From positions 52,545 through 116,544 of the forward strand of contig JAEYCM010000012.1 in the NCBI GenBank assembly GCA_023455425.1: a stretch of DNA of 64,000 nt, written 5' to 3'. The translations under genes and the position numbers were made by a program. Below the pieces are notes generated by a model, which was given only the letters and a program-made list of their open reading frames with translations, searched no databases and was not told the DNA's origin. Source of the stretch: Bacillota bacterium (lineage in GTDB: Bacteria; Bacillota; Clostridia; Christensenellales; CAG-138). This document shows positions 1 to 64,000 of the stretch, piece by piece (within the stretch, counting starts at the first letter, position 1; each line of letters begins with the position of its first letter).

Positions 1-1
1 C

Positions 2-97
2 AGGATCGGCAGCGTGACGCAGAAGCTCTACGATACGCTCACCGGGCTGCAGTTTGGGGAGATCGAGGATACGCACGGCTGGGTCACCCGGGTTTAA
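2..97 (+). CDS. 3' end of an upstream CDS (last 31 codons, ...LQFGEIEDTHGWVTRV*); product not identifiable from the fragment
   Basis: Frame-2 reading frame is open from the window edge to TAA at 95-97; composition matches the core genes. Confidence 0.4.
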   Translation, partial: RIGSVTQKLYDTLTGLQFGEIEDTHGWVTRV

Positions 98-173
98 AAA
101 GCATATTTTGTGGTAGTATCGTATTGAAAGATACATATACTCCAAAGACCGCAAAAGGAGATACCATAATCCC

Positions 174-2093
174 ATGAAAAGAATTGTTTCCGCATTAAGC
201 GTATTACTATTGTTGCTGTTGCTTGCGCCGGTGTCGCTTGCGGCGACTGTGCAGGTCACAACAGAGCCTGCGCAGATTACCTCGGCCGGAACGATTAGCG
301 CGAGATTTTCCGTCGTGAACGATTCCGCCTATGAGATGCGGGATATCAATATTTCCGGGAACGGGTTATCCGGCAGCAGCCAGTTGTCCAGCCAGGTGGT
401 GCCGCCCAACGGCAAGCTGAACTTTACCATCAGCAGTATCGAAGTTACAGAAGATATGCTGGGGCAGACGATGACCTATACGCTTATCTGGACGGAAAAC
501 GGCGCGCCAAAATCGAAGGACGTATCCATTACGCTGGGCATGGCGCCCGCCGCAGAAATGACGGCGACGCGCACCGCCAGCAAGACATCCGGAAAATCCG
601 GCGAAAAGGTGACGCTGACCTATACCCTCAACAACCCAGGGACCGCTGATATGACGGGCATCACCGTCAAGGATACGGCGGCGGGAACGGCGGCGGTTGC
701 AAGCAACCTGACCCTCGCGCCGGGCACGTCGAAAACCGTGACGTACGAGCTGACTTTGGGCGGGCAGGACGTCGTCAGCCAACCTTCCATTACCTATCAG
801 ATCAACGGCGAAGGCAAAGCGATTTCCATGGATCCGCTCACCATCACCGTGATGAACGTTCAGATGGATTTCACTGTGACCAAGGGCGACCCTTCCCCGG
901 AGGGCGTGGTGTTTACCCTTGTGCTGAGCAACAAGGGCAATCAGACCATCAGTAACCTTACCGTCAAGGATGAGCTGGGCAACACAGTCAACCCCGAAGC
1001 CTTTGCGTTGGAAGCAGGCAAGGAGCGGACGCTCAGCTATACCGTTACGACAACGGAACTACGCAACGTATCCTTTGTGGTGACGGGCACGGACGCTTCC
1101 GGCCAGCCATATGAAAACAGGACTACAAGCTATGAAGTCTGGCCGTATGTAGACCCGAGCCATGTCTCGCTTTCGCTTTCCGCCACCGTGCTCCAGCCGC
1201 TTACCGACAGCGGACGCATGAAGGTGCGCTTTACCATACAGAACAATTCCAATGTGGATATGGTAAACGCGCTCATTTCCGAAAAAGAGCTGGGTAACAT
1301 TGAGCCGATGGATATCCTGCCCCTGGGTGAAACCCAAATAGAAAAGGAACTCCTCATCAGCGCGCCGCGCGAACTGCAGTTTACGCTCACCGCTTCCGAT
1401 CCTTCCGGCGTCCAGCATACCTATGAAGCCAAGCTTAACGCGGACTATGTCTCTTTGGCTACGCCCGCGCCCAGCGCTACCCCCGCGCAGGAGGAAGAAC
1501 CGGCGAGCGCCGGCGGCATGAGCGGTACATTGGTTACCGTGCTGATCGTGCTTGCGGCGCTGATGGCGGTAGCGGGCATTGCGCTGTTGGCGCTCTCCAT
1601 CTACGAGCGCAGGCGCAACGCTACATTGGAGGAAGAAGAGCCGGATGAGCTGCCCCGTGCGCGCAACGCCGCGCAGGCACGGGTAAACGCTGCGGAACGC
1701 GAAGCGCAATCCCAGCCTTATCCCCTGGAACAGAATGCGGGCCGGGCCTCCCGGTTTGCGCAGCCGCAGAGAGAACCGGTGGACTTTTCCGCGCAGACGA
1801 CCTCCGTTCCCGTGCAGAGAAACACGGAAAAGCCGGTGTTCCAGCCCGCGCCTTCCCGCACGCCGGTCCAGCCGCAGGAGAGAACGCCCGTTCAACAGCA
1901 GGAAAGGGCATACGTTCAGGCGCAGGAGCGCGTACCCATCCAGCCACAGGAAAGAGTTCCTTTCCAGCCGCGCGTTCCGCAGCAGCCGCAGATACGCCAT
2001 GTGGAGCCGGAACCCGAGCAGAGGCCGCCTCAGGCCTCGCCGGAAATCCGTAACCGGGTGCATCGGGTGCGGAGCACGGACGACCAGCGATAA
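174..2093 (+). CDS. Secreted, membrane-anchored surface protein with four Ig-like (CARDB/DUF11-like) modules and a P/Q/E/R-rich repeat tail
   Basis: Signal peptide MKRIVSALSVLLLLLLLAPVSLA. Four ~100-aa modules share a signature of the type TYTLNNPGTADMTGITVKD / FTLVLSNKGNQTISNLTVKD / VRFTIQNNSNVDMVNALIS. TM helix LVTVLIVLAALMAVAGIALLALSIY is followed by a low-complexity tail. RBS AAAGGAG lies upstream. Confidence 0.85.
   Translation: MKRIVSALSVLLLLLLLAPVSLAATVQVTTEPAQITSAGTISARFSVVNDSAYEMRDINISGNGLSGSSQLSSQVVPPNGKLNFTISSIEVTEDMLGQTMTYTLIWTENGAPKSKDVSITLGMAPAAEMTATRTASKTSGKSGEKVTLTYTLNNPGTADMTGITVKDTAAGTAAVASNLTLAPGTSKTVTYELTLGGQDVVSQPSITYQINGEGKAISMDPLTITVMNVQMDFTVTKGDPSPEGVVFTLVLSNKGNQTISNLTVKDELGNTVNPEAFALEAGKERTLSYTVTTTELRNVSFVVTGTDASGQPYENRTTSYEVWPYVDPSHVSLSLSATVLQPLTDSGRMKVRFTIQNNSNVDMVNALISEKELGNIEPMDILPLGETQIEKELLISAPRELQFTLTASDPSGVQHTYEAKLNADYVSLATPAPSATPAQEEEPASAGGMSGTLVTVLIVLAALMAVAGIALLALSIYERRRNATLEEEEPDELPRARNAAQARVNAAEREAQSQPYPLEQNAGRASRFAQPQREPVDFSAQTTSVPVQRNTEKPVFQPAPSRTPVQPQERTPVQQQERAYVQAQERVPIQPQERVPFQPRVPQQPQIRHVEPEPEQRPPQASPEIRNRVHRVRSTDDQR
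1863..1982 (+). repeat. Five tandem degenerate 24-nt (8-aa) repeats inside the surface-protein CDS
   Basis: In-frame units PVQPQERT / PVQQQERA / YVQAQERV / PIQPQERV / PFQPRVPQ read directly from the sequence. Confidence 0.8.
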
Positions 2094-2106
2094 CGAAATA
2101 GTTTCA

Positions 2107-2133
2107 TGCGGGGGAGGCGTCGCCTCCTCCGCA
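2107..2133. repeat. GC-rich hairpin element, copy 1 (TGCGGGGGAGGCGTCGCCTCCTCCGCA)
   Basis: Self-complementary 27-mer just after the stop of the 174..2093 CDS; a nearly identical copy is at 2309-2335. Confidence 0.7.
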
Positions 2134-2275
2134 AGCTTGTTAAAAGAACTGGATGGCCTTTTAAGATACCGCGGTTATAGACTTTATTCGCGAGCGGCGA
2201 CATGTGCGGCGTGAGCGTGAAGCCTTGCAGGAACCGTCGACCGCACCGAAGGTGCAGGCGGTTCCTGTAAAACTC

Positions 2276-2300
2276 AAAAAAGTGCCGCAGGCACTTTTTT
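2276..2300. terminator. Bidirectional intrinsic terminator-like hairpin
   Basis: AAAAA-AGTGCC-gca-GGCACT-TTTTTT: a short stem flanked by an A-run and a T-run. Confidence 0.55.
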
Positions 2301-2308
2301 GATCGTCT

Positions 2309-2335
2309 TGCGGGGGAGGCATCGCCTCCTCCGCT
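2309..2335. repeat. GC-rich hairpin element, copy 2 (TGCGGGGGAGGCATCGCCTCCTCCGCT)
   Basis: Differs from copy 1 (2107-2133) at the loop base and the last base. Confidence 0.7.
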
Positions 2336-2376
2336 GTTGCATGCAAAAGAGAGAAAAGATAAGAGGGGTCAATTCC

Positions 2377-3051
2377 ATGCAAACATTTTCCGGCCTCACG
2401 GAGGATACCTACCGCTTTTTCTGGGAAATCGCGTTCAACAATGAACACTCCTTCTTTGAAGAAAACCGCAAGCGCTATGAAAAGAACGTCAAGGAGCCCA
2501 TGCTTGCGCTGGCGGACGCTTTGGGAGAAGCCGCGCTGAAAGTAGACCCCAATTTTAACGTCCGACCCTCCGCCGTCGTATCCCGCATCCGCAGGGATAC
2601 CCGCTACACCAAGGACAAGTCCCCGTACCGGGATCACGCGTTCCTTTCTTTTAAATATCCCGGTGCGTCCACGGGGGAGAGCTTTGTGCTCTACGCCGAG
2701 TTTGAGCGCACGGCCTACGGCTATGGCATGGGCATGTACTACCCACTGCCGCAGTTCATGGCGGATGCCCGACGCCGCATGCTTGCCCGGCCGCAGAAGT
2801 TTTTAGAGATCGTCAACAACCCCGCGTTTGCGGAGCGGTTCTCATGGCAGGGGGAGGAGTTCAAGCGGCAGCGGTTTTTGGACGCGCCGGAGGAACTTCG
2901 TCCCTGGCTCAACAAGCGCAGCCTGTCCTTCTGCTTTTCTTCCAAGGAACTCTCGAATACCATGAAGCCGGAACTGGTGGATGAAATCAACGAAGGCTTT
3001 TTGCTGTTAAAGCCGTTGTACCGTTTTCTGCTGGGTCTGAATGAAAAGTAA
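2377..3051 (+). CDS. DUF2461 (TIGR02453)-family protein
   Basis: N-terminus MQTFSGLTEDTYRFFWEIAFNNEHSFFEENRKRYEKNVKEP is typical of DUF2461. ATG 2377 is preceded by AAGAGGGG; the longer track ORF start (2299) lacks an RBS and overlaps the hairpin repeat. Confidence 0.85.
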   Translation: MQTFSGLTEDTYRFFWEIAFNNEHSFFEENRKRYEKNVKEPMLALADALGEAALKVDPNFNVRPSAVVSRIRRDTRYTKDKSPYRDHAFLSFKYPGASTGESFVLYAEFERTAYGYGMGMYYPLPQFMADARRRMLARPQKFLEIVNNPAFAERFSWQGEEFKRQRFLDAPEELRPWLNKRSLSFCFSSKELSNTMKPELVDEINEGFLLLKPLYRFLLGLNEK

Positions 3052-3370
3052 TAAAGCGAATAAAAAAGCGCGTGGCACGTATTTTGAATTTTCACAAGGT
3101 ATCGCCGCCTGCGGCGGCGACGATAGACTATTTTATTTAATAGCGGGAGGGCTCCGCCCCCCGCGCCCCCTGAATACAGGCATTCTTTAGGAAGGGGCAT
3201 GGGAATCGATTGTGCCGCCAAAGGCTGCATATCATATTTGTAAGATCTTCGAATGTACCATTCAGGGGCATGTAGTTTCCCAAAATCCGTCGACACTGAA
3301 GCGCCGATACCTTGAAACTCTTAGCAAATTTGTTGAATGCAGAAAGGAACGGTAAAGCCGTTCCTTCTTG

Positions 3371-5248
3371 CTATTTTCTCACATCATAAATCGTCACCGT
3401 ATCGTTTGCATACGCCACCGGGAACTGCAAAAAGTATCCTTCGTTCACCGCATACGTATAGCGCTCATAATTGCTGATAAACACATAGTCGATGCCGTAT
3501 GTTGTTTGCAGCGCGTCAAAGCAAACTTCCGGCTGCTCAAACAGCAGTTTCACCTGCTGTTCGCGGGTTTCATAATCAAGCCCGTGATAGTAGAGGTAGG
3601 AACCCGTGCCACACAGGATGTTCCTTCCGGTGAGGGAGGAGACGGCGTTGTTGTGGTTGGTAGCCGTCAAAAACAGCGCGTCGGGCGCGGTGCCCTCGTT
3701 GATATAGGCTGCGGCTGCCGTTTCATCGGCGCTGAATTGCTCATAATCGCTGATCGTCTCGCGCGCAAGCGTCAATGTGCCGGAAAGGAACAGGGCGCAA
3801 AGCGTAAGGGCCGCAAGATACCGTCTGCCCGCAAAGCCGCTTAACTGCTTGTACAGGTCGATAAGCAGCCGGCCCACGATGCCGCAGGTAAACGCGAACC
3901 AGACAAAGAGCAGTTTGTTGTTATCGTACGGATTGGGCTGGAACAGCAGGAACTCCGAAAAGAACCAGATCAGGACAGTTCCGCCGTAAAAGACCTTTTC
4001 CTCCTTGGGCAGCCGGAAGAATGCGATGGGCAGCAGCAGGAAAAGAAGACCCAGGTTTTTGATATAGAACCACAGGTAGGAGTCCGTCTCATTCCCCCAG
4101 TTGAAATGCGGCTGAAGAAAATCCCCGGATTGCCGGAATGTAAACAACACGAGCTGCGGCAGCGCCAGGGCGGCAGCGATCAGCCCGTATTTGACCCAGC
4201 CCAGTAAAATGTCCTTGTTTTGCCGGGAAATGAACGCGTACAGCACATACACCACGCTGACCATACCAAGGGCCAGGAAGGAATGTGTGTGGACAAGCGG
4301 CAAACAGCCCGCAATAACGCCCAGCGGCACGAACAGCTTCGGTTCGCGCTCAAACGCCGCGCGCCGCAATAAAAACAGTGCGGGAAACAGCAGCGCCCAT
4401 CCAAACAGAGTGGCGCGCTGGGGAACAAGCATATCCGCGATCGGGTTGACCCACCTTAGGCCGATATCGGGCAGGTTGGTGGGCGTATTGTAAAAGCCGG
4501 TGAATATGCGGGTAAACGCCTCCGGGTTTGTCTTCCACAGATCAAGAAAATACCAGGACCCAAATCCTCCGCCTAAGAAAAACAGCAGCGTACAAAATAT
4601 CGCGGTACCGGTTTTTTTCTGCCACTGCAAAAAGAAACAGTAAACGCCTAAGAGTACCAGCGCATACGCAAGCAGCGCGGGCAGCAGCATGGAAAGACGC
4701 AATGACGCGCCCAGCGCATAAAACGTGGCGCTGATGCTGTCGCACAGAAATGGATAGCCGACCGCCGTGCCCGGGAATATGGAATACTGCGGCGGAAATA
4801 TCCCCTGTTCCGCGATGCTGGTAACAAGCCCAAGATGCAGCGGCAGATCCCCGAATGTGGATTGCCCGGAATGCAGCGCTCCATCAACAGGCCGGACGAT
4901 GTGGGTCAAAAACAGGTATCCGCCCAAAAGGAACAATGGCAGCAGGGTAACTAACGCCGGGCGAAGCTCCACAGCCGTTATGGAGATGACCGCCTTTTTT
5001 CTTCCAAACAGAAACGCCGCCAGTCCTGCGGCTGCGCATGCAAGCAAAGCAAGCATTTGGGCCAGCAAGGTAAAGCGAAATACAAACCCAAACAGCGCGG
5101 GCAGCCACAATAGCAGCAACAACGAGAAAACGCCCCCCATCCACCAGCGGAACAGAGGCCGTTCCGCCGGGAATAAGGCGCGTGCAATCAATTGCCCTGC
5201 CGCAAGATATACGAACAGGTAAAGAAACGCAAGCATGTCAGACAGCAT
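3371..5248 (-). CDS. Polytopic membrane protein, GT-C-type glycosyltransferase-like (tentative)
   Basis: More than 12 predicted TM helices followed by a soluble C-terminal domain. Start chosen at M23 of the track ORF (MLSDMLAFLYLF...), immediately after the stop of the upstream PH-domain gene. Confidence 0.8.
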   Translation of the reverse strand: MLSDMLAFLYLFVYLAAGQLIARALFPAERPLFRWWMGGVFSLLLLLWLPALFGFVFRFTLLAQMLALLACAAAGLAAFLFGRKKAVISITAVELRPALVTLLPLFLLGGYLFLTHIVRPVDGALHSGQSTFGDLPLHLGLVTSIAEQGIFPPQYSIFPGTAVGYPFLCDSISATFYALGASLRLSMLLPALLAYALVLLGVYCFFLQWQKKTGTAIFCTLLFFLGGGFGSWYFLDLWKTNPEAFTRIFTGFYNTPTNLPDIGLRWVNPIADMLVPQRATLFGWALLFPALFLLRRAAFEREPKLFVPLGVIAGCLPLVHTHSFLALGMVSVVYVLYAFISRQNKDILLGWVKYGLIAAALALPQLVLFTFRQSGDFLQPHFNWGNETDSYLWFYIKNLGLLFLLLPIAFFRLPKEEKVFYGGTVLIWFFSEFLLFQPNPYDNNKLLFVWFAFTCGIVGRLLIDLYKQLSGFAGRRYLAALTLCALFLSGTLTLARETISDYEQFSADETAAAAYINEGTAPDALFLTATNHNNAVSSLTGRNILCGTGSYLYYHGLDYETREQQVKLLFEQPEVCFDALQTTYGIDYVFISNYERYTYAVNEGYFLQFPVAYANDTVTIYDVRK

Positions 5249-5252
5249 ATGA

Positions 5253-5708
5253 TCAGTCCGGTATCCCGTCCCCGTCAACATCCGCAAAAGGATGGTTGGG
5301 GATTGCGTCCCCATCCTGTATGAGGCCTGCCGCGCCGTAGATTTCGCGGCCGGTCAGCCCCTTTTCTCTGCGCTCCTGTTCAATGATGCGGCTCAAAAAC
5401 TTGCGTACCGCCTCGGGCTTTGCGACATTTTTAATTTCCATGGTTTCGTGCGTCTGATCGGCGCTGTAGAGCGTGACGGTACCTACGCCGAATATCTTTT
5501 GCCCCAGCGTGCGCACAAGTTTGATATCCAGAATACGATACAGGAGGATTTCGTTGGTCTCGGTGCGGAACAGCCCTTTGCGCGTAGTGAAGCGGTCTTT
5601 ATCCACTTCATAGACGGTAAAGCTCAGCGGCATGCCCAAGATGCGTTTGCGGTCGCGCCAGAGCGGTTTTTCTTCCGAAATTTCGTTCAAGTATGGCTGC
5701 TTGGCCAT
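5253..5708 (-). CDS. Bacterial PH-domain protein (bPH_2/DUF304, YdbS/YdbT-like)
   Basis: Motifs LYRILDIKLVRTLGQKIFGVGTVTLYSADQTHETMEIKNVAKPEAVRKFL; GGAG RBS upstream. Confidence 0.85.
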   Translation of the reverse strand: MAKQPYLNEISEEKPLWRDRKRILGMPLSFTVYEVDKDRFTTRKGLFRTETNEILLYRILDIKLVRTLGQKIFGVGTVTLYSADQTHETMEIKNVAKPEAVRKFLSRIIEQERREKGLTGREIYGAAGLIQDGDAIPNHPFADVDGDGIPD

Positions 5709-5826
5709 TCATTTCACGCTCCAATCCTGCTGTTTACAGGTATTATACTCCAAATGGGTATCAACTGCAAAGAGCTTGGGCATACATAATGGAGAACCGA
5801 ATGCCCTGTAGGAGGAGGTGGGTTTC

Positions 5827-6387
5827 ATGCAGTGGTGGAAACAAAACGGGAAACTGTTGCTTTATATGGTGCTTGTACTTGCGCTTGGCGTATGGGGCGG
5901 CTTTACCATAAGGGACTTTCAGATTGGCGCAATGCCGGAGCAAACGCCCCTGGTTGAACCCGTAGACAAGATAGGCGAACAAAGTATTTTGCCGGATACG
6001 CTGGTGATTACAAAATATACGTTCCTGCTGTGCGGCGGCCATACGGAGCAGCGGCAGGAAACGGGCGGTCCATTGGTGGGATTGAACAAAACGCAGATTG
6101 AGGAAAAGTATCCCGATGCGAAAGTGGCGGAGCTGACAAACAAGCGCGCCGTGATAGAACGGGAACTTGAGCGCTACTGCCCCAAGCATGTAGTGTTGTT
6201 TTTGGATGACCAAAACAGGCTTTCCATTTCCCAGACGGATGAAACAGACCTGGAAAAGGAAAACATCACGACCCTGACTTATGATGTTTCCTACCTGCCA
6301 GAGGAGGAGCTCTCCAAGCTGGAGGAAGGGCTGGTGTTTGACAGTCTGGAGGAAATCAACATCTATCTGGAAGGGTTGGAACCCTAA
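5827..6387 (+). CDS. Membrane-anchored protein with a BofC-C-terminal-like domain (tentative)
   Basis: N-terminal TM helix; C-terminus ...LSKLEEGLVFDSLEEINIYLEGLEP resembles the BofC C-terminal domain. ATG 5827 lies ~10 nt after AGGAGGAGG; GTG 5818 is an alternative start. Confidence 0.6.
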   Translation: MQWWKQNGKLLLYMVLVLALGVWGGFTIRDFQIGAMPEQTPLVEPVDKIGEQSILPDTLVITKYTFLLCGGHTEQRQETGGPLVGLNKTQIEEKYPDAKVAELTNKRAVIERELERYCPKHVVLFLDDQNRLSISQTDETDLEKENITTLTYDVSYLPEEELSKLEEGLVFDSLEEINIYLEGLEP

Positions 6388-6530
6388 TTCGAATAAGGAC
6401 TAAACAAGCGGCGTCCTATTATAGGCGCCGCTTTCGCGCGTCCACATCCTTTGTGTTGCATGGCCGGAAGAGAGGGCGTATACTGGAAAAAACGGCATGA
6501 TATGCCGTGCGCCTAGTGGAGGGCAAGACT

Positions 6531-7772
6531 ATGACATTACACGAACAAGCCGCTGCGGTAAAGAAAGCTTCTTATGGAATGCTGACGCTTTCCGCGCCCG
6601 TGCGGGACGCGGCGCTCCATGCAATGGCGGATGCGCTGATTGCGAACACGGCTTTTATATTGGAACAGAACGAATTGGACATGGTTGACGCCCGCGCCGC
6701 GGGAAAACCGGAGGCCATGCTGGACCGGCTGCGCCTGGATGAAACGCGTATCCTTGGCATGGCGAACGGCTTAAGGAAGGTGGCGGCGCTGCCCGACCCC
6801 ATCGGCCGGGAGGACTATGTCGCAAAACGCCCCAACGGCCTTGCTATCGGCAAACGGCGCGTGCCGCTCGGCGTCATCGGCATCATCTATGAGGCGCGTC
6901 CGAACGTAACGTCGGACGCGGTCGGCCTGTGCGTCAAATCCGGCAACGCGGTGCTGCTGCGCGGCGGGTCGGAAGCCATCCACTCCAATTCCGCCGTAAC
7001 GGACGTCATTGCCCGCGCGGCGTACGCGGCGGGGCTGCCGGAAGGCTGCATCCAGTTGGTGCGGGATACTACAAGGGAAACGGCGACGCAGATGATGCGG
7101 CTGAACGGTTACTTGGACGTGCTCATTCCGCGCGGAGGCGCTACGCTCATCCGCTCGGTGGTAGAAAAAGCGACGGTGCCTGTCATCGAAACGGGCTTAG
7201 GCAACTGCCACACGTATATCGACGATACGGCGGATGTGGAAATGGCGCGGAGCATTGCCTATAACGCCAAGGTGTCCCGCCCGGCGGTGTGCAATTCCAT
7301 GGAAACGCTGCTGGTGCAAAAAGATATGGCGGAGAAGAATCTTTCTGTTATCGTTGCCCCCATGCTGGAGCACAAAGTGGAATTAAGAGGCTGCCCGCGC
7401 GCCTGCGCGCTGCTTCCCGGCATCAGGGAAGCAACGGAAGAAGACTGGGCCACGGAATATGACGACTATATTCTGGCGCTCAAGGTTGTGGATACGCTGG
7501 ACGAAGCTATCGATCATATCAACCGCTACGGCACCCGGCATAGTGAGTGCATCGTCACCAACGATTATGCGAGCGCGGAGCGCTTTTTAAACGAGGTGGA
7601 TGCCGCCGCCGTCTATGTCAACGCCTCCACGCGCTTTACGGACGGCGAAGAATTCGGCTTTGGGGCGGAGATCGGCATCAGCACGCAGAAGCTGCATGCG
7701 CGCGGCCCCATGGGGCTCGATGAACTGACCAGCGTCAAATATATCGTACGGGGGAACGGCCAGGTCCGTTGA
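6531..7772 (+). CDS. proA: Gamma-glutamyl phosphate reductase
   Basis: Full-length ProA-like sequence (aldehyde dehydrogenase fold; ...NASTRFTDGEEFGFGAEIGISTQKLHARGPMGL...); ATG 6531 after GGAGGG. Confidence 0.95.
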   Translation: MTLHEQAAAVKKASYGMLTLSAPVRDAALHAMADALIANTAFILEQNELDMVDARAAGKPEAMLDRLRLDETRILGMANGLRKVAALPDPIGREDYVAKRPNGLAIGKRRVPLGVIGIIYEARPNVTSDAVGLCVKSGNAVLLRGGSEAIHSNSAVTDVIARAAYAAGLPEGCIQLVRDTTRETATQMMRLNGYLDVLIPRGGATLIRSVVEKATVPVIETGLGNCHTYIDDTADVEMARSIAYNAKVSRPAVCNSMETLLVQKDMAEKNLSVIVAPMLEHKVELRGCPRACALLPGIREATEEDWATEYDDYILALKVVDTLDEAIDHINRYGTRHSECIVTNDYASAERFLNEVDAAAVYVNASTRFTDGEEFGFGAEIGISTQKLHARGPMGLDELTSVKYIVRGNGQVR

Positions 7773-7778
7773 CCGCTT

Positions 7779-8561
7779 ATGCTGCACAAAGGATGGGAAA
7801 AAAACAATCATGCGCGCGCTTTTCGAAACAGGCTGCTGCCGTTTGCGTGCGCGTTTGCCATAATGCTGCTGTGTTCCGGCTGCGCCATGCTTCGGCCCGC
7901 GCCGACGCCCGCCCCGGTTTTGTTCGAGGCGGTGCAGGAGGAGCCGGAAGAAACGCCCGTACCGGAGGAAGAAAACCCGCTCAAAGTATTTTTGAACGGG
8001 TTTTACCAGGCGTATGCGCCCTATGACGCCGCATTGCGCGCGCTTTCGGGAGAAGACAGTTCGGCGGTTGACGAAGCGCTGGCTGCAGAACGGCACATCC
8101 TGCGCCTGAAGCAGTTGTTCAGCGCCCAGGCCGAGCTATGGCAAAACCCGAACGACAAAGAGACTTGGGACGGCATCCTTTTTGGCGGCATGGAAGGCAC
8201 GGGCAGCGTACAAAAGACGTTGGACGGCTGTACGTTTACCTGCGCGCTGACAGAGCTTGGCAGCATTACGGGAAGCCTGAAGAGTGGAACTCTTTTGGCG
8301 CAGTGGGTACAGCAAGGCGCTGCAGCCCGCAGCGGGACGATCGTCAAAACCGATACCGGTTATGCCGCTTCCGTAAGCTGGGACGGCGAAAATGTACTGC
8401 TGCTGATTGAGGACGACGCACTTTCCTTTGGGACAGGCATGCAGGCGACTGCCACGGTTTCCTCGCTTCCCCGGGAACAGTGGGCAAACTGGCATCTCAA
8501 AGACGGAACACTATCGGCTGCTGTGGCGACATCTTCTTCCATACAGGAGGGCATACAATGA
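7779..8561 (+). CDS. Lipoprotein, function unknown
   Basis: Lipobox LLCSGC after a hydrophobic segment. The stop overlaps the next gene's start (ATGA). RBS is weak, so the start is less certain. Confidence 0.7.
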   Translation: MLHKGWEKNNHARAFRNRLLPFACAFAIMLLCSGCAMLRPAPTPAPVLFEAVQEEPEETPVPEEENPLKVFLNGFYQAYAPYDAALRALSGEDSSAVDEALAAERHILRLKQLFSAQAELWQNPNDKETWDGILFGGMEGTGSVQKTLDGCTFTCALTELGSITGSLKSGTLLAQWVQQGAAARSGTIVKTDTGYAASVSWDGENVLLLIEDDALSFGTGMQATATVSSLPREQWANWHLKDGTLSAAVATSSSIQEGIQ

Positions 8562-9061
8562 ACGCAACCATCATCGCATACTCCAATACCGGCAACGCCG
8601 CAGCCTGCGCCCGGGCGCTTTCCAACGCGCTGCCCGCGCAGCTTTTTTTGCTGGAAGAAACGCGCAAGAGACCCGAGAAGGATTTCTTTGTCGGCGGCAT
8701 GCAGGCGACATTTCGTATGAACTCAAAATTGAAGGCTTTGCCCAATACAAAGGCTTCCGATGTCCTTGTGCTTGGCATGCCTGTGTGGGCAGGAACCACG
8801 CCGCCAGCTATTAACGCCCTGCTTCAAACGCTCGATTGCAGCGGGAAGACGGTGTTTGCGTTTGTTACCAAGGCGGACCCAGCCCCGGAATTGCCTCAAA
8901 AGCTTGTTGACCGGCTTACAAAGCTTGTGGAAAAGCGCGGGGGAACGCTCAAACGGGTATTTGCCCTGCCAGTACAGGGAAAAGCGGTCGGGCAGGAAGC
9001 GGCAAAAGAACGTGCATCTTTCTGGGCAAAGGAAATCCTTGCGGGCCTTGCAGAGAGGTAG
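8558..9061 (+). CDS. Flavodoxin-like fold protein
   Basis: MNATIIAYSNTGN...DVLVLGMPVWAGTTPPAINALL...GKTVFAFVT pattern; CAGGAGGG RBS; translationally coupled to the upstream gene. Confidence 0.75.
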   Translation: MNATIIAYSNTGNAAACARALSNALPAQLFLLEETRKRPEKDFFVGGMQATFRMNSKLKALPNTKASDVLVLGMPVWAGTTPPAINALLQTLDCSGKTVFAFVTKADPAPELPQKLVDRLTKLVEKRGGTLKRVFALPVQGKAVGQEAAKERASFWAKEILAGLAER

Positions 9062-9158
9062 CCCGATAGAAGCGCCGCGCTTTTCTGTTTTCAACCGGTT
9101 ATGACACCTATCTTTTTGGGAATACTTGTGTAAGCAAACGTACACAAGGAGGATTCCC

Positions 9159-9563
9159 ATGAGAAAGATTTGGAACCATTACGACCCGCTGGATTTTAGC
9201 GAGGCTGACGAAGAAAAATCCTATTCCCCGGAAACCGGGCCGGTTCCAGCACCCGCGCCTAGGAAGAAAAAGCTGTCGCAGCGCCTGCAGGACTGGCTGT
9301 TCCGCGCGGAAGAGGAGGAAGGGCCGGAGCTGGTAATGGAAACGCCCGCGTCCAATCCGCAGCCGATGCCGTCGTTGAGGAAGGAGGATCGCGCTTACCG
9401 TGAACAGGTGCAGCGCGCGCTGGAGGACTGGAAGAAGGCCACGGCCTATTTTGAAAGCGTTTCGGACCCGGAATTGGTGGACTATGCCGTTTACGATATG
9501 GAAGCGGCGAAGAAACGCTATATTTATCTGCTGCGCAATGCAGACCGCAACATGGGCGGCTAA
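9159..9563 (+). CDS. DUF2508 (YaaL-like) protein
   Basis: C-terminal motif WKKATAYFESVSDPELVDYAVYDMEAAKKRYIYLLRNA; AAGGAGG RBS; sits immediately upstream of bofA, as yaaL does in Bacillus. Confidence 0.8.
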   Translation: MRKIWNHYDPLDFSEADEEKSYSPETGPVPAPAPRKKKLSQRLQDWLFRAEEEEGPELVMETPASNPQPMPSLRKEDRAYREQVQRALEDWKKATAYFESVSDPELVDYAVYDMEAAKKRYIYLLRNADRNMGG

Positions 9564-9731
9564 GGCTGCTAAGGCAGCATGGCCTGCGGCATAGCCTGCC
9601 CCGCCCGTGCATATGCTTCCAACGAAGGCATATTGCTCTCACAATGAAATAGCGAATTCAGATTGGCGGCAAATAGACAGCCAAGATGTTTCAGGATTTC
9701 GTTGGGGGAGCAATCCGGATGGAGTGAGGGT

Positions 9732-9998
9732 ATGGATATCGTAGGAATACTGTTGGCGTTTGCGGCGGGGCTGGTGGTGCTCTATGTGCTGGCCATGGTG
9801 CTGGTCGTTCCGCTCAAATGGATCGGCAAGCTCATTTTCAGCAGCATCATCGGGTTTATCGTGCTCACCGTTATCAATCTTGTCGGCGGCGCGTTATTTC
9901 AGTTTACGCTGCCGCTCAACGCGGTCAACGCGCTTGTGACAGGCATATTCGGCGTACCGGGCGTAGTGTTGCTCGTCATTCTGAAGCTGTTTCTGTAA
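9732..9998 (+). CDS. bofA: Pro-sigmaK processing inhibitor BofA
   Basis: 88-aa two/three-TM protein ending ...LPLNAVNALVTGIFGVPGVVLLVILKLF, typical of BofA. Confidence 0.85.
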   Translation: MDIVGILLAFAAGLVVLYVLAMVLVVPLKWIGKLIFSSIIGFIVLTVINLVGGALFQFTLPLNAVNALVTGIFGVPGVVLLVILKLFL

Positions 9999-10015
9999 TC
10001 AACGCTATATATAGA

Positions 10016-10045
10016 AAAGCGCGCTCCATTCGGAGCGCGCTTTTC
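10016..10045. terminator. Bidirectional intrinsic terminator between bofA and adhE
   Basis: AAAA-GCGCGCTCC-attc-GGAGCGCGC-TTTT. Confidence 0.85.
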
Positions 10046-10065
10046 CTGCTTTTGAAAGCGGTTCC

Positions 10066-12672
10066 TTATTCCCCGTAGTAGGCTTTTTTGTAGATGTCCG
10101 CAAGCTCGCTGATCAGCGGGTAGCGGGGGTTCGCGGTGGTGCACTGGTCTTCAAACGCGCGCTCCGCAAGTGCGGGCGCCTTGGAAAAGAAGGTCGCCTC
10201 GTCAATGCCGCAGGCCTTGATGGAGAGCGGCATGTTCATCAGCTTCATCAGGTGCCTGATTTCGTTGATGAGGCTTTGGATCTGCTCCGCCTCGGTTGCG
10301 CCGGGGAAACCAAGGTAGCGCGCGATCTGCGCATAGCGGTAATCCGCCACAAACTTGCCGTACTTGGGGAAGGCGGCAAACTTGGTGGGCTTCTGCGCGT
10401 TGTAGGCGATGACATGCGGCAGCAGCACCGCGTTTGCGCGGCCGTGGGGGATGTGGAACTCGCCGCCCAGCTTATGCGCCAGCGAGTGGTTGATGCCTAA
10501 AAACGCGTTGGTGAACGCCATTCCCGCGATGCAGGAAGCGTTGTGCATCTTTTCGCGCGCCACGGTATCGGCAGGGTCGCTGTAGGAGCGGTAGAGGTAC
10601 TTGAACACCAGTTCGATCGCCTTGATGGCAAGGCCGTTCGTATAGTCGGAGGCGAGTATGGAAACATACGCCTCGATCGCATGGGTCAATACGTCCATGC
10701 CGGTGTCGGCGACGATGGTCTTGGGCAGCGTGCGCACAAACTGCGGGTCGATGATCGCGACATCGGGTGTCAGTTCGTAATCCGCCAGCGGGTATTTCAC
10801 GTTGCCGTTCGCCTTATCCGTAATGACGGAGAAGGAGGTTACCTCCGAGCCCGTGCCGGAGGTGGTGGGGATGGCCACCATCTGCGTCTTCTTACCCAGG
10901 TTGGGATAGTGGAAGGCGCGCTTTCTGATGTCCAGGAACCGAAGCCTGAGGCCGTCAAATGAGGTCTCCGGGTATTCATAGAACAGCCACATGCCCTTTG
11001 CGGCGTCGATTGCGGAACCGCCGCCCAAAGCGATGATGACGTCCGGCTGGAACACGTTCATGGCTTTGACGCCGCGCATGATGGTATCCACGGAGGGATC
11101 GGGCTCCACTTCGGAGAAGATTTCGCTGTGGCAGTAAATCTGGCGCTTGCGCAGGTAGTAGAGCACCTTATCCACATAGCCAAGCTGCACCATCATGGGG
11201 TCGGTTACGATAAACGCGCGGCTGATGTTGGGCATGTGCTCCAGATATTGCACGGAGTTCTCCTCAAAGTAAATCTTGGGGGGGATTTTAAACCACTGCA
11301 TATTCACTTTCCTCTGCGCGATACGTTTTTTGTTGATGAGGTTGACGGAAGATACGTTGGAGGTCGTAGAGTTTCGTCCGAACGAACCGCATCCAAGCGT
11401 CAGCGACGGCGTGTTGGTGTTGTACAGATCGCCGATCGCGCCGTGCGAAGAGGGAGAGTTGGCAATCACGCGGCCAACCTTCATCGCTTCACCGTAAGCC
11501 TTGCAGAGCGCTTCATCGTTGGAGTGGATGACGGCGGAATGCCCGAGGCCGCCAAGCTCCAGCATGTTTTGCGCGTATGCAAAGCCCTGTTTGTCGTCTT
11601 CCACAACAAAGTAGGCAAGCACAGGGGAGAGTTTTTCAAGAGAAAGCGGGAATTCGCGGGAGGGGCGGGGGAGTTTTGCAAGCAGTATTTTGGTGTCGGC
11701 GGGCACTTTTACGCCTGCCTGCTCCGCGATCCAGGCCGCGGGCTTGCCGACGACGGCGGGGTTGACCGCCAGCTTTTCCACGTTGATGACGTACTTTGTC
11801 ACCTTCTCCGTTTCTTCCTCGTTGAGGAAGTAGCAGGAATATTTCTTCATGGTGGCTTCAAACTGTTCCGCAATCTCGCGGTCCACGATCACTGCCTGCT
11901 CGGAGGCGCAGATCATGCCGTTATCGAACGTCTTGGAAAGGATGAGGTCGTTGCAGGCGCGTTCCACATCCACATTTTTGTTGATGTAGCAGGGGACGTT
12001 GCCGGGGCCCACGCCAAGCGCGGGTTTGCCCGCGCTGTAAGCTGAGCGGACCATGGCCGAGCCGCCGGTCGCCAATATGAGCGCCACGCCCGGGTGGTTC
12101 ATCAGCGCGTTGGTCGCCTCAATGGACGGGATTTCCACCCACTGGATGCAGTTTTTCGGCGCGCCCGCCTTGATCGCGGCGTCCCGCACGATGCGCGCAG
12201 CCTCGCTTGAGCACTTCTGCGCGGAGGGATGGAACGCGAATATGATGGGGTTACGCGTCTTTGCGGAAATCAGGCACTTAAAGAGTGTGGTGGAGGTGGG
12301 GTTGGTCACGGGCGTGACACCCGCGATGACGCCCACGGGCTCCGCGACTTCCACGTAGCCTTCCAAATCGTTTTCCGCAACAACGCCCACGGTCTTTTCG
12401 TTCTTGATGCTGTGGTAAATGTATTCGGTTGCGAACATGTTTTTGATGACCTTGTCTTCCACCACGCCGCGCCCGGTTTCCTCATAGGCGAGTTTGGCCA
12501 GGGTAAGGTGGTTGTCAAGGCCCGCAAGCGTCATGGCGTGTACAATGGTATCGATCTGTTCTTGGTCAAGCTGCATGTATGCGTTGAGAGCGCCTTCGGC
12601 TTTCTTTACCAGCGCGTCGGCCATGCCGCTAATGTCCGGCCTCTGATCCTTTTGCTCTTTGAGCTTTTCCAT
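10066..12672 (-). CDS. adhE: Bifunctional acetaldehyde-CoA/alcohol dehydrogenase
   Basis: 868 aa with an N-terminal aldehyde dehydrogenase domain and a C-terminal iron-type alcohol dehydrogenase domain; full-length AdhE-like. Confidence 0.97.
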   Translation of the reverse strand: MEKLKEQKDQRPDISGMADALVKKAEGALNAYMQLDQEQIDTIVHAMTLAGLDNHLTLAKLAYEETGRGVVEDKVIKNMFATEYIYHSIKNEKTVGVVAENDLEGYVEVAEPVGVIAGVTPVTNPTSTTLFKCLISAKTRNPIIFAFHPSAQKCSSEAARIVRDAAIKAGAPKNCIQWVEIPSIEATNALMNHPGVALILATGGSAMVRSAYSAGKPALGVGPGNVPCYINKNVDVERACNDLILSKTFDNGMICASEQAVIVDREIAEQFEATMKKYSCYFLNEEETEKVTKYVINVEKLAVNPAVVGKPAAWIAEQAGVKVPADTKILLAKLPRPSREFPLSLEKLSPVLAYFVVEDDKQGFAYAQNMLELGGLGHSAVIHSNDEALCKAYGEAMKVGRVIANSPSSHGAIGDLYNTNTPSLTLGCGSFGRNSTTSNVSSVNLINKKRIAQRKVNMQWFKIPPKIYFEENSVQYLEHMPNISRAFIVTDPMMVQLGYVDKVLYYLRKRQIYCHSEIFSEVEPDPSVDTIMRGVKAMNVFQPDVIIALGGGSAIDAAKGMWLFYEYPETSFDGLRLRFLDIRKRAFHYPNLGKKTQMVAIPTTSGTGSEVTSFSVITDKANGNVKYPLADYELTPDVAIIDPQFVRTLPKTIVADTGMDVLTHAIEAYVSILASDYTNGLAIKAIELVFKYLYRSYSDPADTVAREKMHNASCIAGMAFTNAFLGINHSLAHKLGGEFHIPHGRANAVLLPHVIAYNAQKPTKFAAFPKYGKFVADYRYAQIARYLGFPGATEAEQIQSLINEIRHLMKLMNMPLSIKACGIDEATFFSKAPALAERAFEDQCTTANPRYPLISELADIYKKAYYGE

Positions 12673-12758
12673 AACTCATGCTCCTTTTCAAAATGAAAAT
12701 ATATAGCAAGGACCGCTTTGGCGGGTTCCTTATGCTTGCCGGTTGTAGTCAGATATAA

Positions 12759-12776
12759 TTGTTAATTATCTGACAA
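12759..12776. promoter_or_regulatory. Rex-like operator 1 upstream of adhE (TTGTTAATTATCTGACAA)
   Basis: Imperfect inverted repeat resembling the TTGTTAA-N4-TTAACAA Rex box; adhE is a classical Rex target. Confidence 0.4.
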
Positions 12777-12791
12777 AGTCAGCATACTACT

Positions 12792-12809
12792 TTGATAAAT
12801 ATTTGTCAA
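12792..12809. promoter_or_regulatory. Rex-like operator 2 (TTGATAAATATTTGTCAA)
   Basis: 18-bp near-perfect palindrome with TTG...CAA ends in the adhE/NUDIX divergent intergenic region. Confidence 0.4.
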
Positions 12810-12892
12810 TACGTCGTGATATTCATATAAATTTGATGCGGAGGCTCTTTGTAAATGTGCTATTATATAAAAAAACGTACCGGAGGCGCAGT

Positions 12893-13423
12893 TTGGATAT
12901 CATCTTACGGGAATTTGAACAAAAAGAATTATTCGCCATACCCGGCGTGGGCGGAATCGTCCTAAAGGAGCGCTTTGGGGAGACTCATATTTTGATGCAG
13001 GCAAGATGGAAAAAGGACGCGCCGTCGGAAAATGGCCTCATCGAAATCCCCGCGGGAAAAATCCGGGCGTTTGAAAGCATATTTGACGCGCTCAGAAGGG
13101 AAATCAAAGAGGAAACAGGCCTTACGGTAACAGAAATTCTGGGGGAGGAGCGTGCGCCAATCTATGAAGCGGGCGAATATAGGGTCATCAATTTCACGCC
13201 GTTTTCCTGCGCGCAGAATGTGGCGGGGGTATATTCCATCATGGTGTTTGTGTTCCTCTGCCATGTAGAAGGGGAACTGCTGCCCTATTCCGAAGAGGCG
13301 AAGCATTACCAGTGGGTACCCGTCAAGAAACTGAGCACCATGCTCAAAGAGCCGGGCCAACTGTACCCCATGCATGTGGATACGCTGCATAAATATGTAG
13401 AACATATGGATGCGGACAACTAA
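12893..13423 (+). CDS. NUDIX hydrolase
   Basis: Nudix box GKIRAFESIFDALRREIKEETGL. TTG 12893 lies 6 nt after GGAGG; the track start at 12803 and ATG 12836 are alternatives. Confidence 0.8.
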   Translation: MDIILREFEQKELFAIPGVGGIVLKERFGETHILMQARWKKDAPSENGLIEIPAGKIRAFESIFDALRREIKEETGLTVTEILGEERAPIYEAGEYRVINFTPFSCAQNVAGVYSIMVFVFLCHVEGELLPYSEEAKHYQWVPVKKLSTMLKEPGQLYPMHVDTLHKYVEHMDADN

Positions 13424-13473
13424 AAAACGGGGCGGCTATGCCGTCCCGTGATTCGTTTCGATATAAACAGAGA

Positions 13474-14757
13474 TTAGGACGCCTTCTCCGCTATCAGCTT
13501 TTCCAGCGTCGCCAGTTTGAGGCTGATGCAGAATACGGAGATCGCCTCCACAAGCTCGGATACGGGCGGCAGGGTAGGCGCAATGCGGATATTGATATCC
13601 TTGGGGTCACGGCCGTAGGGATGCGTCGCACCCGCGCTCGTCATGACCACGCCCGCTTCCTTGCAGAGCGCCAGCGTACGCTTGGCGCAGCCCGGGAGCG
13701 AATCAAGGCTGATGAAGTATCCCCCTGTGGGCCTGTTCCAACTTGCGATGCCCAAAGGCGCGATCTCACTGTCCAAAGCGTCCAATACGGCAGAGAACTT
13801 GGGTTTGAGTATGGCCGCGTGTTTTTTCATCAATGCAAGCACGTTTTTCTTATTTTTAAGGAATTTTACATGGCGCAGCTGGTTGATCTTATCAAAGCCG
13901 ATCGTCTGATAGTTGGCGATTTTTTTGATATGGTCGAGGTTCGCCTTGCTAGCCGCCATGCACGCGACGCCGGCACCCGGCAGCGTGATCTTGGAGGTGG
14001 AAGCGAATTCAAACACCATGTCCGGGTTGCCTGCCTGCTCGCACAGCGAAAGAATCTCGGCAAAGGGAACGAACGGCCCATCGAACTCGTGCACGCAGTA
14101 CGCGTTATCCCACATGATGAGAAAGTCCGGCGCCGCGGGCTGTAAGGCCGCAATGCGGGCAATGACGGCATCCGAATAGATGATACCCTCGGGGTTAGAA
14201 TACTTGGGTACGCACCACATGCCTTTGACATCCGGGTCCTTTACAGCTTCCTCCACGGCGTTCATATCCGGACCTTCCGGCGTCATGGGGATGGAGATAA
14301 GCTCCATTTTAAAGCTTTCGGATACGCCGAAATGCCGGTCGTAGCCGGGCGTCGGGCAAAGGAATTTGACTTTTTCAAGCTGGCTCCACGGCTTTTCGCT
14401 ATGCAGGAGCCCATGCGTATACGCTTTTGCAATGGTATCGTACATCAGTTGCAGGCTCGCGTTGCCGCCGATAAACACCTGCTCCTCCTTTACGCCCAAA
14501 AGCTCCGCAAACAGGCGCTTGCAGGAGGGGAGACCGTCCAGCAACCCATAATTGCGCACGTCAAGGCCATTGTCCGCGCAATCTTCCGGCGTAACGAGGT
14601 TCGTCAGCAGCTCCATGGAAAGGTCAAGCTGGTCGCTTCCCGGCTTCCCGCGCGACATATCGAGCTTGAGGCCTTTTGCCTTTGCCGCCTCAAATGCGGA
14701 TTGTACCTTCTGATGTTCTGCCTGCAGCTGTAGAAGGGAGAAATCGCTGTAACGCAT
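13474..14757 (-). CDS. PLP-dependent aminotransferase (class I/II fold)
   Basis: MRYSDFSLLQLQAEH...LDMSRGKPGSDQLDL... family. ATG 14757 after CAGGAG; the upstream 86 codons of the track ORF cover a structured leader. Confidence 0.88.
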   Translation of the reverse strand: MRYSDFSLLQLQAEHQKVQSAFEAAKAKGLKLDMSRGKPGSDQLDLSMELLTNLVTPEDCADNGLDVRNYGLLDGLPSCKRLFAELLGVKEEQVFIGGNASLQLMYDTIAKAYTHGLLHSEKPWSQLEKVKFLCPTPGYDRHFGVSESFKMELISIPMTPEGPDMNAVEEAVKDPDVKGMWCVPKYSNPEGIIYSDAVIARIAALQPAAPDFLIMWDNAYCVHEFDGPFVPFAEILSLCEQAGNPDMVFEFASTSKITLPGAGVACMAASKANLDHIKKIANYQTIGFDKINQLRHVKFLKNKKNVLALMKKHAAILKPKFSAVLDALDSEIAPLGIASWNRPTGGYFISLDSLPGCAKRTLALCKEAGVVMTSAGATHPYGRDPKDINIRIAPTLPPVSELVEAISVFCISLKLATLEKLIAEKAS

Positions 14758-15052
14758 GCTGTACTCCTGCTTAACTTTTATTCGCGCGCTGCGGATCTCC
14801 ACGCAGCGTTGCGTTTCTAACATGTACCCGCCTGCCGCATCCTTTGCAGGAAGATATGGAATGGGCTGCATTCGCGTCTTGGTATCCGTTTCAGGCCGCA
14901 TTGCCATAAAAATGCGCGATTCTACCGCGCTGCATAGAAGCATCGCCGACCCTGCGGGCCGGCGAAACGGAGGGTTACGTATGAGTATACCATACTTTTT
15001 GGAGTTTGCATGCAATTTTTTGTTATGGATGATGCAATTCTTGTTTTATCAT

Positions 15053-16744
15053 CTATAGGAAACGCTGGGTGGAGACCTGAAATACGCCCATATCTGTCAG
15101 CCTGCCCTCGGGGATGACGGGTAGCGCCAAAAAGGAGAGCGTGATAAACGGATCGGAAGAACTCTGTATACCTAATAGCGCCGCTTCCTGTAAAAGCCTG
15201 CGTTGTGTTTCTAAAATTTCTTCAAGCGGCGCTTCCGTTATCAGCCCCGCGATGGGCAGCGGGAGAAGCGCGCGCACCTTACCGCCGCGTACCACCACAT
15301 AACCGCCGCCGCTTTTTTCCAGTGCGTCAATCGCGATGTACATATCCGCATCGTTGTCGCCCGCTACGATCAGATTATGGGAATCGTGCGCAACGGTGGA
15401 AGCCAGCGCGCCGTTGACTAGGCCAAGCCCGCTTAATATGCCAAGACCGATATTGCCTGTGGCATGGTGGCGCTCCAGCACAGCCAGTTTATTTAGCCCC
15501 CATCCGCTTTGGAACAGTCCGTTTTCATGCGGCACTTCGCGCACGCTCAGCTTGGTGACAAGCTGACCCGGAATTAACTCGATCACGGGCATGGCTTCTG
15601 CCACTTTGAGCATGAGCGAGTTTGCGCCTCTGGGCTTTAAGTGTACGCTGTTAAGCACCTCGGCGGGAGGAGTGGGGATGGGCAGCGGCGCATCCTTGTA
15701 AAGAACGCCTCCCGTGAATACCGCAAGCGGGCGGAAGCTGTCTAAGTTCGGCAGCAGCACCAGATCCGCGCGGTAGCCGGGCGCGATGGCCCCCAGTTCC
15801 TTTAAGCCGTAATGCCGCGCGGCGTTCCATGTCGCCATGCGAACCGCAATGAGAGGATTGAGGCCGCAGGCCACGGCGCGCCGCAGGATATAATTGATAT
15901 GGCCGTCCCGCCTGATATCCTCCAAGTGCTTGTCGTCCGTACAGAAAGACATATTGTCTGTGGGCAGTTCCTCGTAGGCGATGCGGCGAAGTATGGTTTC
16001 AATGCCGTGCGCCGCGGAACCCATGCGAAGCTGGATATGCATGCCGGTCCTCAGCTTTTCAAGGACCTCTTCGTAATTGGAGCATTCGTGGTCGCTAGAA
16101 GGCCCCGCAATGCGGTAAGCGTGGAGCGCGCGCCCGTTTACTAACGGCGCATGCCCGTCTATGGGGCGGCCGGAAAACAGCAGCAGCTTTTCCAGCATGC
16201 CGGTTTCTCCTGCGGCGACGGACGGATAATCCATCACCTCGCCCAAGCCCAGCACGCGCGGGTGGGAAAGAAAAGGCGCAAGTTCCTTGGCGGAAAGCGC
16301 GGCCCCGTTGTGCTCAAACGGCAGGCAGGGCACACAGGAGGGCAGCATCATATAAACGGAAAGCGGCAGGTTTTCAAACTGCTCCAGCATATAGGTCAGC
16401 CCCGCGCCGCCCGCGACGTTTGCAATCTCATGCGGGTCCGCAATCACGGTCGTGGTGCCGTGCGGCAGCACCGTGCGCGCAAAGCTGACGGGCGTGGACA
16501 TGGAGCTTTCGATGTGTACATGCGCATCGATAAAGCCGGGGCAAACAAAAGCGCCCGCCGCGTCATATTCCTGGTCCGCCGTGTAACTTCCGCCCACGCC
16601 CAGAATACGCTCGCCCGCAAGCGCGATATCCCCGTGTATGATTTCCAGCGTGAACACATTGACAACGCGCGCATTCTTGATTACAAATGTCGCATTCCCT
16701 TCAATCGCCTGTGCAATGGTAGACTGCAATTTGTGTAAATGCAT
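15053..16744 (-). CDS. ade: Adenine deaminase
   Basis: Amidohydrolase motif PGFIDAHVHIESSM plus full-length similarity to Ade. Promoter TTGAAC-16-(TGc)TATACT on the minus strand at 16766-16793. Confidence 0.93.
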   Translation of the reverse strand: MHLHKLQSTIAQAIEGNATFVIKNARVVNVFTLEIIHGDIALAGERILGVGGSYTADQEYDAAGAFVCPGFIDAHVHIESSMSTPVSFARTVLPHGTTTVIADPHEIANVAGGAGLTYMLEQFENLPLSVYMMLPSCVPCLPFEHNGAALSAKELAPFLSHPRVLGLGEVMDYPSVAAGETGMLEKLLLFSGRPIDGHAPLVNGRALHAYRIAGPSSDHECSNYEEVLEKLRTGMHIQLRMGSAAHGIETILRRIAYEELPTDNMSFCTDDKHLEDIRRDGHINYILRRAVACGLNPLIAVRMATWNAARHYGLKELGAIAPGYRADLVLLPNLDSFRPLAVFTGGVLYKDAPLPIPTPPAEVLNSVHLKPRGANSLMLKVAEAMPVIELIPGQLVTKLSVREVPHENGLFQSGWGLNKLAVLERHHATGNIGLGILSGLGLVNGALASTVAHDSHNLIVAGDNDADMYIAIDALEKSGGGYVVVRGGKVRALLPLPIAGLITEAPLEEILETQRRLLQEAALLGIQSSSDPFITLSFLALPVIPEGRLTDMGVFQVSTQRFL

Positions 16745-16880
16745 GGTTCACCTGCTTTTTGTTGTAGTATAGCATGCTTTCCGGTTTGTTCAAGGGGGCG
16801 GAGCTGGATGCGAAAGCGGAAATTTCGGGCGAACCGAAGCGAACTTTCGCTTTTTTATTGAGAAACGCGCGGACCTAATC

Positions 16881-16909
16881 TTGAAAACCCCTCTGTAAAC
16901 TGCTATACT
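16881..16909 (+). promoter_or_regulatory. Sigma-A-type promoter of the riboswitch-controlled operon
   Basis: TTGAAA (16881-16886), 17-nt spacer, TATACT (16904-16909). Confidence 0.7.
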
Positions 16910-16980
16910 TATACCATACGGGGAATGTTCTCCCGTCAGACGTTTTTAATGTACGGCTAAAAATTTTTTTCGTCTCCAGC

Positions 16981-17049
16981 CTCTCGTATAGGTTTGCCAT
17001 GTATGGCGCAAACGTTTCTACGGGGCAGCCCAGTGTCCCGCTATGAGGG
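16981..17049 (+). promoter_or_regulatory. Purine riboswitch aptamer, guanine/hypoxanthine class
   Basis: P1 CUCUCGUA/UAUGAGGG; conserved UAUA...AUGUAUGG...GUUUCUAC...CUAUG core. C (17041) precedes UAUG at the specificity position. Confidence 0.88.
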
Positions 17050-17059
17050 CTCATTCGCA

Positions 17060-17110
17060 ACGGCGCTTCGCGCGTTCTTTTGTTGCGAAGGGCGCTCATT
17101 TTATTTTTTT
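17060..17110 (+). terminator. Riboswitch expression-platform terminator
   Basis: GC-rich stem (GCGCTTCGC...GCGAAGGGCGC) followed by CATTTTATTTTTTT. Confidence 0.75.
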
Positions 17111-17128
17111 CAGAAAGGGGTGGCCTAT

Positions 17129-18499
17129 TTGCGTTATATCATCAAAAACGGACTGATCGTCAATGCGGACGGAAGAAAAGAAGCGGATGTTCTGATCGGG
17201 GACGGCCGTATCCTTGCGGTGGGGAAGCAATTGAACGAGGCGAATGCGGAAGTGATCGACACCTCCGGCTGCTATGTCTTCCCGGGCTTCATCGACCCGC
17301 ACACACACTTTGATCTGGATTTGGGCGTTACCGTCACGGCGGACAATTTCCCCACCGGTACAAAGGCTGCGGTATTGGGCGGTACCACCACAATACTTGA
17401 TTTCGCAACACCCGTGCGTGGCGGCACGCTTAAGGCGGCGCTGGACGTTTGGCATCAAAAGGCAGACGGCAGCTCCTGCAATTATGGGTTCCATATGGCG
17501 CTGGCCGAGTGGAACGAGAACATTTCGCGCGAAATGGACGACATGACCAAGGCAGGGATCACCTCCTATAAAATGTACATGGTGTATCCTGCCCTGCGCG
17601 TCAACGATGGGGAAATTTACCTTGCCATGCAGCGCGGGCGGGAGATCGGCGCGCTCATCAGCATGCATTGCGAAAACTACTATGTGCTTAACGCGAAGAT
17701 CGCAGAACAAAAGGCGGCGGGGAACCTTGGCCCCGCGGCGCATCCGCTTTCGCGTCCTGCCGAAGTCGAGGCGGAAGCCATCAGCCGGTATCTGCGTATC
17801 GCCCAGATGGCGGGCGCAAGCGCATATGTCGTGCACCTTTCCACCGGTGAAGGGCTGCTTGAAGCCAGCCACGCGCGCGCGCGCGGGCAGGAGGTCTATT
17901 TGGAAACCTGTCCGCAATATCTTGTGCTGGATAGCTCCCGTTACAGCGAGCCTGACGGCGCAAAATACGTGATGAGCCCGCCGCTGCGCTCCGTTGCGGA
18001 TCAGGATAGGCTGTGGGCGGGGCTTGCCGGAAATGAGATTGATACCGTGGGTACCGACCATTGTTCCTTTACCATGGAACAAAAAGCTTTGGGGAAAGAC
18101 GACTTTACGAAAATCCCCAACGGCGGGGCGGGCGTACAAAACAGGGCGGCGCTCTATTACACGTATGGTGTACTTTCCGGCAAGCTGACGCTTGAACAGA
18201 TGGCGGCGGAGCTTTCGTCAAACGCGGCAAAGCTGTTTGGTATGTACCCCAATAAGGGCGTCATTGCCGAAGGGGCCGACGCGGATCTCGTCATCTGGGA
18301 CCCGGGGCATGAGGAGACCATTTCCCATAAAACACTTGCGCACAATTGCGACAATTCTCCGTATGAAGGCTTCGGTGTGCGCGGGCGTGCGCGGGATGTG
18401 CTTGTAGGCGGCGGATTGGCGGTCAAGGACGGGAATATGCATAAGTCCGGATTGGGCAAGTATGTGTTCTGTGGACCGTGCCAGGGGTATCGGAAGTAA
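17129..18499 (+). CDS. Cyclic amidohydrolase of the D-hydantoinase/dihydropyrimidinase family
   Basis: FPGFIDPHTHFDL...GGTTTILDF... motifs. No ATG is available; TTG 17129 lies 8 nt after AAAGGGG (GTG 17120 is an alternative). The upstream part of the track ORF is the riboswitch. Confidence 0.88.
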   Translation: MRYIIKNGLIVNADGRKEADVLIGDGRILAVGKQLNEANAEVIDTSGCYVFPGFIDPHTHFDLDLGVTVTADNFPTGTKAAVLGGTTTILDFATPVRGGTLKAALDVWHQKADGSSCNYGFHMALAEWNENISREMDDMTKAGITSYKMYMVYPALRVNDGEIYLAMQRGREIGALISMHCENYYVLNAKIAEQKAAGNLGPAAHPLSRPAEVEAEAISRYLRIAQMAGASAYVVHLSTGEGLLEASHARARGQEVYLETCPQYLVLDSSRYSEPDGAKYVMSPPLRSVADQDRLWAGLAGNEIDTVGTDHCSFTMEQKALGKDDFTKIPNGGAGVQNRAALYYTYGVLSGKLTLEQMAAELSSNAAKLFGMYPNKGVIAEGADADLVIWDPGHEETISHKTLAHNCDNSPYEGFGVRGRARDVLVGGGLAVKDGNMHKSGLGKYVFCGPCQGYRK

Positions 18500-18546
18500 G
18501 ATTCCTTCGCTTTATAAGCGAAGTAGTAAGATAAAGGAGGGCCCGT

Positions 18547-19806
18547 ATGCAGACAGCCATATACAAGGGCAATATCGTGCATGCGCCGGTCATGGGCGCG
18601 ATTGCTTGTGTGGAAAACGGCTATCTCGTGACGGAGAACGGCCGGATTGAAGGCGTCTATAAAAGCTTACCGGAACGGTTTTCGGGTGCTGCAGTCGAGG
18701 ATTTTGGCGATCAACTGATCGTACCCGCGTTTGTGGATATGCACCTGCACGCCCCGCAATTTGCGATGCTTGGCATGGGCATGGACCTGCAGCTGTTAGA
18801 TTGGCTCAATACCTATACATTTCCGACTGAATCCGCCTTCCGGGAACCGGAATACGCGCGGGAACTTTACCGTAAGCTTGCGTCGGAACTCATCCGCGTG
18901 GGCACCACGCGGGTCTGCATGTTTTCCTCCATCCACCGCGAAAGCACGCATGTGTTGATGGAAGAACTCGAGCGCGCGGGCGTTACCGGCTATGTGGGCA
19001 AGGTCAACATGGACCGCAACAGCCCGGATATCCTGCGGGAAACCACCGAAGAATCGCTTGATGAAACCCTGCGCTGGCTTACGGAGTGCGAAGGGCGCTA
19101 CAAACATATCCGCCCCATGCTCACACCGCGCTTTACGCCCTCCTGTACGGACGAATTGATGCGTGGCCTGGGCGATATCGCAAAAGAACGCGGGCTATAT
19201 GTACAGTCCCATCTTTCGGAAAATCTCGATGAGATCGCATGGGTCAAGGCGCTTTGCCCGGGCTGCGGCCAGTACTGGGAAAGCTATGAGCGGTTCGGCC
19301 TGTTTGGAGAAAAGACGATCATGGCGCACTGCGTCTATTCCGATGAGCGGGAGCGCGAGGCAATGCGCAAACACGGCGTCTGGGTGGCGCACTGCCCGGA
19401 TTCCAACATCAATATCGCAAGCGGCATCGCGCCCATCCGCCGCATGCTTAGTGAGGGCATGCAGGTGACGCTCGGCTCGGATATCGCGGGCGGCGCGCGG
19501 CTTAGTATGATGGATGTGGCCACCGAGGCCATCCGCACCTCCAAACGCCATTGGCTGGATACTGGCAAGCAGGAGGCATTTTTGACCGTAGCGGAAGCGT
19601 TCTATCTGATCACCTCCGCGGGGCAGAAATACTTTGACGCTGGCCCCGGTTTCCAGAAGGGGGATGCGCTGCACGCGCTCGTATTGGACGACGGCGCTTT
19701 CCCGCAAAGGGAGCTTTCTTTGGCGCAGCGGCTGGAGCGTATCCTGTATCTTTCTGAGGGACGCTGCGTTGCGGCGCGCTTCAGTGAGGGAAGACGGGTA
19801 GGATAA
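18547..19806 (+). CDS. guaD: Guanine deaminase
   Basis: LIVPAFVDMHLHAPQFAMLGMGMDLQLLDWLNTYTFPTE, typical of guanine deaminase; AAGGAGGG RBS. Confidence 0.92.
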   Translation: MQTAIYKGNIVHAPVMGAIACVENGYLVTENGRIEGVYKSLPERFSGAAVEDFGDQLIVPAFVDMHLHAPQFAMLGMGMDLQLLDWLNTYTFPTESAFREPEYARELYRKLASELIRVGTTRVCMFSSIHRESTHVLMEELERAGVTGYVGKVNMDRNSPDILRETTEESLDETLRWLTECEGRYKHIRPMLTPRFTPSCTDELMRGLGDIAKERGLYVQSHLSENLDEIAWVKALCPGCGQYWESYERFGLFGEKTIMAHCVYSDEREREAMRKHGVWVAHCPDSNINIASGIAPIRRMLSEGMQVTLGSDIAGGARLSMMDVATEAIRTSKRHWLDTGKQEAFLTVAEAFYLITSAGQKYFDAGPGFQKGDALHALVLDDGAFPQRELSLAQRLERILYLSEGRCVAARFSEGRRVG

Positions 19807-20011
19807 GTCACAAAAGGGGCATAGTCACTTTTGAGTCTGTCAACAAACCCATTTTTAGGGGCTTTGCCGCCGAACCCCCACCCAAGGGACATGTCCTGTT
19901 TTAGGGCGTTTCCGGAGATGGGTTCTTAGGGCCGTTACGGTCCTAAGCGGGAGTTTGAGGGCAGAGCCCTCAATATACTTCTTTGCTGAGCTGAAGGCCG
20001 TTGGCCTCTTT

Positions 20012-20467
20012 TTATTGTTGGCTCCAGCTTTGCAGTTCGATGATGTTTTTCTCCGGGTCGGCGGCGTACACAAACGTGGCGGTAACGCCGCCCGGGTACG
20101 GCGCCTGTACCAGTGTGCCTATCTGCGCGCCGCCTTCTTCTAAAATCCGCTGCAGCACGGCACGAACATCGTCCACCTCGAAGGCCAGGTGCGCAAGGTC
20201 CGCGCGGTTGAGCGCCTTGGGGGACGCTTCGTCCATGCTTTCATAGGAGAATATTTCAAGGGTGGGCGGCTGCGCTTCATATCCGGGCAGGGCAAGATGT
20301 TCGCCTACGATATGCGCATCCTTGATGTTGGTCAGCTTGTCCAGCCAATCCCCCTTCAAATCCCGCGGCGGGGAAACGGGCCTGCAGCCGAACACGCACT
20401 GGTAGAAGAGGGAAAGCCGCTTCCAGTCCTTTGCAATGATGTTTGTATGCACATACCGGGTAGCCAT
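20012..20467 (-). CDS. VOC (glyoxalase/bleomycin-resistance/dioxygenase) family protein
   Basis: 151 aa, single VOC-like beta-alpha-beta module pattern (HLAFEVDDV...). Confidence 0.8.
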   Translation of the reverse strand: MATRYVHTNIIAKDWKRLSLFYQCVFGCRPVSPPRDLKGDWLDKLTNIKDAHIVGEHLALPGYEAQPPTLEIFSYESMDEASPKALNRADLAHLAFEVDDVRAVLQRILEEGGAQIGTLVQAPYPGGVTATFVYAADPEKNIIELQSWSQQ

Positions 20468-20655
20468 GCGATGCTCCTTTCATGTCGGGCGGGGTTCCCT
20501 GCATATCATCCGCTGCCATTATAACACGCTCCAGCAAAGGAAATAAAAAAATCGTCACAATGGCCGGTTTGCAATGTTTTCTCGTAAAGCAATCAGTGCC
20601 ACAATCTTTTCCGGCTTCATGCTTTTCCCTTCCCATGATATAATGGAAAGGATGA

Positions 20656-24922
<4,267 letters not shown>

Positions 24923-25043
24923 GTAAAAGGCAAGACGGCGTTAAACCCGCGTTAAGTTATTTTTATGTCAGGGAGCAACCCTTCGACAAAGATCTTTTTC
25001 GTGTGTTATAATGATTTCAGTATGCACAAAGGGGGAAGCGCGC

Positions 25044-25922
25044 TTGATCAGCAGCATGACAGGCTATGGGCGTGGCAAAGTTGCCCGCGACGGACGGGAA
25101 ATGACTGTGGAACTAAAGTCCGTCAACCACCGGTACCTGGATATCGGCATGCGCCTTCCCCGGCATCTTGGGTTTTTGGAAGACGTATTCCGTACCGAGC
25201 TTTCCGCGTCGCTTAGCCGCGGGCATGTGGATATCTATGTCAGCTACAACAACCAGCGCTCCGACGCCCGCACCGTATCGGTGGATGAAGCGCTCCTTTC
25301 CGTTTATCTTACGGCTTCCCGCCAGGCGGCGGAGCATCTGGGGCTTACGGATGACCTGACATTGTCCAACGCCCTTCGCCTGCCGGATGTGACAAGCATT
25401 CAGGAAGCGGAGGAAGACCGGGAAGCGGTGGCCGCGTTGGCGCGGGAGGCGACTGCGCTCGCCGTGCAGGAGCTCAAGGCCATGCGGTTGGTGGAGGGCG
25501 AGCGCCTGCAGAAAGACCTGAAGCAGCGTACAGACGCCGTGCTGCGGCTTGCGCGCGAGATCGAGGAGCGCGCCCCGCTCGTGGTGCAGGAATACCGCGC
25601 GAAGCTGGAAGAACGCATTGCAGCGCTCTTGGGAGCGGTCGAGGTGGACCGCGCGCGTCTTGCGACCGAAGTCGCCCTGTTTGCGGACCGCGCAAGCATA
25701 GACGAAGAGATCGTCCGGCTCAAAAGCCATGTGGCGCAGATGATTACCTCATTAACTTCCAGTGAGCCCTCGGGCAGGAAGCTGGACTTTATCGTGCAGG
25801 AAATGAACCGGGAATTCAACACCATCGGTTCCAAGGCAAACGACGCCCAACTGACCAACGCCGTTATCAGCGGCAAGGGTGAAATCGAAAAAATCCGCGA
25901 GCAGGTACAGAACATAGAATAA
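25044..25922 (+). CDS. yicC: YicC/YloC-family stress-induced protein
   Basis: (L)[10 protein letters not shown]...[12 protein letters not shown]...[15 protein letters not shown]...[14 protein letters not shown] 25044 after AAAGGGGGA (ATG 25056 is an alternative). Confidence 0.92.
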
Positions 25923-25939
25923 TCCGTTGGAGGACAGGC

Positions 25940-26203
25940 ATGGCAATCAAGCTGATTAACATTGGTTTTGGTAATATTGTTTCCGCCAACCGGCTGCTCG
26001 CGATCGTCAGCCCGGATTCGGCGCCCATTAAGCGCATTGTGCAGGAGGCGCGCGAGCGCGGCCGCCTGATCGACGCGACATACGGGCGGCGTACACGCGC
26101 CGTCATTATGATGGACAGCGGCCATGTCGTGCTTTCCGCCGTGCAGCCCGAAACCGTGGCGCACAGGCTGGATACTAAGGACACCGCCGATATTGGGGAA
26201 TAA
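25940..26203 (+). CDS. remA: DUF370 / RemA extracellular-matrix regulatory protein
   Basis: [56 protein letters not shown]. Confidence 0.93.
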
Positions 26204-26242
26204 CAGCCGCCGGTTGCGCGCGGCTTAGGAGGATAATACAAT

Positions 26243-26872
26243 ATGAGGGATGGACGTCAGGGGTTGCTCGTGGTTCTTTCGGGACCGTCGGGCGTGGGGA
26301 AGGGCACTGTGTGCCGCAAGCTTTTGGAGAGCAACCCGAGTATGACGCTTTCGATATCGGTCACCACCCGCCCGATGCGGGAAGGGGAGCAAGAAGGCAG
26401 GGATTACTTTTTTCGATCCAAAGAGGAATTTTCGCGCATGGTGCGCGACGGCGAGTTTTTGGAGTATATGCGCGTATTCGGCACCCATTCCTACGGCACG
26501 CCGAAGAAATACGTGCAGGAGCAGCTTGACGCAGGGCGGGATGTTATACTTGAAATCGACGTTCAGGGCGGTCTTAGGGTAAAAGAAGTTTGTCCCGAGG
26601 CGGTATTGGTGTTTCTAGCGCCGCCCTCCATGGAAGAATTAAAGCGCAGGCTCATTAGCCGCGGTACGGAGAGCGAAGAATCCATCGACCGCCGCACCGA
26701 CGTCGCCTACTCGGAAATGCAGTGCATTACCTATTATGACTATGTTGTAATCAACTGCGCGGTGGAACAGGCCGTAGAAGGTCTGGAGGCCATCATACAC
26801 GCGGAAAAGAGCCGCGTTGCCCGCAGTGATGATCTGATCAGTTTGTTATTGGAAGGATGTGACCCTGTATGA
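26243..26872 (+). CDS. gmk: Guanylate kinase
   Basis: P-loop LSGPSGVGKGT and the Gmk family pattern. Confidence 0.95.
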   Translation: MRDGRQGLLVVLSGPSGVGKGTVCRKLLESNPSMTLSISVTTRPMREGEQEGRDYFFRSKEEFSRMVRDGEFLEYMRVFGTHSYGTPKKYVQEQLDAGRDVILEIDVQGGLRVKEVCPEAVLVFLAPPSMEELKRRLISRGTESEESIDRRTDVAYSEMQCITYYDYVVINCAVEQAVEGLEAIIHAEKSRVARSDDLISLLLEGCDPV

Positions 26873-27072
26873 TGAACAAACCCGGTGTCAATGAACTTGT
26901 AGACAAGGTCGGCTGCCGCTATATGCTGGTGATGTCGGTCGCGCGCCGCGCGCGCCAACTCCTCAACGATCCTGAAAAGCTGGGGGATAAAAACCCGGTG
27001 ACCGCCGCGGTGGAGGATCTCTACAACGACCGTATCAACATCGAGTATCCCGAGGAATATACGCTCCGGTAA
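26869..27072 (+). CDS. rpoZ: RNA polymerase omega subunit
   Basis: 67 aa, ...DKVGCRYMLVMSVARRARQL...; overlaps the gmk stop by 4 nt. Confidence 0.9.
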   Translation: MMNKPGVNELVDKVGCRYMLVMSVARRARQLLNDPEKLGDKNPVTAAVEDLYNDRINIEYPEEYTLR

Positions 27073-27077
27073 AGAAC

Positions 27078-28286
27078 ATGCAAAAGAAACCCACTGTGGT
27101 GCTGGGAGTCACCGGCTCCATCGCGGCGTATAAGGCTGCGGAGATCGTGAGCATGCTCACGAAAAAAGATATCGATGTGCGCGTCATCCTGACGGAGGGC
27201 GGCGCACACTTTATCACGCCGCTCACGCTGGAGACGCTGTCGCGCGCGCCCGTGTATACGGACCAGTTCACGCGCGAAGCGCCCTATGAGGTGGAGCATA
27301 TCGCGCTTGCGAAGCTTGCGGACGTGTTCTTGGTCGCCCCCGCGACGGCAAACTTTATCGGCAAGGCGGCAAACGGGATCGCGGACGATCTGTTGCTGAC
27401 CACGTATCTTGCTACCATAGCGCCTGTGCTCATTGCGCCCGCAATGAACACGAATATGCTGCTGCATCCGGCTACCGTAAGAAGCATGGAGCTTCTGCGC
27501 GAGCGGGGGTGCGTGTTTATCGAGCCTTCGGAAGGCTTGCTCGCCTGCGGGGACGTCGGGAGAGGCAAGCTTGCGCCGGTGGAGGAGATTGTGGAGGCGG
27601 TTCTTTCGGCACTCCACAAGAAGAACGACCTTACGGGCAAGCGGATTTTAGTAACCGCCGGGCCTACGCGGGAAGCGATCGACCCCGTACGCTTTTTGTC
27701 CAACCGCAGCAGCGGAAAAATGGGCTTTGCCATTGCGGAAGCCGCGGCAAAGCGCGGGGCCTGCGTGACGCTTATCGCGGGACCGGTCACATTGCCCACG
27801 CCTGCAAACGTCAACCGGGTGGACATTACCTCCAGCGCGCAGCTTTGCGGCGCTGTGGAGGAAGCCTTCCCGCATTGCGACGCGCTCGTTATGGCTGCGG
27901 CCCCTGCGGATTTTACCGTGCCCGTCGTTTCCGCACAGAAGATCAAAAAGCACGGCGAGGGGTTGAATCTTTCCCTCACGCCTACTACTGATATCCTCGC
28001 CCGTATCAGTACATCAAAGAAAGACCAGATCGTCATGGGCTTTGCTGCGGAAACGCAGGATATTGAGCGCAACGCCACGGACAAGCTGGCAAGAAAGAAG
28101 CTCGATTTTATTGCGGCCAACGACGTGAGTAAAAGCGATGCAGGGTTTTTGGTGGATACCAACGCCGTGACGCTCTATTCCGCCGATGGCGGCAAGCGGG
28201 AAAGCGGATTGATGCAAAAATCCGCGCTGGCGGATTGGCTGCTCGACACGCTTCATGACGCAATGGAAAAACGGCAGGAAGGCTGA
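27078..28286 (+). CDS. coaBC: Phosphopantothenoylcysteine decarboxylase / phosphopantothenate-cysteine ligase
   Basis: VLGVTGSIAAYKA...PAMNTNM...VTAGPTREAIDPVRFLSNRSSGKMG. Confidence 0.95.
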   Translation: MQKKPTVVLGVTGSIAAYKAAEIVSMLTKKDIDVRVILTEGGAHFITPLTLETLSRAPVYTDQFTREAPYEVEHIALAKLADVFLVAPATANFIGKAANGIADDLLLTTYLATIAPVLIAPAMNTNMLLHPATVRSMELLRERGCVFIEPSEGLLACGDVGRGKLAPVEEIVEAVLSALHKKNDLTGKRILVTAGPTREAIDPVRFLSNRSSGKMGFAIAEAAAKRGACVTLIAGPVTLPTPANVNRVDITSSAQLCGAVEEAFPHCDALVMAAAPADFTVPVVSAQKIKKHGEGLNLSLTPTTDILARISTSKKDQIVMGFAAETQDIERNATDKLARKKLDFIAANDVSKSDAGFLVDTNAVTLYSADGGKRESGLMQKSALADWLLDTLHDAMEKRQEG

Positions 28287-28379
28287 CACGTTCTTTTCTT
28301 ATCAATTGAGTACAACTCTTAATGGAGGTCTTGGGCGAACGCTGCAAAGAACTCTTGGGCAGGCAGGGGAGGTGGTCAC

Positions 28380-30635
28380 ATGTATGCGCAGGTTATCGTA
28401 GATATTGCGCATTCAGAGGTGGACCGCCTTTTTACGTACGCCGTTCCGGAGGATATGAAATTAAGACTGGGCCAGCATGTGCTTGTGCCGTTTGGCCGGG
28501 GCAACAAGCCGCTCGAAGGGTTTATTTTGGGCGTTATGGAGCAAGCGCCGGAAGAAATGGCGGGGCGCATCAAGCCCATTTTGCGCGTCCTTGCGCCTTA
28601 CCCGATTTTTACAGAAGAGCAGTTGGAGCTTGCGCGTTGGATGCAGCAGAACTACCATTGCGTGCTGGTGGATGCGCTGCGGCTGATGATTCCCGCGCAG
28701 TTGCGCGGCGGAAGAATTGGGGAAAAGACGGTGCGCACCGTCCAGCGTGCGGATGATCTTAGTATTGAGGCCGCGCGCGCTTCACTTCTTAAAAAGGACG
28801 GAACGCCCAAAGCGCCCCGCCAGTCCGAAGTATTGGAGCTTTTAATTAAAACGAATGCGCCGATGTCCGTGAAGGATATTGCGGCTTTCCTGCCCGGCGC
28901 GGAAGGGGCGGTCTCCGCGCTCATCAAAAAAGGGCTGATTGCGGAAGAAGATTGCGTCACGTTCCGCCGACCGGCCATAAAGAGCCGGGAATCTATCCCC
29001 GTCAAGCTGACCGCCGAACAGCATAAGGCCGTGGAGACGGTAAGCGAAGGCATGCAAAAGGGGGACGGGGTCTATTTATTGCACGGGGTCACGGGCAGCG
29101 GAAAGACGGAAGTCTATATGCACTGCATCAGCCGGTGTATTGCAGAAGGAAAACAGGCCATTCTGCTGGTGCCGGAAATCGCGCTTACTCCGCAGACCAT
29201 GGGGCTGTTCCGCGCCCGGTTCGGGGACAATGTGGCAGTGCTGCACAGCAGGCTTTCCGCAGGGGAGCGCTTTGACGAATGGCGGCGCATCCGGCTCGGC
29301 ATGGTACAGGTGGCGGTGGGGGCCAGGAGCGCGGTGTTCGCGCCGTTTGAAAGCCTGGGCCTTCTTATTGTGGATGAGGAGCATGAGCCCACCTACCAGA
29401 GCGAACTTTCCCCGCGTTACCAGGCGGTGGAGGTCGCAAGAAAGCGCGCCGCAATGGCGAATGCGCCGCTCATATTGGGCAGCGCCACGCCCTCCATCCA
29501 GAGTTATTACCGGGCGAAAACGGGCGTCTATACGCTTGTTGAGCTGACCGAGCGCGTGCAGAAGCGCCCCATGCCGGATATCAAAATTGTGGACATGCGG
29601 CAGGAATTCCTGCGCGGCAATACGGGCATATTCAGCAGCGCATTATACAGCGCGTTGGATTCTTGCCTGCGCGCGAAAAAACAGGCGATTTTGTTCATCA
29701 ACCGCAGGGGATATTCCACATTCGTTTCCTGCCGGGCCTGCGGGCATGTGTTTCAGTGCAAGGATTGCGACATCTCCATGACGTACCACCGCACGGAGGA
29801 ATGCGTCAAATGCCACTACTGCGGGCATACGGAGGCGGTGCCGACCACTTGCCCCAACTGCGGCCAGCCGTTTATCAAATACTTTGGCGTGGGCACCCAG
29901 CAGGTGGAGGAACAACTGCGCGAGCATTTCCCACAGGTAAAAGCCTTGCGCATGGATATGGACAGCACGCGCACCAAGGATGCGCACGAAAATCTCCTCT
30001 CCACCTTTGCGCGGGGGGATGCGCAGGTGCTCATCGGCACGCAGATGGTGGCGAAGGGACTTGATTTCCCGGATGTGACGCTCGTTGGCGTAGTAGCAGC
30101 GGATTCTTCGCTCTATCTTCCGGATTACCGGAGCGCCGAGCGCACGTTTCAGCTCCTTACCCAGGTGGCGGGGCGCGCCGGGCGTGACCTTTCGCCGGGG
30201 CGGGTCGTGATCCAGACGTATTCGCCGGGGCATCCGAGCATCGCGTTCGCGCGCACGCATGATTATAAGGGCTTTTTCGCCTATGAGCTTGCGCAGCGCA
30301 AGGCCGCGCTGTTTCCGCCATTTTCCCTGTTTGTACGCGCGCTCTTTACGGGCCTTGAGGAGGATGCCCTGCATCAAGACGGCGTCCGTTACGCAAAAGG
30401 GCTGGAGGCGGCGGTGAAGGAAGCATTAGGCGGCCATGAAGAAGAGCTTTTGTTTTTAAGCGCCGCGCCCGCGCCCATATACAAGAAGCAGGGCGTATAC
30501 CGTTTTGCCATATTGGTCAAACTTCTGCGTACGCCGCGCACGGCCGCGGCGCTCAAGGCCATCTATGAATACACCTCCGCGCACCGGGGAGAGCGGTTCG
30601 CTTCGCTTGAAATCAACCCCGGCGATCTGTTTTAA
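28380..30635 (+). CDS. priA: Primosomal protein N' (replication restart helicase)
   Basis: LLHGVTGSGKTEVY, DEEHE, Cys-rich Zn motif CRACGHVFQCKDCDISMTYH...CHYCG...CPNCG. Confidence 0.96.
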   Translation: MYAQVIVDIAHSEVDRLFTYAVPEDMKLRLGQHVLVPFGRGNKPLEGFILGVMEQAPEEMAGRIKPILRVLAPYPIFTEEQLELARWMQQNYHCVLVDALRLMIPAQLRGGRIGEKTVRTVQRADDLSIEAARASLLKKDGTPKAPRQSEVLELLIKTNAPMSVKDIAAFLPGAEGAVSALIKKGLIAEEDCVTFRRPAIKSRESIPVKLTAEQHKAVETVSEGMQKGDGVYLLHGVTGSGKTEVYMHCISRCIAEGKQAILLVPEIALTPQTMGLFRARFGDNVAVLHSRLSAGERFDEWRRIRLGMVQVAVGARSAVFAPFESLGLLIVDEEHEPTYQSELSPRYQAVEVARKRAAMANAPLILGSATPSIQSYYRAKTGVYTLVELTERVQKRPMPDIKIVDMRQEFLRGNTGIFSSALYSALDSCLRAKKQAILFINRRGYSTFVSCRACGHVFQCKDCDISMTYHRTEECVKCHYCGHTEAVPTTCPNCGQPFIKYFGVGTQQVEEQLREHFPQVKALRMDMDSTRTKDAHENLLSTFARGDAQVLIGTQMVAKGLDFPDVTLVGVVAADSSLYLPDYRSAERTFQLLTQVAGRAGRDLSPGRVVIQTYSPGHPSIAFARTHDYKGFFAYELAQRKAALFPPFSLFVRALFTGLEEDALHQDGVRYAKGLEAAVKEALGGHEEELLFLSAAPAPIYKKQGVYRFAILVKLLRTPRTAAALKAIYEYTSAHRGERFASLEINPGDLF

Positions 30636-30780
30636 TTGTAATTGGGCATTTTTATGAAATTCAGGCGGCGCTCCAAGAAAGGCTGTTCCTTGGGTGCGTA
30701 TGCGTATTATAATAAAATGATGGAATAGCGCGAAGGCGCTTAGATTGAAAGCGGGTTAATCCCAAAGAGGAGAAGGTACT

Positions 30781-31302
30781 ATGGCATTGAGAAGGATTTT
30801 GCAGGAAAAGGACCCCGCATTGTATAAGGTCTGCAGGCCGGTGGAGCGCATCGACAAGCGCATTCACACGTTGCTCGACGATATGCTCGAAACCATGTAC
30901 GACGCCGAAGGCGTGGGCCTTGCCGCGTCCCAGGTGGGGATACTGCGGCGCGTCGTTGTGATCGATTGCGGGGACGGCCCCGTGGAAATGATCAACCCCG
31001 AAATTCTCTTTACCGAGGGCGAGGAGGGCTGCATGGAAGGGTGCCTTTCCTTCCCCGGTAAATCCGGCTATGTGGTGCGCCCCAGCCATGTCATTGCCCG
31101 CGCCCAGAACCGCAACGGGGAATGGGTGGAATATGACGCGACGGGGCTGTTCGCCCGCGCCATTCTGCACGAAACGGATCATCTGGACGGCAAGGTGTAT
31201 CTTGATCTGGTCACCGACCCGCCCGAAGGATACAACGAGGAAGAAGGATGCGACGAGCCGGATGCGGACGACGCGCCCGACGCGCCGGAGGAAAAAATCT
31301 GA
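30781..31302 (+). CDS. def: Peptide deformylase
   Basis: GVGLAASQVG, EGCLSFPG, HETDHLDG. Confidence 0.96.
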   Translation: MALRRILQEKDPALYKVCRPVERIDKRIHTLLDDMLETMYDAEGVGLAASQVGILRRVVVIDCGDGPVEMINPEILFTEGEEGCMEGCLSFPGKSGYVVRPSHVIARAQNRNGEWVEYDATGLFARAILHETDHLDGKVYLDLVTDPPEGYNEEEGCDEPDADDAPDAPEEKI

Positions 31303-32231
31303 TGCGGATTGCCTTCTTGGGGACGCCGGAGTTCGCGCTCCCGTCGCTTCAAATGCTCATTGATACGGAGCATACGCTTTGCGTGTTTACCCAGCCGGAC
31401 AAGCCGCAGGGCAGGCACGCCGTACTGACCGCGCCGCCTGTTAAAGTGCTTGCGCAGCAATATGGCATCCCTGTATACCAGCCCAGGCGCATGCGGGACG
31501 CGGAAGGGTTGGAGCCGCTTCGCGCGTTTCAGCCGGATCTGATGGTGACGGCGGCGTTCGGACAACTATTGAGCGCGGAAAACCTGAGCATCCCTCAATA
31601 CGGCTGCATCAACGTGCACGGTTCGCTTTTGCCCAAATACCGGGGCGCCGCGCCCATCCAGTGGGCGGTGATCGATGGCGAGGCGGTCACGGGCATTACT
31701 ACCATGCTCACAGACGTGGGTTTGGATACCGGGGACATTCTCCTTACCCGTGAGCTTTCCATTTTGCCCGACGAGACGGCGGGGGAATTGTATGCGCGCA
31801 TGGCGGAATTGGGCGCAGAGGTACTCAAAGAAACTATAGAAAAGCTTGCGAACGGCACGCTGGCCCGCACCCCGCAGCAGGAAGAGCAGGCGACCAAATG
31901 CCGCATGCTCAAAAAAGAAGATGGGAAGCTTGCGTTCAATCAATCTGCCAAAAGCGTGCACGACCGTGTGCGTGGCGTAAACCCGTGGCCCGGCGCATAC
32001 GCATATATGGAAGACGGAATGGACACGCTCAAGATATGGCGCACCCGTATGACGGAAGAAAAGCCGCAGGGAGAACCCGGCATGCTGTATGGCGATGAAA
32101 AACGCGGGCTGTTCGTCTGCTGTGCGGACGGCGTTTTAGAAATACTGGAACTGCAGGCCGCGGGCGGAAAGCGCATGGAAGCGAAAGCGTACCTGCGCGG
32201 CAAGCCCCTTGCGGGACTGAAGCTCATATGA
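31302..32231 (+). CDS. fmt: Methionyl-tRNA formyltransferase
   Basis: MRIAFLGTPEFALPSL...NVHGSLLPKYRGAAPIQWAV; ATG overlaps the def stop (TGATG). Confidence 0.95.
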   Translation: MRIAFLGTPEFALPSLQMLIDTEHTLCVFTQPDKPQGRHAVLTAPPVKVLAQQYGIPVYQPRRMRDAEGLEPLRAFQPDLMVTAAFGQLLSAENLSIPQYGCINVHGSLLPKYRGAAPIQWAVIDGEAVTGITTMLTDVGLDTGDILLTRELSILPDETAGELYARMAELGAEVLKETIEKLANGTLARTPQQEEQATKCRMLKKEDGKLAFNQSAKSVHDRVRGVNPWPGAYAYMEDGMDTLKIWRTRMTEEKPQGEPGMLYGDEKRGLFVCCADGVLEILELQAAGGKRMEAKAYLRGKPLAGLKLI

Positions 32232-33535
32232 GCATACGAAGAATTGCGCTCGAAGCGCTATTGGACATTACCGACCGCGGCGCATATGCAAACTTGCGGC
32301 TTAAGGAAGCGCAGCAGAATTTGAGCGCTTCGGACGCCAAGTGGGTTTCGGCAGCGGTTTACGAGACATTGGATCATTTGCTTTATCTTGATTATATGCT
32401 TTCGCATATGACCAAGGGGACGCAAAAGCCGGTGATCCGCGGCATCCTGCGCATGGGGGCGTGCCAGCTCCTGTTTATGCGCACGCCTGCTTCCGCCGCC
32501 GTCAACGAAAGCGTCAAGCTTGCAAAGGAAGTCGGCAAAGCCGCAATGGCGGGGTATATCAATGGTGTGCTGCGCGCGCTTGCGCGGGATATGGACGCGC
32601 TGCCGTCTCTCCCCAAAGAACCCGCTGCGCGGCTGAGCATCCAGTACAGCTGGCCGAAGTGGCTCGTCACCGAATGGATTTCCCGCTTTGGCGAGGCGGA
32701 AACGGAAGCCATGCTGCAGGAACAGCCGCAGCCCATGACGTTGCGCGCGCATCCTCCGTTTACGACGGAAGAGCTGGATGAGTTGCTCAAAGACAGGCAC
32801 ATCGGATTTTCGCGCGGCGCGTTTGTGCCTGACTGTTTCAAGCTGGAGCAGGGGTTTGATGTAGCGAACGACCCGCTGTTTCTAAACGGAAGCTTCGCCG
32901 TGCAAAGCGAAAGCGCCATGCTTGTCTGCCGCGCGTGCGGCGTGAAACCGGGCATGCGCGTACTGGACGCCTGCGCGGCGCCCGGCGGGAAAAGCGCGTA
33001 CCTTTACGCGCTGCAGCCGGATATTGCGCTTACCGCTTGGGAATTGCACCCGCACCGCAAGGAATTGATGGACAAAACGTTTGCGCGGCTGTATGTTCCC
33101 GTACAGACCAGCGTACAGGACGCGGCGGAGTATGTGGCGGCGTGCAGGAATGCGTATGACGTGGTACTGCTGGATGTGCCATGTTCCGGCCTTGGGGTGG
33201 CGCACAGCAAGCCCGACGTCCGCTACACGAAAACGCCGGAAGGCGTGGAGGCGTTGGTCGAAACGCAGCGCCGGATTTTAGAAACCTGCGCACAGTATGT
33301 CAAACCAGGCGGCACATTGCTTTACGCAAGCTGTACGATTTCGGAGCGGGAAAACGAGGAACAGGTCAAAGCGTTCCTCGCGCGGCATAAAGAATTTCGG
33401 CTGGAGCCGTTGACACCGTTTTTGCCCGCCGCTTTAGGGAATTTAGAAAGTGGCATGGTGCAGCTTTTGCCGCACAAACACCACACAGAAGGCTTTTTTA
33501 TCGCGCGTTTGGCGCGTGATACTAGTCTCAAGTAA
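32228..33535 (+). CDS. rsmB: 16S rRNA (cytosine967-C5)-methyltransferase
   Basis: NusB-like N-terminus plus the SAM-methyltransferase motifs DACAAPGGKS and LLDVPCSGLG; ATGA overlap with fmt. Confidence 0.93.
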   Translation: MSIRRIALEALLDITDRGAYANLRLKEAQQNLSASDAKWVSAAVYETLDHLLYLDYMLSHMTKGTQKPVIRGILRMGACQLLFMRTPASAAVNESVKLAKEVGKAAMAGYINGVLRALARDMDALPSLPKEPAARLSIQYSWPKWLVTEWISRFGEAETEAMLQEQPQPMTLRAHPPFTTEELDELLKDRHIGFSRGAFVPDCFKLEQGFDVANDPLFLNGSFAVQSESAMLVCRACGVKPGMRVLDACAAPGGKSAYLYALQPDIALTAWELHPHRKELMDKTFARLYVPVQTSVQDAAEYVAACRNAYDVVLLDVPCSGLGVAHSKPDVRYTKTPEGVEALVETQRRILETCAQYVKPGGTLLYASCTISERENEEQVKAFLARHKEFRLEPLTPFLPAALGNLESGMVQLLPHKHHTEGFFIARLARDTSLK

Positions 33536-33680
33536 AAATTGAGATTAGATTTGCGAGGATTTTTGTCGTCCAGCAAGGAACGGGAAGGAGACGTAGCCGG
33601 CAGCTACGCCGACTGACGGCGACACCGCTGGGGGGGGCAAAAAGACCGCAAAGATGTCCCTATTTATGCTTGAGAGTAGT
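33521..33680. repeat. MITE-like / long imperfect inverted-repeat element between rsmB and rlmN
   Basis: Termini ACTAGTCTCAAG (33521-33532) and CTTGAGAGTAGT (33669-33680) are reverse complements (11/12). The ~45-nt arms share the blocks CAAAAA, CGCAAA and CTTGAGA around a GC-rich centre containing a CGTAGC/GCTACG hairpin. Confidence 0.55.
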
Positions 33681-33696
33681 ATTGCAAAGAGGAAAC

Positions 33697-34746
33697 ATGA
33701 AACGTTTGATGGACCATACCCCGGAGGAATTACAGGAACTCGTAAAAAGCCTGGGTCAGCCCGCTTTTCGCTTTAAGCAGGTAAACGAATGGCTCATGCG
33801 CGGCATGCGGCCGGAGGAAATGACAAACCTTCCCAAGGCGCTACGTGAAGAACTGAGCAAAATTCCTTTTGGCGGGGCGTCCATCCACGCAAAATACGCG
33901 TCCGCGCAGGACGGCACGGTCAAATACCTGTTCGCCCTCGAAGACGGCAATTTAGTCGAAGGCGTACTGATGCGCTACCACCACGGCAATACGCTGTGCC
34001 TTTCTACACAGGTCGGATGCCGGATGAACTGCGCGTTTTGCGCTTCCACGCTCGGTGGCCGTGTGCGGAATCTTTCGGCGGGGGAGATGCTCTCCCAGGT
34101 TACCGCCATCGAGCGGGACGAACCAAAAACGGCAAGCGGCCGCGCGGTCACCAACATTGTGCTCATGGGCAGCGGCGAACCGCTCGATAATTATGATAAC
34201 GTGGTCGCGTTTTTGCACAGGGCCGTATCGCCGGAAGGCTTGGGCATCAGCGCGCGCAATATTTCGCTTTCCACCTGCGGGCTCTTACCCAACATGAAGC
34301 GGCTTGCAGCGGAAGCGCCGCACGTGACGCTGTGCGTATCCTTACACGCGCATTCGGACGAACAACGTAGCGCAATCATGCCCATCAACCGCGCGTACCC
34401 GATCGATGCGGTATTAAGCGCCGCCAAGGCGTACGCGGAAGAGACCGGTAGGCGCGTGATATTCGAATACGCGCTCATCGAGGGCGTGAACGCGTCCAAA
34501 GAGGACGCTGACGCGCTTGCAAGCAGGCTTAGGGGCATCAACTGCCATGTCAACCTCATTCCGCTCAACCCCGTGCCGGAGCGGGATTTAAAAGGGGCGA
34601 CACGGAAACAGGCCATGCAGTTTGCGGCTTGGCTGACGGAGCGGCATGTTTCCGCCACCGTGCGGCGGGAGATGGGCACGGATATCGAGGGTGCGTGCGG
34701 CCAGTTACGCCGCCGTGTGTTAGCTGAGAATGATGGGGGAGTGTAG
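33697..34746 (+). CDS. rlmN: 23S rRNA/tRNA (adenine-C2)-methyltransferase, radical SAM
   Basis: QPAFRFKQVNEWL, CLSTQVGCRMNCAFCAS, GSGEPLDN; ATG 33697 after AAAGAGGAAAC. Confidence 0.95.
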   Translation: MKRLMDHTPEELQELVKSLGQPAFRFKQVNEWLMRGMRPEEMTNLPKALREELSKIPFGGASIHAKYASAQDGTVKYLFALEDGNLVEGVLMRYHHGNTLCLSTQVGCRMNCAFCASTLGGRVRNLSAGEMLSQVTAIERDEPKTASGRAVTNIVLMGSGEPLDNYDNVVAFLHRAVSPEGLGISARNISLSTCGLLPNMKRLAAEAPHVTLCVSLHAHSDEQRSAIMPINRAYPIDAVLSAAKAYAEETGRRVIFEYALIEGVNASKEDADALASRLRGINCHVNLIPLNPVPERDLKGATRKQAMQFAAWLTERHVSATVRREMGTDIEGACGQLRRRVLAENDGGV

Positions 34747-34749
34747 TCC

Positions 34750-35670
34750 ATGTCCTTTTCCAGGGGCGTGAAGCAGGAGCTTGCGCATATCCGCCTCCGC
34801 TCGGAGGCGCTAAAGCGCGCGCAGCTTTACGGGTTGACGCATGCGGCGGGCACATTGAAACTGGGCCGGACGTTTGGCATCGAGTACGTGACGGAAACGC
34901 ATGAGGTCGGGCGGCACATCGCGGCGCTGGCGACTTCCCTCTATGAGGTGGACGCGACGATTTCGCTGCGGGATACGGAACGTCGGCTGACGCTCACCGT
35001 GGTCGCATTAAACGGCGAAGGATGCGAGGCGCTGCTCACGGATGCGGGCCTGTTCCAAAGGACCGAGGCGGGCGTGGAACTCACACAGGAAATCCCGCAC
35101 GCAAAGCTGAAAACTGAGGACCTGCAAAAGGCGTTTTTGCGCGGCGTATTCATGGGCGCAGGCTCCTGTTCCGACCCCAAACGCGCCTATCATCTGGAGA
35201 TTGTCTGCCGCAGCGAAGAACTTGCCCAGGCGCTTTGCGGCTTGATGGAAGCCTTAAGCCTGGAGGCAAAAACGGTTCGCCGCAAGGAACGAACTGTGAT
35301 ATACTTAAAAGAGGGCGATCGCATCGCCTCGTTTCTTGCGTTACTCGGCGCTTCCACCGCAACGCTTTCCTTTGAGGATACGCGGGCGGAAAAGGAACTG
35401 CGCAATTATATCAACCGCATGAGCAACTGCGAGACCGCCAATATCGGTAAGACCGTAAACGCGGCGGGCGAACAGATTGAGGCCATAGAGCGGATTTTGC
35501 GGCATAAAAGCCACAAACGGTTGACGCCCGCGCTGCGGGAAACGGCGGAATTGCGCCTGCATCACCCCGACGCAAGCTTACAGGAGCTTGCGGACCTTGC
35601 GGGCATTGGAAAATCCGGCATGAACCACCGCCTGCAAAGATTGCTGCAAATTGCGGAACACTTACGTTGA
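34750..35670 (+). CDS. whiA: DNA-binding protein WhiA
   Basis: MSFSRGVKQELA... LAGLIDADG-like core plus a C-terminal HTH (LQELADLAGIGKSGMNHRLQRL). Confidence 0.93.
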   Translation: MSFSRGVKQELAHIRLRSEALKRAQLYGLTHAAGTLKLGRTFGIEYVTETHEVGRHIAALATSLYEVDATISLRDTERRLTLTVVALNGEGCEALLTDAGLFQRTEAGVELTQEIPHAKLKTEDLQKAFLRGVFMGAGSCSDPKRAYHLEIVCRSEELAQALCGLMEALSLEAKTVRRKERTVIYLKEGDRIASFLALLGASTATLSFEDTRAEKELRNYINRMSNCETANIGKTVNAAGEQIEAIERILRHKSHKRLTPALRETAELRLHHPDASLQELADLAGIGKSGMNHRLQRLLQIAEHLR

Positions 35671-35715
35671 AGTTGCCCTAAGGCGGGTATTGATAGATCA
35701 AAAGGAGGCGTCGTG

Positions 35716-35970
35716 ATGATACATAAGGTGCTGACCATCCAGAACTCAGAAGGGCTCCGCGCGCGCCCTGCGGCCCAGTTTGTACAGATTGCAAGCGGCT
35801 TTACCTCCCAGATGCTCATTGAAAAGGGCAACAAAAAGGTCAACGCGAAGTCCATTATGGGCGTATTGTCCCTTGGCGTAGGGCAGGGGGACACCATCCA
35901 TCTGTTTGTAAACGGGCCGGACGAAGACGTCGCCATGAGCGCGATGGTAGAACTCACCCGCAAAGGCTAA
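35716..35970 (+). CDS. HPr-family protein lacking the catalytic His15 (Crh-like)
   Basis: NSEGLRARPAAQFV (Arg where HPr has His15), while the Ser46 region VNAKSIMGVLSLG is intact. AAAGGAGG RBS; GTG 35713 is an alternative start. Confidence 0.88.
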   Translation: MIHKVLTIQNSEGLRARPAAQFVQIASGFTSQMLIEKGNKKVNAKSIMGVLSLGVGQGDTIHLFVNGPDEDVAMSAMVELTRKG

Positions 35971-35986
35971 GGTTAAAACGGTTAAA

Positions 35987-38900
35987 ATGGCCTTTACCCA
36001 TCTGCATGTCCATACGCAGTACAGCCTCCTCGATGGCGCAGCGCGCATCGGGGAGCTTGTCGCATGCGCGAAAAAGCACGGCATGGAGGCGCTCGCCATC
36101 ACCGATCACGGTGTGATGTACGGCGTCGTTGATTTTTACAAGGCGTGTAAAAAAGAGGGCGTCAAACCCATCATCGGCATGGAGGCGTATGTCGCACCCC
36201 GCTCCCTGATGGACAGGGAAGGTTCAAAGGACCGGGAATACGCCCATCTTATCTTGCTGTGTAAAGATGAGACCGGATATAAAAACCTCATGCGCCTGTC
36301 TTCCGAGGCCTTTTTAAACGGCTTCTATTACAAACCCCGCATCGATTATGATCTCTTGTCCCGGCATTCTGAAGGCTTGATCTGTCTTTCCGCCTGCTTG
36401 GCCGGGGATATTCCGCAGCGCCTTTTGCAGGGCAACTACAGCGGCGCAAAGGAACTGGCCGAGCGCCTGCAGGGCATGTTCGGCGAAGACTTTTATATTG
36501 AAATACAGGATCACGGCATCCCCGAGCAGAAAGAAGTTTTGCCGGGCTTGGTGAAGCTTGCCGGGGAGATCGGCGCGAAGCTTGTCGCCACCAACGACAT
36601 CCACTATGTCAACAAAGAGGACGCGCAGGTGCAGGACGTGCTGCTGTGCGTGCAGACCAATACATTTGTGGATGAACCCAACCGCATGCGCATGCACGCG
36701 GATGAATTTTATTTAAAGAGCGAGCAGGAAATGCGCGCCGTACTGGGGCAGTATCCGGAGGCGTTTACCACCACGCAGGAGATTGCGGATAAATGCGCGC
36801 TCTCCATCGCGTTCGGGGAGAAGCACCTGCCCGGCTTCCAGGCGCCAAACGGCATGGAAAACGACGCGTTTTTAAGAAAGCTGTGCGACGAGGGCTTAAA
36901 GAAAAAAATGCCCAACGCCGGTACAATGGAACGCGAGCGGCTCGAATACGAGCTGGGCGTGATCGAGCGCATGGGCTTTGTGGACTACTTCTTGATCGTT
37001 TGGGATTTTATCGATTTTGCCAAGCGCAACGGCATTATCGTGGGCCCCGGCCGCGGCAGCGGCGCGGGCAGCCTTGCCGCGTACTGCCTCAACATTACGG
37101 ACGTGGACCCGCTGAAATACGGCCTGCTGTTCGAGCGCTTCTTGAACCCGGAGCGTATTTCCATGCCGGATTTCGACGTGGATTTCTGCTACGAGCGCCG
37201 GCAGGAAGTGATCGACTACGTGGTGGGCAAGTACGGCGCGGACCATGTGGCGCAGATCATTACGTTCGGCACCATGGCAGCTAGAGCAGCCGTGCGCGAT
37301 GTGGGCCGGGCGCTGCACATGCCGTATGGGGATGTCGACAAGGTTGCCAAGATGGTGCCCTACGAACTGAATATGACGCTCGAACGCGCGCTTTCCATGT
37401 CCCCCGAGCTTCGCGCGGCGTACGACAATGAAGCGGAGGTCAAAAACCTCATCGATCTTTCCCGCAGGCTCGAAGGCCAGCCCCGCCACGCTTCCACGCA
37501 CGCGGCGGGCGTGGTGATTTCAAAAAATCCCGTCATGGAAGTGGTCCCGCTCCAAAAGAACGACGAATCCGTTACCACCCAGTTCCCCATGGGGACGCTT
37601 GAGGAGCTGGGCCTTTTGAAGATGGACTTTTTGGGTCTTCGGACGCTCACGGTGATCCGGGATACGCTGGATTTTATCCGCCAGAACGGCAAGGAGCCAC
37701 CCGAGCTTGACGGCATGCCATACGACGATCCCAAGGTATATCAGATGATCGCAAGCGGCGATACCGACGGCGTGTTCCAGTTGGAAAGTGCCGGCATGCG
37801 CCAGTTTTTAATACAGTTAAAACCGGACAGTTTTGAGGATATCATCGCGGGCATTTCGTTGTTCCGCCCCGGCCCCATGGCGCAAATTCCGCGGTATGTG
37901 GGCGCAAAGCACGGCACCGTGCCCGTCACCTATGCAACCGAAAAGCTCCGGCCGATCTTGCAGAACACCTACGGCTGCATGGTATATCAGGAACAGGTCA
38001 TGCAGATCGTGCGCGATTTGGGCGGATATTCTTTAGGAAGAAGCGATCTTGTGCGCCGCGCCATGAGCAAGAAGAAGCATGACGTCATGGCGAAGGAGCG
38101 CGCGAACTTCATATACGGGAACGAGGAAGAAGGAATCCTAGGCGCGGTCAAAAACGGCGTGCCCGCCGAGGCGGCTAACAAGCTGTTTGACGAAATGATG
38201 GATTTCGCCTCCTACGCGTTCAACAAATCCCACGCGGCCTGCTATGCCGTGGTCGCCTACCGCACCGCATTCCTAAAGCTCTACTACAAGGCGGAGTTTA
38301 TGGCGGCTCTTTTGAACAGCTACCTTGGAAGCGCGGACGATGTCGCCAAATACGTCTACAGCGCCCGCAGGATGGGCATCAAAGTCCTGCCGCCGGACGT
38401 CAACAAGAGCCGCGCGCGCTTTTCGGTAGAAAACGGCGCCATCCGCTTCGGGCTTTGCGCCGTGCGCAATGTCGGTGAGAGCGCCATGCAGCAGATGGTG
38501 CGCGAACGGGAGCGCGGCGGAGCGTTCCGAGATTTTTTTGATTTTGTAGACCGCTCGGAGGGCTTAAATAAGCGCGCGCTGGAAGGCCTTATTTATGCGG
38601 GCGGTTTTGACGGTATGAAAGTCAGGCGCGCGCAGCTTCTTGCCGTATATGAGCGGGCGCTTGAAAGCGCCGCGCAGTCAAAGAAAATGCGCGATCAGGG
38701 GCAGATATCGCTGTTTGATCTTGGCGGGGCCGCGCCTGCGTTCGAGGGCGTTTCCATTCAACTGCCGGATATTCAGGAGCTTTCCCACCAAACCATACTG
38801 GACAAAGAGCGTGAGGCGATCGGCGTCTACATCAGCGGCCACCCGCTCGACGATTATGAGGGCATATTATCCGCCATGGAGTATAGCGTGCTGGATTTGC

Positions 38901-39466
38901 AGGAGGCGGACGGTTCACAAAGTCCGCGGGACAATGACCGTGTGCGCACCGGCGGGCTATTGTCCCAGGTGGAGCGCAAGCCCACCCGCGCGGGTAACAG
39001 CCTGATGGGGTATGCGGTGCTCGAAGGCGTCACGGGTACGGTGGAACTTGTACTGTTCCCCCGCACGCTTACGCAGGTGGCAAACACGTTTTACCCTGCC
39101 CGCGCCGTCATGGTGACAGGTAAGCTCAATATGCGGGAAAACCAGAAGAACAGCATCCTGGTAGACGAAATGGTTCCGCTTGACGAAGTCGTACCCACGC
39201 TGTATTTAAGATACGAGCAGCTGACGAAAGAGCTTTACGCGCAAACCGTGGAGCTTTTGGCCCGCTACCCCGGGAATGTGCCGGTGGTACTGTGCGAAGC
39301 GGGCAATTGCGGTAAGCGCCTGCCGAAGGAATATGCCGTTAATCTTTCGGAAGGATTCCTTACAAATATGCGGGACCTCATCGGCGCGCAAAACGTGAAG
39401 ATCGCCGTAAAAAGCCCGGAGCCGCAGCGCGACCGGGCAAGGGAGCGGCTTTATTCTCAGATATAA
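35987..39466 (+). CDS. dnaE: DNA polymerase III alpha subunit (DnaE-type)
   Basis: PHP domain FTHLHVHTQYSLLDGA, palm motifs PDFDVDF and GLLKMDFLGLRTLT; 1,159 aa. Confidence 0.97.
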   Translation: MAFTHLHVHTQYSLLDGAARIGELVACAKKHGMEALAITDHGVMYGVVDFYKACKKEGVKPIIGMEAYVAPRSLMDREGSKDREYAHLILLCKDETGYKNLMRLSSEAFLNGFYYKPRIDYDLLSRHSEGLICLSACLAGDIPQRLLQGNYSGAKELAERLQGMFGEDFYIEIQDHGIPEQKEVLPGLVKLAGEIGAKLVATNDIHYVNKEDAQVQDVLLCVQTNTFVDEPNRMRMHADEFYLKSEQEMRAVLGQYPEAFTTTQEIADKCALSIAFGEKHLPGFQAPNGMENDAFLRKLCDEGLKKKMPNAGTMERERLEYELGVIERMGFVDYFLIVWDFIDFAKRNGIIVGPGRGSGAGSLAAYCLNITDVDPLKYGLLFERFLNPERISMPDFDVDFCYERRQEVIDYVVGKYGADHVAQIITFGTMAARAAVRDVGRALHMPYGDVDKVAKMVPYELNMTLERALSMSPELRAAYDNEAEVKNLIDLSRRLEGQPRHASTHAAGVVISKNPVMEVVPLQKNDESVTTQFPMGTLEELGLLKMDFLGLRTLTVIRDTLDFIRQNGKEPPELDGMPYDDPKVYQMIASGDTDGVFQLESAGMRQFLIQLKPDSFEDIIAGISLFRPGPMAQIPRYVGAKHGTVPVTYATEKLRPILQNTYGCMVYQEQVMQIVRDLGGYSLGRSDLVRRAMSKKKHDVMAKERANFIYGNEEEGILGAVKNGVPAEAANKLFDEMMDFASYAFNKSHAACYAVVAYRTAFLKLYYKAEFMAALLNSYLGSADDVAKYVYSARRMGIKVLPPDVNKSRARFSVENGAIRFGLCAVRNVGESAMQQMVRERERGGAFRDFFDFVDRSEGLNKRALEGLIYAGGFDGMKVRRAQLLAVYERALESAAQSKKMRDQGQISLFDLGGAAPAFEGVSIQLPDIQELSHQTILDKEREAIGVYISGHPLDDYEGILSAMEYSVLDLQEADGSQSPRDNDRVRTGGLLSQVERKPTRAGNSLMGYAVLEGVTGTVELVLFPRTLTQVANTFYPARAVMVTGKLNMRENQKNSILVDEMVPLDEVVPTLYLRYEQLTKELYAQTVELLARYPGNVPVVLCEAGNCGKRLPKEYAVNLSEGFLTNMRDLIGAQNVKIAVKSPEPQRDRARERLYSQI

Positions 39467-39497
39467 TATTGTTGTCTTATAGAAAGGATGCATGTAC

Positions 39498-40460
39498 ATG
39501 AAACGGATCGGCGTTTTGACGAGCGGAGGAGATACCCCGGGCATGAATGCGGCAATCCGCGCCGTATTGAAGGCGGGATTGGATAAAGGCATGATCGTCA
39601 TGGGGATTTACCACGGCTATCAGGGGCTAATGGAGGGAAGGCTCCAGCAGCTCCAGTATGACGACGTCCACAATATCCTCGAAAAGGGCGGCACCGTTTT
39701 GCGAACCGCACGCAGCGAGCAGTTCAAAACGCCGGAAGGTCAGGCACAGGCCATCAAGGTTTTAAGGGCATACAACATAGACGGCGTCGTCGTGATCGGC
39801 GGGGACGGCAGCTACAAGGGCGCGCAGGCGCTAAGTAACGCGGGCATTGCGACCATCGGGCTCCCCGGCACCATAGACAACGATATGGGATATACGGACT
39901 ACACCATTGGCTTTGATACCGCGGTCAACAATGTCATCCATGAAATCGGCAAAATCCGTGATACCATGCGCGCGCATGACCGCGTGGGCGTGGTGGAGGT
40001 CATGGGCCGCAATTGCGGGGATATCGCGCTCTGGGCTGGCATTGCGGGCCCCGCGGATCTTACGCTCTTACCTGAGCGGGAATACTCATGGGAAGACGCC
40101 ACGAGAAGGCTCATGGACAACAAACTTCGCGGCAGGCTCACCAGTATGGTGATTATCGCCGAGGGCGCGGGTCACGCGGAGGATTTTGCGAATTATGTGC
40201 GCGAACACTCGGATGTGGAAATCAAGGCCGTGGTATTGAGCTACATCCAGCGCGGCGGCGATCCTTCCGCGTTTGACCGCATCTTGGCGACCCGAATGGG
40301 CGTACGCGCCGTAGACCTTTTGAACGAAGGCAGGGGCGGCCTTGCCATCGGCATCCGGGACAACAAGATCATAGAGGTGCCGTTGCAGGAGGCTGTGGAA
40401 AAGGTGGACCGCTTTGACTCCGAGCTTTATGAAATGAATGATTTCCTGACCAAATTCTAA
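39498..40460 (+). CDS. pfkA: ATP-dependent 6-phosphofructokinase
   Basis: MKRIGVLTSGGDTPGMNAAIRAV...GGDGSY...PGTIDND...MGR. Confidence 0.96.
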   Translation: MKRIGVLTSGGDTPGMNAAIRAVLKAGLDKGMIVMGIYHGYQGLMEGRLQQLQYDDVHNILEKGGTVLRTARSEQFKTPEGQAQAIKVLRAYNIDGVVVIGGDGSYKGAQALSNAGIATIGLPGTIDNDMGYTDYTIGFDTAVNNVIHEIGKIRDTMRAHDRVGVVEVMGRNCGDIALWAGIAGPADLTLLPEREYSWEDATRRLMDNKLRGRLTSMVIIAEGAGHAEDFANYVREHSDVEIKAVVLSYIQRGGDPSAFDRILATRMGVRAVDLLNEGRGGLAIGIRDNKIIEVPLQEAVEKVDRFDSELYEMNDFLTKF

Positions 40461-40480
40461 GTGAAACCAAGGAGCATCCT

Positions 40481-41857
40481 ATGCAACAAAAACGTCCGCC
40501 CGTCGAGCGCAACGACGATATTATACTGGAAATCGACGCGTTGGGCGCGGAGGGGGAAGGGATAGGCCGGGTCGACGGATACGCGATATTCGTGCCCGGC
40601 GCATTGCCGGGGGAACTTGTTGCGGCGCATGTCATCAAGACCAATTCTGGCTATGGCGTCGCAAAGCTGATGGAGGTGCTCACTCCGGCGCCGGAGCGTG
40701 TGGAGCCGCCCTGCGCCATATTTCATAAATGCGGCGGATGTACGCTGCAGCACCTGGAGTATTCCGCGCAGCTTTCCTATAAGCGCAAGACGGTGGAGGA
40801 TGCCCTTACCCGCCTTGGCGGCTTCAAAGATAGTACCGTTCTGCCTGTTGTCGGCATGGACGAGCCGTGGCAGTACCGCAACAAGGGAAGCTTCCCGCTT
40901 GCAGAAATCGACGGACGCGTGCAGGCGGGCTTTTTTGCGCCGCGCAGCCACCGGCTCATTCCCACCGAGGACTGCCTCATCCAAAAAGAGGCGGGACTTT
41001 TGGCGGTGCTCTCCGTACGGGATTGGGCGAACGCGCACGGCGTTAAAGCATATAACGAACAGGCGGACAAGGGCGTGCTCCGGCATGTGGTCACACGTAC
41101 ATCGGTCAATGGGGAAGTGATGGCGGTAATCGTCGCCACCTCCGCTTCCATTCCGGAAAAGCAGGCGCTCATAGAAACCCTGCGCGACCGCGTGGAGGGG
41201 TTAAAGAGCATATACCTCAATGTTCAGAAAGGACAGACAAACGTCATACTGGGTGCGGAGTACCGCCTGCTGTGGGGCGAGCTGTGCATCACGGAGACGC
41301 TTTGCGGGCTTTCGTTTTCCATCAGCCCCGCCTCATTCCTGCAGGTGAATCCGGTGCAGACGGAGAAACTCTACGAAAAAGCGCTTGAGCTTCTTGCGCT
41401 CAATGGAACCGAGCGGGTGGTGGACGCCTATTGCGGCATTGGTACGATTACGTTACTCCTTGCAAAGCATGCGCGTGAGGTCATTGGCATTGAAAACGTG
41501 CCGGAGGCCGTGGAGGACGCAAAACGCAACGCCGCACAGAACGGCATACCGAATGCGCGTTTTTTGTGCGCTCCGGCGGAAGAAGCGCTGCCCAAGCTCC
41601 TTGCGGACGGGGTGAAGGTCGACGCCCTGGTGCTGGACCCCCCAAGAAAGGGGGCTGAAGAAGCGTTTTTGCGGGCGGTGATCGAAAGCGGCGTACCCCG
41701 CATTGTGTATGTTTCCTGCAACCCCGCGACATTGGCGCGGGACTGCAAGATATTATCCGAAGGCGGCTACAAAGTGGAGACCGTTCAGCCGTTTGACCTA
41801 TTTCCCCAGACGGCGCATGTGGAAGCCGTGATCCTGTTGCAACGACAGAAACCTTGA
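40481..41857 (+). CDS. rlmD: 23S rRNA (uracil-C5)-methyltransferase, RumA/RlmD family
   Basis: TRAM domain, Fe-S Cys motif CAIFHKCGGCTLQH, SAM methyltransferase motifs DAYCGIGT and DPPRKG, C-terminus FPQTAHVEAVILLQR. Confidence 0.93.
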   Translation: MQQKRPPVERNDDIILEIDALGAEGEGIGRVDGYAIFVPGALPGELVAAHVIKTNSGYGVAKLMEVLTPAPERVEPPCAIFHKCGGCTLQHLEYSAQLSYKRKTVEDALTRLGGFKDSTVLPVVGMDEPWQYRNKGSFPLAEIDGRVQAGFFAPRSHRLIPTEDCLIQKEAGLLAVLSVRDWANAHGVKAYNEQADKGVLRHVVTRTSVNGEVMAVIVATSASIPEKQALIETLRDRVEGLKSIYLNVQKGQTNVILGAEYRLLWGELCITETLCGLSFSISPASFLQVNPVQTEKLYEKALELLALNGTERVVDAYCGIGTITLLLAKHAREVIGIENVPEAVEDAKRNAAQNGIPNARFLCAPAEEALPKLLADGVKVDALVLDPPRKGAEEAFLRAVIESGVPRIVYVSCNPATLARDCKILSEGGYKVETVQPFDLFPQTAHVEAVILLQRQKP

Positions 41858-41890
41858 TAAATAAAGGAATTATGCGCGACAGAATGCTTT

Positions 41891-41923
41891 GACGTGAGAG
41901 AATACTTTCACGTCTTTTATTTT
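41891..41923 (+). terminator. Intrinsic terminator downstream of rlmD
   Basis: GACGTGAGAG-aata-CTTTCACGTC followed by TTTTATTTT. Confidence 0.8.
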
Positions 41924-41973
41924 CGATAAAATATAAGTAGGCTGCCCATTTAAATAAATGCCTGCGGAAGCAT

Positions 41974-43194
41974 ATGAAGAATGTAAGAATTATACCCGTA
42001 ATACCTAAAGAGAATAAAAAGCTTAGAGTTGCAGCTTATTGTCGGGTTAGCACATCCGGACCGGAACAACTGCGCAGCCTTGAGATTCAGATAAAAGCCT
42101 ATACGAACATTATAAAAAGCCATCCCAACTGGCTTTATGCCGGTGTGTTTTACGACATCGAAAGTGGACTGCGGCGAAGTGGCAGAAGTGGACTGGACAA
42201 AATGCTGGGGAATGTGGCAAAGGGCAAAATCGATTACATTATCACCAAGTCAATCAGCAGGGTGTCGAGAGATACGCTTGAGGTTTTGAAGATTATAAGA
42301 TTCTTAAGAGAGCGAGGGATCAACATGCATTTTGAAAATGAGAAGCTGGATTCAATCGAGGCAGAAAAAGAATTTGAGATTACGCTGAGAGCTATGCTGG
42401 CGCAGGACGAAAGTCGGAATATCAGCGAGAATATTCAATGGGGAATTCAGCGCAAGTTTGAAAAAGGCGAGATTTATACGAAGTATAAGAATTTTACGGG
42501 ATACACTTGCGATGACGGTAAGATTGTCATTGTACCAGAACAGGCAGAAGTAGTTAGAAAAATCTTTGACTTATATTTACAAGGCCTGTCGTTGGGGCAA
42601 ATCAAGGCTTACCTGGAAGCCCAGGGGATTAAAACTGTAACGGGCAAGGAGATTTGGGATACAAAAACAATCCAGAGGATGTTGACCAATGAGAAATACA
42701 AAGGCGATACCATGCTTCAAAAGACCTTTACTGAGGATTTTATGACCGGTAAGAAAAGTAAGAATATCGGGCAGCGAAATAAGTATTATGTGAAAAACAG
42801 TCACCCCGCTATTGTTTCCGACGAAGTATTTGATAGGGTGCAGGAGGAAATGGCGAAGCGTGCAAGGCTTGTCAGCAATGAGAATGGTACGGTAGAAACC
42901 CGCGGGAGCAAATATAACGGAAAATATATATTGGGGAATTTGCTCGTATGCGGCGATTGTGGCGCATCTTATCGGAGAAGGACTGAACGCGGTAAGGTGG
43001 TCTGGAGATGTGCTACAAGGATCGAAAAGGGTAAAGATGCTTGCGCTACTTCTCCTACGATAAATGAAGCACAATTGAATGAACAACTGGCAGAGGCAGT
43101 ATGTGGCGGTGTCTATGATGAGGGGATAATTAGGAGCAAGGTCGATAAGATACAGATTTTTGAAAAATTTATTATAATAGCTGCAAAGATGTAG
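41974..43194 (+). CDS. Large serine recombinase (resolvase/invertase catalytic domain + recombinase domain + zinc ribbon)
   Basis: VAAYCRVSTSGPEQ (catalytic Ser), ...ITKSISRVSRDTLEVL..., recombinase domain, Zn ribbon CGDCGASYRRR...WRCATRIEKGKDAC. At 406 aa it is short for the family. Confidence 0.9.
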   Translation: MKNVRIIPVIPKENKKLRVAAYCRVSTSGPEQLRSLEIQIKAYTNIIKSHPNWLYAGVFYDIESGLRRSGRSGLDKMLGNVAKGKIDYIITKSISRVSRDTLEVLKIIRFLRERGINMHFENEKLDSIEAEKEFEITLRAMLAQDESRNISENIQWGIQRKFEKGEIYTKYKNFTGYTCDDGKIVIVPEQAEVVRKIFDLYLQGLSLGQIKAYLEAQGIKTVTGKEIWDTKTIQRMLTNEKYKGDTMLQKTFTEDFMTGKKSKNIGQRNKYYVKNSHPAIVSDEVFDRVQEEMAKRARLVSNENGTVETRGSKYNGKYILGNLLVCGDCGASYRRRTERGKVVWRCATRIEKGKDACATSPTINEAQLNEQLAEAVCGGVYDEGIIRSKVDKIQIFEKFIIIAAKM

Positions 43195-43467
43195 TATTGA
43201 AGCCGGCAAACTCAAGCATATAGCAAAGCAGTCGGAGGCTTGGTCTCAGTCAAAGACGAGCTGATAGGATCCAATTCAAATCTAAATTGAGCCAGCGGGT
43301 TTTATATTCGATTAAGGCGGTGTCCGTGCCTGGAAACCTTACAAGGTGGATGTGGATCCAATCACACCGTAAAACATTTCGATTAGAAATAGCTCCATTA
43401 TTATTATATACTTATTACAGGGTGTTCTTTTAGAACTTCCAATAATAACTCTAAAGGGAAAAAGGAT

Positions 43468-44163
43468 TTGGAGAAGATAGTTAATGCGATTTTATTTCTA
43501 AAAGATATCTACAATAGTATCTTTGGAGTAATATTTATAAGTATTGGTTTGCTACTGCTTTTTTCCTTAATGGTATATTGTAGATTAAAAAGAATGAATA
43601 AAACATATAATAAAAGATGGGATACTTATGTTGCGGCAGTGAAAAAAGAGGCATTACGGATGATTGCCGAATTCGTAGTAATCTCTATGCTATTGATATT
43701 AATACAAGATAGTTTTAATATAGATATTTTAGATTTCATAAGAAATGAAACCTGGAAACTAATTATCGGTTTCTGGTTCATATTTCATATAAAAAATGGG
43801 CGAAGCATCTACAAGTATGTAAATCGCGAATTGCTTTTAGATGAAATTGAAAAAGGGCAAAATCCAAGCCTGCAATTTGAGCTTATGATAAAACAATATC
43901 AAAATAATTATGACTTGGAACTTGAAAAACTTGGAATTTTGAAATCCTTAGCACCCGTTTCTTTAGTACCCCTAATAGCTGGATTTATATTGGAAAATAA
44001 GAAGATAAGTTTAAATGCCTATACCATTATCTTTTTTTGTATTTTGTTCCTGTATATATATGAACTTTGGAAATGCTATGATACGTTGAGATTTTGGAAA
44101 TCAAGAAAAAGAAAAGTTGAAGAAAGAATAATGAATTTGAAAGAAAAGTGCGCAGCGCATTGA
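43468..44163 (+). CDS. Multi-pass membrane protein, function unknown (very AT-rich)
   Basis: 231-aa ORF with ~5 hydrophobic helices and a basic C-terminus. TTG start after AAAAGGA; I recognise no family. Confidence 0.6.
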   Translation: MEKIVNAILFLKDIYNSIFGVIFISIGLLLLFSLMVYCRLKRMNKTYNKRWDTYVAAVKKEALRMIAEFVVISMLLILIQDSFNIDILDFIRNETWKLIIGFWFIFHIKNGRSIYKYVNRELLLDEIEKGQNPSLQFELMIKQYQNNYDLELEKLGILKSLAPVSLVPLIAGFILENKKISLNAYTIIFFCILFLYIYELWKCYDTLRFWKSRKRKVEERIMNLKEKCAAH

Positions 44164-44302
44164 CAAGGAACTATTACACGCAACTCGGGTGAGGTTGTAT
44201 GGTGCTGCGCAAGCCGGGGAGAGCATGGAAAGAAATCTGACGCCACTTCCCAATGATCAGTAATGAGCAAACCATAGAGTTTTTCTTTGTAAGCCTTGAA
44301 TA

Positions 44303-44669
44303 TTACGGAACTGGATTTTGAAACTGATCCATAAAGAATGGATAAATTTCGTCTGCAGCAAAATACTTTTCATGCCAAGCAAGAATAGTTCTTGTCATTT
44401 TTACTATGAAAATGTTGGAATATCTACTATAATAGCTCTTGTAAAGCAATACGGAAGGGCTTAAGAGCTGTATGGAGATTTCAATGGCAAATAGAAGAAA
44501 CAAGAAAAAAGTCTATTGCAGCTTGACCAACATTGCCTGTAAGGAATATGTTGATTCTCGGGAATATGTGATTCGGAGTTTGCTCTGAAACTATAGGTTG
44601 AAGTTTAGTAAAATGAGTGGGCAAGCAACCCATTCTATAAGGTGCAAGTATAAAAGCGAAATCTTCCAT
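44303..44669 (-). pseudogene. Possible frameshifted gene remnant (two overlapping minus-strand ORF pieces)
   Basis: Track ORFs 44481..44669 and 44303..44503 abut in different frames. No RBS and no recognisable family, so this is very tentative. Confidence 0.25.
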
Positions 44670-44851
44670 CTTTATGCAGTTGAATGATATGGCAACCTCT
44701 TTGGCAGGTTAAGCCATGCGAATTTATATTTATCCCCAAAAACCAAACAGATATCCTGTTTGATAACACTCACATAGGCCCACAAACACGCCAACCCCGC
44801 TTTCGTTGTAGAATAGTCAAGCATGATTTTTTCAGAGGAGAAGGAATTCCT

Positions 44852-47800
44852 ATGACAGATACCTCAAAGACCACCGGCCTTCCAAGTGAAGTATGCCTAA
44901 CACCGACATCTGCCCTAGGGCGAGTACATCTTAAAATTGAGCTTACTTCGGTTATCAACTATGCTTTGCAGCAAAACCGGATTCCTGTTATACGGGAAAT
45001 TCTGATTTGTAATAATAGTACCGATGATATAGAAAATGCTGTGGTGAAATTGCGCTGTGAACCAGAGTTTGTTTGCTCCGCACAGATGAATGTCGCATCG
45101 ATTCCGGCAGGTGCATCCTTTTCTCTCAGCGGATTTCAGCCACAGATCAACGCTTCCTTCTTGGCGGAACTGACCGAACGCATGATAGGCAGACTGGATA
45201 TTGCTTTAGAGGGTAACCAAGGTGAAGTTCTTGCCGCATGCCAATATGAAATTACCGCGCTCGCCTTTGACGAGTGGCATGGAACTGCTTTCTATCCCGA
45301 GTTACTCTGCGCATTTGTAACGCCAAACCACCCGGAGGCTATCAAGATTACAGCCCGCTCAGCACAGCTTTTGGGCAACTGGAGCGGCGATCCTTCACTA
45401 AACGCTTATCAGACCCAAGATCCTAATCGGGTGCTCATGCAGGCAGCGGCAGTTTACGGTGCTTTGCAGGAAGCCAATATTATTTACTCCGTACCGCCTG
45501 CCAGTTTTGAACGCATTGGGCAGCGGGTAAGACTTTGTGATGCGGTCATCCAGCAGAAACTGGGTACTTGTTTGGATTTAACGTTGTTCTATGCTACTTG
45601 CTTGGAAGCAATTGGCCTTCACCCGATTCTTTTGTTACAACAGGGACACATCTTTGCCGGTGTTTGGCTGGAGAACCGCTCGTTTTCGGAGACGGTTGAA
45701 AATGATCCTTCTTTAATTACCAAGCGTATTGCTGAGGGTGTGAACGAGATTGCGGTGGTAGAGTGTACCGCGCTGGTTGCAGGCAAAAATATGAGCTTCG
45801 ATGAAGCAATGGCTGCTGCTGTAAGCAAGCTTCGCGACCCCGATCCGCTGGAATACATTATCGATGTTTCCCGTTCCAGACTGAGTGGGATACGGCCGCT
45901 TCCCCTGCGTATTCAGAGTGAAACCGGATGGAAAATCGAAACGCAAAAAAGAAGTGAAAAGGAATTAACGCGCATTCCTGAATCACTCGGTGAGATTATC
46001 CATGTAGACGAAACCTCGACTAAAAAAACGTGGAGCAAAATGCTGCAATGGGAGCGTAAGCTGCTGGATTTAAGCCTGCGAAATACGCTCATCAATCTAA
46101 GATGGTCGCAAAGCGTTATCCCTATCCTCTGCGAATCATTATCGGATCTAGAGGATGCACTGGCAGACGGAGAGGAGTACGGAATCAGTCCCCGACCTTC
46201 TGAATGGGTACTGCCGGAGGAGCAGCGCCGCAGCATTGAACGTTTGACCGATCTAGGCGATTTCAGAGACCTAATAAAAGTAGAGTTTCAAAACAAGCGT
46301 CTGCGTTCATTTTTAAGCGAAGGTGAGCTTTCCCGTGCAATCGTTAACGTTTATCGCGCCTCCAAAAGCTCATTGGAAGAAAACGGGGCCAACACTCTGT
46401 ACCTTGCCATTGGTTTTCTTCGCTGGTATGAAACCCCGACCAGCCAAAAGCCGAGGTATGCGCCGCTGATCCTGTTGCCAATAGAAATTGTCCGCAAATC
46501 TGCGCTTAAAGGGTATGTAATTCGTATACGAGACGAAGAGCCGCAGATGAACATCACTCTGCTGCAGATGATAGCGCAGGATTTTGGCATACAGATTCAA
46601 GGGCTGGACCCGCTTCCTCTGGATGCAATGGGGATCGATCTGCGCACTGTATTTACCGTCATGCGCAAAGCGGTGATGAATCAACCGCGCTGGGATGTCA
46701 TCGGAGCCGCATTCCTTGGGATATTTTCTTTTTCCCAGTTTGTGATGTGGAACGATATTCGAAACCGTTCCGAGGATCTTCAAAAGAATAAAATTGTTCG
46801 CAGCCTGATGGACGGACGACTCTCTTGGCATGCACGAGAGTTGGAGAGCGACGAGCGGGTGCCCGAAGGTGACACGCTTCTGCCTATTCCGATGGATGCT
46901 TCACAGTTGCACGCCATCCGAGCGGCAGCAGAAGGCCAAAGTTTTGTGCTCCATGGACCTCCCGGCACGGGAAAATCTCAGACGATCACCGCAATAATTG
47001 CCAACGCGCTGGCTAAGGGAAAATCTGTCCTGTTCGTCGCAGAAAAAATGGCAGCATTGTCAGTGGTGCAGCAACGGCTGAAAAATATTGGCATTGGACC
47101 ATTCTGCCTTGAGCTACATTCCAACAAATCCAATAAGCGAGACGTTTTGAATCAACTAAATGAGGCTGCGCAGGTCGCAAAGCAGAATGTGCCGAGCGCC
47201 TGGCTAAAAAAAGCCGAGCAGACTGCGCAACTGCGAGGCGAGTTGGATGTTTACGCGCAGGCGTTGCATAAAGAACAAAAATGCGGCCTATCCCTATTTG
47301 CGATGATCGGCTCATATACGAATTATACCGAATGCTCGGAAACCATTGATTTTTCTCCAAAATTTGCCGAAAGCCTTGACGAAGACCGCATGCAGAAGCA
47401 GCAGATGATGCTGGATAGGCTGATTGCGGCCGCGCGCCTTATCGGCCATCCTTGCCATCATCCCCTGCGAAATGTAGGCAGATCTGTCTATACGCAGCAG
47501 ATCAAGAGCGAGCTACCGCAGAAGTTGGATGCGTATATGTCCGCGCTTGAAAAACTATCAGATGTCGGTATGCTTTTAACGCAAAAGCTGAAACAGCCGA
47601 CACCCCTTATATTTTCGGATTGGGAAAGGATTTACCAGATTGCCTGTCAGCTGCAGGTTTGGATACCGTTGCCCCGATACTGGGGTAGGGATTCGGACTG
47701 GACACGCACCTGTATGGATATTCAAGCAATGGCCTCCCATTTTGATGCGGCACGACGGCTCTATGGTGAGCTGTCCATCCACTGGGAGGAGGGTCTTTTT

Positions 47801-50707
47801 AACTTGGATGGGGCTATGCTCAAAAGCGAATGGACAAGCTCGCAGACCAAATGGTTTCTTCCTAAATTGCTGCAGCAAAGCAAGCTGAAGAAGGCTGTCA
47901 AGGTGTTTTGGAAAACGCCGGATCAAAGAATGCTCGCCGATTCGTTTTTCAAGGCCTTCTCCGACCTAGCCGAATATCAGTCAAATTATGCGGCGGGACA
48001 GGCGCTTTTCGGGCGATACGGTGCGGAGCTGGGAAGCTTATACAACGACGTCAAAACCGATTGGGAAAAAATACGGGCTTATGCCAATGATGCCAAGCAC
48101 AGTGACGCAGAGCTCAACGCGCTGACGGGGAATGATGATTTGCGTATTGCATTTGCGGGTGTAAAGGAGCTCTTTCCGATCATCACTGAATATATAGAGG
48201 CTTACGAGCAGATGTTTATGCCTAGGGATGACTTGCACGCACTTTTGGAAATTGTGCAGGATACGCAGCCTGACGGTGATTGGATTTCGATGCAGTTTGA
48301 CATGTGCAAGCAAATCAAAGCGCATTCGAACGTTCTGAAAGAATGGATGGTTTGGGTCGATTCTGTAAAAGAAGCTGATCTTCTTGGTATGATGCCATTG
48401 GTTGACGCTTACCGAAAGGGGCTGTCTCACGAAGCCGCCGTACCAGCTTATTATAAGGGACTCTATACTGCTCTGATCTATAAAGCCGTAGAGGAAAGTC
48501 CTGTGCTTAATAGTTTTTCCGGTGTGGTATTCCATGAAAAAATTCGCCAGTTTCAGCAGTTGGATGCAGAACTGACCGAACTGGCAAAAAGGGAAGTGTT
48601 TTACCGCCTTGCGTCCCAAGTTCCAAATTTCACACAGGAAGCATCACAGAAATCGGAAGTTGGTGTGCTGCAGCGCGCAATCCGAAGCGGCGGTCGAGGT
48701 GTTAGCATCCGCCGCCTGTTTGAGCAGATATCTAACCTGTTGCCTAGGCTTTGCCCCTGCATGCTAATGAGTCCTCTTTCTGCCGCACAATATCTCGACC
48801 CGAACCGAAAGCCATTTGACCTTGTCATCTTTGACGAAGCATCTCAAATGCCTACAGCCCGAGCCGTGGGTGCTTTGGCGCGGGGGGCCAATGCGATTAT
48901 TGTGGGTGACCCAAAGCAGATGCCGCCCACAAGCTTTTTTTCGGGCAACGCGCTAGATGAGGACAATTTGGAAACTGAGGATTTGGAGAGCATTTTGGAC
49001 GATACGCTGGCGTTGAACATGCCTCAGTCTCATTTGCTATGGCACTATCGAAGCCGTCATGAAAGCTTGATTGCTTTTAGTAATCATCACTTTTATGCGG
49101 ACAAGCTATACACCTTCCCTTCCATCAATGATCGGGAGTCGAAGGTGACGCTGGTGCCTATCGACGGTTTCTTTGACCGGGGAAAATCGCGGCAGAACCG
49201 CGCGGAGGCGGAGGCAATCGTAAGCGAACTGATCCGCCGCAGCCAGGATCCGGTTTGTATGGAGCAGAGCGTGGGTGTCGTCAGCTTCAACATCCAACAG
49301 CAAAATCTGATTGACGATCTGTTTACCGAGGCCTGCAAATCAAACTCTGAGTTGGAGCAATGGGCCTACGAGTCGACGGAGCCGATCTTCATTAAAAACC
49401 TGGAGAATGTTCAGGGAGATGAACGGGATGTCATCCTGTTTTCCATCGGCTATGGTCCGGATGCTACGGGCAAGACGTATATGAATTTTGGCCCCTTAAA
49501 CCGAGAGGGCGGCTGGCGGAGGCTCAATGTGGCCGTGTCCCGCGCACGGCAGGAAATGAAAGTCTTTTCTTCGATTCGGGCGGATCAGATCGATCTCGCG
49601 CGCACCGCCGCCGAGGGGGTTGTCGCACTGAAGGCATTTTTAGAATACGCTTCCGGTGCAGCCTTGACTAATAATGCCCAAAACCTTTTTAAAGCCGCAG
49701 ATGACAAAAATGGCGTGGCCATTATGCTTAAGCGTAGGCTGGAGCGAGAAGGATATCAGTCGCAGCTGCAGGTGGGGCATTCTAAATATAAAATTGACTT
49801 AGGTGTCATTGATCCGAAAAAACCAAGCCGATATTTGATGGGAATTCTGTTGGATGGAGAGGCGTATCAATCTGCCAAAACGACGAGAGACAGGGAGTTG
49901 TCCCAAATCAGCGTACTAAAAGGATTGGGATGGCGCATTCATCGGCTTTGGTCAGTGGACTGGTGGGACAACAGCGACAAAGAATTTGCTAAGATTATAG
50001 ACCTGCTGAAGGCACCTGTGTCCTGTGCGGATCCATTATTGCTCAAAACCGGTTTGCCGATGGATGGCGCTGCGCAACCCGTCCCAAACCAGAAGCTGGA
50101 GCATTCTCTTTACGAGGCAAGTATATTGTCGACATCATCCGCTCCCACGTCAGAGACCGCGTTGTATCAAGCAGCTACTTTGCCGGTACGGCCCATGACG
50201 CCGGACGAATACCTGCTCCCCCAAAAGGTCGGCCTGATCAAAAGCGCAATTCATACGATCCTTGAGCAGGAAGCGCCTATCAGCGAACCACTGTTGACCC
50301 GGCGTGTTGTACAGAGCTTTGGCATCTCTCGAGCAGGTTCGCGTATTCAGCAAAGAACAGCGGCGGTTCTTCGTAGCATGAATCTGCTCTGTACCCGTCA
50401 TGGTGACCAGACCTATTACTGGCTTAGTTCCCAGCATCCGGATACCTATTCCAGCTTTCGTGTTTCTGCTTCGGGTGTTCGGGAGGCTGGCGATATACCG
50501 GTACAGGAAATAGCTAACGCCGTCTGCGCTGCGCTTGAACGACAAATTGCAATGCCGAAGGATGATCTATTACGGGAAACAGCAAATCTACTGGGGTACA
50601 CTCGTTTGGGCAATAACGTTATCTCGTCGGTAACGGCAGGTATAGTGTATGCAGTGAAAACAAGGAAAATTGTGGAACAAAAAGACGATTACTATGTGTT
50701 GACATAA
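44852..50707 (+). CDS. 1,951-aa multidomain SF1 helicase-nuclease: transglutaminase-like N-domain, DUF4011-like region, Upf1/DNA2-like (AAA_11/AAA_12) helicase, DUF559/Vsr-like endonuclease fold, DUF3320-like C-terminus
   Basis: LGTCLDLTLFYATCLEAIGLHP...GHIFAGVW (Cys/His core). Walker A LHGPPGTGKSQT (46955-46978). VIFDEASQM, GDPKQMPPTSF, WHYRSRHESLI, NVQGDERDVILFSIGYG, RRLNVAVSRAR. Then GYQSQLQVGHSKYKIDLGVID...ILLDGEAYQSAKTTRDRE...GWRIHRLWSVDWW and PISEPLLTRRVVQSFGISRAGSRI. ATG 44852 after AGAGGAGAAGG. Confidence 0.9.
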   Translation: MTDTSKTTGLPSEVCLTPTSALGRVHLKIELTSVINYALQQNRIPVIREILICNNSTDDIENAVVKLRCEPEFVCSAQMNVASIPAGASFSLSGFQPQINASFLAELTERMIGRLDIALEGNQGEVLAACQYEITALAFDEWHGTAFYPELLCAFVTPNHPEAIKITARSAQLLGNWSGDPSLNAYQTQDPNRVLMQAAAVYGALQEANIIYSVPPASFERIGQRVRLCDAVIQQKLGTCLDLTLFYATCLEAIGLHPILLLQQGHIFAGVWLENRSFSETVENDPSLITKRIAEGVNEIAVVECTALVAGKNMSFDEAMAAAVSKLRDPDPLEYIIDVSRSRLSGIRPLPLRIQSETGWKIETQKRSEKELTRIPESLGEIIHVDETSTKKTWSKMLQWERKLLDLSLRNTLINLRWSQSVIPILCESLSDLEDALADGEEYGISPRPSEWVLPEEQRRSIERLTDLGDFRDLIKVEFQNKRLRSFLSEGELSRAIVNVYRASKSSLEENGANTLYLAIGFLRWYETPTSQKPRYAPLILLPIEIVRKSALKGYVIRIRDEEPQMNITLLQMIAQDFGIQIQGLDPLPLDAMGIDLRTVFTVMRKAVMNQPRWDVIGAAFLGIFSFSQFVMWNDIRNRSEDLQKNKIVRSLMDGRLSWHARELESDERVPEGDTLLPIPMDASQLHAIRAAAEGQSFVLHGPPGTGKSQTITAIIANALAKGKSVLFVAEKMAALSVVQQRLKNIGIGPFCLELHSNKSNKRDVLNQLNEAAQVAKQNVPSAWLKKAEQTAQLRGELDVYAQALHKEQKCGLSLFAMIGSYTNYTECSETIDFSPKFAESLDEDRMQKQQMMLDRLIAAARLIGHPCHHPLRNVGRSVYTQQIKSELPQKLDAYMSALEKLSDVGMLLTQKLKQPTPLIFSDWERIYQIACQLQVWIPLPRYWGRDSDWTRTCMDIQAMASHFDAARRLYGELSIHWEEGLFNLDGAMLKSEWTSSQTKWFLPKLLQQSKLKKAVKVFWKTPDQRMLADSFFKAFSDLAEYQSNYAAGQALFGRYGAELGSLYNDVKTDWEKIRAYANDAKHSDAELNALTGNDDLRIAFAGVKELFPIITEYIEAYEQMFMPRDDLHALLEIVQDTQPDGDWISMQFDMCKQIKAHSNVLKEWMVWVDSVKEADLLGMMPLVDAYRKGLSHEAAVPAYYKGLYTALIYKAVEESPVLNSFSGVVFHEKIRQFQQLDAELTELAKREVFYRLASQVPNFTQEASQKSEVGVLQRAIRSGGRGVSIRRLFEQISNLLPRLCPCMLMSPLSAAQYLDPNRKPFDLVIFDEASQMPTARAVGALARGANAIIVGDPKQMPPTSFFSGNALDEDNLETEDLESILDDTLALNMPQSHLLWHYRSRHESLIAFSNHHFYADKLYTFPSINDRESKVTLVPIDGFFDRGKSRQNRAEAEAIVSELIRRSQDPVCMEQSVGVVSFNIQQQNLIDDLFTEACKSNSELEQWAYESTEPIFIKNLENVQGDERDVILFSIGYGPDATGKTYMNFGPLNREGGWRRLNVAVSRARQEMKVFSSIRADQIDLARTAAEGVVALKAFLEYASGAALTNNAQNLFKAADDKNGVAIMLKRRLEREGYQSQLQVGHSKYKIDLGVIDPKKPSRYLMGILLDGEAYQSAKTTRDRELSQISVLKGLGWRIHRLWSVDWWDNSDKEFAKIIDLLKAPVSCADPLLLKTGLPMDGAAQPVPNQKLEHSLYEASILSTSSAPTSETALYQAATLPVRPMTPDEYLLPQKVGLIKSAIHTILEQEAPISEPLLTRRVVQSFGISRAGSRIQQRTAAVLRSMNLLCTRHGDQTYYWLSSQHPDTYSSFRVSASGVREAGDIPVQEIANAVCAALERQIAMPKDDLLRETANLLGYTRLGNNVISSVTAGIVYAVKTRKIVEQKDDYYVLT

Positions 50708-50746
50708 AATTATGTGTGCGAATCTATAAGCTAGAGGGAGCCTGCT

Positions 50747-52924
50747 ATGGGATTCTACTTAAGAAAATCAATAAGTTTTGGTGGCGTTCGGTTCGACTTT
50801 TCGAAATCTGGTATCGGCGCATCGGTTGGAGTAAAGGGTTTCCGTTTCGGAATGGGTCTACGAGGCAACTACGTGCATATGGGGCGAGGTGGCATCTATT
50901 ATCGCGCCGTACTCGGAGCAAAGAAAGGTAACGTACAACGTACGCAACCTGCTCGTCCTGAAGGCGAAAGGGATAAAGGCGATGGTTTGCTGTTCCAGGA
51001 AATTGAAAGCGGTGATATTTCCTTTATCATTGATTCATCTTCTCAAGAAATTGTAAATGAGATCAACGCTAAGTGTAAAAAGACACCATGTTGGCCTCTT
51101 GCAATCTTGTGTGCATTTATTCCGTCGGTGGGTATTCCTATCGCGATTATAGCTGCCATTTTAATTAATGTGCTCATCGACAAAAGACGAAAGACAACTA
51201 TTATCTTTTACGATATCGAGGAACAGGCAGAGCAGGAGATACAACAACTTTACAACGCTTTTGAGCAGCTGATGAATTGCAGTTTCGTATGGCACATTGC
51301 CTCTCAAGCAGCTGTGCAGGATAGAAAATATCATGCAGGCGCAAGCACAGTAGTCAGACGAACAAAAATCAAAATAGAATACAAGACTCCTCCTTACCTT
51401 AAAACGAATGTGAAGGTGCCTGCTATTCCTGTTGGAAAACAGATACTCTATTGCTTCCCCGATAGGATACTAATCTATGAGGGTAAACAAGTTGGTGGTA
51501 TTTCTTACGCAAACTTGTCTATTAGGCAGAGGGGGCAAAGATTCATCGAGGATGGGATTGTTCCGGAGGATGGAACAATTGTGGATCATACTTGGCGCTA
51601 TGTTAACAAGTCTGGCGGTCCAGATAAGCGATTCAAGGATAATCGAAAACTTCCCATTTTGATATATTCAGACATCTCTTTTCAGAGCGATACAGGGTTG
51701 AACGAGTTAATCGAATTATCTAAGCAGGATGTGGGCGTTGAACTAATACAGCAACTAGACAAATACAAAGCAAGCCCGTGGTGGAATGAAGAATTGGAGT
51801 CTTCTAAGGGCATCCAAATGCCAGCATCACAACCTCAACCGATATTGCTGCCCAAGCAAGTAAGTGCGGAAGCTGCGATGCCATCTATTGAAGTAATACC
51901 CCAAATCATTTCTTCAACGCCGAAAGATGTCATCCCTGCTGAGATACGGATAAAAGACGCCATCGCTAGTTCGCACGGATTATACCCCCATGAGGTGCTG
52001 GTACTTGATTATTCCCACTCATACTATACGGAAGGGAACCATTATCAAAGTTTCTGGTGGTATGGATACGGTGTGAGTAATGTTGACGCGCTTCTACGTT
52101 CCCTCCTCGACAGAGGATTTTTGCAGGTCGGCGATTTGCAGAGCGCTATTGAGAATGAAAATGCTGTGGTGCTAAAGGAAGAACTCAAAAAGTATGGCAG
52201 CAAAGTGAGTGGTAAAAAAGCGGAATTGGTACATCGGTTGATAAATGAGGTTTCGCATGACGAGCTGAGTGTTCGGTTTACAAAAAGAATGTACCAATTA
52301 ACAGAGCTTGGAAAGCGGGCGCTTGAAGAAGAAGCTTATGTACCTTACATCCATCGTCATCCGTTCGAAGGGTTAGATATCTGGTCGCTCAACAGAATTA
52401 TGTATACTCCGCCGTACATGTCATTTCGAGATAAAATTTTGGATTATCTTTATCAACGTGGCACAGAACATATCTCCGCTGGGAATTTTGGGCTTTATAG
52501 AAACTGTCGTTACAGTATGTCAGTACTTTTGCAAGAAGAGAAACGGTATATGGATGCGCTCGGTATGTTGGCGGAAGTTGTTTTTTACGATTTGAGTGGG
52601 CTTAGCAATAATTACGATCCGAAATATCTTGACATTTATGCTGAAAGTTATTTTCCATACCAGGAATCGAGCGCAACAACGGCGCCCGGCATAATAGATG
52701 CGATTTTGCAATGCCAAAAGGAACTTGGCATTGTTGAAGATGAGTTAAAATCTGAGTTGCTTAATCATATGAGGAGACTAAGTGCGCCGTTGCATCTTTT
52801 CACCCCTGAAGAATGCGTAGACATTGTGCTTGGGGAGGTTTGTGAGAACACTGAAGCACTGACAAAAATATACTCAAAAGCAAAACGGCGATTCAAACAA
52901 AAGTATCCGAGCCTCAAGTGTTAA
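50747..52924 (+). CDS. DUF4236-N-terminal membrane protein with a C-terminal SAP-motif region
   Basis: MGFYLRKSISFGGVRFDFSKSGIGASVGVKGFRFGMGLRGNYVHMGRGGIYYR (DUF4236-like). TM segment WPLAILCAFIPSVGIPIAIIAAILINVLI. SAP-like LKEELKKYGSKVSGKKAELVHRLINEV. Starts 39 nt after the helicase stop. Confidence 0.85.
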   Translation: MGFYLRKSISFGGVRFDFSKSGIGASVGVKGFRFGMGLRGNYVHMGRGGIYYRAVLGAKKGNVQRTQPARPEGERDKGDGLLFQEIESGDISFIIDSSSQEIVNEINAKCKKTPCWPLAILCAFIPSVGIPIAIIAAILINVLIDKRRKTTIIFYDIEEQAEQEIQQLYNAFEQLMNCSFVWHIASQAAVQDRKYHAGASTVVRRTKIKIEYKTPPYLKTNVKVPAIPVGKQILYCFPDRILIYEGKQVGGISYANLSIRQRGQRFIEDGIVPEDGTIVDHTWRYVNKSGGPDKRFKDNRKLPILIYSDISFQSDTGLNELIELSKQDVGVELIQQLDKYKASPWWNEELESSKGIQMPASQPQPILLPKQVSAEAAMPSIEVIPQIISSTPKDVIPAEIRIKDAIASSHGLYPHEVLVLDYSHSYYTEGNHYQSFWWYGYGVSNVDALLRSLLDRGFLQVGDLQSAIENENAVVLKEELKKYGSKVSGKKAELVHRLINEVSHDELSVRFTKRMYQLTELGKRALEEEAYVPYIHRHPFEGLDIWSLNRIMYTPPYMSFRDKILDYLYQRGTEHISAGNFGLYRNCRYSMSVLLQEEKRYMDALGMLAEVVFYDLSGLSNNYDPKYLDIYAESYFPYQESSATTAPGIIDAILQCQKELGIVEDELKSELLNHMRRLSAPLHLFTPEECVDIVLGEVCENTEALTKIYSKAKRRFKQKYPSLKC

Positions 52925-53021
52925 GCGGGAGAATCAATTACCACAATCTACATTTAATTCCGCCAATTCTTCAGAGTTCAAGATTGACATCAGATAATAT
53001 TATTTAATTTACACTAAACCA

Positions 53022-53041
53022 TGGTATAATATTCGTATAAT
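53022..53041 (+). promoter_or_regulatory. Candidate promoter of the peptide/rSAM/NTPase cassette
   Basis: Extended -10 TGgTATAAT (53022-53030) and a second TATAAT (53036-53041), 37-56 nt upstream of the peptide ATG. Confidence 0.5.
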
Positions 53042-53077
53042 GGAAAAGTAATTCTTGTCGAAAAGGAGGTGAGCAAT

Positions 53078-53194
53078 ATGGGTTACACAAAACCTGCGGT
53101 ATTAGCACAAAGTACTGTACGGATGGCACAATGCACTCCCAATAGTAAACCGAGTGGAAGACCTTGTGATCCACCAAGGCCAGGTGGACGGTAA
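53078..53194 (+). CDS. 38-aa candidate RiPP-type precursor peptide MGYTKPAVLAQSTVRMAQCTPNSKPSGRPCDPPRPGGR (not in the ORF track)
   Basis: Strong RBS AGGAGG (53064-53069) 8 nt before the ATG. Two Cys and a Pro/Arg/Gly-rich C-terminal half. Lies immediately upstream of an RRE-rSAM-SPASM gene and is followed by a long hairpin. Confidence 0.6.
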   Translation: MGYTKPAVLAQSTVRMAQCTPNSKPSGRPCDPPRPGGR

Positions 53195-53204
53195 TACAAT
53201 TCAA

Positions 53205-53241
53205 TCAGACGACGAAGTTTTAATAAAAACTCGTCGTCTGA
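53205..53241 (+). other. Long intercistronic hairpin between the peptide ORF and the rSAM gene
   Basis: Perfect 11-bp arms TCAGACGACGA / TCGTCGTCTGA, extended by GTTTT/AAAAC. No T-run follows, so it looks like an RNA-stability/attenuation element rather than a full terminator. Confidence 0.7.
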
Positions 53242-53260
53242 TTAACTAAGGAGAAATTGT

Positions 53261-54775
53261 ATGTTTTTCAAACAAAAATCTAATATTTTATTCAGAAACT
53301 ATGAGTCCTTTGGATATATAACGGACAATAGGAATTTCGGATATAAACAAGCAGATGATAACAAAAATGACATCGGGGATAAAATTCTATCGGAAAGTGG
53401 AGCTGTGTTTTTTTCAGTTTTAAGCAGAAAGCCTCAAACCCTTGACGTTCTTGCTCAAAAAATAAATAAGAAATTTACAGATGTTGATATCGAAACAATA
53501 AAGAATGATGCCAGAGACTTTTACTTTATGCTTGAACAAAATGGATTTATTGTATCTGGCGAAACAATGCAGGAGTGCGAAAAAAAAGATACAAAGTTTT
53601 CGTACAAAATACTTGAACCCGAGATAATAAAAAATGACTATTCTCCGACTATTATGCGGCCTGAAAGATCCACACAGGAATTTTTAGAAGAATATTTTAA
53701 TGACAAGCCTCAACTTACAAATTTACATATAGAAATTACAAGCAAGTGCAATGAAAGATGCGTACATTGCTATATTCCGCATGAGAACAAAGCAAGTGAT
53801 ATCGAACCTGATTTATTTTATGATGTTTTAAAGCAATGTAAAGCTATGAGATTATTACATTTGACAATAAGCGGTGGTGAACCACTATTGCACAAAAGTT
53901 TTTGTGATTTTTTAAGAAAATGTAAGGAATACGATTTTTCAGTAAATATTCTTAGCAACTTAACTTTACTTAATGATGAAATAATCAAAGCAATGAAAGT
54001 AAACCCTCTTTTAGGGGTTCAAGTCTCACTATATTCAATGGATTCCAATATTCACGATGGAATAACCCAAATGAAAGGAAGCTTTGAAAAGACAAAGAAC
54101 GCAATTTTGCAGCTTATTGAAAACGATATACCTTTACAAATAAGCTGTCCAATAATGAAACAAAATAAAAACTGCTATGGGGACGTTAAAAATTGGGCAA
54201 GAACACATAATGTTCAAGTTAGAGATGACTATGTCATCATAGCACAATATAATCATACAACACAAAATCTGAGTAACCGTCTATCCATTGATGAAATCAA
54301 AGAAGTAATTAAAGAGATTGTTGTGAATGATACAAGCTATTGGGAGAGAGCGGAAAGAGATGCAGAGAGTAAAAAAGATCTTACACCAAACGATTATATT
54401 TGTAGTGTTTGTCATTCATCCATTTGCATAGCAGAGAATGGAAATGTATATCCATGTGCTGGCTGGCAGGATTATAATATCGGTAATATGAAAGAAGCTT
54501 CTCTCAAAGATATTTGGAATAATTCTGAAAAAATACAATATCTCAGAGGCTTAAGAAGAAAAGATTTTCCTAAATGTATTCAATGCCATGATAAAGAGTT
54601 TTGTACCATGTGTATGGTTAGAAATGCAAATGAAGACCCCTTGGGAGATCCATTAGCAGTTAATGAGCATTTTTGTAATATTGCAAAACTGAATAGAAAT
54701 ATGATGCTTGAATGGAAAGAAAAACTTAAAAGTTCTTTGAATAAAGTTATTCCATATGCAAACAACCAACGATAA
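53261..54775 (+). CDS. Radical SAM / SPASM-domain peptide-modifying enzyme with an N-terminal PqqD-like RRE
   Basis: RRE-like ILSESGAVFFSVLSRKPQTLDVLAQKINKKF...ARDFYFMLEQNGFIV. Cluster motif SKCNERCVHCY (CxxxCxxC). GGEPLL. SPASM Cys pattern CSVCHSSICIAENGNVYPCAG...CIQCHDKEFCTMC...FC. AAGGAGA RBS. Confidence 0.9.
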   Translation: MFFKQKSNILFRNYESFGYITDNRNFGYKQADDNKNDIGDKILSESGAVFFSVLSRKPQTLDVLAQKINKKFTDVDIETIKNDARDFYFMLEQNGFIVSGETMQECEKKDTKFSYKILEPEIIKNDYSPTIMRPERSTQEFLEEYFNDKPQLTNLHIEITSKCNERCVHCYIPHENKASDIEPDLFYDVLKQCKAMRLLHLTISGGEPLLHKSFCDFLRKCKEYDFSVNILSNLTLLNDEIIKAMKVNPLLGVQVSLYSMDSNIHDGITQMKGSFEKTKNAILQLIENDIPLQISCPIMKQNKNCYGDVKNWARTHNVQVRDDYVIIAQYNHTTQNLSNRLSIDEIKEVIKEIVVNDTSYWERAERDAESKKDLTPNDYICSVCHSSICIAENGNVYPCAGWQDYNIGNMKEASLKDIWNNSEKIQYLRGLRRKDFPKCIQCHDKEFCTMCMVRNANEDPLGDPLAVNEHFCNIAKLNRNMMLEWKEKLKSSLNKVIPYANNQR

Positions 54776-54811
54776 TAAATGTTGAATCAGATCAACATCA
54801 GGAGATAAAGA

Positions 54812-57800
54812 ATGCTTGAAATAAACTGGAACATTTTCAAAGCAAAATTTAATAATAAAGAACAAAAAACGTTCGAGAACTTAAGTTACCTTCTATTTTG
54901 TGACGAGTTTAATAAGGATACAGGAATCTTTCGCTATAAAAATCAGGCAGGAATAGAAACAGAGCCAATCGAGCATGATGGAAAAATCATTGGATTCCAA
55001 GCTAAATTTTATGAGACTAAAATCAGCGATAACATACCGGATATTAAGAATTCTATCAAGAAGGCGAAAGAAAAAAATCCAAATATAAATAAAGTATTAT
55101 TTTATATTAATCAAGAGTTTTCTGAGAGTACAACCATAGGGCAAAAAGAACCCCGATACAAAATTATTATTGAGGAGTTTGCGGCAAGTAAAGGCATCGA
55201 AATCGAGTGGAGAGTACCCAGCTATTTTGAAAGACAACTGGCGCTTGAGAAAAACATTTCCTTTGGAAAGCATTTTTTTGCTATAGATAAAGGTACCTTT
55301 GACCTCGTGCAGGACTTGATTCAGCATACGGAATCTATTCTTGCCCCTATCCGTTCAGACATAGAATATCAGGGCAATACAATAAAGCTGGACAGATCAG
55401 CCATCTTGGCCGGTTTGCAGTCTGCTTTAACCCTAACCGAACCTCCAGTTGTCATTGTGAGCGGAAAAGGCGGCGTCGGAAAGACCGCGGTAATTAAAGA
55501 TTTTTATACTCAACTCAAAGAATCGATACCGATTATTATGTTTAAGGCTGCAGAGTTTAATGTCTCTAATATTAATTGCCTTTTTAATGTTTATGGAGAT
55601 TTCACATTAGCTGATTTTATATCTGAGTATCAGCGTATAGAAGAAAAATATATTGTCATTGATTCCGCTGAAAAATTATCCGACATAGAAGATCAGAATC
55701 CATTTCAAGAGTTTTTATCTAGACTAATCAACAACAAATGGAAGGTAATATTTACAACAAGGTATAGCTATCTTGATGACCTAAAATTTCTGTTAATGGA
55801 ATTGTACCGGCTATCGTTTACTTCACAAAATATTGAAGAAATCAGTGAAAAAGAACTTGCGGAGCTATCCAGCAAGTATTCTTTCAACCTTCCGCAAAAT
55901 GCAAGACTACTTGAACTGTTGCAGAACCCTTTTTATCTCGCGGAATATTTGAGTGAATATAAAAATATAAAAGCCTCAGCAAGCCTTTCGGATTTTAGAA
56001 ATCTTCTATGGAATAAACATATCGTAAAGTCGGCTTACCGAAAAAATAATATTCATATCAAGAGAGAAGCTTGCTTTTTACAGATTGCTCGGAAGAGAGC
56101 CGATGAAGGACAGTTTTTTGTAAACATAGAGAACTATGATAATGAAACGCTACAATCTCTTGAAGCGGATGAAATAATCAGATATGATGCAAATGCAGGC
56201 GGATACTTTATTACTCATGATATTTATGAAGAATGGGCGCTAGGGAAAATAATCGAACGGAACTACGCTTCATTATTAACTTATGAGAGCTTCTTTGCAA
56301 TATTGGGAAGCAGTTTGCCTATTCGTAGGGCTTTCAGAAACTGGTTGTCCGAAAAGCTATTTATCAATTATGGAGATATTAAGTTATTAATCGAACACTC
56401 CTTTGCCAATGACGCGGTAGCGTCATTCTGGAAAGATGAACTGATTGTTTCTGTTTTGCTGTCGGAATACTCGCAAGTATTTTTCCAATTATTCAAAACA
56501 AAACTTATGGAGGACGAACAGGCACTTTTGGTACGGGTTGTTTTTTTGCTTAGAATTGCCTGCAAAGAGATTGCCGATAGTTTTTTGCCCGTGATAGTTA
56601 CTCAACCAAAAGGCAGCGGATGGTCATATGTAATCGATTTCATCCATAGTCACAAAGAAACTCTTGGTAACGAACATATATCAACGATTCTTCCCATGCT
56701 GGCTGATTGGAATGATAAAAATACTCATGGAAATACAACAAAGAAGGCAAGTCAGATTGCTCTGTTCTACTATGAAAACATAGTAGGCCAAGGAGGATTT
56801 GGGTATAGATCCGAAGGGAAAATAAAGGAACCACTCATCAGGGTTATACTACAGGGCTCAGCAGAAATTAGAGAAGAACTGAAACATATTTTCGATGGAA
56901 TACTTACTAGAAACGAACCTAATCATAAAGATAGAGACTATGAACTGGTCGAAGTAATACTGACCTCAATCACCGATAACTATGAAGTCATAAAAATACT
57001 TCCTGACTATGTTATTAAGCTGGCGGAACTATTTTGGGTATATAAGCCGAAAAAAGATAATAAAGTTTTGAACATTAGGTCATCGGAACTTGAAGAAAAT
57101 TTTGGCCTCTCCCATAGACCTGATGATTGGTACTTTCCTCCAAGCGCTTTGCAAACGCCATTTTACCAGCTTTTAAGGCATGATACCAATATGACGGTAA
57201 ATTTTATTTTAAAATTTATGAATATGGCAGTCGAAAATTATGTAAAGTCTGAATTCAAAGACGAAGTGGAAGAAGTTAAAGTTTTTCTCGATAGCGACTG
57301 TCAGATTAATCAATACGTCAGTAATAGGTTATGGAATACCTACAGAGGCACTCAGGTTTCCACACATCTTCTGGAATCGATGCATATGGCCTTGGAAAAA
57401 TGGCTGCTGGATTACGCCAAATATGGAAAGACTGAGCATCTGGAAGAATGGTGTTATTATCTTATAAAAAATTCTTGCTCAGCCTCCATCACTGCTGTAG
57501 TCGCCAGCGCTGTCATGGCCTATCCATCTAAGCTGTTCACTATTGCAAAGATTCTTTTTCGAACCAAGGAATTTTTCTATTATGATACCAAGAGAATAGT
57601 ACTAGACGAATCCGCTAAGTTAACCTATTCTATTGGACACGGCTTAAATTTTAAACGTGATATATATTCGGACGAAAGAATCAAGACCTGCGAAGACAAA
57701 CACAGGAAGAAAAGATTTGAACAATTGGCCGTAGAATATCAGTTCTTTAGGTCGGAAAACGTTAGTGCCGAAGAAGCGGAAGTAAGGCAAAAGGCCTTAT

Positions 57801-59548
57801 GGGAAATATTTGATGTCTATTATAAAGAACTAGAGGGAAAGCCTGAAGATACTGAAGACAACCAAATATGGAGATTGTGCCTGGCAAGAATGGATCGAAG
57901 AAAAATGAATCCGGAATTAGAACAAACAGAGGAAGGAATTTCAATTAACTTTAACCCACAGCTTGAGCCGGAATTAAAAAAATATAGCGATGAGGCTTTA
58001 CAGGAATATAACGACGCAAATAAGTATATACCTCTATACTTATGGTCCAGATACAGATTCGCTAACGAAAAGGGGAAATATAGCCAGTATCAGCAATACG
58101 AAAATAATCCGCGTTTAGTAGTCATAGAACTAAGAGAGATTATGCAAGCTTTAAAAATTGGATCTCCAGAAGATTTTCGATTATTTAATCGGTCTATCCC
58201 GGCCTATGCCTGCGCAGTCTTGGTCAGGGATTTTAGCAATGAGTTAAGTCGGGAAGAAATAGAATTTTGTAAAGATATACTTATAGAATATTCCGCATCG
58301 CCGTTTCATGCGAGTCGCTATGTATATCAAGCTTTAGACGGAATAGAGCCCGCCATTAGTTCTTTATCTTACCTACTTAAATTTTTTTCTACAGAAAGGG
58401 AAGAGTTCGAAGGTATTAAAGGCCTGATGTTATTCTTGCTTTTTGTGCATGGAAAGATTCCTGAATTTACCACTCGAGCCATCTTGCAAAATTTATGGGA
58501 TATCAGTTTTGAAGATGCGCATTCCCTCTTTTTAGGATACATGTTCCTCAAGCCAAAATACGACAAGTTAGCGAAGAAATTGCAAGAAGATAATTATAAG
58601 AAACATATTTATGAAATTTCCGATAATCAAATTCTTGAGGTGTTTGGCGAGCAATACGAAAGTGAAATCAAAAAGATTATTTCGAATGATATTAAGTATG
58701 TCGATATTCCAAATGCACAAAACAAGAACTTGAGAATGTTGACCCGGGCATTTGAGTCGTTGCCACCAGGCACAAAGCATCCAGAACATATTAATTTTGT
58801 TTCAGAGATATTTCCGATCTTCGCCCAGAGAGTTTTTAAACGCGACAGGCATAACGATGACGAAGAAAAATTTGACTATACAATAAAAAACGAATTTCTA
58901 GATAAGTTTGCTGCCTTTGTCTTAACCGCAGATAAAGATATGATAGAAACATATCTTCAGCCGTTTATTGAAAACTTTAAAGTATCGGATGATACGGTGC
59001 GGTTCTTTCAATCTTTTATTTTTGCTGAAGATAGATTGAACAGATACGAAGAATTTTGGCATACATGGCATCTATTTTATGGAAAAATTAAGGATATCTG
59101 CACAGCGAAAAGTTATTATCATGATACCAAAGAAACTATTTATAATTATCTACTGGCATGGCCATATTGGAAGAACACTGCACGAGAATGGCACTCTTTA
59201 AAAGAACGAGAGAAAATTTTTTATAAAAAGGCCTCCGAGGATATGGGCCATTTCCCGCCCGTATTATATTCTATATCTAAAGTCCTTAACGATATCGGGA
59301 GCAACTTCATAGAAGACGGGATATTATGGCTGAGTGAAATAATAAACAAGAATAATAATTTGCTGACTGAGGAGCTTGAAGTAAATACCATTTATTATCT
59401 TGAATGCATCGCACGTAAATACATTCTTGCGAACCGTCAAAAAACCAAAACAATGCCGCAGATGAAAAAGGCACTCATTAGTATTTTGAACTTTTTGGTG
59501 GAGAGAGGCTCGGCGACTGGGTATTTATTACGTGAAAATATTTTATAA
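54812..59548 (+). CDS. 1,578-aa STAND-like P-loop NTPase with an N-terminal PD-(D/E)xK-like (Mrr/Cap4-like) nuclease domain and a ~1,100-aa helical-repeat C-terminus
   Basis: N-terminus FENLSYLLFCDEF...GIETEPIEHDGKIIGFQAKFY (acidic residues plus a QxK triad). Walker A VIVSGKGGVGKTAV (55463-55486). Walker B-like KYIVIDSAEKL. The rest is long and alpha-helical in appearance. AGGAGA RBS, 36 nt after the rSAM stop. Confidence 0.85.
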   Translation: MLEINWNIFKAKFNNKEQKTFENLSYLLFCDEFNKDTGIFRYKNQAGIETEPIEHDGKIIGFQAKFYETKISDNIPDIKNSIKKAKEKNPNINKVLFYINQEFSESTTIGQKEPRYKIIIEEFAASKGIEIEWRVPSYFERQLALEKNISFGKHFFAIDKGTFDLVQDLIQHTESILAPIRSDIEYQGNTIKLDRSAILAGLQSALTLTEPPVVIVSGKGGVGKTAVIKDFYTQLKESIPIIMFKAAEFNVSNINCLFNVYGDFTLADFISEYQRIEEKYIVIDSAEKLSDIEDQNPFQEFLSRLINNKWKVIFTTRYSYLDDLKFLLMELYRLSFTSQNIEEISEKELAELSSKYSFNLPQNARLLELLQNPFYLAEYLSEYKNIKASASLSDFRNLLWNKHIVKSAYRKNNIHIKREACFLQIARKRADEGQFFVNIENYDNETLQSLEADEIIRYDANAGGYFITHDIYEEWALGKIIERNYASLLTYESFFAILGSSLPIRRAFRNWLSEKLFINYGDIKLLIEHSFANDAVASFWKDELIVSVLLSEYSQVFFQLFKTKLMEDEQALLVRVVFLLRIACKEIADSFLPVIVTQPKGSGWSYVIDFIHSHKETLGNEHISTILPMLADWNDKNTHGNTTKKASQIALFYYENIVGQGGFGYRSEGKIKEPLIRVILQGSAEIREELKHIFDGILTRNEPNHKDRDYELVEVILTSITDNYEVIKILPDYVIKLAELFWVYKPKKDNKVLNIRSSELEENFGLSHRPDDWYFPPSALQTPFYQLLRHDTNMTVNFILKFMNMAVENYVKSEFKDEVEEVKVFLDSDCQINQYVSNRLWNTYRGTQVSTHLLESMHMALEKWLLDYAKYGKTEHLEEWCYYLIKNSCSASITAVVASAVMAYPSKLFTIAKILFRTKEFFYYDTKRIVLDESAKLTYSIGHGLNFKRDIYSDERIKTCEDKHRKKRFEQLAVEYQFFRSENVSAEEAEVRQKALWEIFDVYYKELEGKPEDTEDNQIWRLCLARMDRRKMNPELEQTEEGISINFNPQLEPELKKYSDEALQEYNDANKYIPLYLWSRYRFANEKGKYSQYQQYENNPRLVVIELREIMQALKIGSPEDFRLFNRSIPAYACAVLVRDFSNELSREEIEFCKDILIEYSASPFHASRYVYQALDGIEPAISSLSYLLKFFSTEREEFEGIKGLMLFLLFVHGKIPEFTTRAILQNLWDISFEDAHSLFLGYMFLKPKYDKLAKKLQEDNYKKHIYEISDNQILEVFGEQYESEIKKIISNDIKYVDIPNAQNKNLRMLTRAFESLPPGTKHPEHINFVSEIFPIFAQRVFKRDRHNDDEEKFDYTIKNEFLDKFAAFVLTADKDMIETYLQPFIENFKVSDDTVRFFQSFIFAEDRLNRYEEFWHTWHLFYGKIKDICTAKSYYHDTKETIYNYLLAWPYWKNTAREWHSLKEREKIFYKKASEDMGHFPPVLYSISKVLNDIGSNFIEDGILWLSEIINKNNNLLTEELEVNTIYYLECIARKYILANRQKTKTMPQMKKALISILNFLVERGSATGYLLRENIL

Positions 59549-59720
59549 TAACTTACAAATATCTGCCGCTAAGGGGATACCAGAGGGGTACGACATCCTT
59601 TTTGTATCCTCAACGCACGTTGAGACGATAATAATGATGACGAATTGTGGTCGAGACAAAAAATAATGGGGTTCAACCACAAGATGTTGTGGTTTTGGAC
59701 CGAAAATGAGCAAAAATCAA

Positions 59721-59755
59721 GGCCAAAAATATGCAAATTTTGGCCCATTTTTTGG
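59721..59755 (+). terminator. Candidate terminator of the cassette
   Basis: GGCCAAAA-atatgcaaa-TTTTGGCC followed by CATTTTTTGG, preceded by a second hairpin AACCACAA-gatg-TTGTGGTT. Confidence 0.45.
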
Positions 59756-59883
59756 CTATTTTTATAGATGACAAAGGTCGTTGGAGAGAGGGGGACCTCC
59801 ATAGTCATAATTTTATACAGTATTGGGTTAGCAATTACTGATTTCTCTGTTGTTGTTTTAGGTCATTTCGATGTATTAATCAA

Positions 59884-60064
59884 GGGGGATATTGCTCAGC
59901 TGGTAGAGTTTGCAGCACCATCTGCATCCTAGGTAGGCACCGAGATGGAACCTTAATCGAACTGAAAGAATATGGGGCACTGGCACGGCTGGTAGAGCAT
60001 GCGATACCTTCTGCATTTCCAGACAAGACGCAAAATGTAACTTTTAACTGAACTAGAAGAATAT
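59884..60064 (+). repeat. Two tandem ~90-nt units whose 5' parts mimic a tRNA acceptor/D-arm (pseudo-tRNA-like)
   Basis: Unit A 59884-59973 (GGGGGATATTGCTCAGCTGGTAGAGTTTGCAG...GAACTGAAAGAATAT). Unit B 59974-60064 (GGGGCACTGGCACGGCTGGTAGAGCATGCGA...GAACTAGAAGAATAT). A T-loop-like GGTTCAAATCC follows at 60115-60125. Confidence 0.6.
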
Positions 60065-60742
60065 AGGGCGCGCCCGCTTATTATGCCGGGTTTCCATATT
60101 CAGTTGTTTAAGGTGGTTCAAATCCCGTAAGTCAGTTTCGTTTATTAGAAAAACACAATGAGTTAACTTGAATTGATGAAGAATGCGATGGAGCAATCTA
60201 GTACTGACGTGGAAAGAATTTCTTTATGATAAGCGGATTGATGATGCTAACAAATAGCCCGGCTTGTTTGAGCTCGCGTTACGATAATTTGCTTGCGGCT
60301 TTTCTTAAAGCAAAAGCGGGTTGATAAAGTAAACTATGCCCATCAAATAGAATAATACATGATCTTTGCTAGGCTTATACAACAGCTTTTTTATAGTTTA
60401 ATGCATCAAAGTAGCCCTTTCTCGGATTTTGCCCATTTTCATATTCTCAAAAGTCTTTTCACAGGTGGCTCATACCGACGTGTTTGGTTTGTAAAAATTC
60501 AATAAAGCAAATTATTATGGTTCGAGTGGAATGCAAAAGGCTGCCAATAACTGAACTGCCGGGTTACTGGAGTGTCGAACGCTATATTCGGCGATGCTCT
60601 TGGCTATCTGTGGATGCTGCATCAGATGCATAAAGAAGTAAGTTAGGAGAACGCACACGGCTTTAGGAGAAAAAAGTGACAATTTGTAATTGCGCATTAT
60701 GGATGTGATACGAAACAAATAGTGCCATCTTTTTGCTTTAAC

Positions 60743-60770
60743 TTGACAAATAAGAATTCCTGTTCATAAT
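60743..60770 (+). promoter_or_regulatory. Promoter of the TetR-family gene
   Basis: TTGACA (60743-60748), 16-nt spacer, CATAAT (60765-60770). A GAACTGGAGTTC palindrome lies next to the RBS. Confidence 0.5.
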
Positions 60771-60806
60771 ATTAAATATATATTCAATGAACTGGAGTTC
60801 AATATT

Positions 60807-61388
60807 ATGGGCGTTCGTGAAGAACAAAGAGAAAAGCGGCGGGAAGAAATTCTTGCGGCCGGACTTGATCTGTTTATCCGCAAGGGATATGCCGCAACAA
60901 AAATCAGCGATATTGCAGAGCGTGTCGGTATGAGTGTGGGGCTTTTGTTTCATTATTTTGAATCGAAAGAAAAGCTGTATGAAGAGCTGATAAAAGTCGG
61001 TATTTCAGCTCCAATGAGCGTTATGGATTCCCCCGGTACAGAGCCGCTGCAGCTTTTTGAGCGCGCCGCAGAACGGATTTTTTATTATATAAAAGCCAAA
61101 CCGTTTGCCGCAAAAATGTTTGTGCTGATGAGTCAGGCTTTTTATAACGAAGCGGCGCCGCAAAGTATCAAAGAGTTGTTATCAAACTTTGATATTTACG
61201 CGCTGACCACCCGGTCAATTCAACAAGGTCAGGCAAACGGCACAATTCGCGACGGTGATCCATACGCACTGGCAATTGCTTATTGGTGCGCCATCCAGGG
61301 CATCGCAGAGTGGATGGCACTAAATCCCGATGCTCCCTGTCCGGAGAGCAATTGGATTACAGATATTATCAGGAGGAAATCCGAATGA
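60807..61388 (+). CDS. TetR/AcrR-family transcriptional regulator
   Basis: N-terminal HTH EILAAGLDLFIRKGYAATKISDIAERVGMSVGLLFHYFESKEKLY. Confidence 0.9.
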   Translation: MGVREEQREKRREEILAAGLDLFIRKGYAATKISDIAERVGMSVGLLFHYFESKEKLYEELIKVGISAPMSVMDSPGTEPLQLFERAAERIFYYIKAKPFAAKMFVLMSQAFYNEAAPQSIKELLSNFDIYALTTRSIQQGQANGTIRDGDPYALAIAYWCAIQGIAEWMALNPDAPCPESNWITDIIRRKSE

Positions 61389-61464
61389 AAAAAGTACTTA
61401 TTGTGGGTGCGGGGAATATTCAGCTGCTTAAATTTGCGAAGTGAGATAGTAGCTTCGGTTAAAA

Positions 61465-62037
61465 ATGGAGGATGGATATGAGGGGTTGTTCGTTAAAAAA
61501 GCAACATTGGGGAAAGCTTTACTGTTTACTACTATTTTTACGGCATTTTTTGTTCTGATAAATTTTACGGAAGTTGGCGTAGCGGGCCTGCTGAAAATCA
61601 CAAATGGCGCTAGCATTCTTGATTTTAGGTTTGGATATTCAGCAGCCGAAGCCCACGATATGTTAACGACTTTAGGAGAACAAGGGCGGTCTTTTTATCT
61701 TCAAAAGATTATTCCCATTGATTTTCCGTTTCCGCTTGCATCCATGCTATGTTATGCCGGCTGGATCGCACTGGTAAAGCATACTGTGCCACAGAGCAAA
61801 GCCAAAAATTTACTAATTATCCCATTTTTGGAAATGCTCTTTAATTGGATGGAAAATTTTGGGATCATTTTTATGTTAACCGGATATCCCGATATACCCG
61901 TACAGGCGGTTACCATGGCCAGTATATCGGGTGTTTTAAAAGCCTTGTTCACGCTGGGCAGCCTATTTGCGATCCTTGTTTTGTTGACGGGCTATCTGCT
62001 AAAAACAAGGCAAAGAGCGCAAGAAGAACAAATCTGA
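61465..62037 (+). CDS. Integral membrane protein, function unknown
   Basis: 190-aa ORF with ~5 TM helices downstream of the TetR gene; start uncertain. Confidence 0.65.
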   Translation: MEDGYEGLFVKKATLGKALLFTTIFTAFFVLINFTEVGVAGLLKITNGASILDFRFGYSAAEAHDMLTTLGEQGRSFYLQKIIPIDFPFPLASMLCYAGWIALVKHTVPQSKAKNLLIIPFLEMLFNWMENFGIIFMLTGYPDIPVQAVTMASISGVLKALFTLGSLFAILVLLTGYLLKTRQRAQEEQI

Positions 62038-62135
62038 CATCGAACAGGATACCTTAGATGCATCCAAAACCCATATGACTATTCAAATCATAGTCAAATA
62101 GAACCGTTGATTAATTATATAAAGAGGATAAAGCA

Positions 62136-62606
62136 ATGGGGCATCCGGGCTTTTCATACGTGGGGCTGATTTTCTTGCTGATGTTGATAATTCCTAATCT
62201 ACTATGGATAAGACATCGGCCGAAGGATTATGATTTTCAAAATGAAAACAAGATCCTACGGGTCTTTGAGCGTGCCGGTCAGGTTCTTGTTACCTGTACA
62301 GCGCTCATTTTTTCGGACTTTAATCTTAGTCCCTGGTCAGTATGGACGCTGTGGCTTATTGCCGCAGTGGTACTAATGCTCATGTATGAGGGCTGGTGGG
62401 TTAGATATTTCAAAAGCCCAAAGACACTGGCGGACTTTTACAGCAGTTTTTGCGGTATTCCTGTAGCCGGTGCGACACTGCCTGTTGTTGCGTTTTTGCT
62501 GCTTGGCATATATGGGAGAGTAGTCTGGCTTCTGGTTTCTGTAGTGATTTTGGGGATCGGGCATATCGGCATTCACCTACGGCACCGCGAGGAAATTAAC
62601 GAATAA
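62136..62606 (+). CDS. Integral membrane protein, function unknown
   Basis: 156 aa with 4-5 TM helices; AAAGAGGA RBS. Confidence 0.7.
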   Translation: MGHPGFSYVGLIFLLMLIIPNLLWIRHRPKDYDFQNENKILRVFERAGQVLVTCTALIFSDFNLSPWSVWTLWLIAAVVLMLMYEGWWVRYFKSPKTLADFYSSFCGIPVAGATLPVVAFLLLGIYGRVVWLLVSVVILGIGHIGIHLRHREEINE

Positions 62607-62925
62607 ATCCCAATTTGTAATACAACTTAGGCTTCGGATAATCTATATAATCAGAAACAATTTTGAATTTGGAGATAAGGTGAGCACATGAAAAAAGGTA
62701 TTTGACAATATTTCTTTTAGCTGTGAAAGTTATTGTGGTTCTGTGGCCTGGGGTTAACTGAGAGGGTATGCGACCGCGGCGACATCAGCGGCAACCTGCA
62801 AAGACGGTTTCGGGACAACGAAATCGCTTAGAAGCCCTATACAAATAAACCCCTTCGTATAAATCTATCGCTCTTTTTATTGCAATCTTCTTTAGTGCAA
62901 ATATTAATAAAGGGTTGGAGAAACT

Positions 62926-64000
62926 ATGAAAAGGACAATTTGTATTCTGTTGACCGCACTCCTGGGCATATCCCTGTTGGCCGGCTGTGGGGCAAGCAAC
63001 GAAGTTTCTGCGCTTACGCCGTTAGCAGACAGTCCCGCACCTTCTGCCCAAATAAGCGGTACGGCCGAGACCACGACTCCGGCAAAAGCTACTCCCACGG
63101 CGACGCCAAAAGGTACACCCGCCCCGGCGCCGGGCGTGGGTTCCACCGTGTACATGACCACGGATATCACGCCTGAGCGCCTGATGGCCATTTATAAAGC
63201 GCTAAATCGCGAAGCGGCCGGCAATGTGGCGGTCAAGATCAGCACCGGAGAGCCGGGCGGCAAAAACTACCTTGCGCCCGATCTAATCAAGGACCTTGTC
63301 CAGTCGGTAGACGGCACAATCGTGGAATGCAATACGGCTTACGGAGGACGACGCGGGAATAACGCAATGCATATGCAGGCTGCGGAGGATCACGGATATA
63401 CGGCGATCGCGGAAGTCGATATTATGGATGCGGAAGGCTTTATCAGCCTGCCGGTGACAAACGGAAAGCACCTGACGGAGGATCAGGTGGGTTCTCATTT
63501 GGAGAACTACGATTTTGTAATCGTATTGTCTCACTTTAAAGGCCACGCCATGGGCGGCTTCGGCGGTGCGCTCAAGAATATCTCCATCGGTATCGCATCC
63601 TCTGTCGGGAAAAGCCTGATCCACAGCGCCGGGAAATCGACCATCGGCATCAGCGCAAGCACTCCGCAGAATGATTTTCTGGAATCCATGGCGGAAGCGG
63701 CAAAAGCCGTGGCCGACTATGAAGGCGAACATATCCTCTACATCAACGTAATGAATAAGCTTTCCGTGGACTGCGACTGCGCCTCGCACCCTGCCGCCCC
63801 AACGATGGCGGATATCGGTATCTTAGCATCTTTGGACCCTGTGGCCCTGGATCAGGCATGCGTTGACCTTGTATATGCGGCTCCCGACGGACAAGACCTG
63901 ATCAGAAGAATGGAATCAAAGAACGGCGAACATATCCTGGAGCATGCGGCGCAAATCGGCCTGGGCAGCCGTACCTATCAATTGGTAAGCATCGATGGCT
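62926..64000 (+). CDS. DUF362-domain lipoprotein (3' end beyond the window)
   Basis: MKRTICILLTALLGISLLAGC lipobox, T/P/A-rich linker, then a DUF362-like core (...ISTGEPGG...VLSHFKGHAMGGFGGALKNISIG...DCDC...). The frame stays open to the window end; it is absent from the ORF track because no stop is reached. Confidence 0.85.
   Translation, partial: MKRTICILLTALLGISLLAGCGASNEVSALTPLADSPAPSAQISGTAETTTPAKATPTATPKGTPAPAPGVGSTVYMTTDITPERLMAIYKALNREAAGNVAVKISTGEPGGKNYLAPDLIKDLVQSVDGTIVECNTAYGGRRGNNAMHMQAAEDHGYTAIAEVDIMDAEGFISLPVTNGKHLTEDQVGSHLENYDFVIVLSHFKGHAMGGFGGALKNISIGIASSVGKSLIHSAGKSTIGISASTPQNDFLESMAEAAKAVADYEGEHILYINVMNKLSVDCDCASHPAAPTMADIGILASLDPVALDQACVDLVYAAPDGQDLIRRMESKNGEHILEHAAQIGLGSRTYQLVSIDG

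Follow-up and report, generated by a model that had tools for sequence, protein, structure and literature searches.

Two adjoining genes in a Bacillota genome raise the question of whether a helicase-nuclease and the protein encoded behind it form a two-gene antiphage system. The window, a 64,000-nucleotide stretch of contig JAEYCM010000012.1, contains an ORF of 1,951 aa (44852–50707) followed after 39 nt by one of 725 aa (50747–52924) on the same strand, with no terminator predicted between them, which confirms the gene calls of the original prediction. All genes and domains described below lie on the + strand. An upstream ATG at 44684 opens a longer ORF of 2,007 aa; started from the ATG at 44852, which is preceded by GAGGAGAAGG, the protein has 1,951 aa, as does its closest homologue, P0122 (77% identity, 100% coverage). 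On balance, and with modest confidence, we read the locus as a member of the ProA family on a mosaic, recombinase-led island with Avs4, the 725-aa protein being a facultative accessory and not a core component.

Family and architecture of the helicase-nuclease

The original prediction regarded the helicase as the engine of an unnamed system, distinguished by its nuclease type, its long N-terminal extension and its downstream partner. The protein matched the NCBIfam equivalog NF058533, “anti-phage protein ProA”, with 2038.9 bits, above the curated cut-off of 1500, and the alignment ran end to end (residues 36–1918 against profile positions 1–1903 of 1903). It also matched the PADLOC single-gene candidate PDC-S37 (E=0, 1190.8 bits; residues 395–1944 against positions 8–1541 of 1550). 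More than 100 full-length homologues with 51–77% identity have the same Pfam architecture. Judged by these profile matches, the gene is a member of ProA, an already named family of single-polypeptide antiphage helicase-nucleases that equals PDC-S37 and is a relative of Hhe; the engine thus has a name.

The order of parts is that of ProA: N-terminal domain, DUF4011, split SF1 helicase, MTES_1575 nuclease and DUF3320. The N-terminal region (aa 23–365; 44918–45946), delineated by AlphaFold (pLDDT ~85–94), Foldseek and alignment, consists of a beta-sandwich (25–136) followed by an alpha/beta domain, and had no Pfam match. The latter domain has a transglutaminase-like Cys-His-Asp pattern (C240, H266 and D285) that is invariant across 30 homologues, and the top Foldseek matches of the region in the PDB include factor XIII, TG2 and TG3 (E~1e-3, ~118 columns). 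The PDC-S37 profile lacks the first ~390 residues, which hold the beta-sandwich and the transglutaminase-like domain, and the homologues L035, L046 and L059 also lack this region, their matches starting at residue ~380–395. The extension is nevertheless not peculiar to the window protein, as it lies within the ProA model and is kept in more than 100 homologues.

The DUF4011 domain (aa 403–573, Pfam E 5.9e-47; 46058–46570), modelled with low confidence, precedes the N-terminal helicase core (AAA_11, aa 681–803; 46892–47260), which contains the Walker A motif GPPGTGKS at residues 702–709. An insert of ~500 aa (804–1310), with no Pfam match and no family assigned, separates it from the C-terminal core (48791–49570), identified from Pfam and motifs as DEAS (1328–1331), AAA_12 (1382–1573) and VAVSRAR (1560–1566). 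The three motifs are intact and invariant across 18–30 homologues, in agreement with the predicted SF1 core running from Walker A to VSRAR. The closest solved structures are those of Upf1-like IGHMBP2 (matching aa 680–743) and Sen1 (aa 1315–1576). The nuclease domain (aa 1628–1718; 49733–50005) was predicted to be of the DUF559/Vsr-like type. The Vsr-like fold was borne out; the top Pfam model, however, is MTES_1575 (E 1.3e-24), a restriction-endonuclease fold that ranks ahead of DUF559. The two are PD-(D/E)xK families of the Vsr-like kind, and the distant relatives give DUF559 matches as well. Residues D1649, D1668 and E1682 are invariant among the homologues. Further along the protein is the expected DUF3320 domain (aa 1785–1834, E 8.1e-12; 50204–50353).

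Hhe, reportedly described by Gao et al. in 2020, is said to be a single gene for a DUF4011 helicase with a Vsr endonuclease. The window helicase resembles it in overall design and length, sharing DUF4011, an Upf1-like motor and a Vsr-like nuclease, and matched the Hhe models of PADLOC (E 2e-167) and NCBIfam (777 bits). Since 777 bits is below the equivalog cut-off of 2000, the protein would represent a sister family and not Hhe itself. A Vsr-type nuclease is normal in both Hhe and ProA and does not set this helicase apart. Experimental defence data come from E. coli Hhe, while the ProA helicase and its partner are known here from sequence. E. coli Hhe has antiphage activity, and the E1731A substitution abolishes protection (10.1101/2022.06.16.496414). 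It is a single gene with triggers among T7 class II genes, and a toxic trigger gene is described (10.1101/2024.10.10.617714). Hhe protects against lambda, T3, T7 and PhiV-1, requires its nuclease residue, and is triggered by T7 DNA-metabolism genes (10.1101/2022.06.16.496414; 10.1101/2024.10.10.617714). Mokosh and Nhi, brought up in the original prediction, share the COG1112/Upf1-like helicase core. The Mokosh proteins MkoA and MkoC matched only the C-terminal half of the helicase (E~1e-27), which lacks the PLD nuclease and the Mokosh domain order; no Nhi model was found among the PADLOC matches of the window.

A mosaic defence island

The helicase gene is part of a mosaic island of low GC, ~21 kb long. 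Its left edge is a serine recombinase gene (406 aa, Resolvase + Recombinase + Zn_ribbon_recom; 41974–43194), and the G+C content falls at ~42000. The recombinase shares 51% identity over its full length with a 408-aa recombinase encoded upstream of a DUF4236 gene in L173. It is followed by a 231-aa hydrophobic protein (43468–44163, GC 0.34) with no family match in Pfam, PADLOC or NCBIfam. Downstream of the pair, a 20-nt inverted repeat (53203–53243; 90% complementary, 1-nt spacer) lies between the partner stop and a radical SAM gene, and may serve the pair as a terminator or act as an operator. The 504-aa PqqD-like, radical SAM and SPASM protein (53261–54775), for which no NCBIfam model reached its cut-off, is a neighbour outside the pair. 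Next to it is a full-length Avs4 (AVAST type 4; 54812–59548; PADLOC E=0, 2000.8 bits; NCBIfam NF041815 2059.3 bits, cut-off 1500), a second defence system of the same island. The adjacent Avs4, the recombinase at the edge and the mosaic G+C place the helicase gene in a variable, horizontally acquired defence island, in line with the independent acquisition proposed originally.

This setting bears on whether the helicase might be a housekeeping enzyme of DNA repair or RNA quality control. Its core is Upf1/IGHMBP2/Sen1-like, and in P. aeruginosa a hotspot is flanked by a DUF4011 gene that belongs to the conserved core (PMC10250203), which would suit such a role. We nonetheless regard it as highly improbable: the protein passes the curated antiphage ProA model, its gene shares the low-GC island with Avs4 and the recombinase, and ProA neighbourhoods vary over 80 loci with a patchy distribution across phyla.

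The G+C content of the pair was expected to be intermediate. It is so, at 0.49–0.50 for the helicase and 0.42 for the partner, against 0.55–0.60 in the host and 0.33–0.38 in the radical SAM/Avs4 part; yet the two genes differ by ~8 points, and by ~6 points in L001, a second locus with the same pair.

The partner and its association with the helicase

The 725-aa partner is a fusion of two modules, as Pfam and its homologues indicate, and both modules also exist as standalone genes. The N-module begins with the predicted DUF4236 head (aa 3–53, Pfam E 3.6e-11; 50753–50905), which has Gly/Arg-rich beta strands and a low pLDDT. The transmembrane segment of the original prediction corresponds to a hydrophobic stretch of 29 residues (aa ~114–143; 51086–51175), recognized by sequence inspection, which is likely a membrane anchor or hairpin; in the structure model it is broken into two short helices (116–124 and 130–149). 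A beta-rich conserved domain follows (aa ~150–345; 51194–51781; pLDDT >90), delineated by alignment and structure model, with near-invariant polar residues D239, E268, D275, N287, K288, D293 and R295 in a 62-sequence alignment. The N-module family comprises 1,192 representatives at E<=1e-30.

The C-module (aa ~394–725; 51926–52921) combines the predicted SAP motif (aa 475–500; nt 52169–52246; Pfam 25.3 bits, cut-off 23.9) with a TPR-like helical domain, and standalone “SAP domain-containing proteins” of 383–385 aa are up to 70% identical to it. Its best Foldseek match is the SAP/TPR region of FAN1 (4ry3, E 6.5e-4 over 306 columns; also 4ric), a protein of SAP, TPR and VRR-NUC nuclease; viral SAP proteins matched with E 2e-12. 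The FAN1 match has a high RMSD of 14–15 Å and 12–14% identity. Unlike FAN1, the partner has no Pfam match to VRR_NUC, and its modelled C-module is almost entirely helical. The partner had no match in PADLOC or NCBIfam, and a literature search gave nothing useful. As originally stated, it belongs to no named system.

We searched for the partner modules by HMM at 80 ProA loci from many phyla, 56–68 of which have informative downstream sequence. The N-module was found at 0/80 and the C-module at 1/80, and no conserved neighbour was found across the 80 loci, so ProA reads as a standalone gene. The closest helicase relatives, P0122 (77% identity), P0130 (68%) and L007 (66%), lack the partner. Conversely, partner homologues occur without a helicase close by in L093 and L094 (70% identity), where the 466–516 nt upstream contain stops in all three frames, and in Desulfitobacterium (L003, 62% identity). 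The original prediction took rare adjacency elsewhere as its refutation; by that standard these counts and the solitary nearest relatives of each gene speak against an obligate two-gene system, and almost all ProA loci lack the partner.

The adjacency nevertheless recurs. The pair in L001 has a 52-nt gap, with helicases 55% and partners 75% identical and diverged junction DNA; it is the one other locus with a DUF4236-SAP gene downstream, a trait foreign to the single-protein ProA model. Another ProA homologue, in L009, is followed after 68 nt by the gene for a distant SAP-module protein. Three contigs (L137, L141 and L167) encode a distant ProA-like helicase with an MTES_1575 nuclease; the gene for a DUF4236 N-module–FtsK_gamma protein begins 13 nt downstream, and that for an AAA+ ATPase comes next. 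Between L137 and L167, helicase identity is 63%. Among ~49 N-module loci with enough upstream sequence to judge, four have a ProA-type helicase upstream, and all four are variants bearing a DNA-binding domain. Because the adjacency recurs in L001 and, with FtsK gamma, in three contigs, a facultative functional link is plausible.

It is also possible, though we hold it less probable, that the two genes are neighbours without a functional tie, ProA acting alone and the DUF4236-SAP gene being separate island or mobile-element cargo, perhaps with a defence or exclusion function of its own as a single gene, brought beside it by gene shuffling. The locus counts and solitary relatives agree with this, as do the unequal G+C contents and the single-gene status of PDC-S37 in PADLOC and of ProA in NCBIfam. 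The modules are, moreover, mostly standalone in mobile or defence-type neighbourhoods, commonly beside unrelated genes (AbiE, TIR, HEPN/GmrSD, SIR2-HerA and prophage tail genes). However, tight co-directional adjacency in far-apart lineages (the window and L001; L137, L141 and L167; L009), with differing DNA-binding domains and 13–68 nt gaps, is hard to obtain by chance for one helicase superfamily. The N-module also forms part of helicase systems resembling Shango, which consists of a TerB-like protein (SngA), an ATPase (SngB) and a helicase (SngC). In gene 1 of Shango-like ATPase and helicase operons (L092, L178), it is fused to TerB_N/TerB_C with up to 61% identity to the partner; therefore, as in the window, the helicase has a companion that is not an enzyme and is probably associated with the membrane. 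In contrast to Shango, the window pair lacks TerB_N, TerB_C, a BrxC/D-like ATPase and an SF2 helicase, its helicase being of SF1 with its own nuclease.

An unlikely reading is that the partner derives from a phage or mobile element and travels with the island, its role being either unrelated to defence or directed against it. Candidate roles are those of a moron, of a factor for DNA entry or exclusion, and of a regulator that holds the helicase-nuclease in check. Viral metagenome contigs contain DUF4236 proteins as well as structural relatives of the SAP module, the DUF4236 gene of L104 lies between tail-tube and tape-measure genes, the SAP-module homologue P0032 is fused to a Phage_Mu_F domain, and a distant fragment of the N-module is encoded by two Microcystis phages. 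Yet 50,697 deposited phage genomes yielded only these 2 matches, weak and partial, and the contexts seen are mostly chromosomal islands with defence genes.

A possible accessory role for the partner

Under the preferred reading of a ProA member with a facultative accessory, the Upf1-like SF1 motor would load onto phage DNA or onto replication or processing intermediates, and the C-terminal Vsr-like PD-(D/E)xK nuclease would then cut. The beta-sandwich and transglutaminase-like domain, DUF4011 and DUF3320 may be sensing or regulatory parts. The partner would be a membrane-tethered DNA-binding adaptor, with an N-module of DUF4236 head, hydrophobic anchor and conserved beta-rich domain and a C-terminal half of FAN1-like SAP and helical module, and might serve to position the helicase-nuclease on foreign DNA as this enters or replicates, or to gate its activity there. 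We infer this role of the partner in its entirety, while family membership, domains, motifs and adjacency patterns were directly observed. ProA stands alone in almost all lineages, and the partner is therefore not a core component. The locus thus represents a known system, ProA, with an undescribed and most likely facultative accessory that is rare and occurs beside such helicases in a few unrelated lineages.

The helicase and its family

Judged from its sequence, the large gene of the pair (44852-50707, forward strand) belongs to ProA, an antiphage family that is already known and consists of single proteins. The reading frame is open from 44684 to 50707; with the ATG at 44852, which follows the ribosome-binding site GAGGAGAAGG, the product of 1,951 aa has the same length as its closest database homologue, P0122 (77% identity, 100% coverage). 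The NCBIfam equivalog model NF058533, "anti-phage protein ProA" (cut-off 1500 bits), scored 2038.9 bits, aligning aa 36-1918 with profile positions 1-1903 of 1903, and the PADLOC PDC-S37 model (PDLC05009) matched with E=0 and 1190.8 bits over profile positions 8-1541 of 1550. A PDC-S37-type gene stands alone in 78 of the 80 related loci. At least 593 relatives occur in one-genome-per-species contigs of Clostridia, Bacteroidota, Paenibacillus, Verrucomicrobiota, Planctomycetota and other groups. Full-text literature searches for the origin of the name ProA returned only the proline-biosynthesis or viral "ProA", and searches for PDC-S37 and DUF4236 returned nothing useful.

Pfam analysis bore out the domains named in the original prediction for both proteins, which in the helicase are DUF4011, an SF1 helicase split into AAA_11 and AAA_12, a nuclease of the Vsr-like PD-(D/E)xK type, and DUF3320. 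The top model for the nuclease is MTES_1575 (E 1e-24) and not DUF559 as had been proposed, but its assignment to the Vsr-like fold stands. The nuclease residues D1649, D1668 and E1682 are invariant, and the helicase motifs GPPGTGKS (Walker A), DEAS and VAVSRAR are intact and invariant in the homologue alignments. The closest solved structures by sequence are the Upf1-like SF1B helicases IGHMBP2 and Sen1; nothing beyond such generic Upf1-like helicases was found for the large protein, and no solved structure was found for the partner. As isolated pieces, a 530-aa insert in the helicase, the helicase N-terminus and the beta-rich domain of the partner gave no Pfam match at E<=5.

The long N-terminal extension, which had been regarded as a peculiarity of this helicase, is instead a feature of the family, since more than 100 homologues (51-77% identity, identical Pfam architecture) cover 98-100% of the helicase length and NF058533 aligns from aa 36 onwards. 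The N-terminal region (44918-45946, forward strand, aa 23-365) is modelled by AlphaFold as a beta-sandwich followed by an alpha/beta domain with a pLDDT of ~85-94, and no Pfam model matches it. C240, H266 and D285 are invariant in the alignment and spaced as in the transglutaminase core. The best Foldseek matches in the PDB include factor XIII, TG2 and TG3 with E~1e-3 over only ~118 columns, which could reflect the sandwich alone. The region is absent from the PADLOC PDC-S37 profile and from some relatives (L035, L046 and L059). A ProA sub-family of ~2,120-2,170 aa, including the homologue within L009:5395-12895, carries an additional N-terminal DUF4145 domain (PF13643) of ~190 aa.

The helicase is related to Hhe, yet it scored 777.5 bits in two stretches against an equivalog cut-off of 2000 (NF042953), and the PADLOC Hhe profile (PDLC02194) matched over only part of its length (E 1.9e-167); it is therefore not Hhe. 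Hhe, which consists of one gene, gives E. coli protection from lambda, T3, T7 and PhiV-1 (10.1101/2022.06.16.496414; 10.1101/2024.10.10.617714), and its activity is lost with a point mutation in the nuclease (10.1101/2022.06.16.496414). Several T7 DNA-metabolism genes seem to trigger Hhe, and the toxicity of one Bas63 gene depends on Hhe being present (10.1101/2024.10.10.617714). An assignment to Mokosh was also rejected, since Pfam detected no PLD domain and only the C-terminal half of the helicase matched MkoA/MkoC (aa ~1317-1576, E~1e-27). Taken alone, this gene simply adds one more member to a named antiphage family.

The partner protein and its two modules

The partner gene (50747-52924, forward strand) begins 39 nt after the helicase gene and encodes 725 aa, with DUF4236 at aa 3-53 and SAP at aa 475-500, the latter just above the gathering score. 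A scan of the region for promoters and terminators saw no terminator in the 39-nt gap, and its counts, being no higher than in shuffled sequence, are uninformative on operon structure. Homologue searches revealed that the partner is a fusion of two modules that also occur separately. In the N-module (aa 1-~345), a conserved beta-rich domain follows the DUF4236 head and a hydrophobic segment of 29 residues. Its family is very large, with 1,192 representatives (taken at 50% identity) at E<=1e-30; most members have 350-400 aa, and others are extended by TerB, TerB_N/TerB_C, SH3, TPR, DnaJ, GYF or FtsK-gamma domains. The C-module (aa ~394-725), with the SAP motif and a TPR-like helical part, corresponds to a standalone "SAP domain-containing protein" of 383-385 aa that is common in Firmicutes and up to 70% identical. 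Only two deposited phage genomes contain even a fragment of the partner.

The AlphaFold model of the partner has a mean pLDDT of 83.5. In Foldseek searches, the C-module matched FAN1 best among PDB entries, in its SAP/TPR region (E 6.5e-4), and SAP proteins encoded on viral metagenome contigs are clear structural relatives of the module (E 2e-12). A FAN1-like nuclease was rejected, as there is no VRR_NUC match and helices continue in the model as far as the C-terminus. A candidate PD-(D/E)xK nuclease site in the N-module ("PD...ExK", aa 238-247) was rejected too, since it has the wrong spacing and neither E245 nor K247 is conserved across the family. No nuclease domain is present in the partner.

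The pairing had been described as one not recognised among named systems, and this holds, with neither PADLOC nor NCBIfam containing a model for DUF4236 proteins. Shango, a validated system, combines a TerB protein with an ATPase and a helicase (PMC10250203). The window pair is not Shango, since the partner has no TerB domains and neither an ATPase gene nor an SF2 helicase is adjacent; the likeness is confined to the DUF4236 N-module, which Shango-like SngA variants share. In two Shango-like operons (L092:4173-10410 and L178:6435-12874), the first gene encodes a 920-977-aa fusion of the N-module with TerB_N and TerB_C, and genes for a BrxC/D-like ATPase and a DEAD/ResIII helicase come after it. 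Approximately 16 such N-module-TerB fusion clusters were found among the partner homologues (P0008-P0023).

The island that holds the pair

The helicase and partner lie in a low-GC mosaic stretch of ~21 kb (~41.9-62.9 kb), a defence island carried by a mobile element. A serine recombinase (406 aa) comes first, followed in order by a small hydrophobic protein, the ProA-partner pair, a PqqD-rSAM-SPASM protein, Avs4, and a TetR regulator with membrane proteins. Avs4 is full length (PADLOC E=0; NCBIfam 2,059 bits). The hydrophobic protein (231 aa, 43468-44163) has no family match and is separated from ProA by ~690 nt of low-GC, apparently non-coding DNA (44164-44851). In the right part of the island (60807-62606), the genes for the TetR-family regulator and for two or three small membrane proteins have a GC content of 0.39-0.44, and at ~63000 the value returns to 0.56. 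No convincing attachment-site repeats or tRNA genes were found at the island ends. The pair is indeed intermediate in GC content, as originally proposed, between the host (0.55-0.60) and the rSAM and Avs4 genes that lie downstream (0.33-0.38), but its two genes differ in composition (helicase 0.49-0.50, partner 0.42).

Several features of the surroundings were recorded beside the pair. Between the partner and the radical SAM gene, which are 336 nt apart, lies a 20-nt inverted repeat (53203-53243, 90% complementary, 1-nt spacer), which could be a terminator or an operator. The 504-aa PqqD-like/radical SAM/SPASM protein ends 36 nt before Avs4, and the two genes (53261-59548) share a GC content of 0.33-0.38. 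In L006, L092, L173 and L174, too, radical SAM genes lie close to genes for DUF4236, ProA or Shango-like proteins, and one adjoins the DUF4011 gene at cDHS1 of P. aeruginosa (PMC10250203); this may be coincidence. The serine recombinase of the window (41974-43194) is 51% identical to one at L173:6125-7351, both being ~407 aa, with different defence cargo behind each: ProA, the partner and Avs4 in the window, and a DUF4236 protein, DUF4062, and SIR2 and HerA-like genes in L173. Recombinase fragments lie upstream of ProA in L001, L004 and L005.

Recurrence of the pairing and a possible role of the partner

From the helicase side, the adjacency is rare. We searched all six-frame ORFs of 80 ProA-relative loci and their flanks with HMMs of both modules; 56-68 of these loci had enough downstream sequence to be informative. 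The N-module was found in 0/80 loci and the C-module in one, L009 (Faecousia), where a distant 348-aa SAP-module protein lies 68 nt downstream of a 2,128-aa ProA homologue and is followed by a Fic-like protein. No conserved neighbour of any other kind was detected across the 80 loci. The closest helicase relatives also have no partner: sugar-transport genes follow P0122 (77%), unrelated genes follow P0130 (68%), and no sign of it was seen in L007 (66%). The original reading of the two genes as one module, taken as an obligate two-gene system, thus fails by the refuting condition set with it, rare adjacency elsewhere, and the absence of the partner from these loci suggests that ProA works without it.

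From the partner side, co-occurrence was assessed in ~80 loci with degenerate DNA motif and ORF-size scans, not HMMs; many metagenome contigs are short, and ~49 N-module loci had enough upstream sequence. The first two motif scans missed divergent helicases of the L137 type, and a degenerate motif-VI scan identified an upstream helicase at 4 of the ~49 informative loci, namely exactly L137, L141, L167 and the contig of P0002. In each of the four, the encoded N-module protein ends in a DNA-binding part. Among the full-length partner lineages (n=4), two are paired with a helicase, that of the window and P0002 (75% identity, in L001), each behind a ProA gene. The L001 helicase is only 55% identical to that of the window, and a recent duplication as the source of the window and L001 pairs was ruled out, as the junction DNA has diverged. 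In the 70% partner lineage (L093 and L094), the 466-516 nt upstream contain stop codons in every frame, and no helicase was found near the Desulfitobacterium copy (62% identity). Neighbours of the standalone modules include AbiE, TIR proteins, a HEPN/GmrSD/methylase group, SIR2-HerA, a serine recombinase like that of the window and prophage tail genes; one such locus adjoins a SWI2/SNF2 helicase. At L104:4957-13960, the N-module gene (7977-9101) lies between phage tail-tube and tape-measure genes, and hence inside a prophage tail module. At L169:2486-9041, a 915-aa Tubulin_2 protein and a 918-aa protein of no known family are encoded directly upstream of the DUF4236 gene on the same strand.

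The three metagenome contigs detected by the motif-VI scan share a three-gene cassette (L137:3495-10979, L141:2094-9593 and L167:3466-10978). Its first gene encodes a protein distantly related to ProA/PDC-S37 (ProA E 9e-61, ~25% identity to the window helicase), an SF1 helicase of ~1,500 aa that carries an MTES_1575/DUF559 nuclease. The second, 13 nt downstream, encodes a ~510-aa protein with the DUF4236 N-module and an FtsK_gamma DNA-binding domain, and the third a SpoVK/CbbX-like AAA+ ATPase of 457-480 aa. The L137 and L167 helicases are 63% identical, so the cassette has persisted despite genuine sequence divergence. No model in PADLOC or NCBIfam describes it. In L137, a TOTE-type AEP primase-helicase follows the cassette.

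These counts bear on whether the partner has any functional tie to ProA. That the two are independent neighbours is the main alternative, and it agrees with the scarcity of either module in the 80 ProA loci and with the unpaired state of the closest helicase relatives and of the 70% and 62% partner lineages. However, tight co-directional adjacency recurs, in the window and L001 with the SAP variant, in L137, L141 and L167 with FtsK_gamma, and in L009 with the SAP module only. At least two or three independent lineages thus have a member of one helicase superfamily directly upstream, 13-68 nt away, and the DUF4236 proteins concerned carry different DNA-binding domains. Chance shuffling within islands explains this poorly, and we regard independence of the two genes as the less likely reading. 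The recurrence leads us to favour, by a little over an even chance, a facultative accessory role of the partner for ProA. We infer that such an accessory would act as a membrane-tethered DNA-binding adaptor, and all that we propose on its mechanism is meant in this conditional sense.

The DUF4236 N-module was thus seen in three forms: with SAP next to ProA, with FtsK-gamma in the cassette and with TerB_N/TerB_C in Shango-like operons. On this basis we tentatively raise the idea, which we hold to be possible and not probable, that it is a general membrane-associated partner or sensor module recruited repeatedly by helicase-based immune systems. If true, the window would hold one instance of an undescribed "membrane adaptor + helicase-nuclease" class of defence.

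The ProA family itself was already known; what is new here is an undescribed, optional partner beside it. The value of the finding lies in the three-gene cassette, which present defence-finding tools leave without annotation, and in the DUF4236/SAP lead. The DUF4236 N-module family and the Firmicutes SAP proteins recur in defence islands, where a number of independent architectures place them beside helicase systems or fuse them into such systems, and the adjacency gives a concrete, testable idea of the role of these proteins. The same adjacency may also account for the localisation or gating of ProA, Hhe and other single-protein helicase-nucleases.

Follow-up and report, generated by a model that had tools for sequence, protein, structure and literature searches.

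Does a short reading frame on the plus strand of this Bacillota contig, lying opposite a longer antisense ORF, encode a RiPP precursor, and if so, what would the peptide and the radical-SAM gene downstream of it do for the cell that carries them? We addressed this question within the window, by which we mean the whole 64,000-nt stretch of DNA that was analyzed. A preliminary description of the sequence had proposed an arrangement of RiPP precursor, hairpin, and maturase. Our analysis indicates that the locus is, in all likelihood, a self-contained two-gene RiPP cassette consisting of a precursor gene and a maturase gene. The features on which this reading is built are the following:

53022..53030, plus strand: candidate extended -10 promoter element TGGTATAAT, placed by inference 47 nt upstream of the peptide ATG
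53064..53069, plus strand: Shine-Dalgarno sequence AGGAGG of the peptide gene, N8 to the ATG, read from the sequence
53078..53194, plus strand: precursor peptide gene, 38 aa and a stop codon (translation, conservation, pN/pS)
53078-53131, plus strand: predicted leader of the peptide, approximately residues 1-18
53132-53191, plus strand: predicted core of the peptide, rich in Cys, Pro, and Arg, approximately residues 19-38
53004..53204, minus strand: antisense 66-aa ORF of the six-frame track, with a TTG start; not a gene (stops in homologs, pN/pS)
53203..53243, plus strand: conserved RNA hairpin of 13 bp, a 1-nt bulge, and 5 bp, with loop AATA and no U-tract
53248..53253, plus strand: Shine-Dalgarno sequence AAGGAG of the maturase, 7 nt from its ATG, conserved in position in the alignment
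53261..54775, plus strand: maturase of 504 aa, PqqD-like/radical-SAM/SPASM (Pfam, Cys map)

The plus-strand ORF starts with an ATG at 53078 and ends with a TAA at 53192-53194. Its translation, MGYTKPAVLAQSTVRMAQCTPNSKPSGRPCDPPRPGGR, contains C19, C30, D31, and seven prolines, so that the unannotated 38-aa ORF opened by AGGAGG-N8-ATG is present exactly as first described. In nearly every related locus, AAAGGAGGT is kept ahead of the peptide ORF, 7-8 nt before the ATG. The extended -10 element was spotted by eye; a simple sigma-70 two-hexamer scan called no promoter at the expected site upstream of the peptide, and the nearest Bacillota relative (L001) carries an identical TGGTATAAT at a comparable distance in the alignment. 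The higher G+C content that had been ascribed to the ORF was borne out as well, at 48.7% for the ORF, whereas the spacer before it has 32% and the maturase gene after it 31.8%.

Substitution patterns were then used to decide which strand is coding. Among 17 distinct 117-nt sequences, the plus frame showed a pS of 0.48 and a pN of 0.12, for a pN/pS of 0.25, with codon-position entropies of 0.35, 0.28, and 0.77 at positions 1, 2, and 3, respectively. Every other frame either contained stops or had a pN/pS of at least 1. By comparison of homologous sequences, the plus-strand 38-codon ORF is a real, strongly constrained gene, given this pN/pS and the invariant residues found across the peptide clusters. 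It is hardly credible that the minus-strand 66-aa ORF is the true gene instead, or that the stretch is conserved as a regulatory RNA without coding function, in which the plus-strand ORF is incidental. The length-filtered six-frame track does give the minus-strand ORF, and a conserved RNA hairpin is also present in the region. However, the antisense frame is interrupted by stops in 12 of the 17 homologous sequences and has a pN/pS of 1.25, while variation in the plus frame falls at third positions and a strong Shine-Dalgarno sequence is kept at a fixed spacing. The minus-strand ORF had been said to have no ribosome-binding site, and indeed no Shine-Dalgarno-like sequence could be read before it. 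The hairpin, in turn, lies outside the plus-strand ORF and matches no Rfam family. The comparative data thus rule out the minus-strand ORF as a gene and uphold the original assignment of the gene to the plus strand. The exact 38-aa sequence was absent from 15 billion predicted proteins, and therefore the gene has never been called on its source contigs.

A scan for enzyme homologs with one genome per species gave 36 loci, of which 35 were examined. A co-oriented peptide ORF was found 58-91 nt upstream of the enzyme gene in 26 of these 35; in L009 and in a locus on a viral contig (L047), it lies further upstream, with an insertion widening the gap. In total, 27 of the 35 genome loci carry the peptide ORF upstream of the homologous enzyme, and a conserved small ORF with spaced Cys residues does precede orthologous radical-SAM genes. 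The related loci share the consensus MxYxKPxILAQSTxQMAECRPNSKPSGRPCNPPxPGGR. Four more distant loci encode peptides with a common leader and differing Cys-containing cores, and at three distant homologous loci no peptide was found within 300-400 nt upstream. A profile search of a 5.8-billion-sequence database retrieved 376 protein clusters of the peptide, or 54 at the 50%-identity level, all annotated as "hypothetical" and without a Pfam domain. The 38-aa peptide itself had no match in NCBIfam, Pfam, or PADLOC scans, and a literature search on the peptide motifs found no paper. The peptide therefore defines a new putative precursor family of hundreds of clusters, for which no Pfam or NCBIfam model exists.

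The motif YxKPx[IV]LAQ is common even to divergent subfamilies with different cores, which retain YxKPxVLAQ along with a hairpin; this supports the assignment of the N-terminal half as a predicted leader, which it had been thought to resemble from the outset. In the 93 clusters of the 38-aa form, Y3, P6, A17, C19, P21, P25, G27, R28, C30, P35, and G37 are invariant, and one family member, P0272, is without the second Cys. The Asp directly after C30 had been put forward as an acceptor residue, but position 31 is mostly Asn (N in 74 clusters, K in 12, D in 3, and E in 2), and this part of the proposal had to be abandoned. The core is near-frozen in Bacteroidota, Bacillota, Chloroflexota, Spirochaetota, Desulfobacterota, Pseudomonadota, and CPR bacteria. 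In Pectobacterium, where the enzyme is just 51% identical, the peptide core is unchanged (CRPNSKPSGRPCNPPGP), and the constraint therefore rests on the product.

The enzyme encoded downstream contains a Radical_SAM domain (PF04055, 71.5 bits, core at residues 157-303) with the motif C163-X3-C167-X2-C170 (CX3CX2C), followed by a SPASM domain (PF13186, 43.8 bits, residues 381-472) with nine Cys. At residues ~43-97, PqqD (PF05402) scored 23.0 bits against a cut-off of 23.4, just below threshold, and several maturase homologs have a precomputed PF05402 match. An N-terminal PqqD-like RiPP recognition element is thus predicted. The closest solved structures by sequence were SkfB (E 2e-13 with a single sequence and 9e-15 with a profile), SuiB, PqqE, and BtrN. 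An AlphaFold2 model, for which the alignment was shallow and its sequences shared 60-88% identity with the query, was of poor quality (pLDDT 60.6, below 50 at the N-terminus, with an unreliable RRE region); its better-predicted core had SuiB, anSME, SkfB, CteB (5WGG/5WHY), and PqqE as Foldseek neighbors. Because the model is poor, the Foldseek result speaks to enzyme class alone. All of these PDB and Foldseek neighbors are SPASM or twitch enzymes that modify peptides or proteins, which supports a peptide-modifying SPASM enzyme as the class of the maturase and implies no particular chemistry.

Known maturase families did not account for the enzyme. The best 25 of its 61 NCBIfam matches were generic SPASM maturases, all far under their cut-offs, and no SCIFF maturase model was among these 25. 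The matches listed include WgkB (81.9 bits against a cut-off of 650), PqqE (80.6/381.35), MftC (77.1/265), HxsC (76.3/267.9), skfB (TIGR04403, 60.4/300), StsB (NF045574, 60.4/625), PapB (NF047865, 53.5/340), and AlbA (NF012164, 53.2/850). Homologs of the maturase are 74-89% identical across phyla among the best 118 single-domain clusters listed, and include proteins from Bacteroidota, Bacillota (Dehalobacter, Desulfitobacterium), Parcubacteria, and others. This widespread enzyme family, with roughly 3,000 homologs, is currently labelled merely "radical SAM/SPASM protein", and the peptide gene is its unannotated partner.

Two features typical of a radical-SAM RiPP cassette were found here: an adjacent, co-oriented, conserved precursor and a CX3CX2C core with a SPASM domain. 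Sactipeptides such as SkfA/SkfB and SboA/AlbA likewise have a short Cys-containing precursor directly upstream of a maturase with a radical-SAM domain, auxiliary clusters, and an RRE, the last of which is predicted for the cassette; by sequence, no solved structure matches better than SkfB, and a stem-loop lies between sboA and albA. Unlike these systems, however, the cassette has a maturase that fails the skfB, AlbA, and StsB models, is without export or immunity genes, encodes a Pro/Arg-rich peptide with two Cys only, and is mobile across phyla in defence islands. The ranthipeptides (CteA/CteB thermocellin, PapA/PapB freyrasin, SCIFF) also combine radical SAM and SPASM, with an RRE such as is predicted here; CteB is among the Foldseek neighbors, and the Cys residues of the cassette peptide are near potential acceptors of the Asn/Asp/Thr type, for example in the invariant C19-x-P-N22. 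In contrast to ranthipeptides, the peptide is not of the SCIFF type with six Cys, its Asp after C30 is not conserved, and the maturase fails the PapB model. The cassette is thus an unnamed, uncharacterized family inside the known class of radical-SAM RiPPs. By analogy with characterized enzymes, the enzyme most likely cross-links the two Cys through thioethers.

A third element is shared by the related loci. The hairpin between the two genes starts 9 nt past the peptide stop codon, and its arms, at 53203-53215 and 53231-53243, pair perfectly over 13 bp. Its fold has a predicted energy of -26.6 kcal/mol, against -10.0 +/- 2.7 for shuffled sequences (z = -6.15), and none of 200 shuffles was as good. 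The hairpin and its lack of a T-run had been described correctly, while its size had been underestimated (11-bp arms in 37 nt): the arms comprise 13 bp plus 5 further pairs. An alignment of the spacer from 26 loci yielded a 10-bp consensus helix, CAGGCGRCGA ... TCGYCGCCTG, with standard pairing in 98.4% of the helix cells of the 26 sequences and double (compensatory) changes in 8 of the 10 pairs, each in at least one sequence. No column shuffle out of 500 reached any of five helix measures, and sliding the 3' arm by 1-3 columns reduced pairing to 26-54%. At one helix position, A-U and G-U each occur in 12 sequences, and another is U-G in 3; as G-U pairs would be mismatches on the opposite strand, the constraint is on the sense RNA. 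Judging from this covariation, the hairpin is a conserved RNA structure between the precursor and maturase genes, in agreement with its initial description as an element separating the two. In L022 (Deferribacteraceae) and in a divergent two-domain family (L056), a hairpin of another sequence occupies this location. Rfam searches gave no match for the spacer or the hairpin and no convincing one for the insertions at L009 and L047.

A G+C-rich stem behind a stop codon calls to mind a Rho-independent terminator. The hairpin is followed by AACTAAGGAG, which has no T-run, and a terminator scan made no call at this site; without a U-tract, the hairpin is not a canonical terminator, and this candidate was rejected. 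Comparable elements follow nisA and sboA. In the thiopeptide gene pbtA, a stem-loop terminates the precursor transcript (PMC8269224). Our best inference is that the hairpin serves to protect the 3' end or as an attenuator, and in this way sets the ratio of precursor to maturase. The order of precursor, hairpin, and maturase proposed in the preliminary description therefore stands, in view of its conservation in 27 of 35 loci and the covariation of the hairpin; the role given to Asp31 within it does not.

Together, the findings are consistent with a simple mechanism. The precursor gene, the RNA hairpin, and the RRE/radical-SAM/SPASM maturase gene lie on one strand, with the precursor proximal to the promoter, and a single transcript would begin near the TGGTATAAT element. 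Being without a U-tract and 9 nt past the stop, the hairpin would most likely act as a 3'-end stabilizer or a partial stop, leaving more precursor mRNA than maturase mRNA. The leader, M-x-Y-x-K-P-x-[IV]-L-A-Q-S, may dock onto the N-terminal PqqD-like recognition domain, upon which the radical-SAM site (C163/C167/C170) would make a 5'-deoxyadenosyl radical. With the SPASM auxiliary clusters, this radical would cross-link the core at Cys19, which is invariant, and at Cys30, which is nearly so, most likely through thioethers, by analogy with SkfB, CteB, and AlbA. The predicted product is a constrained, Pro/Arg-rich peptide of 20 residues, CxPNSKPSGRPCxPPxPGGR.

Peptide, hairpin, and maturase are co-inherited across at least 6 phyla, and in ~40 contexts no exporter or other transporter, leader protease or peptidase, or immunity gene was conserved beside the cassette. 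When neighboring ORFs of 34 loci were clustered, the sole recurring neighbor was a TPR/DUF2971 gene directly downstream, in at least 5 contexts. It could be argued that the peptide is nonetheless a secreted bacteriocin or signal, that is, a ranthipeptide- or sactipeptide-type antimicrobial or a quorum signal, for which the host provides housekeeping export and leader removal and which spreads as a mobile competition factor. The closest characterized enzymes (SkfB, AlbA-type, CteB/PapB-type) do make secreted peptides, and RiPP clusters are common as ICE cargo in Bacteroidota (bioRxiv 10.64898/2026.08.04.741601). We consider this unlikely, however: apart from the missing transporter, protease, and immunity genes, the core is near-invariant across phyla, unlike typical fast-diversifying bacteriocins, and the peptide has no double-Gly or other recognizable export leader.

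The extreme conservation of the precursor could also point to a redox cofactor or another small metabolite, as in the PQQ and mycofactocin systems (PqqA/PqqE, MftA/MftC), which have a highly conserved short precursor, PqqD-type recognition, and radical-SAM/SPASM cross-linking of the kind proposed here. PqqE and MftC are among the better NCBIfam matches (80.6 and 77.1 bits), and PqqE is a structural neighbor. These scores nevertheless fall far short of the required 381 and 265 bits, the cassette is linked neither to accessory processing genes nor to cofactor-dependent dehydrogenases, and its patchy, island-borne distribution and AT-rich, foreign composition fit accessory cargo and not metabolism. 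A cofactor precursor is therefore quite improbable, more so than a secreted product.

The signs of mobility are widespread. The cassette stays at ~32% G+C (28-35% for the enzyme gene) while the flanks in its hosts span 26-59%; the gene travels as AT-rich foreign DNA across phyla. Carrier strains include Desulfitobacterium hafniense (L039) and Pectobacterium peruviense IFB5232 (L029). The context in D. hafniense has a serine recombinase and a DDE transposase nearby; others contain a Y2 transposase, SSB, and RadC, an IS element, an integrase with ArdA and DUF3945, a VapE-like primase, or a tRNA gene, and several of the inspected contexts are plain ICE or transposon cargo regions. Bacteroidota rarely use Shine-Dalgarno sequences, but the Bacteroidota copies of the cassette keep a strong one, which fits recent cross-phylum transfer. 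Just one homologous locus was found on IMG/VR viral contigs, and the cassette is therefore not typically phage-borne. A megablast search against E. coli genomes gave no match.

In the window, the cassette lies in an AT-rich island that extends from ~42 to 63 kb within a chromosome of ~57% G+C. The host is probably a Feifaniaceae-like Clostridia MAG, as the DnaE encoded in the window belongs to a cluster at 90% identity that contains a Feifaniaceae protein. The island contains the following genes, of which ProA and Avs4 are the defence genes on either side of the cassette:

41974..43194: large serine recombinase at the start of the island
44684..50707: ProA (NF058533, 2039 bits; PADLOC PDC-S37), followed by a DUF4236/SAP protein
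54812..59548: Avs4 (2059 bits)

Membership of the cassette in the ProA/DUF4236-SAP system or in the Avs4 system was considered and rejected, since both neighbors are missing at other loci. Known or candidate defence genes were found within a few genes of the cassette in ~11 of 18 contexts, a figure that describes a hand-inspected sample and is not a genome-wide statistic. They include:

L001 and L039: PDC-M34A/B (DUF5343 + HEPN), immediately upstream
L048: a SIR2 gene, immediately downstream
L050: a ThsB-TIR/caspase/kinase block on one side and, on the other, a CBASS CD-NTase with a TIR-STING effector and TCAD9
L045: PDC-S27, three genes downstream
L013: a PDC-S37/Hhe-like helicase
L016: an AriA/GajA/AbiL-type ATPase
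L014: a type I RM specificity subunit
L006 and L011: DNA methyltransferases

The cassette is thus a minimal, mobile, cross-phylum unit in a defence island, a feature that was absent from the preliminary description. PADLOC has no model for it, and the hits obtained were generic viperin-type radical-SAM matches.

The company kept by the cassette makes a role in defence or inter-element conflict plausible. RiPPs and radical-SAM enzymes have been implicated in phage defence before. In the four-gene HXS system (HxsA-D), radical-SAM enzymes mature a ribosomal periplasmic effector that confers phage protection (bioRxiv 10.64898/2026.01.06.697848). HXS provides a precedent for the proposed role, as a radical-SAM/SPASM enzyme matures a ribosomally made product there and is predicted to do so here; in contrast, the cassette has two genes only, with no HxsA, HxsB, or HxsD, and its enzyme falls well below the HxsC cut-off. 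Anti-phage lanthipeptides are a further example of RiPPs acting in phage defence (bioRxiv 10.1101/2024.06.26.600839), although these depend on lanthipeptide synthetases and multi-gene clusters in actinobacterial hosts. A literature search on radical-SAM RiPPs within defence islands or on mobile elements turned up nothing beyond these analogous reports on HXS and lanthipeptides and those on grasp-with-SPASM.

Because exporter, protease, and immunity genes are lacking, the core is near-invariant, and the cassette resides in mobile islands beside defence systems, action inside the cell seems most likely. The peptide would then have a conserved target within the cell that makes it and would serve as cargo of benefit to the mobile element, with anti-phage or anti-element defence as the leading candidate role. 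As a tentative and still doubtful proposal, the cassette may be a novel and minimal RiPP-based immune or conflict module, in which a radical-SAM-cross-linked, Pro/Arg-rich 20-mer is kept intracellular, blocks a conserved step in the propagation of phages or foreign elements, and is spread as defence-island cargo.

For the biology of this family, the combination of a near-frozen core, foreign AT-rich DNA, and the absence of export machinery points to a function inside the cell that is constrained by its target. The hairpin conserved on the sense strand provides a natural model for studying how precursor/maturase stoichiometry is set. With Avs, CBASS, SIR2, RM, and candidate PDC systems as its neighbors, the cassette, at two genes and 1.8 kb, is a candidate for chemical, peptide-based anti-phage defence; if this is true, it would be the first defence system made up of two genes for a peptide and its radical-SAM enzyme, and the sequence of its effector would be nearly universal.

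In the window, the peptide/maturase cassette lies within an AT-rich genomic island (41974-63000; 33-50% G+C versus approximately 57% for the host), which also contains several ORFs of unknown function and the following features:

41974..43194, large serine recombinase, the first gene of the island
44684..50707, ProA/PDC-S37 defence gene
50747..52924, DUF4236/SAP-domain protein, beside ProA/PDC-S37
between the DUF4236/SAP-domain protein and Avs4, the peptide/rSAM cassette
54812..59548, Avs4 defence gene
60807..61388, TetR regulator

A homolog of the serine recombinase was found together with the same cassette in the Bacillota locus L001. At a further locus, L013, a PDC-S37/Hhe-like helicase (9057-13124; 486 bits) is encoded at most 4 genes from the cassette, which recalls the ProA neighbor in the window.

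Ahead of the peptide start codon, Bacteroidota loci (L002-L033) share a conserved block of approximately 130 nt (…AACAACTGCAAACCATTAAAG…GATAAAGCTTTGAAAAATAG…), and their copies carry a strong Shine-Dalgarno sequence, AAAGGAGGT, which is unusual in Bacteroidota. The window lacks this block and has TGGTATAAT in its stead, as does L001.

Among the cysteines of the peptide family, only the first is strictly invariant; the second is replaced by serine in one peptide cluster (P0272, MNYSKPTVLAKNSTYMAQCRPNKPSGRPSNPPRPSGR). The peptide gene of L018 (1-160) is truncated, with ...SCNPPAPGGR alone left and joined to sequence of 70-78% G+C, which is due either to an indel or to a chimera at the end of the contig. 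In a related family (P0009, P0012; L056:5150-7932), an rSAM/SPASM domain lacking the RRE is fused to an RRE-rSAM-SPASM enzyme, giving a protein of 825 aa. The peptide encoded upstream, MKYSKPQVLAQNGKQGVFAAGCGAKNTTFTSSCKNCERSS, retains the leader and differs in the core, which contains three cysteines, and a hairpin is again located 3' of its gene.

In two unrelated loci, the stop codon of the peptide gene is separated from the conserved hairpin by an insertion of 230-330 nt, richer in G+C, placed precisely between the two:

L009:560-940, insertion in a Pseudodesulfovibrio MAG
L047:4950-5175, insertion in an IMG/VR viral contig

The two insertions have motifs in common (e.g., AAAGTTCAATGSCAAGAGG and TTTGACTTTC), neither matched Rfam, and a fold z of -2.3 was obtained for that of L047. 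These insertions may represent a small RNA element with a mobile or regulatory character. The viral contig additionally carries 2 type II hammerhead ribozymes spaced approximately 1 kb apart (L047:1-58, 46.5 bits, and L047:1018-1089, 68.6 bits, against a gathering score of 37).

The sole recurring neighbor of the maturase was a TPR + DUF2971 protein of approximately 500-600 aa, found in at least 5 contexts, each time directly downstream:

L008:11584-13158, TPR + DUF2971 protein
L015:11503-13020, TPR + DUF2971 protein
L018:1787-3313, TPR + DUF2971 protein
L020:11585-13384, TPR + DUF2971 protein
L045:11577-13043, TPR + DUF2971 protein

This protein, for which PADLOC returned no match, may be an optional third component of the cassette.

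Follow-up and report, generated by a model that had tools for sequence, protein, structure and literature searches.

The 1578-codon open reading frame examined here encodes a full-length and typical Avs4 (AVAST type 4), a protein that is already known and does not represent a new Avs type. The gene lies in a 64,000-nucleotide stretch of a Bacillota metagenome-assembled genome (MAG), hereafter the window, and it starts with ATG and is uninterrupted (Table 1). Its product matched profile positions 1-1579 of NF041815, the NCBIfam equivalog 'AVAST type 4 anti-phage nuclease Avs4', with 2059.3 bits (curated cut-off, 1500 bits). PADLOC, a check proposed in an earlier sequence-only reading of this DNA, returned its Avs4 model PDLC02169 with 2000.8 bits (protein residues 1-1578, model positions 1-1570 of 1570), and no other Avs model matched the protein. 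Residues 1-1578 are also collinear with residues 1-1587 of PDB chain 8DGF_A (E = 0, 1266 bits), which comes from the structure of Escherichia coli Avs4 (EcAvs4) in complex with the portal of phage PhiV-1. Based on homology with EcAvs4, the protein is very probably a stand-alone antiviral STAND NTPase that would be triggered by phage portal, form tetramers and act as a DNase.

Table 1 Features of the Avs4 gene and its surroundings (window positions)
Feature	Position	Strand	Basis
Large serine recombinase	41974..43194	+	Pfam Resolvase, Recombinase, Zn_ribbon_recom
Junction, radical-SAM cassette / Avs4 module	54756..54800	+	Homology breakpoints
Ribosome-binding site AGGAG, 7 nt before ATG	54800..54804	+	Sequence
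Avs4 gene, intact, 1578 aa	54812..59548	+	ORF; NF041815; PADLOC; 8DGF_A
Mrr-like PD-(D/E)xK nuclease effector, aa 1-190	54812..55381	+	Aligns to EcAvs4 residues 1-206
Predicted nuclease residue E49	54956-54958	+	
Predicted nuclease residues Q63-A-K65	54998-55006	+	
STAND NTPase module, aa ~191-520	55382..56371	+	Sub-threshold Pfam; invariant motifs
Walker A	55463-55486	+	
Walker B	55649-55678	+	
Alpha-helical sensor, aa 521-1578	56372..59545	+	AlphaFold2 model; Foldseek to 8DGF
3' flank conserved in Avs4 module, ~65 nt	59560..59625	+	Homology with L008, L009, L010

The sequence-only reading had divided the protein into a nuclease-like head, a P-loop NTPase and a helical tail, and had called this architecture typical of pattern-recognition immune ATPases. 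The layout is borne out by the full-length collinearity with 8DGF_A and by the invariant motifs, and the functional reading is correct: the protein combines a Mrr-like head, a STAND NTPase and a helical sensor in an immune ATPase of Avs type. Its impression that the N-terminal sequence was foreign to described Avs types was mistaken. A profile search with residues 1-190 retrieved residues 1-206 of 8DGF_A as its sole match (E = 3.8e-67), and this segment is thus the Avs4 head.

Within the head, the motifs FENLSYLLF (residues 21-29), GIETEP (47-52) and GFQAKFY (61-67) occur where a restriction-endonuclease-type active site had been placed. E32, E49, Q63 and K65 are invariant among 10-12 homologues with overall identities down to 36%, and the proposed spacing, E49 followed by Q63-x-K65, holds up as more than a chance resemblance. 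In EcAvs4, the Q63A/K65A double substitution is reportedly nuclease-dead. Pfam matched no nuclease domain in the Avs4 protein. The AlphaFold2 model of the head, built from an alignment of 11 sequences, is poor (pLDDT 54.6), and a Foldseek search with this low-confidence model was weak beyond 8DGF, the restriction enzyme EcoT38I coming third with E = 0.02. The effector in 8DGF has been named Mrr (bioRxiv 10.64898/2026.08.25.746987).

The central module carries the Walker A motif GKGGVGKT at residues 218-225 and, in YIVIDSAEKL (residues 280-289), the Walker B aspartate D284, both at the positions first proposed for a P-loop and an hhhhD Walker B. Because G218, G223-K224-T225, D284-S285-A286-E287 and R317 (GxxGxGKT, DSAE) are invariant in 10-12 homologues as distant as 36% identity, these motifs are more than chance resemblances. 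Pfam matches to nSTAND3, AAA_16, NACHT and NB-ARC were found between residues 194 and 352, all of them below threshold.

The 1,058-residue tail was modeled by AlphaFold2 as 70% helix with two beta-hairpins (mean pLDDT 78.5), in keeping with its earlier description as an alpha-helical ligand or sensor domain. Foldseek superposed this model on the sensor of 8DGF_A/B with TM 0.82 (E = 2.5e-56, ~39% identity), and all other matches had TM values of at most 0.24. The sequence alignment to 8DGF extends to the final residue of the sensor. Since the two sensors are only ~39% identical, the exact trigger of the window protein could differ from that of EcAvs4.

The likeness to EcAvs4 (PDB 8DGF) therefore covers full-length collinearity, the Walker A/B motifs, the sensor fold and the E...QxK arrangement of the head, where EcAvs4 has GWQSKFY in place of GFQAKFY. 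The two proteins differ in that their identity is only about 39-43%, in that a head insertion of about 16 residues near residue 107 of EcAvs4 is absent from the window protein, and in their hosts, an enterobacterium versus a Bacillota MAG. SeAvs3 (PDB 8DGC; Cap4 nuclease head, terminase sensor) and the other Avs families share the effector-NTPase-sensor layout but differ from Avs4 in effector family, sensor and trigger. The logic of activation through tetramers is the same in SeAvs3 and other Avs proteins as in Avs4 (PMC11897194; bioRxiv 10.64898/2026.08.25.746987).

In described Avs4 proteins, the phage portal activates the protein, tetramers form and the N-terminal nuclease becomes active (PMC11897194; bioRxiv 10.64898/2026.08.25.746987; bioRxiv 10.64898/2026.01.04.697583). 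By analogy, the helical C-terminal sensor of the window protein would bind portal protein produced during infection, and portal binding together with ATP at the Walker A/B site would lead to a tetramer. Tetramer formation would unite the N-terminal Mrr-like nuclease domains into active dimers, which would cleave DNA and abort the infection. No partner gene would be needed in this scheme.

The closest full-length relatives are encoded by the Bacillota MAGs UBA5509 (L008; 85% protein identity) and Ch29 (L010; 74%) and by Desulforamulus aeronauticus DSM 10349 (L009; 72%). At the DNA level, the alignment of these three loci with the window begins about 5-11 nt ahead of the start codon and ends about 65-80 nt past the stop codon. 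A purine-rich box like AGGAG also precedes the Avs4 start in all three. Downstream, homology extends to about 59613-59627. This conserved 3' flank, in which a short hairpin precedes a run of T, is probably a terminator; its folding energy is no better than that of shuffled sequence.

Across 12 Avs4 loci there is no conserved neighbour except a serine recombinase in the three closest, a pattern consistent with Avs4 functioning as a single gene without an obligatory partner. In L008 and L010, a recombinase 80-82% identical to that of the window is located directly upstream of Avs4, at a distance of ~200-660 nt, whereas in the window 11.6 kb separate the two genes. The intervening block contains a membrane protein, ProA, a DUF4236-SAP protein, a peptide and a radical-SAM gene. 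Here, a minimal element of serine recombinase and Avs4 has grown into a stacked defence island (ProA, peptide/radical-SAM cassette, Avs4).

The GC content of the island is 34-39%, compared with 57% in its flanks. None of 40 related genomes contains an Avs4 above the cut-off, and in a sample of 401 genomes from the phylum only 4 carry the gene. Based on this GC contrast and sparse distribution, Avs4 was very probably acquired horizontally, as part of a low-GC, serine-recombinase-associated defence island of the Bacillota MAG. The window contains no direct repeats bounding the island. A tRNA attachment site was considered for the island and rejected, as neither a tRNA nor an Rfam family was found in it. 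As a characterised defence gene that is named by standard annotation models (NCBIfam, PADLOC), this Avs4 has little importance of its own beyond documenting the family in a sparsely sampled Bacillota lineage and illustrating the growth of the island from its minimal element.

The sequence-only reading had also found the association with a peptide maturase, the radical-SAM enzyme encoded immediately upstream, unfamiliar from described Avs types. The peptide and radical-SAM genes occupy 53020-54775. The maturase and Avs4 genes lie on a common strand, 36 nt separate the radical-SAM stop codon from Avs4, and no terminator-like site was found between them. The promoter region of the relatives, ~200 nt between recombinase and Avs4, is absent from the window, where it has been replaced. 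Given this absence and the 36-nt gap, expression would rely on upstream transcription or on a putative internal promoter. Avs4 is probably co-transcribed with the peptide/radical-SAM cassette.

Such an arrangement would also suit a three-part system in which the modified peptide regulates or restrains Avs4 or is sensed by it. In its broadest form, the cassette would be a portable front module for interchangeable immune sensor-effectors, with the peptide in control and Avs4 swapped in for the protein that usually follows. Of 50 radical-SAM loci, 26 have at the equivalent position a protein with TPR and DUF2971 domains, likewise a sensor plus effector. Aristaios, a lactococcal antiphage protein, has the ADP-ribosyltransferase-like DUF2971 as its sole domain (PMC11381338; PMC12522546). 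If the front-module reading were true, the TPR+DUF2971 protein would be the usual partner of the cassette. We consider both the coupling of Avs4 to the cassette and this broader form of it very unlikely. No Avs4 relative occurs in any of 80 radical-SAM loci, whose neighbourhoods were taken from a metagenome scan, and the radical-SAM gene is missing from all 16 other Avs4 or Avs4-like loci (13 + 3). In addition, a relationship between Avs4 and the TPR-DUF2971 family was rejected (hhalign probability 0.1), and in published work the portal binds Avs4 directly and thereby activates it (PMC11897194; bioRxiv 10.64898/2026.01.04.697583).

The homology breakpoints point the same way. Similarity to the 80 radical-SAM loci stops at or before 54755, and similarity to the Avs4 loci begins at 54801-54807 by BLASTN, or at about 54785 by eye. 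Two independent, separately conserved DNA modules thus meet ~25-55 nt ahead of the Avs4 start codon, just before its ribosome-binding site. The association is not conserved, and the cassette is best read as an unrelated, separate mobile module behind which Avs4 merely came to be placed. Avs4 accordingly no longer counts in favour of a 'peptide-linked immune system', and claims about the radical-SAM cassette must be built on the partners that are conserved with it.

That Avs4 is instead a silent or decaying passenger, its own promoter lost when the 11.6-kb block was inserted, would fit the replaced upstream region and the broken copies known elsewhere (a stop at codon 1170 in L014, a frameshift in L020), but it is extremely improbable given that all 1578 codons are open, every family-invariant residue is retained, the ribosome-binding site is intact and no terminator follows the upstream gene.

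Reading the locus as a stand-alone Avs4 behind a separate module, we note that the gene sits where about half of the radical-SAM cassettes have a TPR+DUF2971 gene. In 25 of the 26 loci, that gene begins about 30-125 nt past the radical-SAM match; in the remaining one, the distance is about 330 nt.

The gene under study is a single open frame of 1578 codons without interruption, with AGGAG located 7 nt ahead of its ATG. The sequence-only reading had described a giant ORF carrying several motifs, all of which were found at the residues it gave. A PADLOC search, which that reading had proposed, returned the Avs4 model at 2000.8 bits (residues 1-1578 against profile positions 1-1570). The NCBIfam equivalog model NF041815, 'AVAST type 4 anti-phage nuclease Avs4', matched at 2059 bits (curated cut-off 1500), and the sole match in the PDB was 8DGF chain A, 'ATP-binding protein Avs4' (1-1578 against 1-1587, E=0), an entry labelled 'EcAvs4-Mrr-portal' in a later preprint (bioRxiv 10.64898/2026.08.25.746987). 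Based on the agreement of these three independent libraries across the full length, we identify the ORF as an ordinary Avs4, in line with the earlier proposal of a pattern-recognition immune ATPase of the Avs kind. The type is already known, being covered by curated models and a solved structure.

Features of the Avs4 gene, its surroundings and the comparison loci (window positions unless a locus or residues are named)
Feature	Location	Remarks
Serine recombinase	41974-43194	
Block between recombinase and Avs4	43163-54807	11.6 kb; membrane protein, ProA helicase-nuclease, DUF4236-SAP protein, peptide, radical-SAM gene
PqqD/RRE-radical SAM-SPASM enzyme	53261-54775	upstream of Avs4; small peptide ORF precedes
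Extension of radical-SAM ORF	54737-54775	~12 codons
Position equivalent to that of the TPR + DUF2971 gene	54776-54811	
Avs4	54812-59548 (+)	
FENLSYLLF	aa 21-29 of Avs4	
GIETEP	aa 47-52 of Avs4	
GFQAKFY	aa 61-67 of Avs4	
GKGGVGKT	aa 218-225 of Avs4	
YIVIDSAEKL	aa 280-289 of Avs4	
3' element	59560-59625	~65 nt
Low-GC stretch beyond Avs4	59800-62900	
TetR regulator	60807-61388	
Minimal recombinase + Avs4 element, L008 (MAG UBA5509)	4420-10808	window counterparts 41703-43194 and 54801-59624
Same element, L010 (MAG Ch29)	3855-10837	
3' element, L009 (Desulforamulus aeronauticus)	3857-3926; 10732-10791	two copies
Avs4-like gene, L104	640-5823 (+)	
Avs4-like gene, L105	1474-6642 (-)	
Avs4 copy, L014	6001-9906	
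Avs4 copy, L020	4518-5667	
TPR + DUF2971 gene	L033, L034, L036-L039, L042, L052, L056-L059, L061, L062, L065, L068-L070, L072, L074, L076, L082-L084, L095	radical-SAM loci

The N-terminal sequence had been thought to lie outside described Avs types. This was mistaken: a profile of residues 1-190 matches only 8DGF residues 1-206 (E 3.8e-67), so the segment is the Avs4 head. Conservation was judged from alignments to homologues of 9-11 further genomes, whose identity to the protein ranges from 85% to 36%. Within the head, E32, G47-I48-E49, Q63 and K65 are invariant, and the pattern of E49 with Q63-x-K65 has, by sequence, the acidic-residue plus Q-x-K layout of an Mrr-type PD-(D/E)xK site; the GFQAKFY region aligns with GWQSKFY of E. 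coli Avs4. The AlphaFold2 model of the head is poor (pLDDT 54.6), and a Foldseek search from it, with 8DGF at the top and the restriction enzyme EcoT38I in third place (E 0.02), lends weak support. In the NTPase, G218, G221 and G223-K224-T225-A226 (Walker A), D284-S285-A286-E287 (Walker B region) and R317 are all invariant; Pfam gave nSTAND3, AAA_16, NACHT and NB-ARC, all sub-threshold. The predicted combination of a PD-(D/E)xK-like head and a P-loop NTPase stands. The tail (residues 521-1578), modelled with AlphaFold2 on a 10-sequence alignment, has a mean pLDDT of 78.5, 70% helix, 4% strand and two beta-hairpins, as its expected alpha-helical character would imply. It superposes on 8DGF_A/B (E 2.5e-56, TM 0.82, 39% identity), and the remaining Foldseek matches are generic alpha-solenoids (TM <=0.24).

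Avs4 is activated by direct binding of the phage portal, and its tetramers pair their Mrr nuclease domains as two dimers with active sites, which degrade nucleic acid as defence (PMC11897194; bioRxiv 10.64898/2026.08.25.746987; bioRxiv 10.64898/2026.01.04.697583). Because all the sequence elements needed are present and conserved in the window protein, we infer the family mechanism by analogy: a phage portal would bind it directly as the trigger, the protein would assemble as a tetramer with its Mrr heads as two dimers, and these would degrade nucleic acid.

An association with a peptide maturase, here the radical-SAM gene upstream, had also been noted. The adjacency is real: the two genes are 36 nt apart with no terminator-like site found between them, which makes co-transcription plausible. 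The pairing itself did not recur in the loci compared. In a scan taking a single genome per species, 13 Avs4 loci with flanks of up to 6 kb showed no radical-SAM relative, nor did three more Avs4 or Avs4-like loci, each with 1.5 kb of flank, among 401 host-phylum genomes. Conversely, none of 80 metagenomic loci with a radical-SAM orthologue (59-81% identity), 42 of them with at least 3 kb downstream, has an Avs4 relative. On these comparisons, the pairing is unconserved in either direction. DNA homology to radical-SAM loci runs from ~53021 to at most 54755 and that to Avs4 loci from 54801-54807 (by eye ~54785) to ~59624, so that two separately conserved modules join within ~25-45 nt upstream of Avs4. 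When the ORFs neighbouring Avs4 at 12 loci were compared all against all, the only one shared was a serine recombinase, and that among the three closest relatives, consistent with Avs4 as a single-gene system. The radical-SAM ORF extends beyond the stop point of its orthologues; their usual TAA/TAG is TTG here, so the frame continues into sequence that in other loci is 3' flank.

Of the radical-SAM loci, 50 extend 1.5 kb or more downstream; in 26 of these the following same-strand gene encodes a conserved TPR + DUF2971 protein of 450-770 aa, and the common cassette may therefore have three genes. This gene starts ~30-125 nt past the radical-SAM match in 25 of the 26 and ~330 nt past it in one (L024). 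DUF2971 is reported to be DarT/AbiGi-like and ADP-ribosyltransferase-like, and Aristaios, an antiphage protein of lactococci, has it as its only domain (PMC11381338; PMC12522546). In the window the third gene is absent and Avs4 takes its place; kinship between the two proteins was rejected (hhalign probability 0.1). Elsewhere the position is filled by PIN-like, HsdM, M64 peptidase or QatA-like genes. Read most simply, the cassette is a resident of defence islands, where its neighbours vary; that it is truly coupled in function to Avs4 is very improbable.

Avs4 sits inside a low-GC block (34-39%, against ~57% in the window's first 42 kb) that begins directly past the stop (41857) of a TRAM/uracil-5 methyltransferase gene. 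Past Avs4, a further 3 kb is likewise of low GC (37-46%); here 1.2 kb without a long ORF precedes a TetR regulator and two ORFs without family matches; neither a tRNA nor an Rfam family was found in that stretch. The nearest relatives are in the Bacillota MAGs UBA5509 (85%) and Ch29 (74% identity), where Avs4 is immediately preceded by a serine recombinase 80-82% identical to that of the window. The window's own pair is separated by a block of other defence genes, whose ProA helicase-nuclease matches NF058533 at 2039 bits. The recombinase directly follows a TRAM/uracil-5 methyltransferase gene in both the window and Ch29, and the last 8 residues of the two methyltransferases are the same, suggesting a common integration site. 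Avs4 is rare in the host phylum (4/401 sampled genomes), and 40 related genomes, 8 of them from the same genus, yielded none above cut-off. That phylum is probably Bacillota, since the UBA5509 contig turned up again among the same-phylum genomes.

The element 3' of the Avs4 stop, conserved in the window, L008, L009 and L010, may be a terminator or cassette boundary. L009 carries another copy 2 kb upstream, so that the pair flanks two small ORFs and Avs4; the window's 220 nt downstream are closer to the upstream copy than to the downstream one. L104 and L105, from two Bacillota genomes, encode ~1725-aa proteins whose match to the Avs4 model does not begin before position ~160 (558-580 bits, ~23% identity); their differing N-terminal region (~310 aa), without a Pfam match, is possibly an undescribed effector head. 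Two other Avs4 copies look broken, L014 by a stop at codon 1170 after which homology resumes, and L020, which reaches the end of the available DNA, by a frame change near codon 58.
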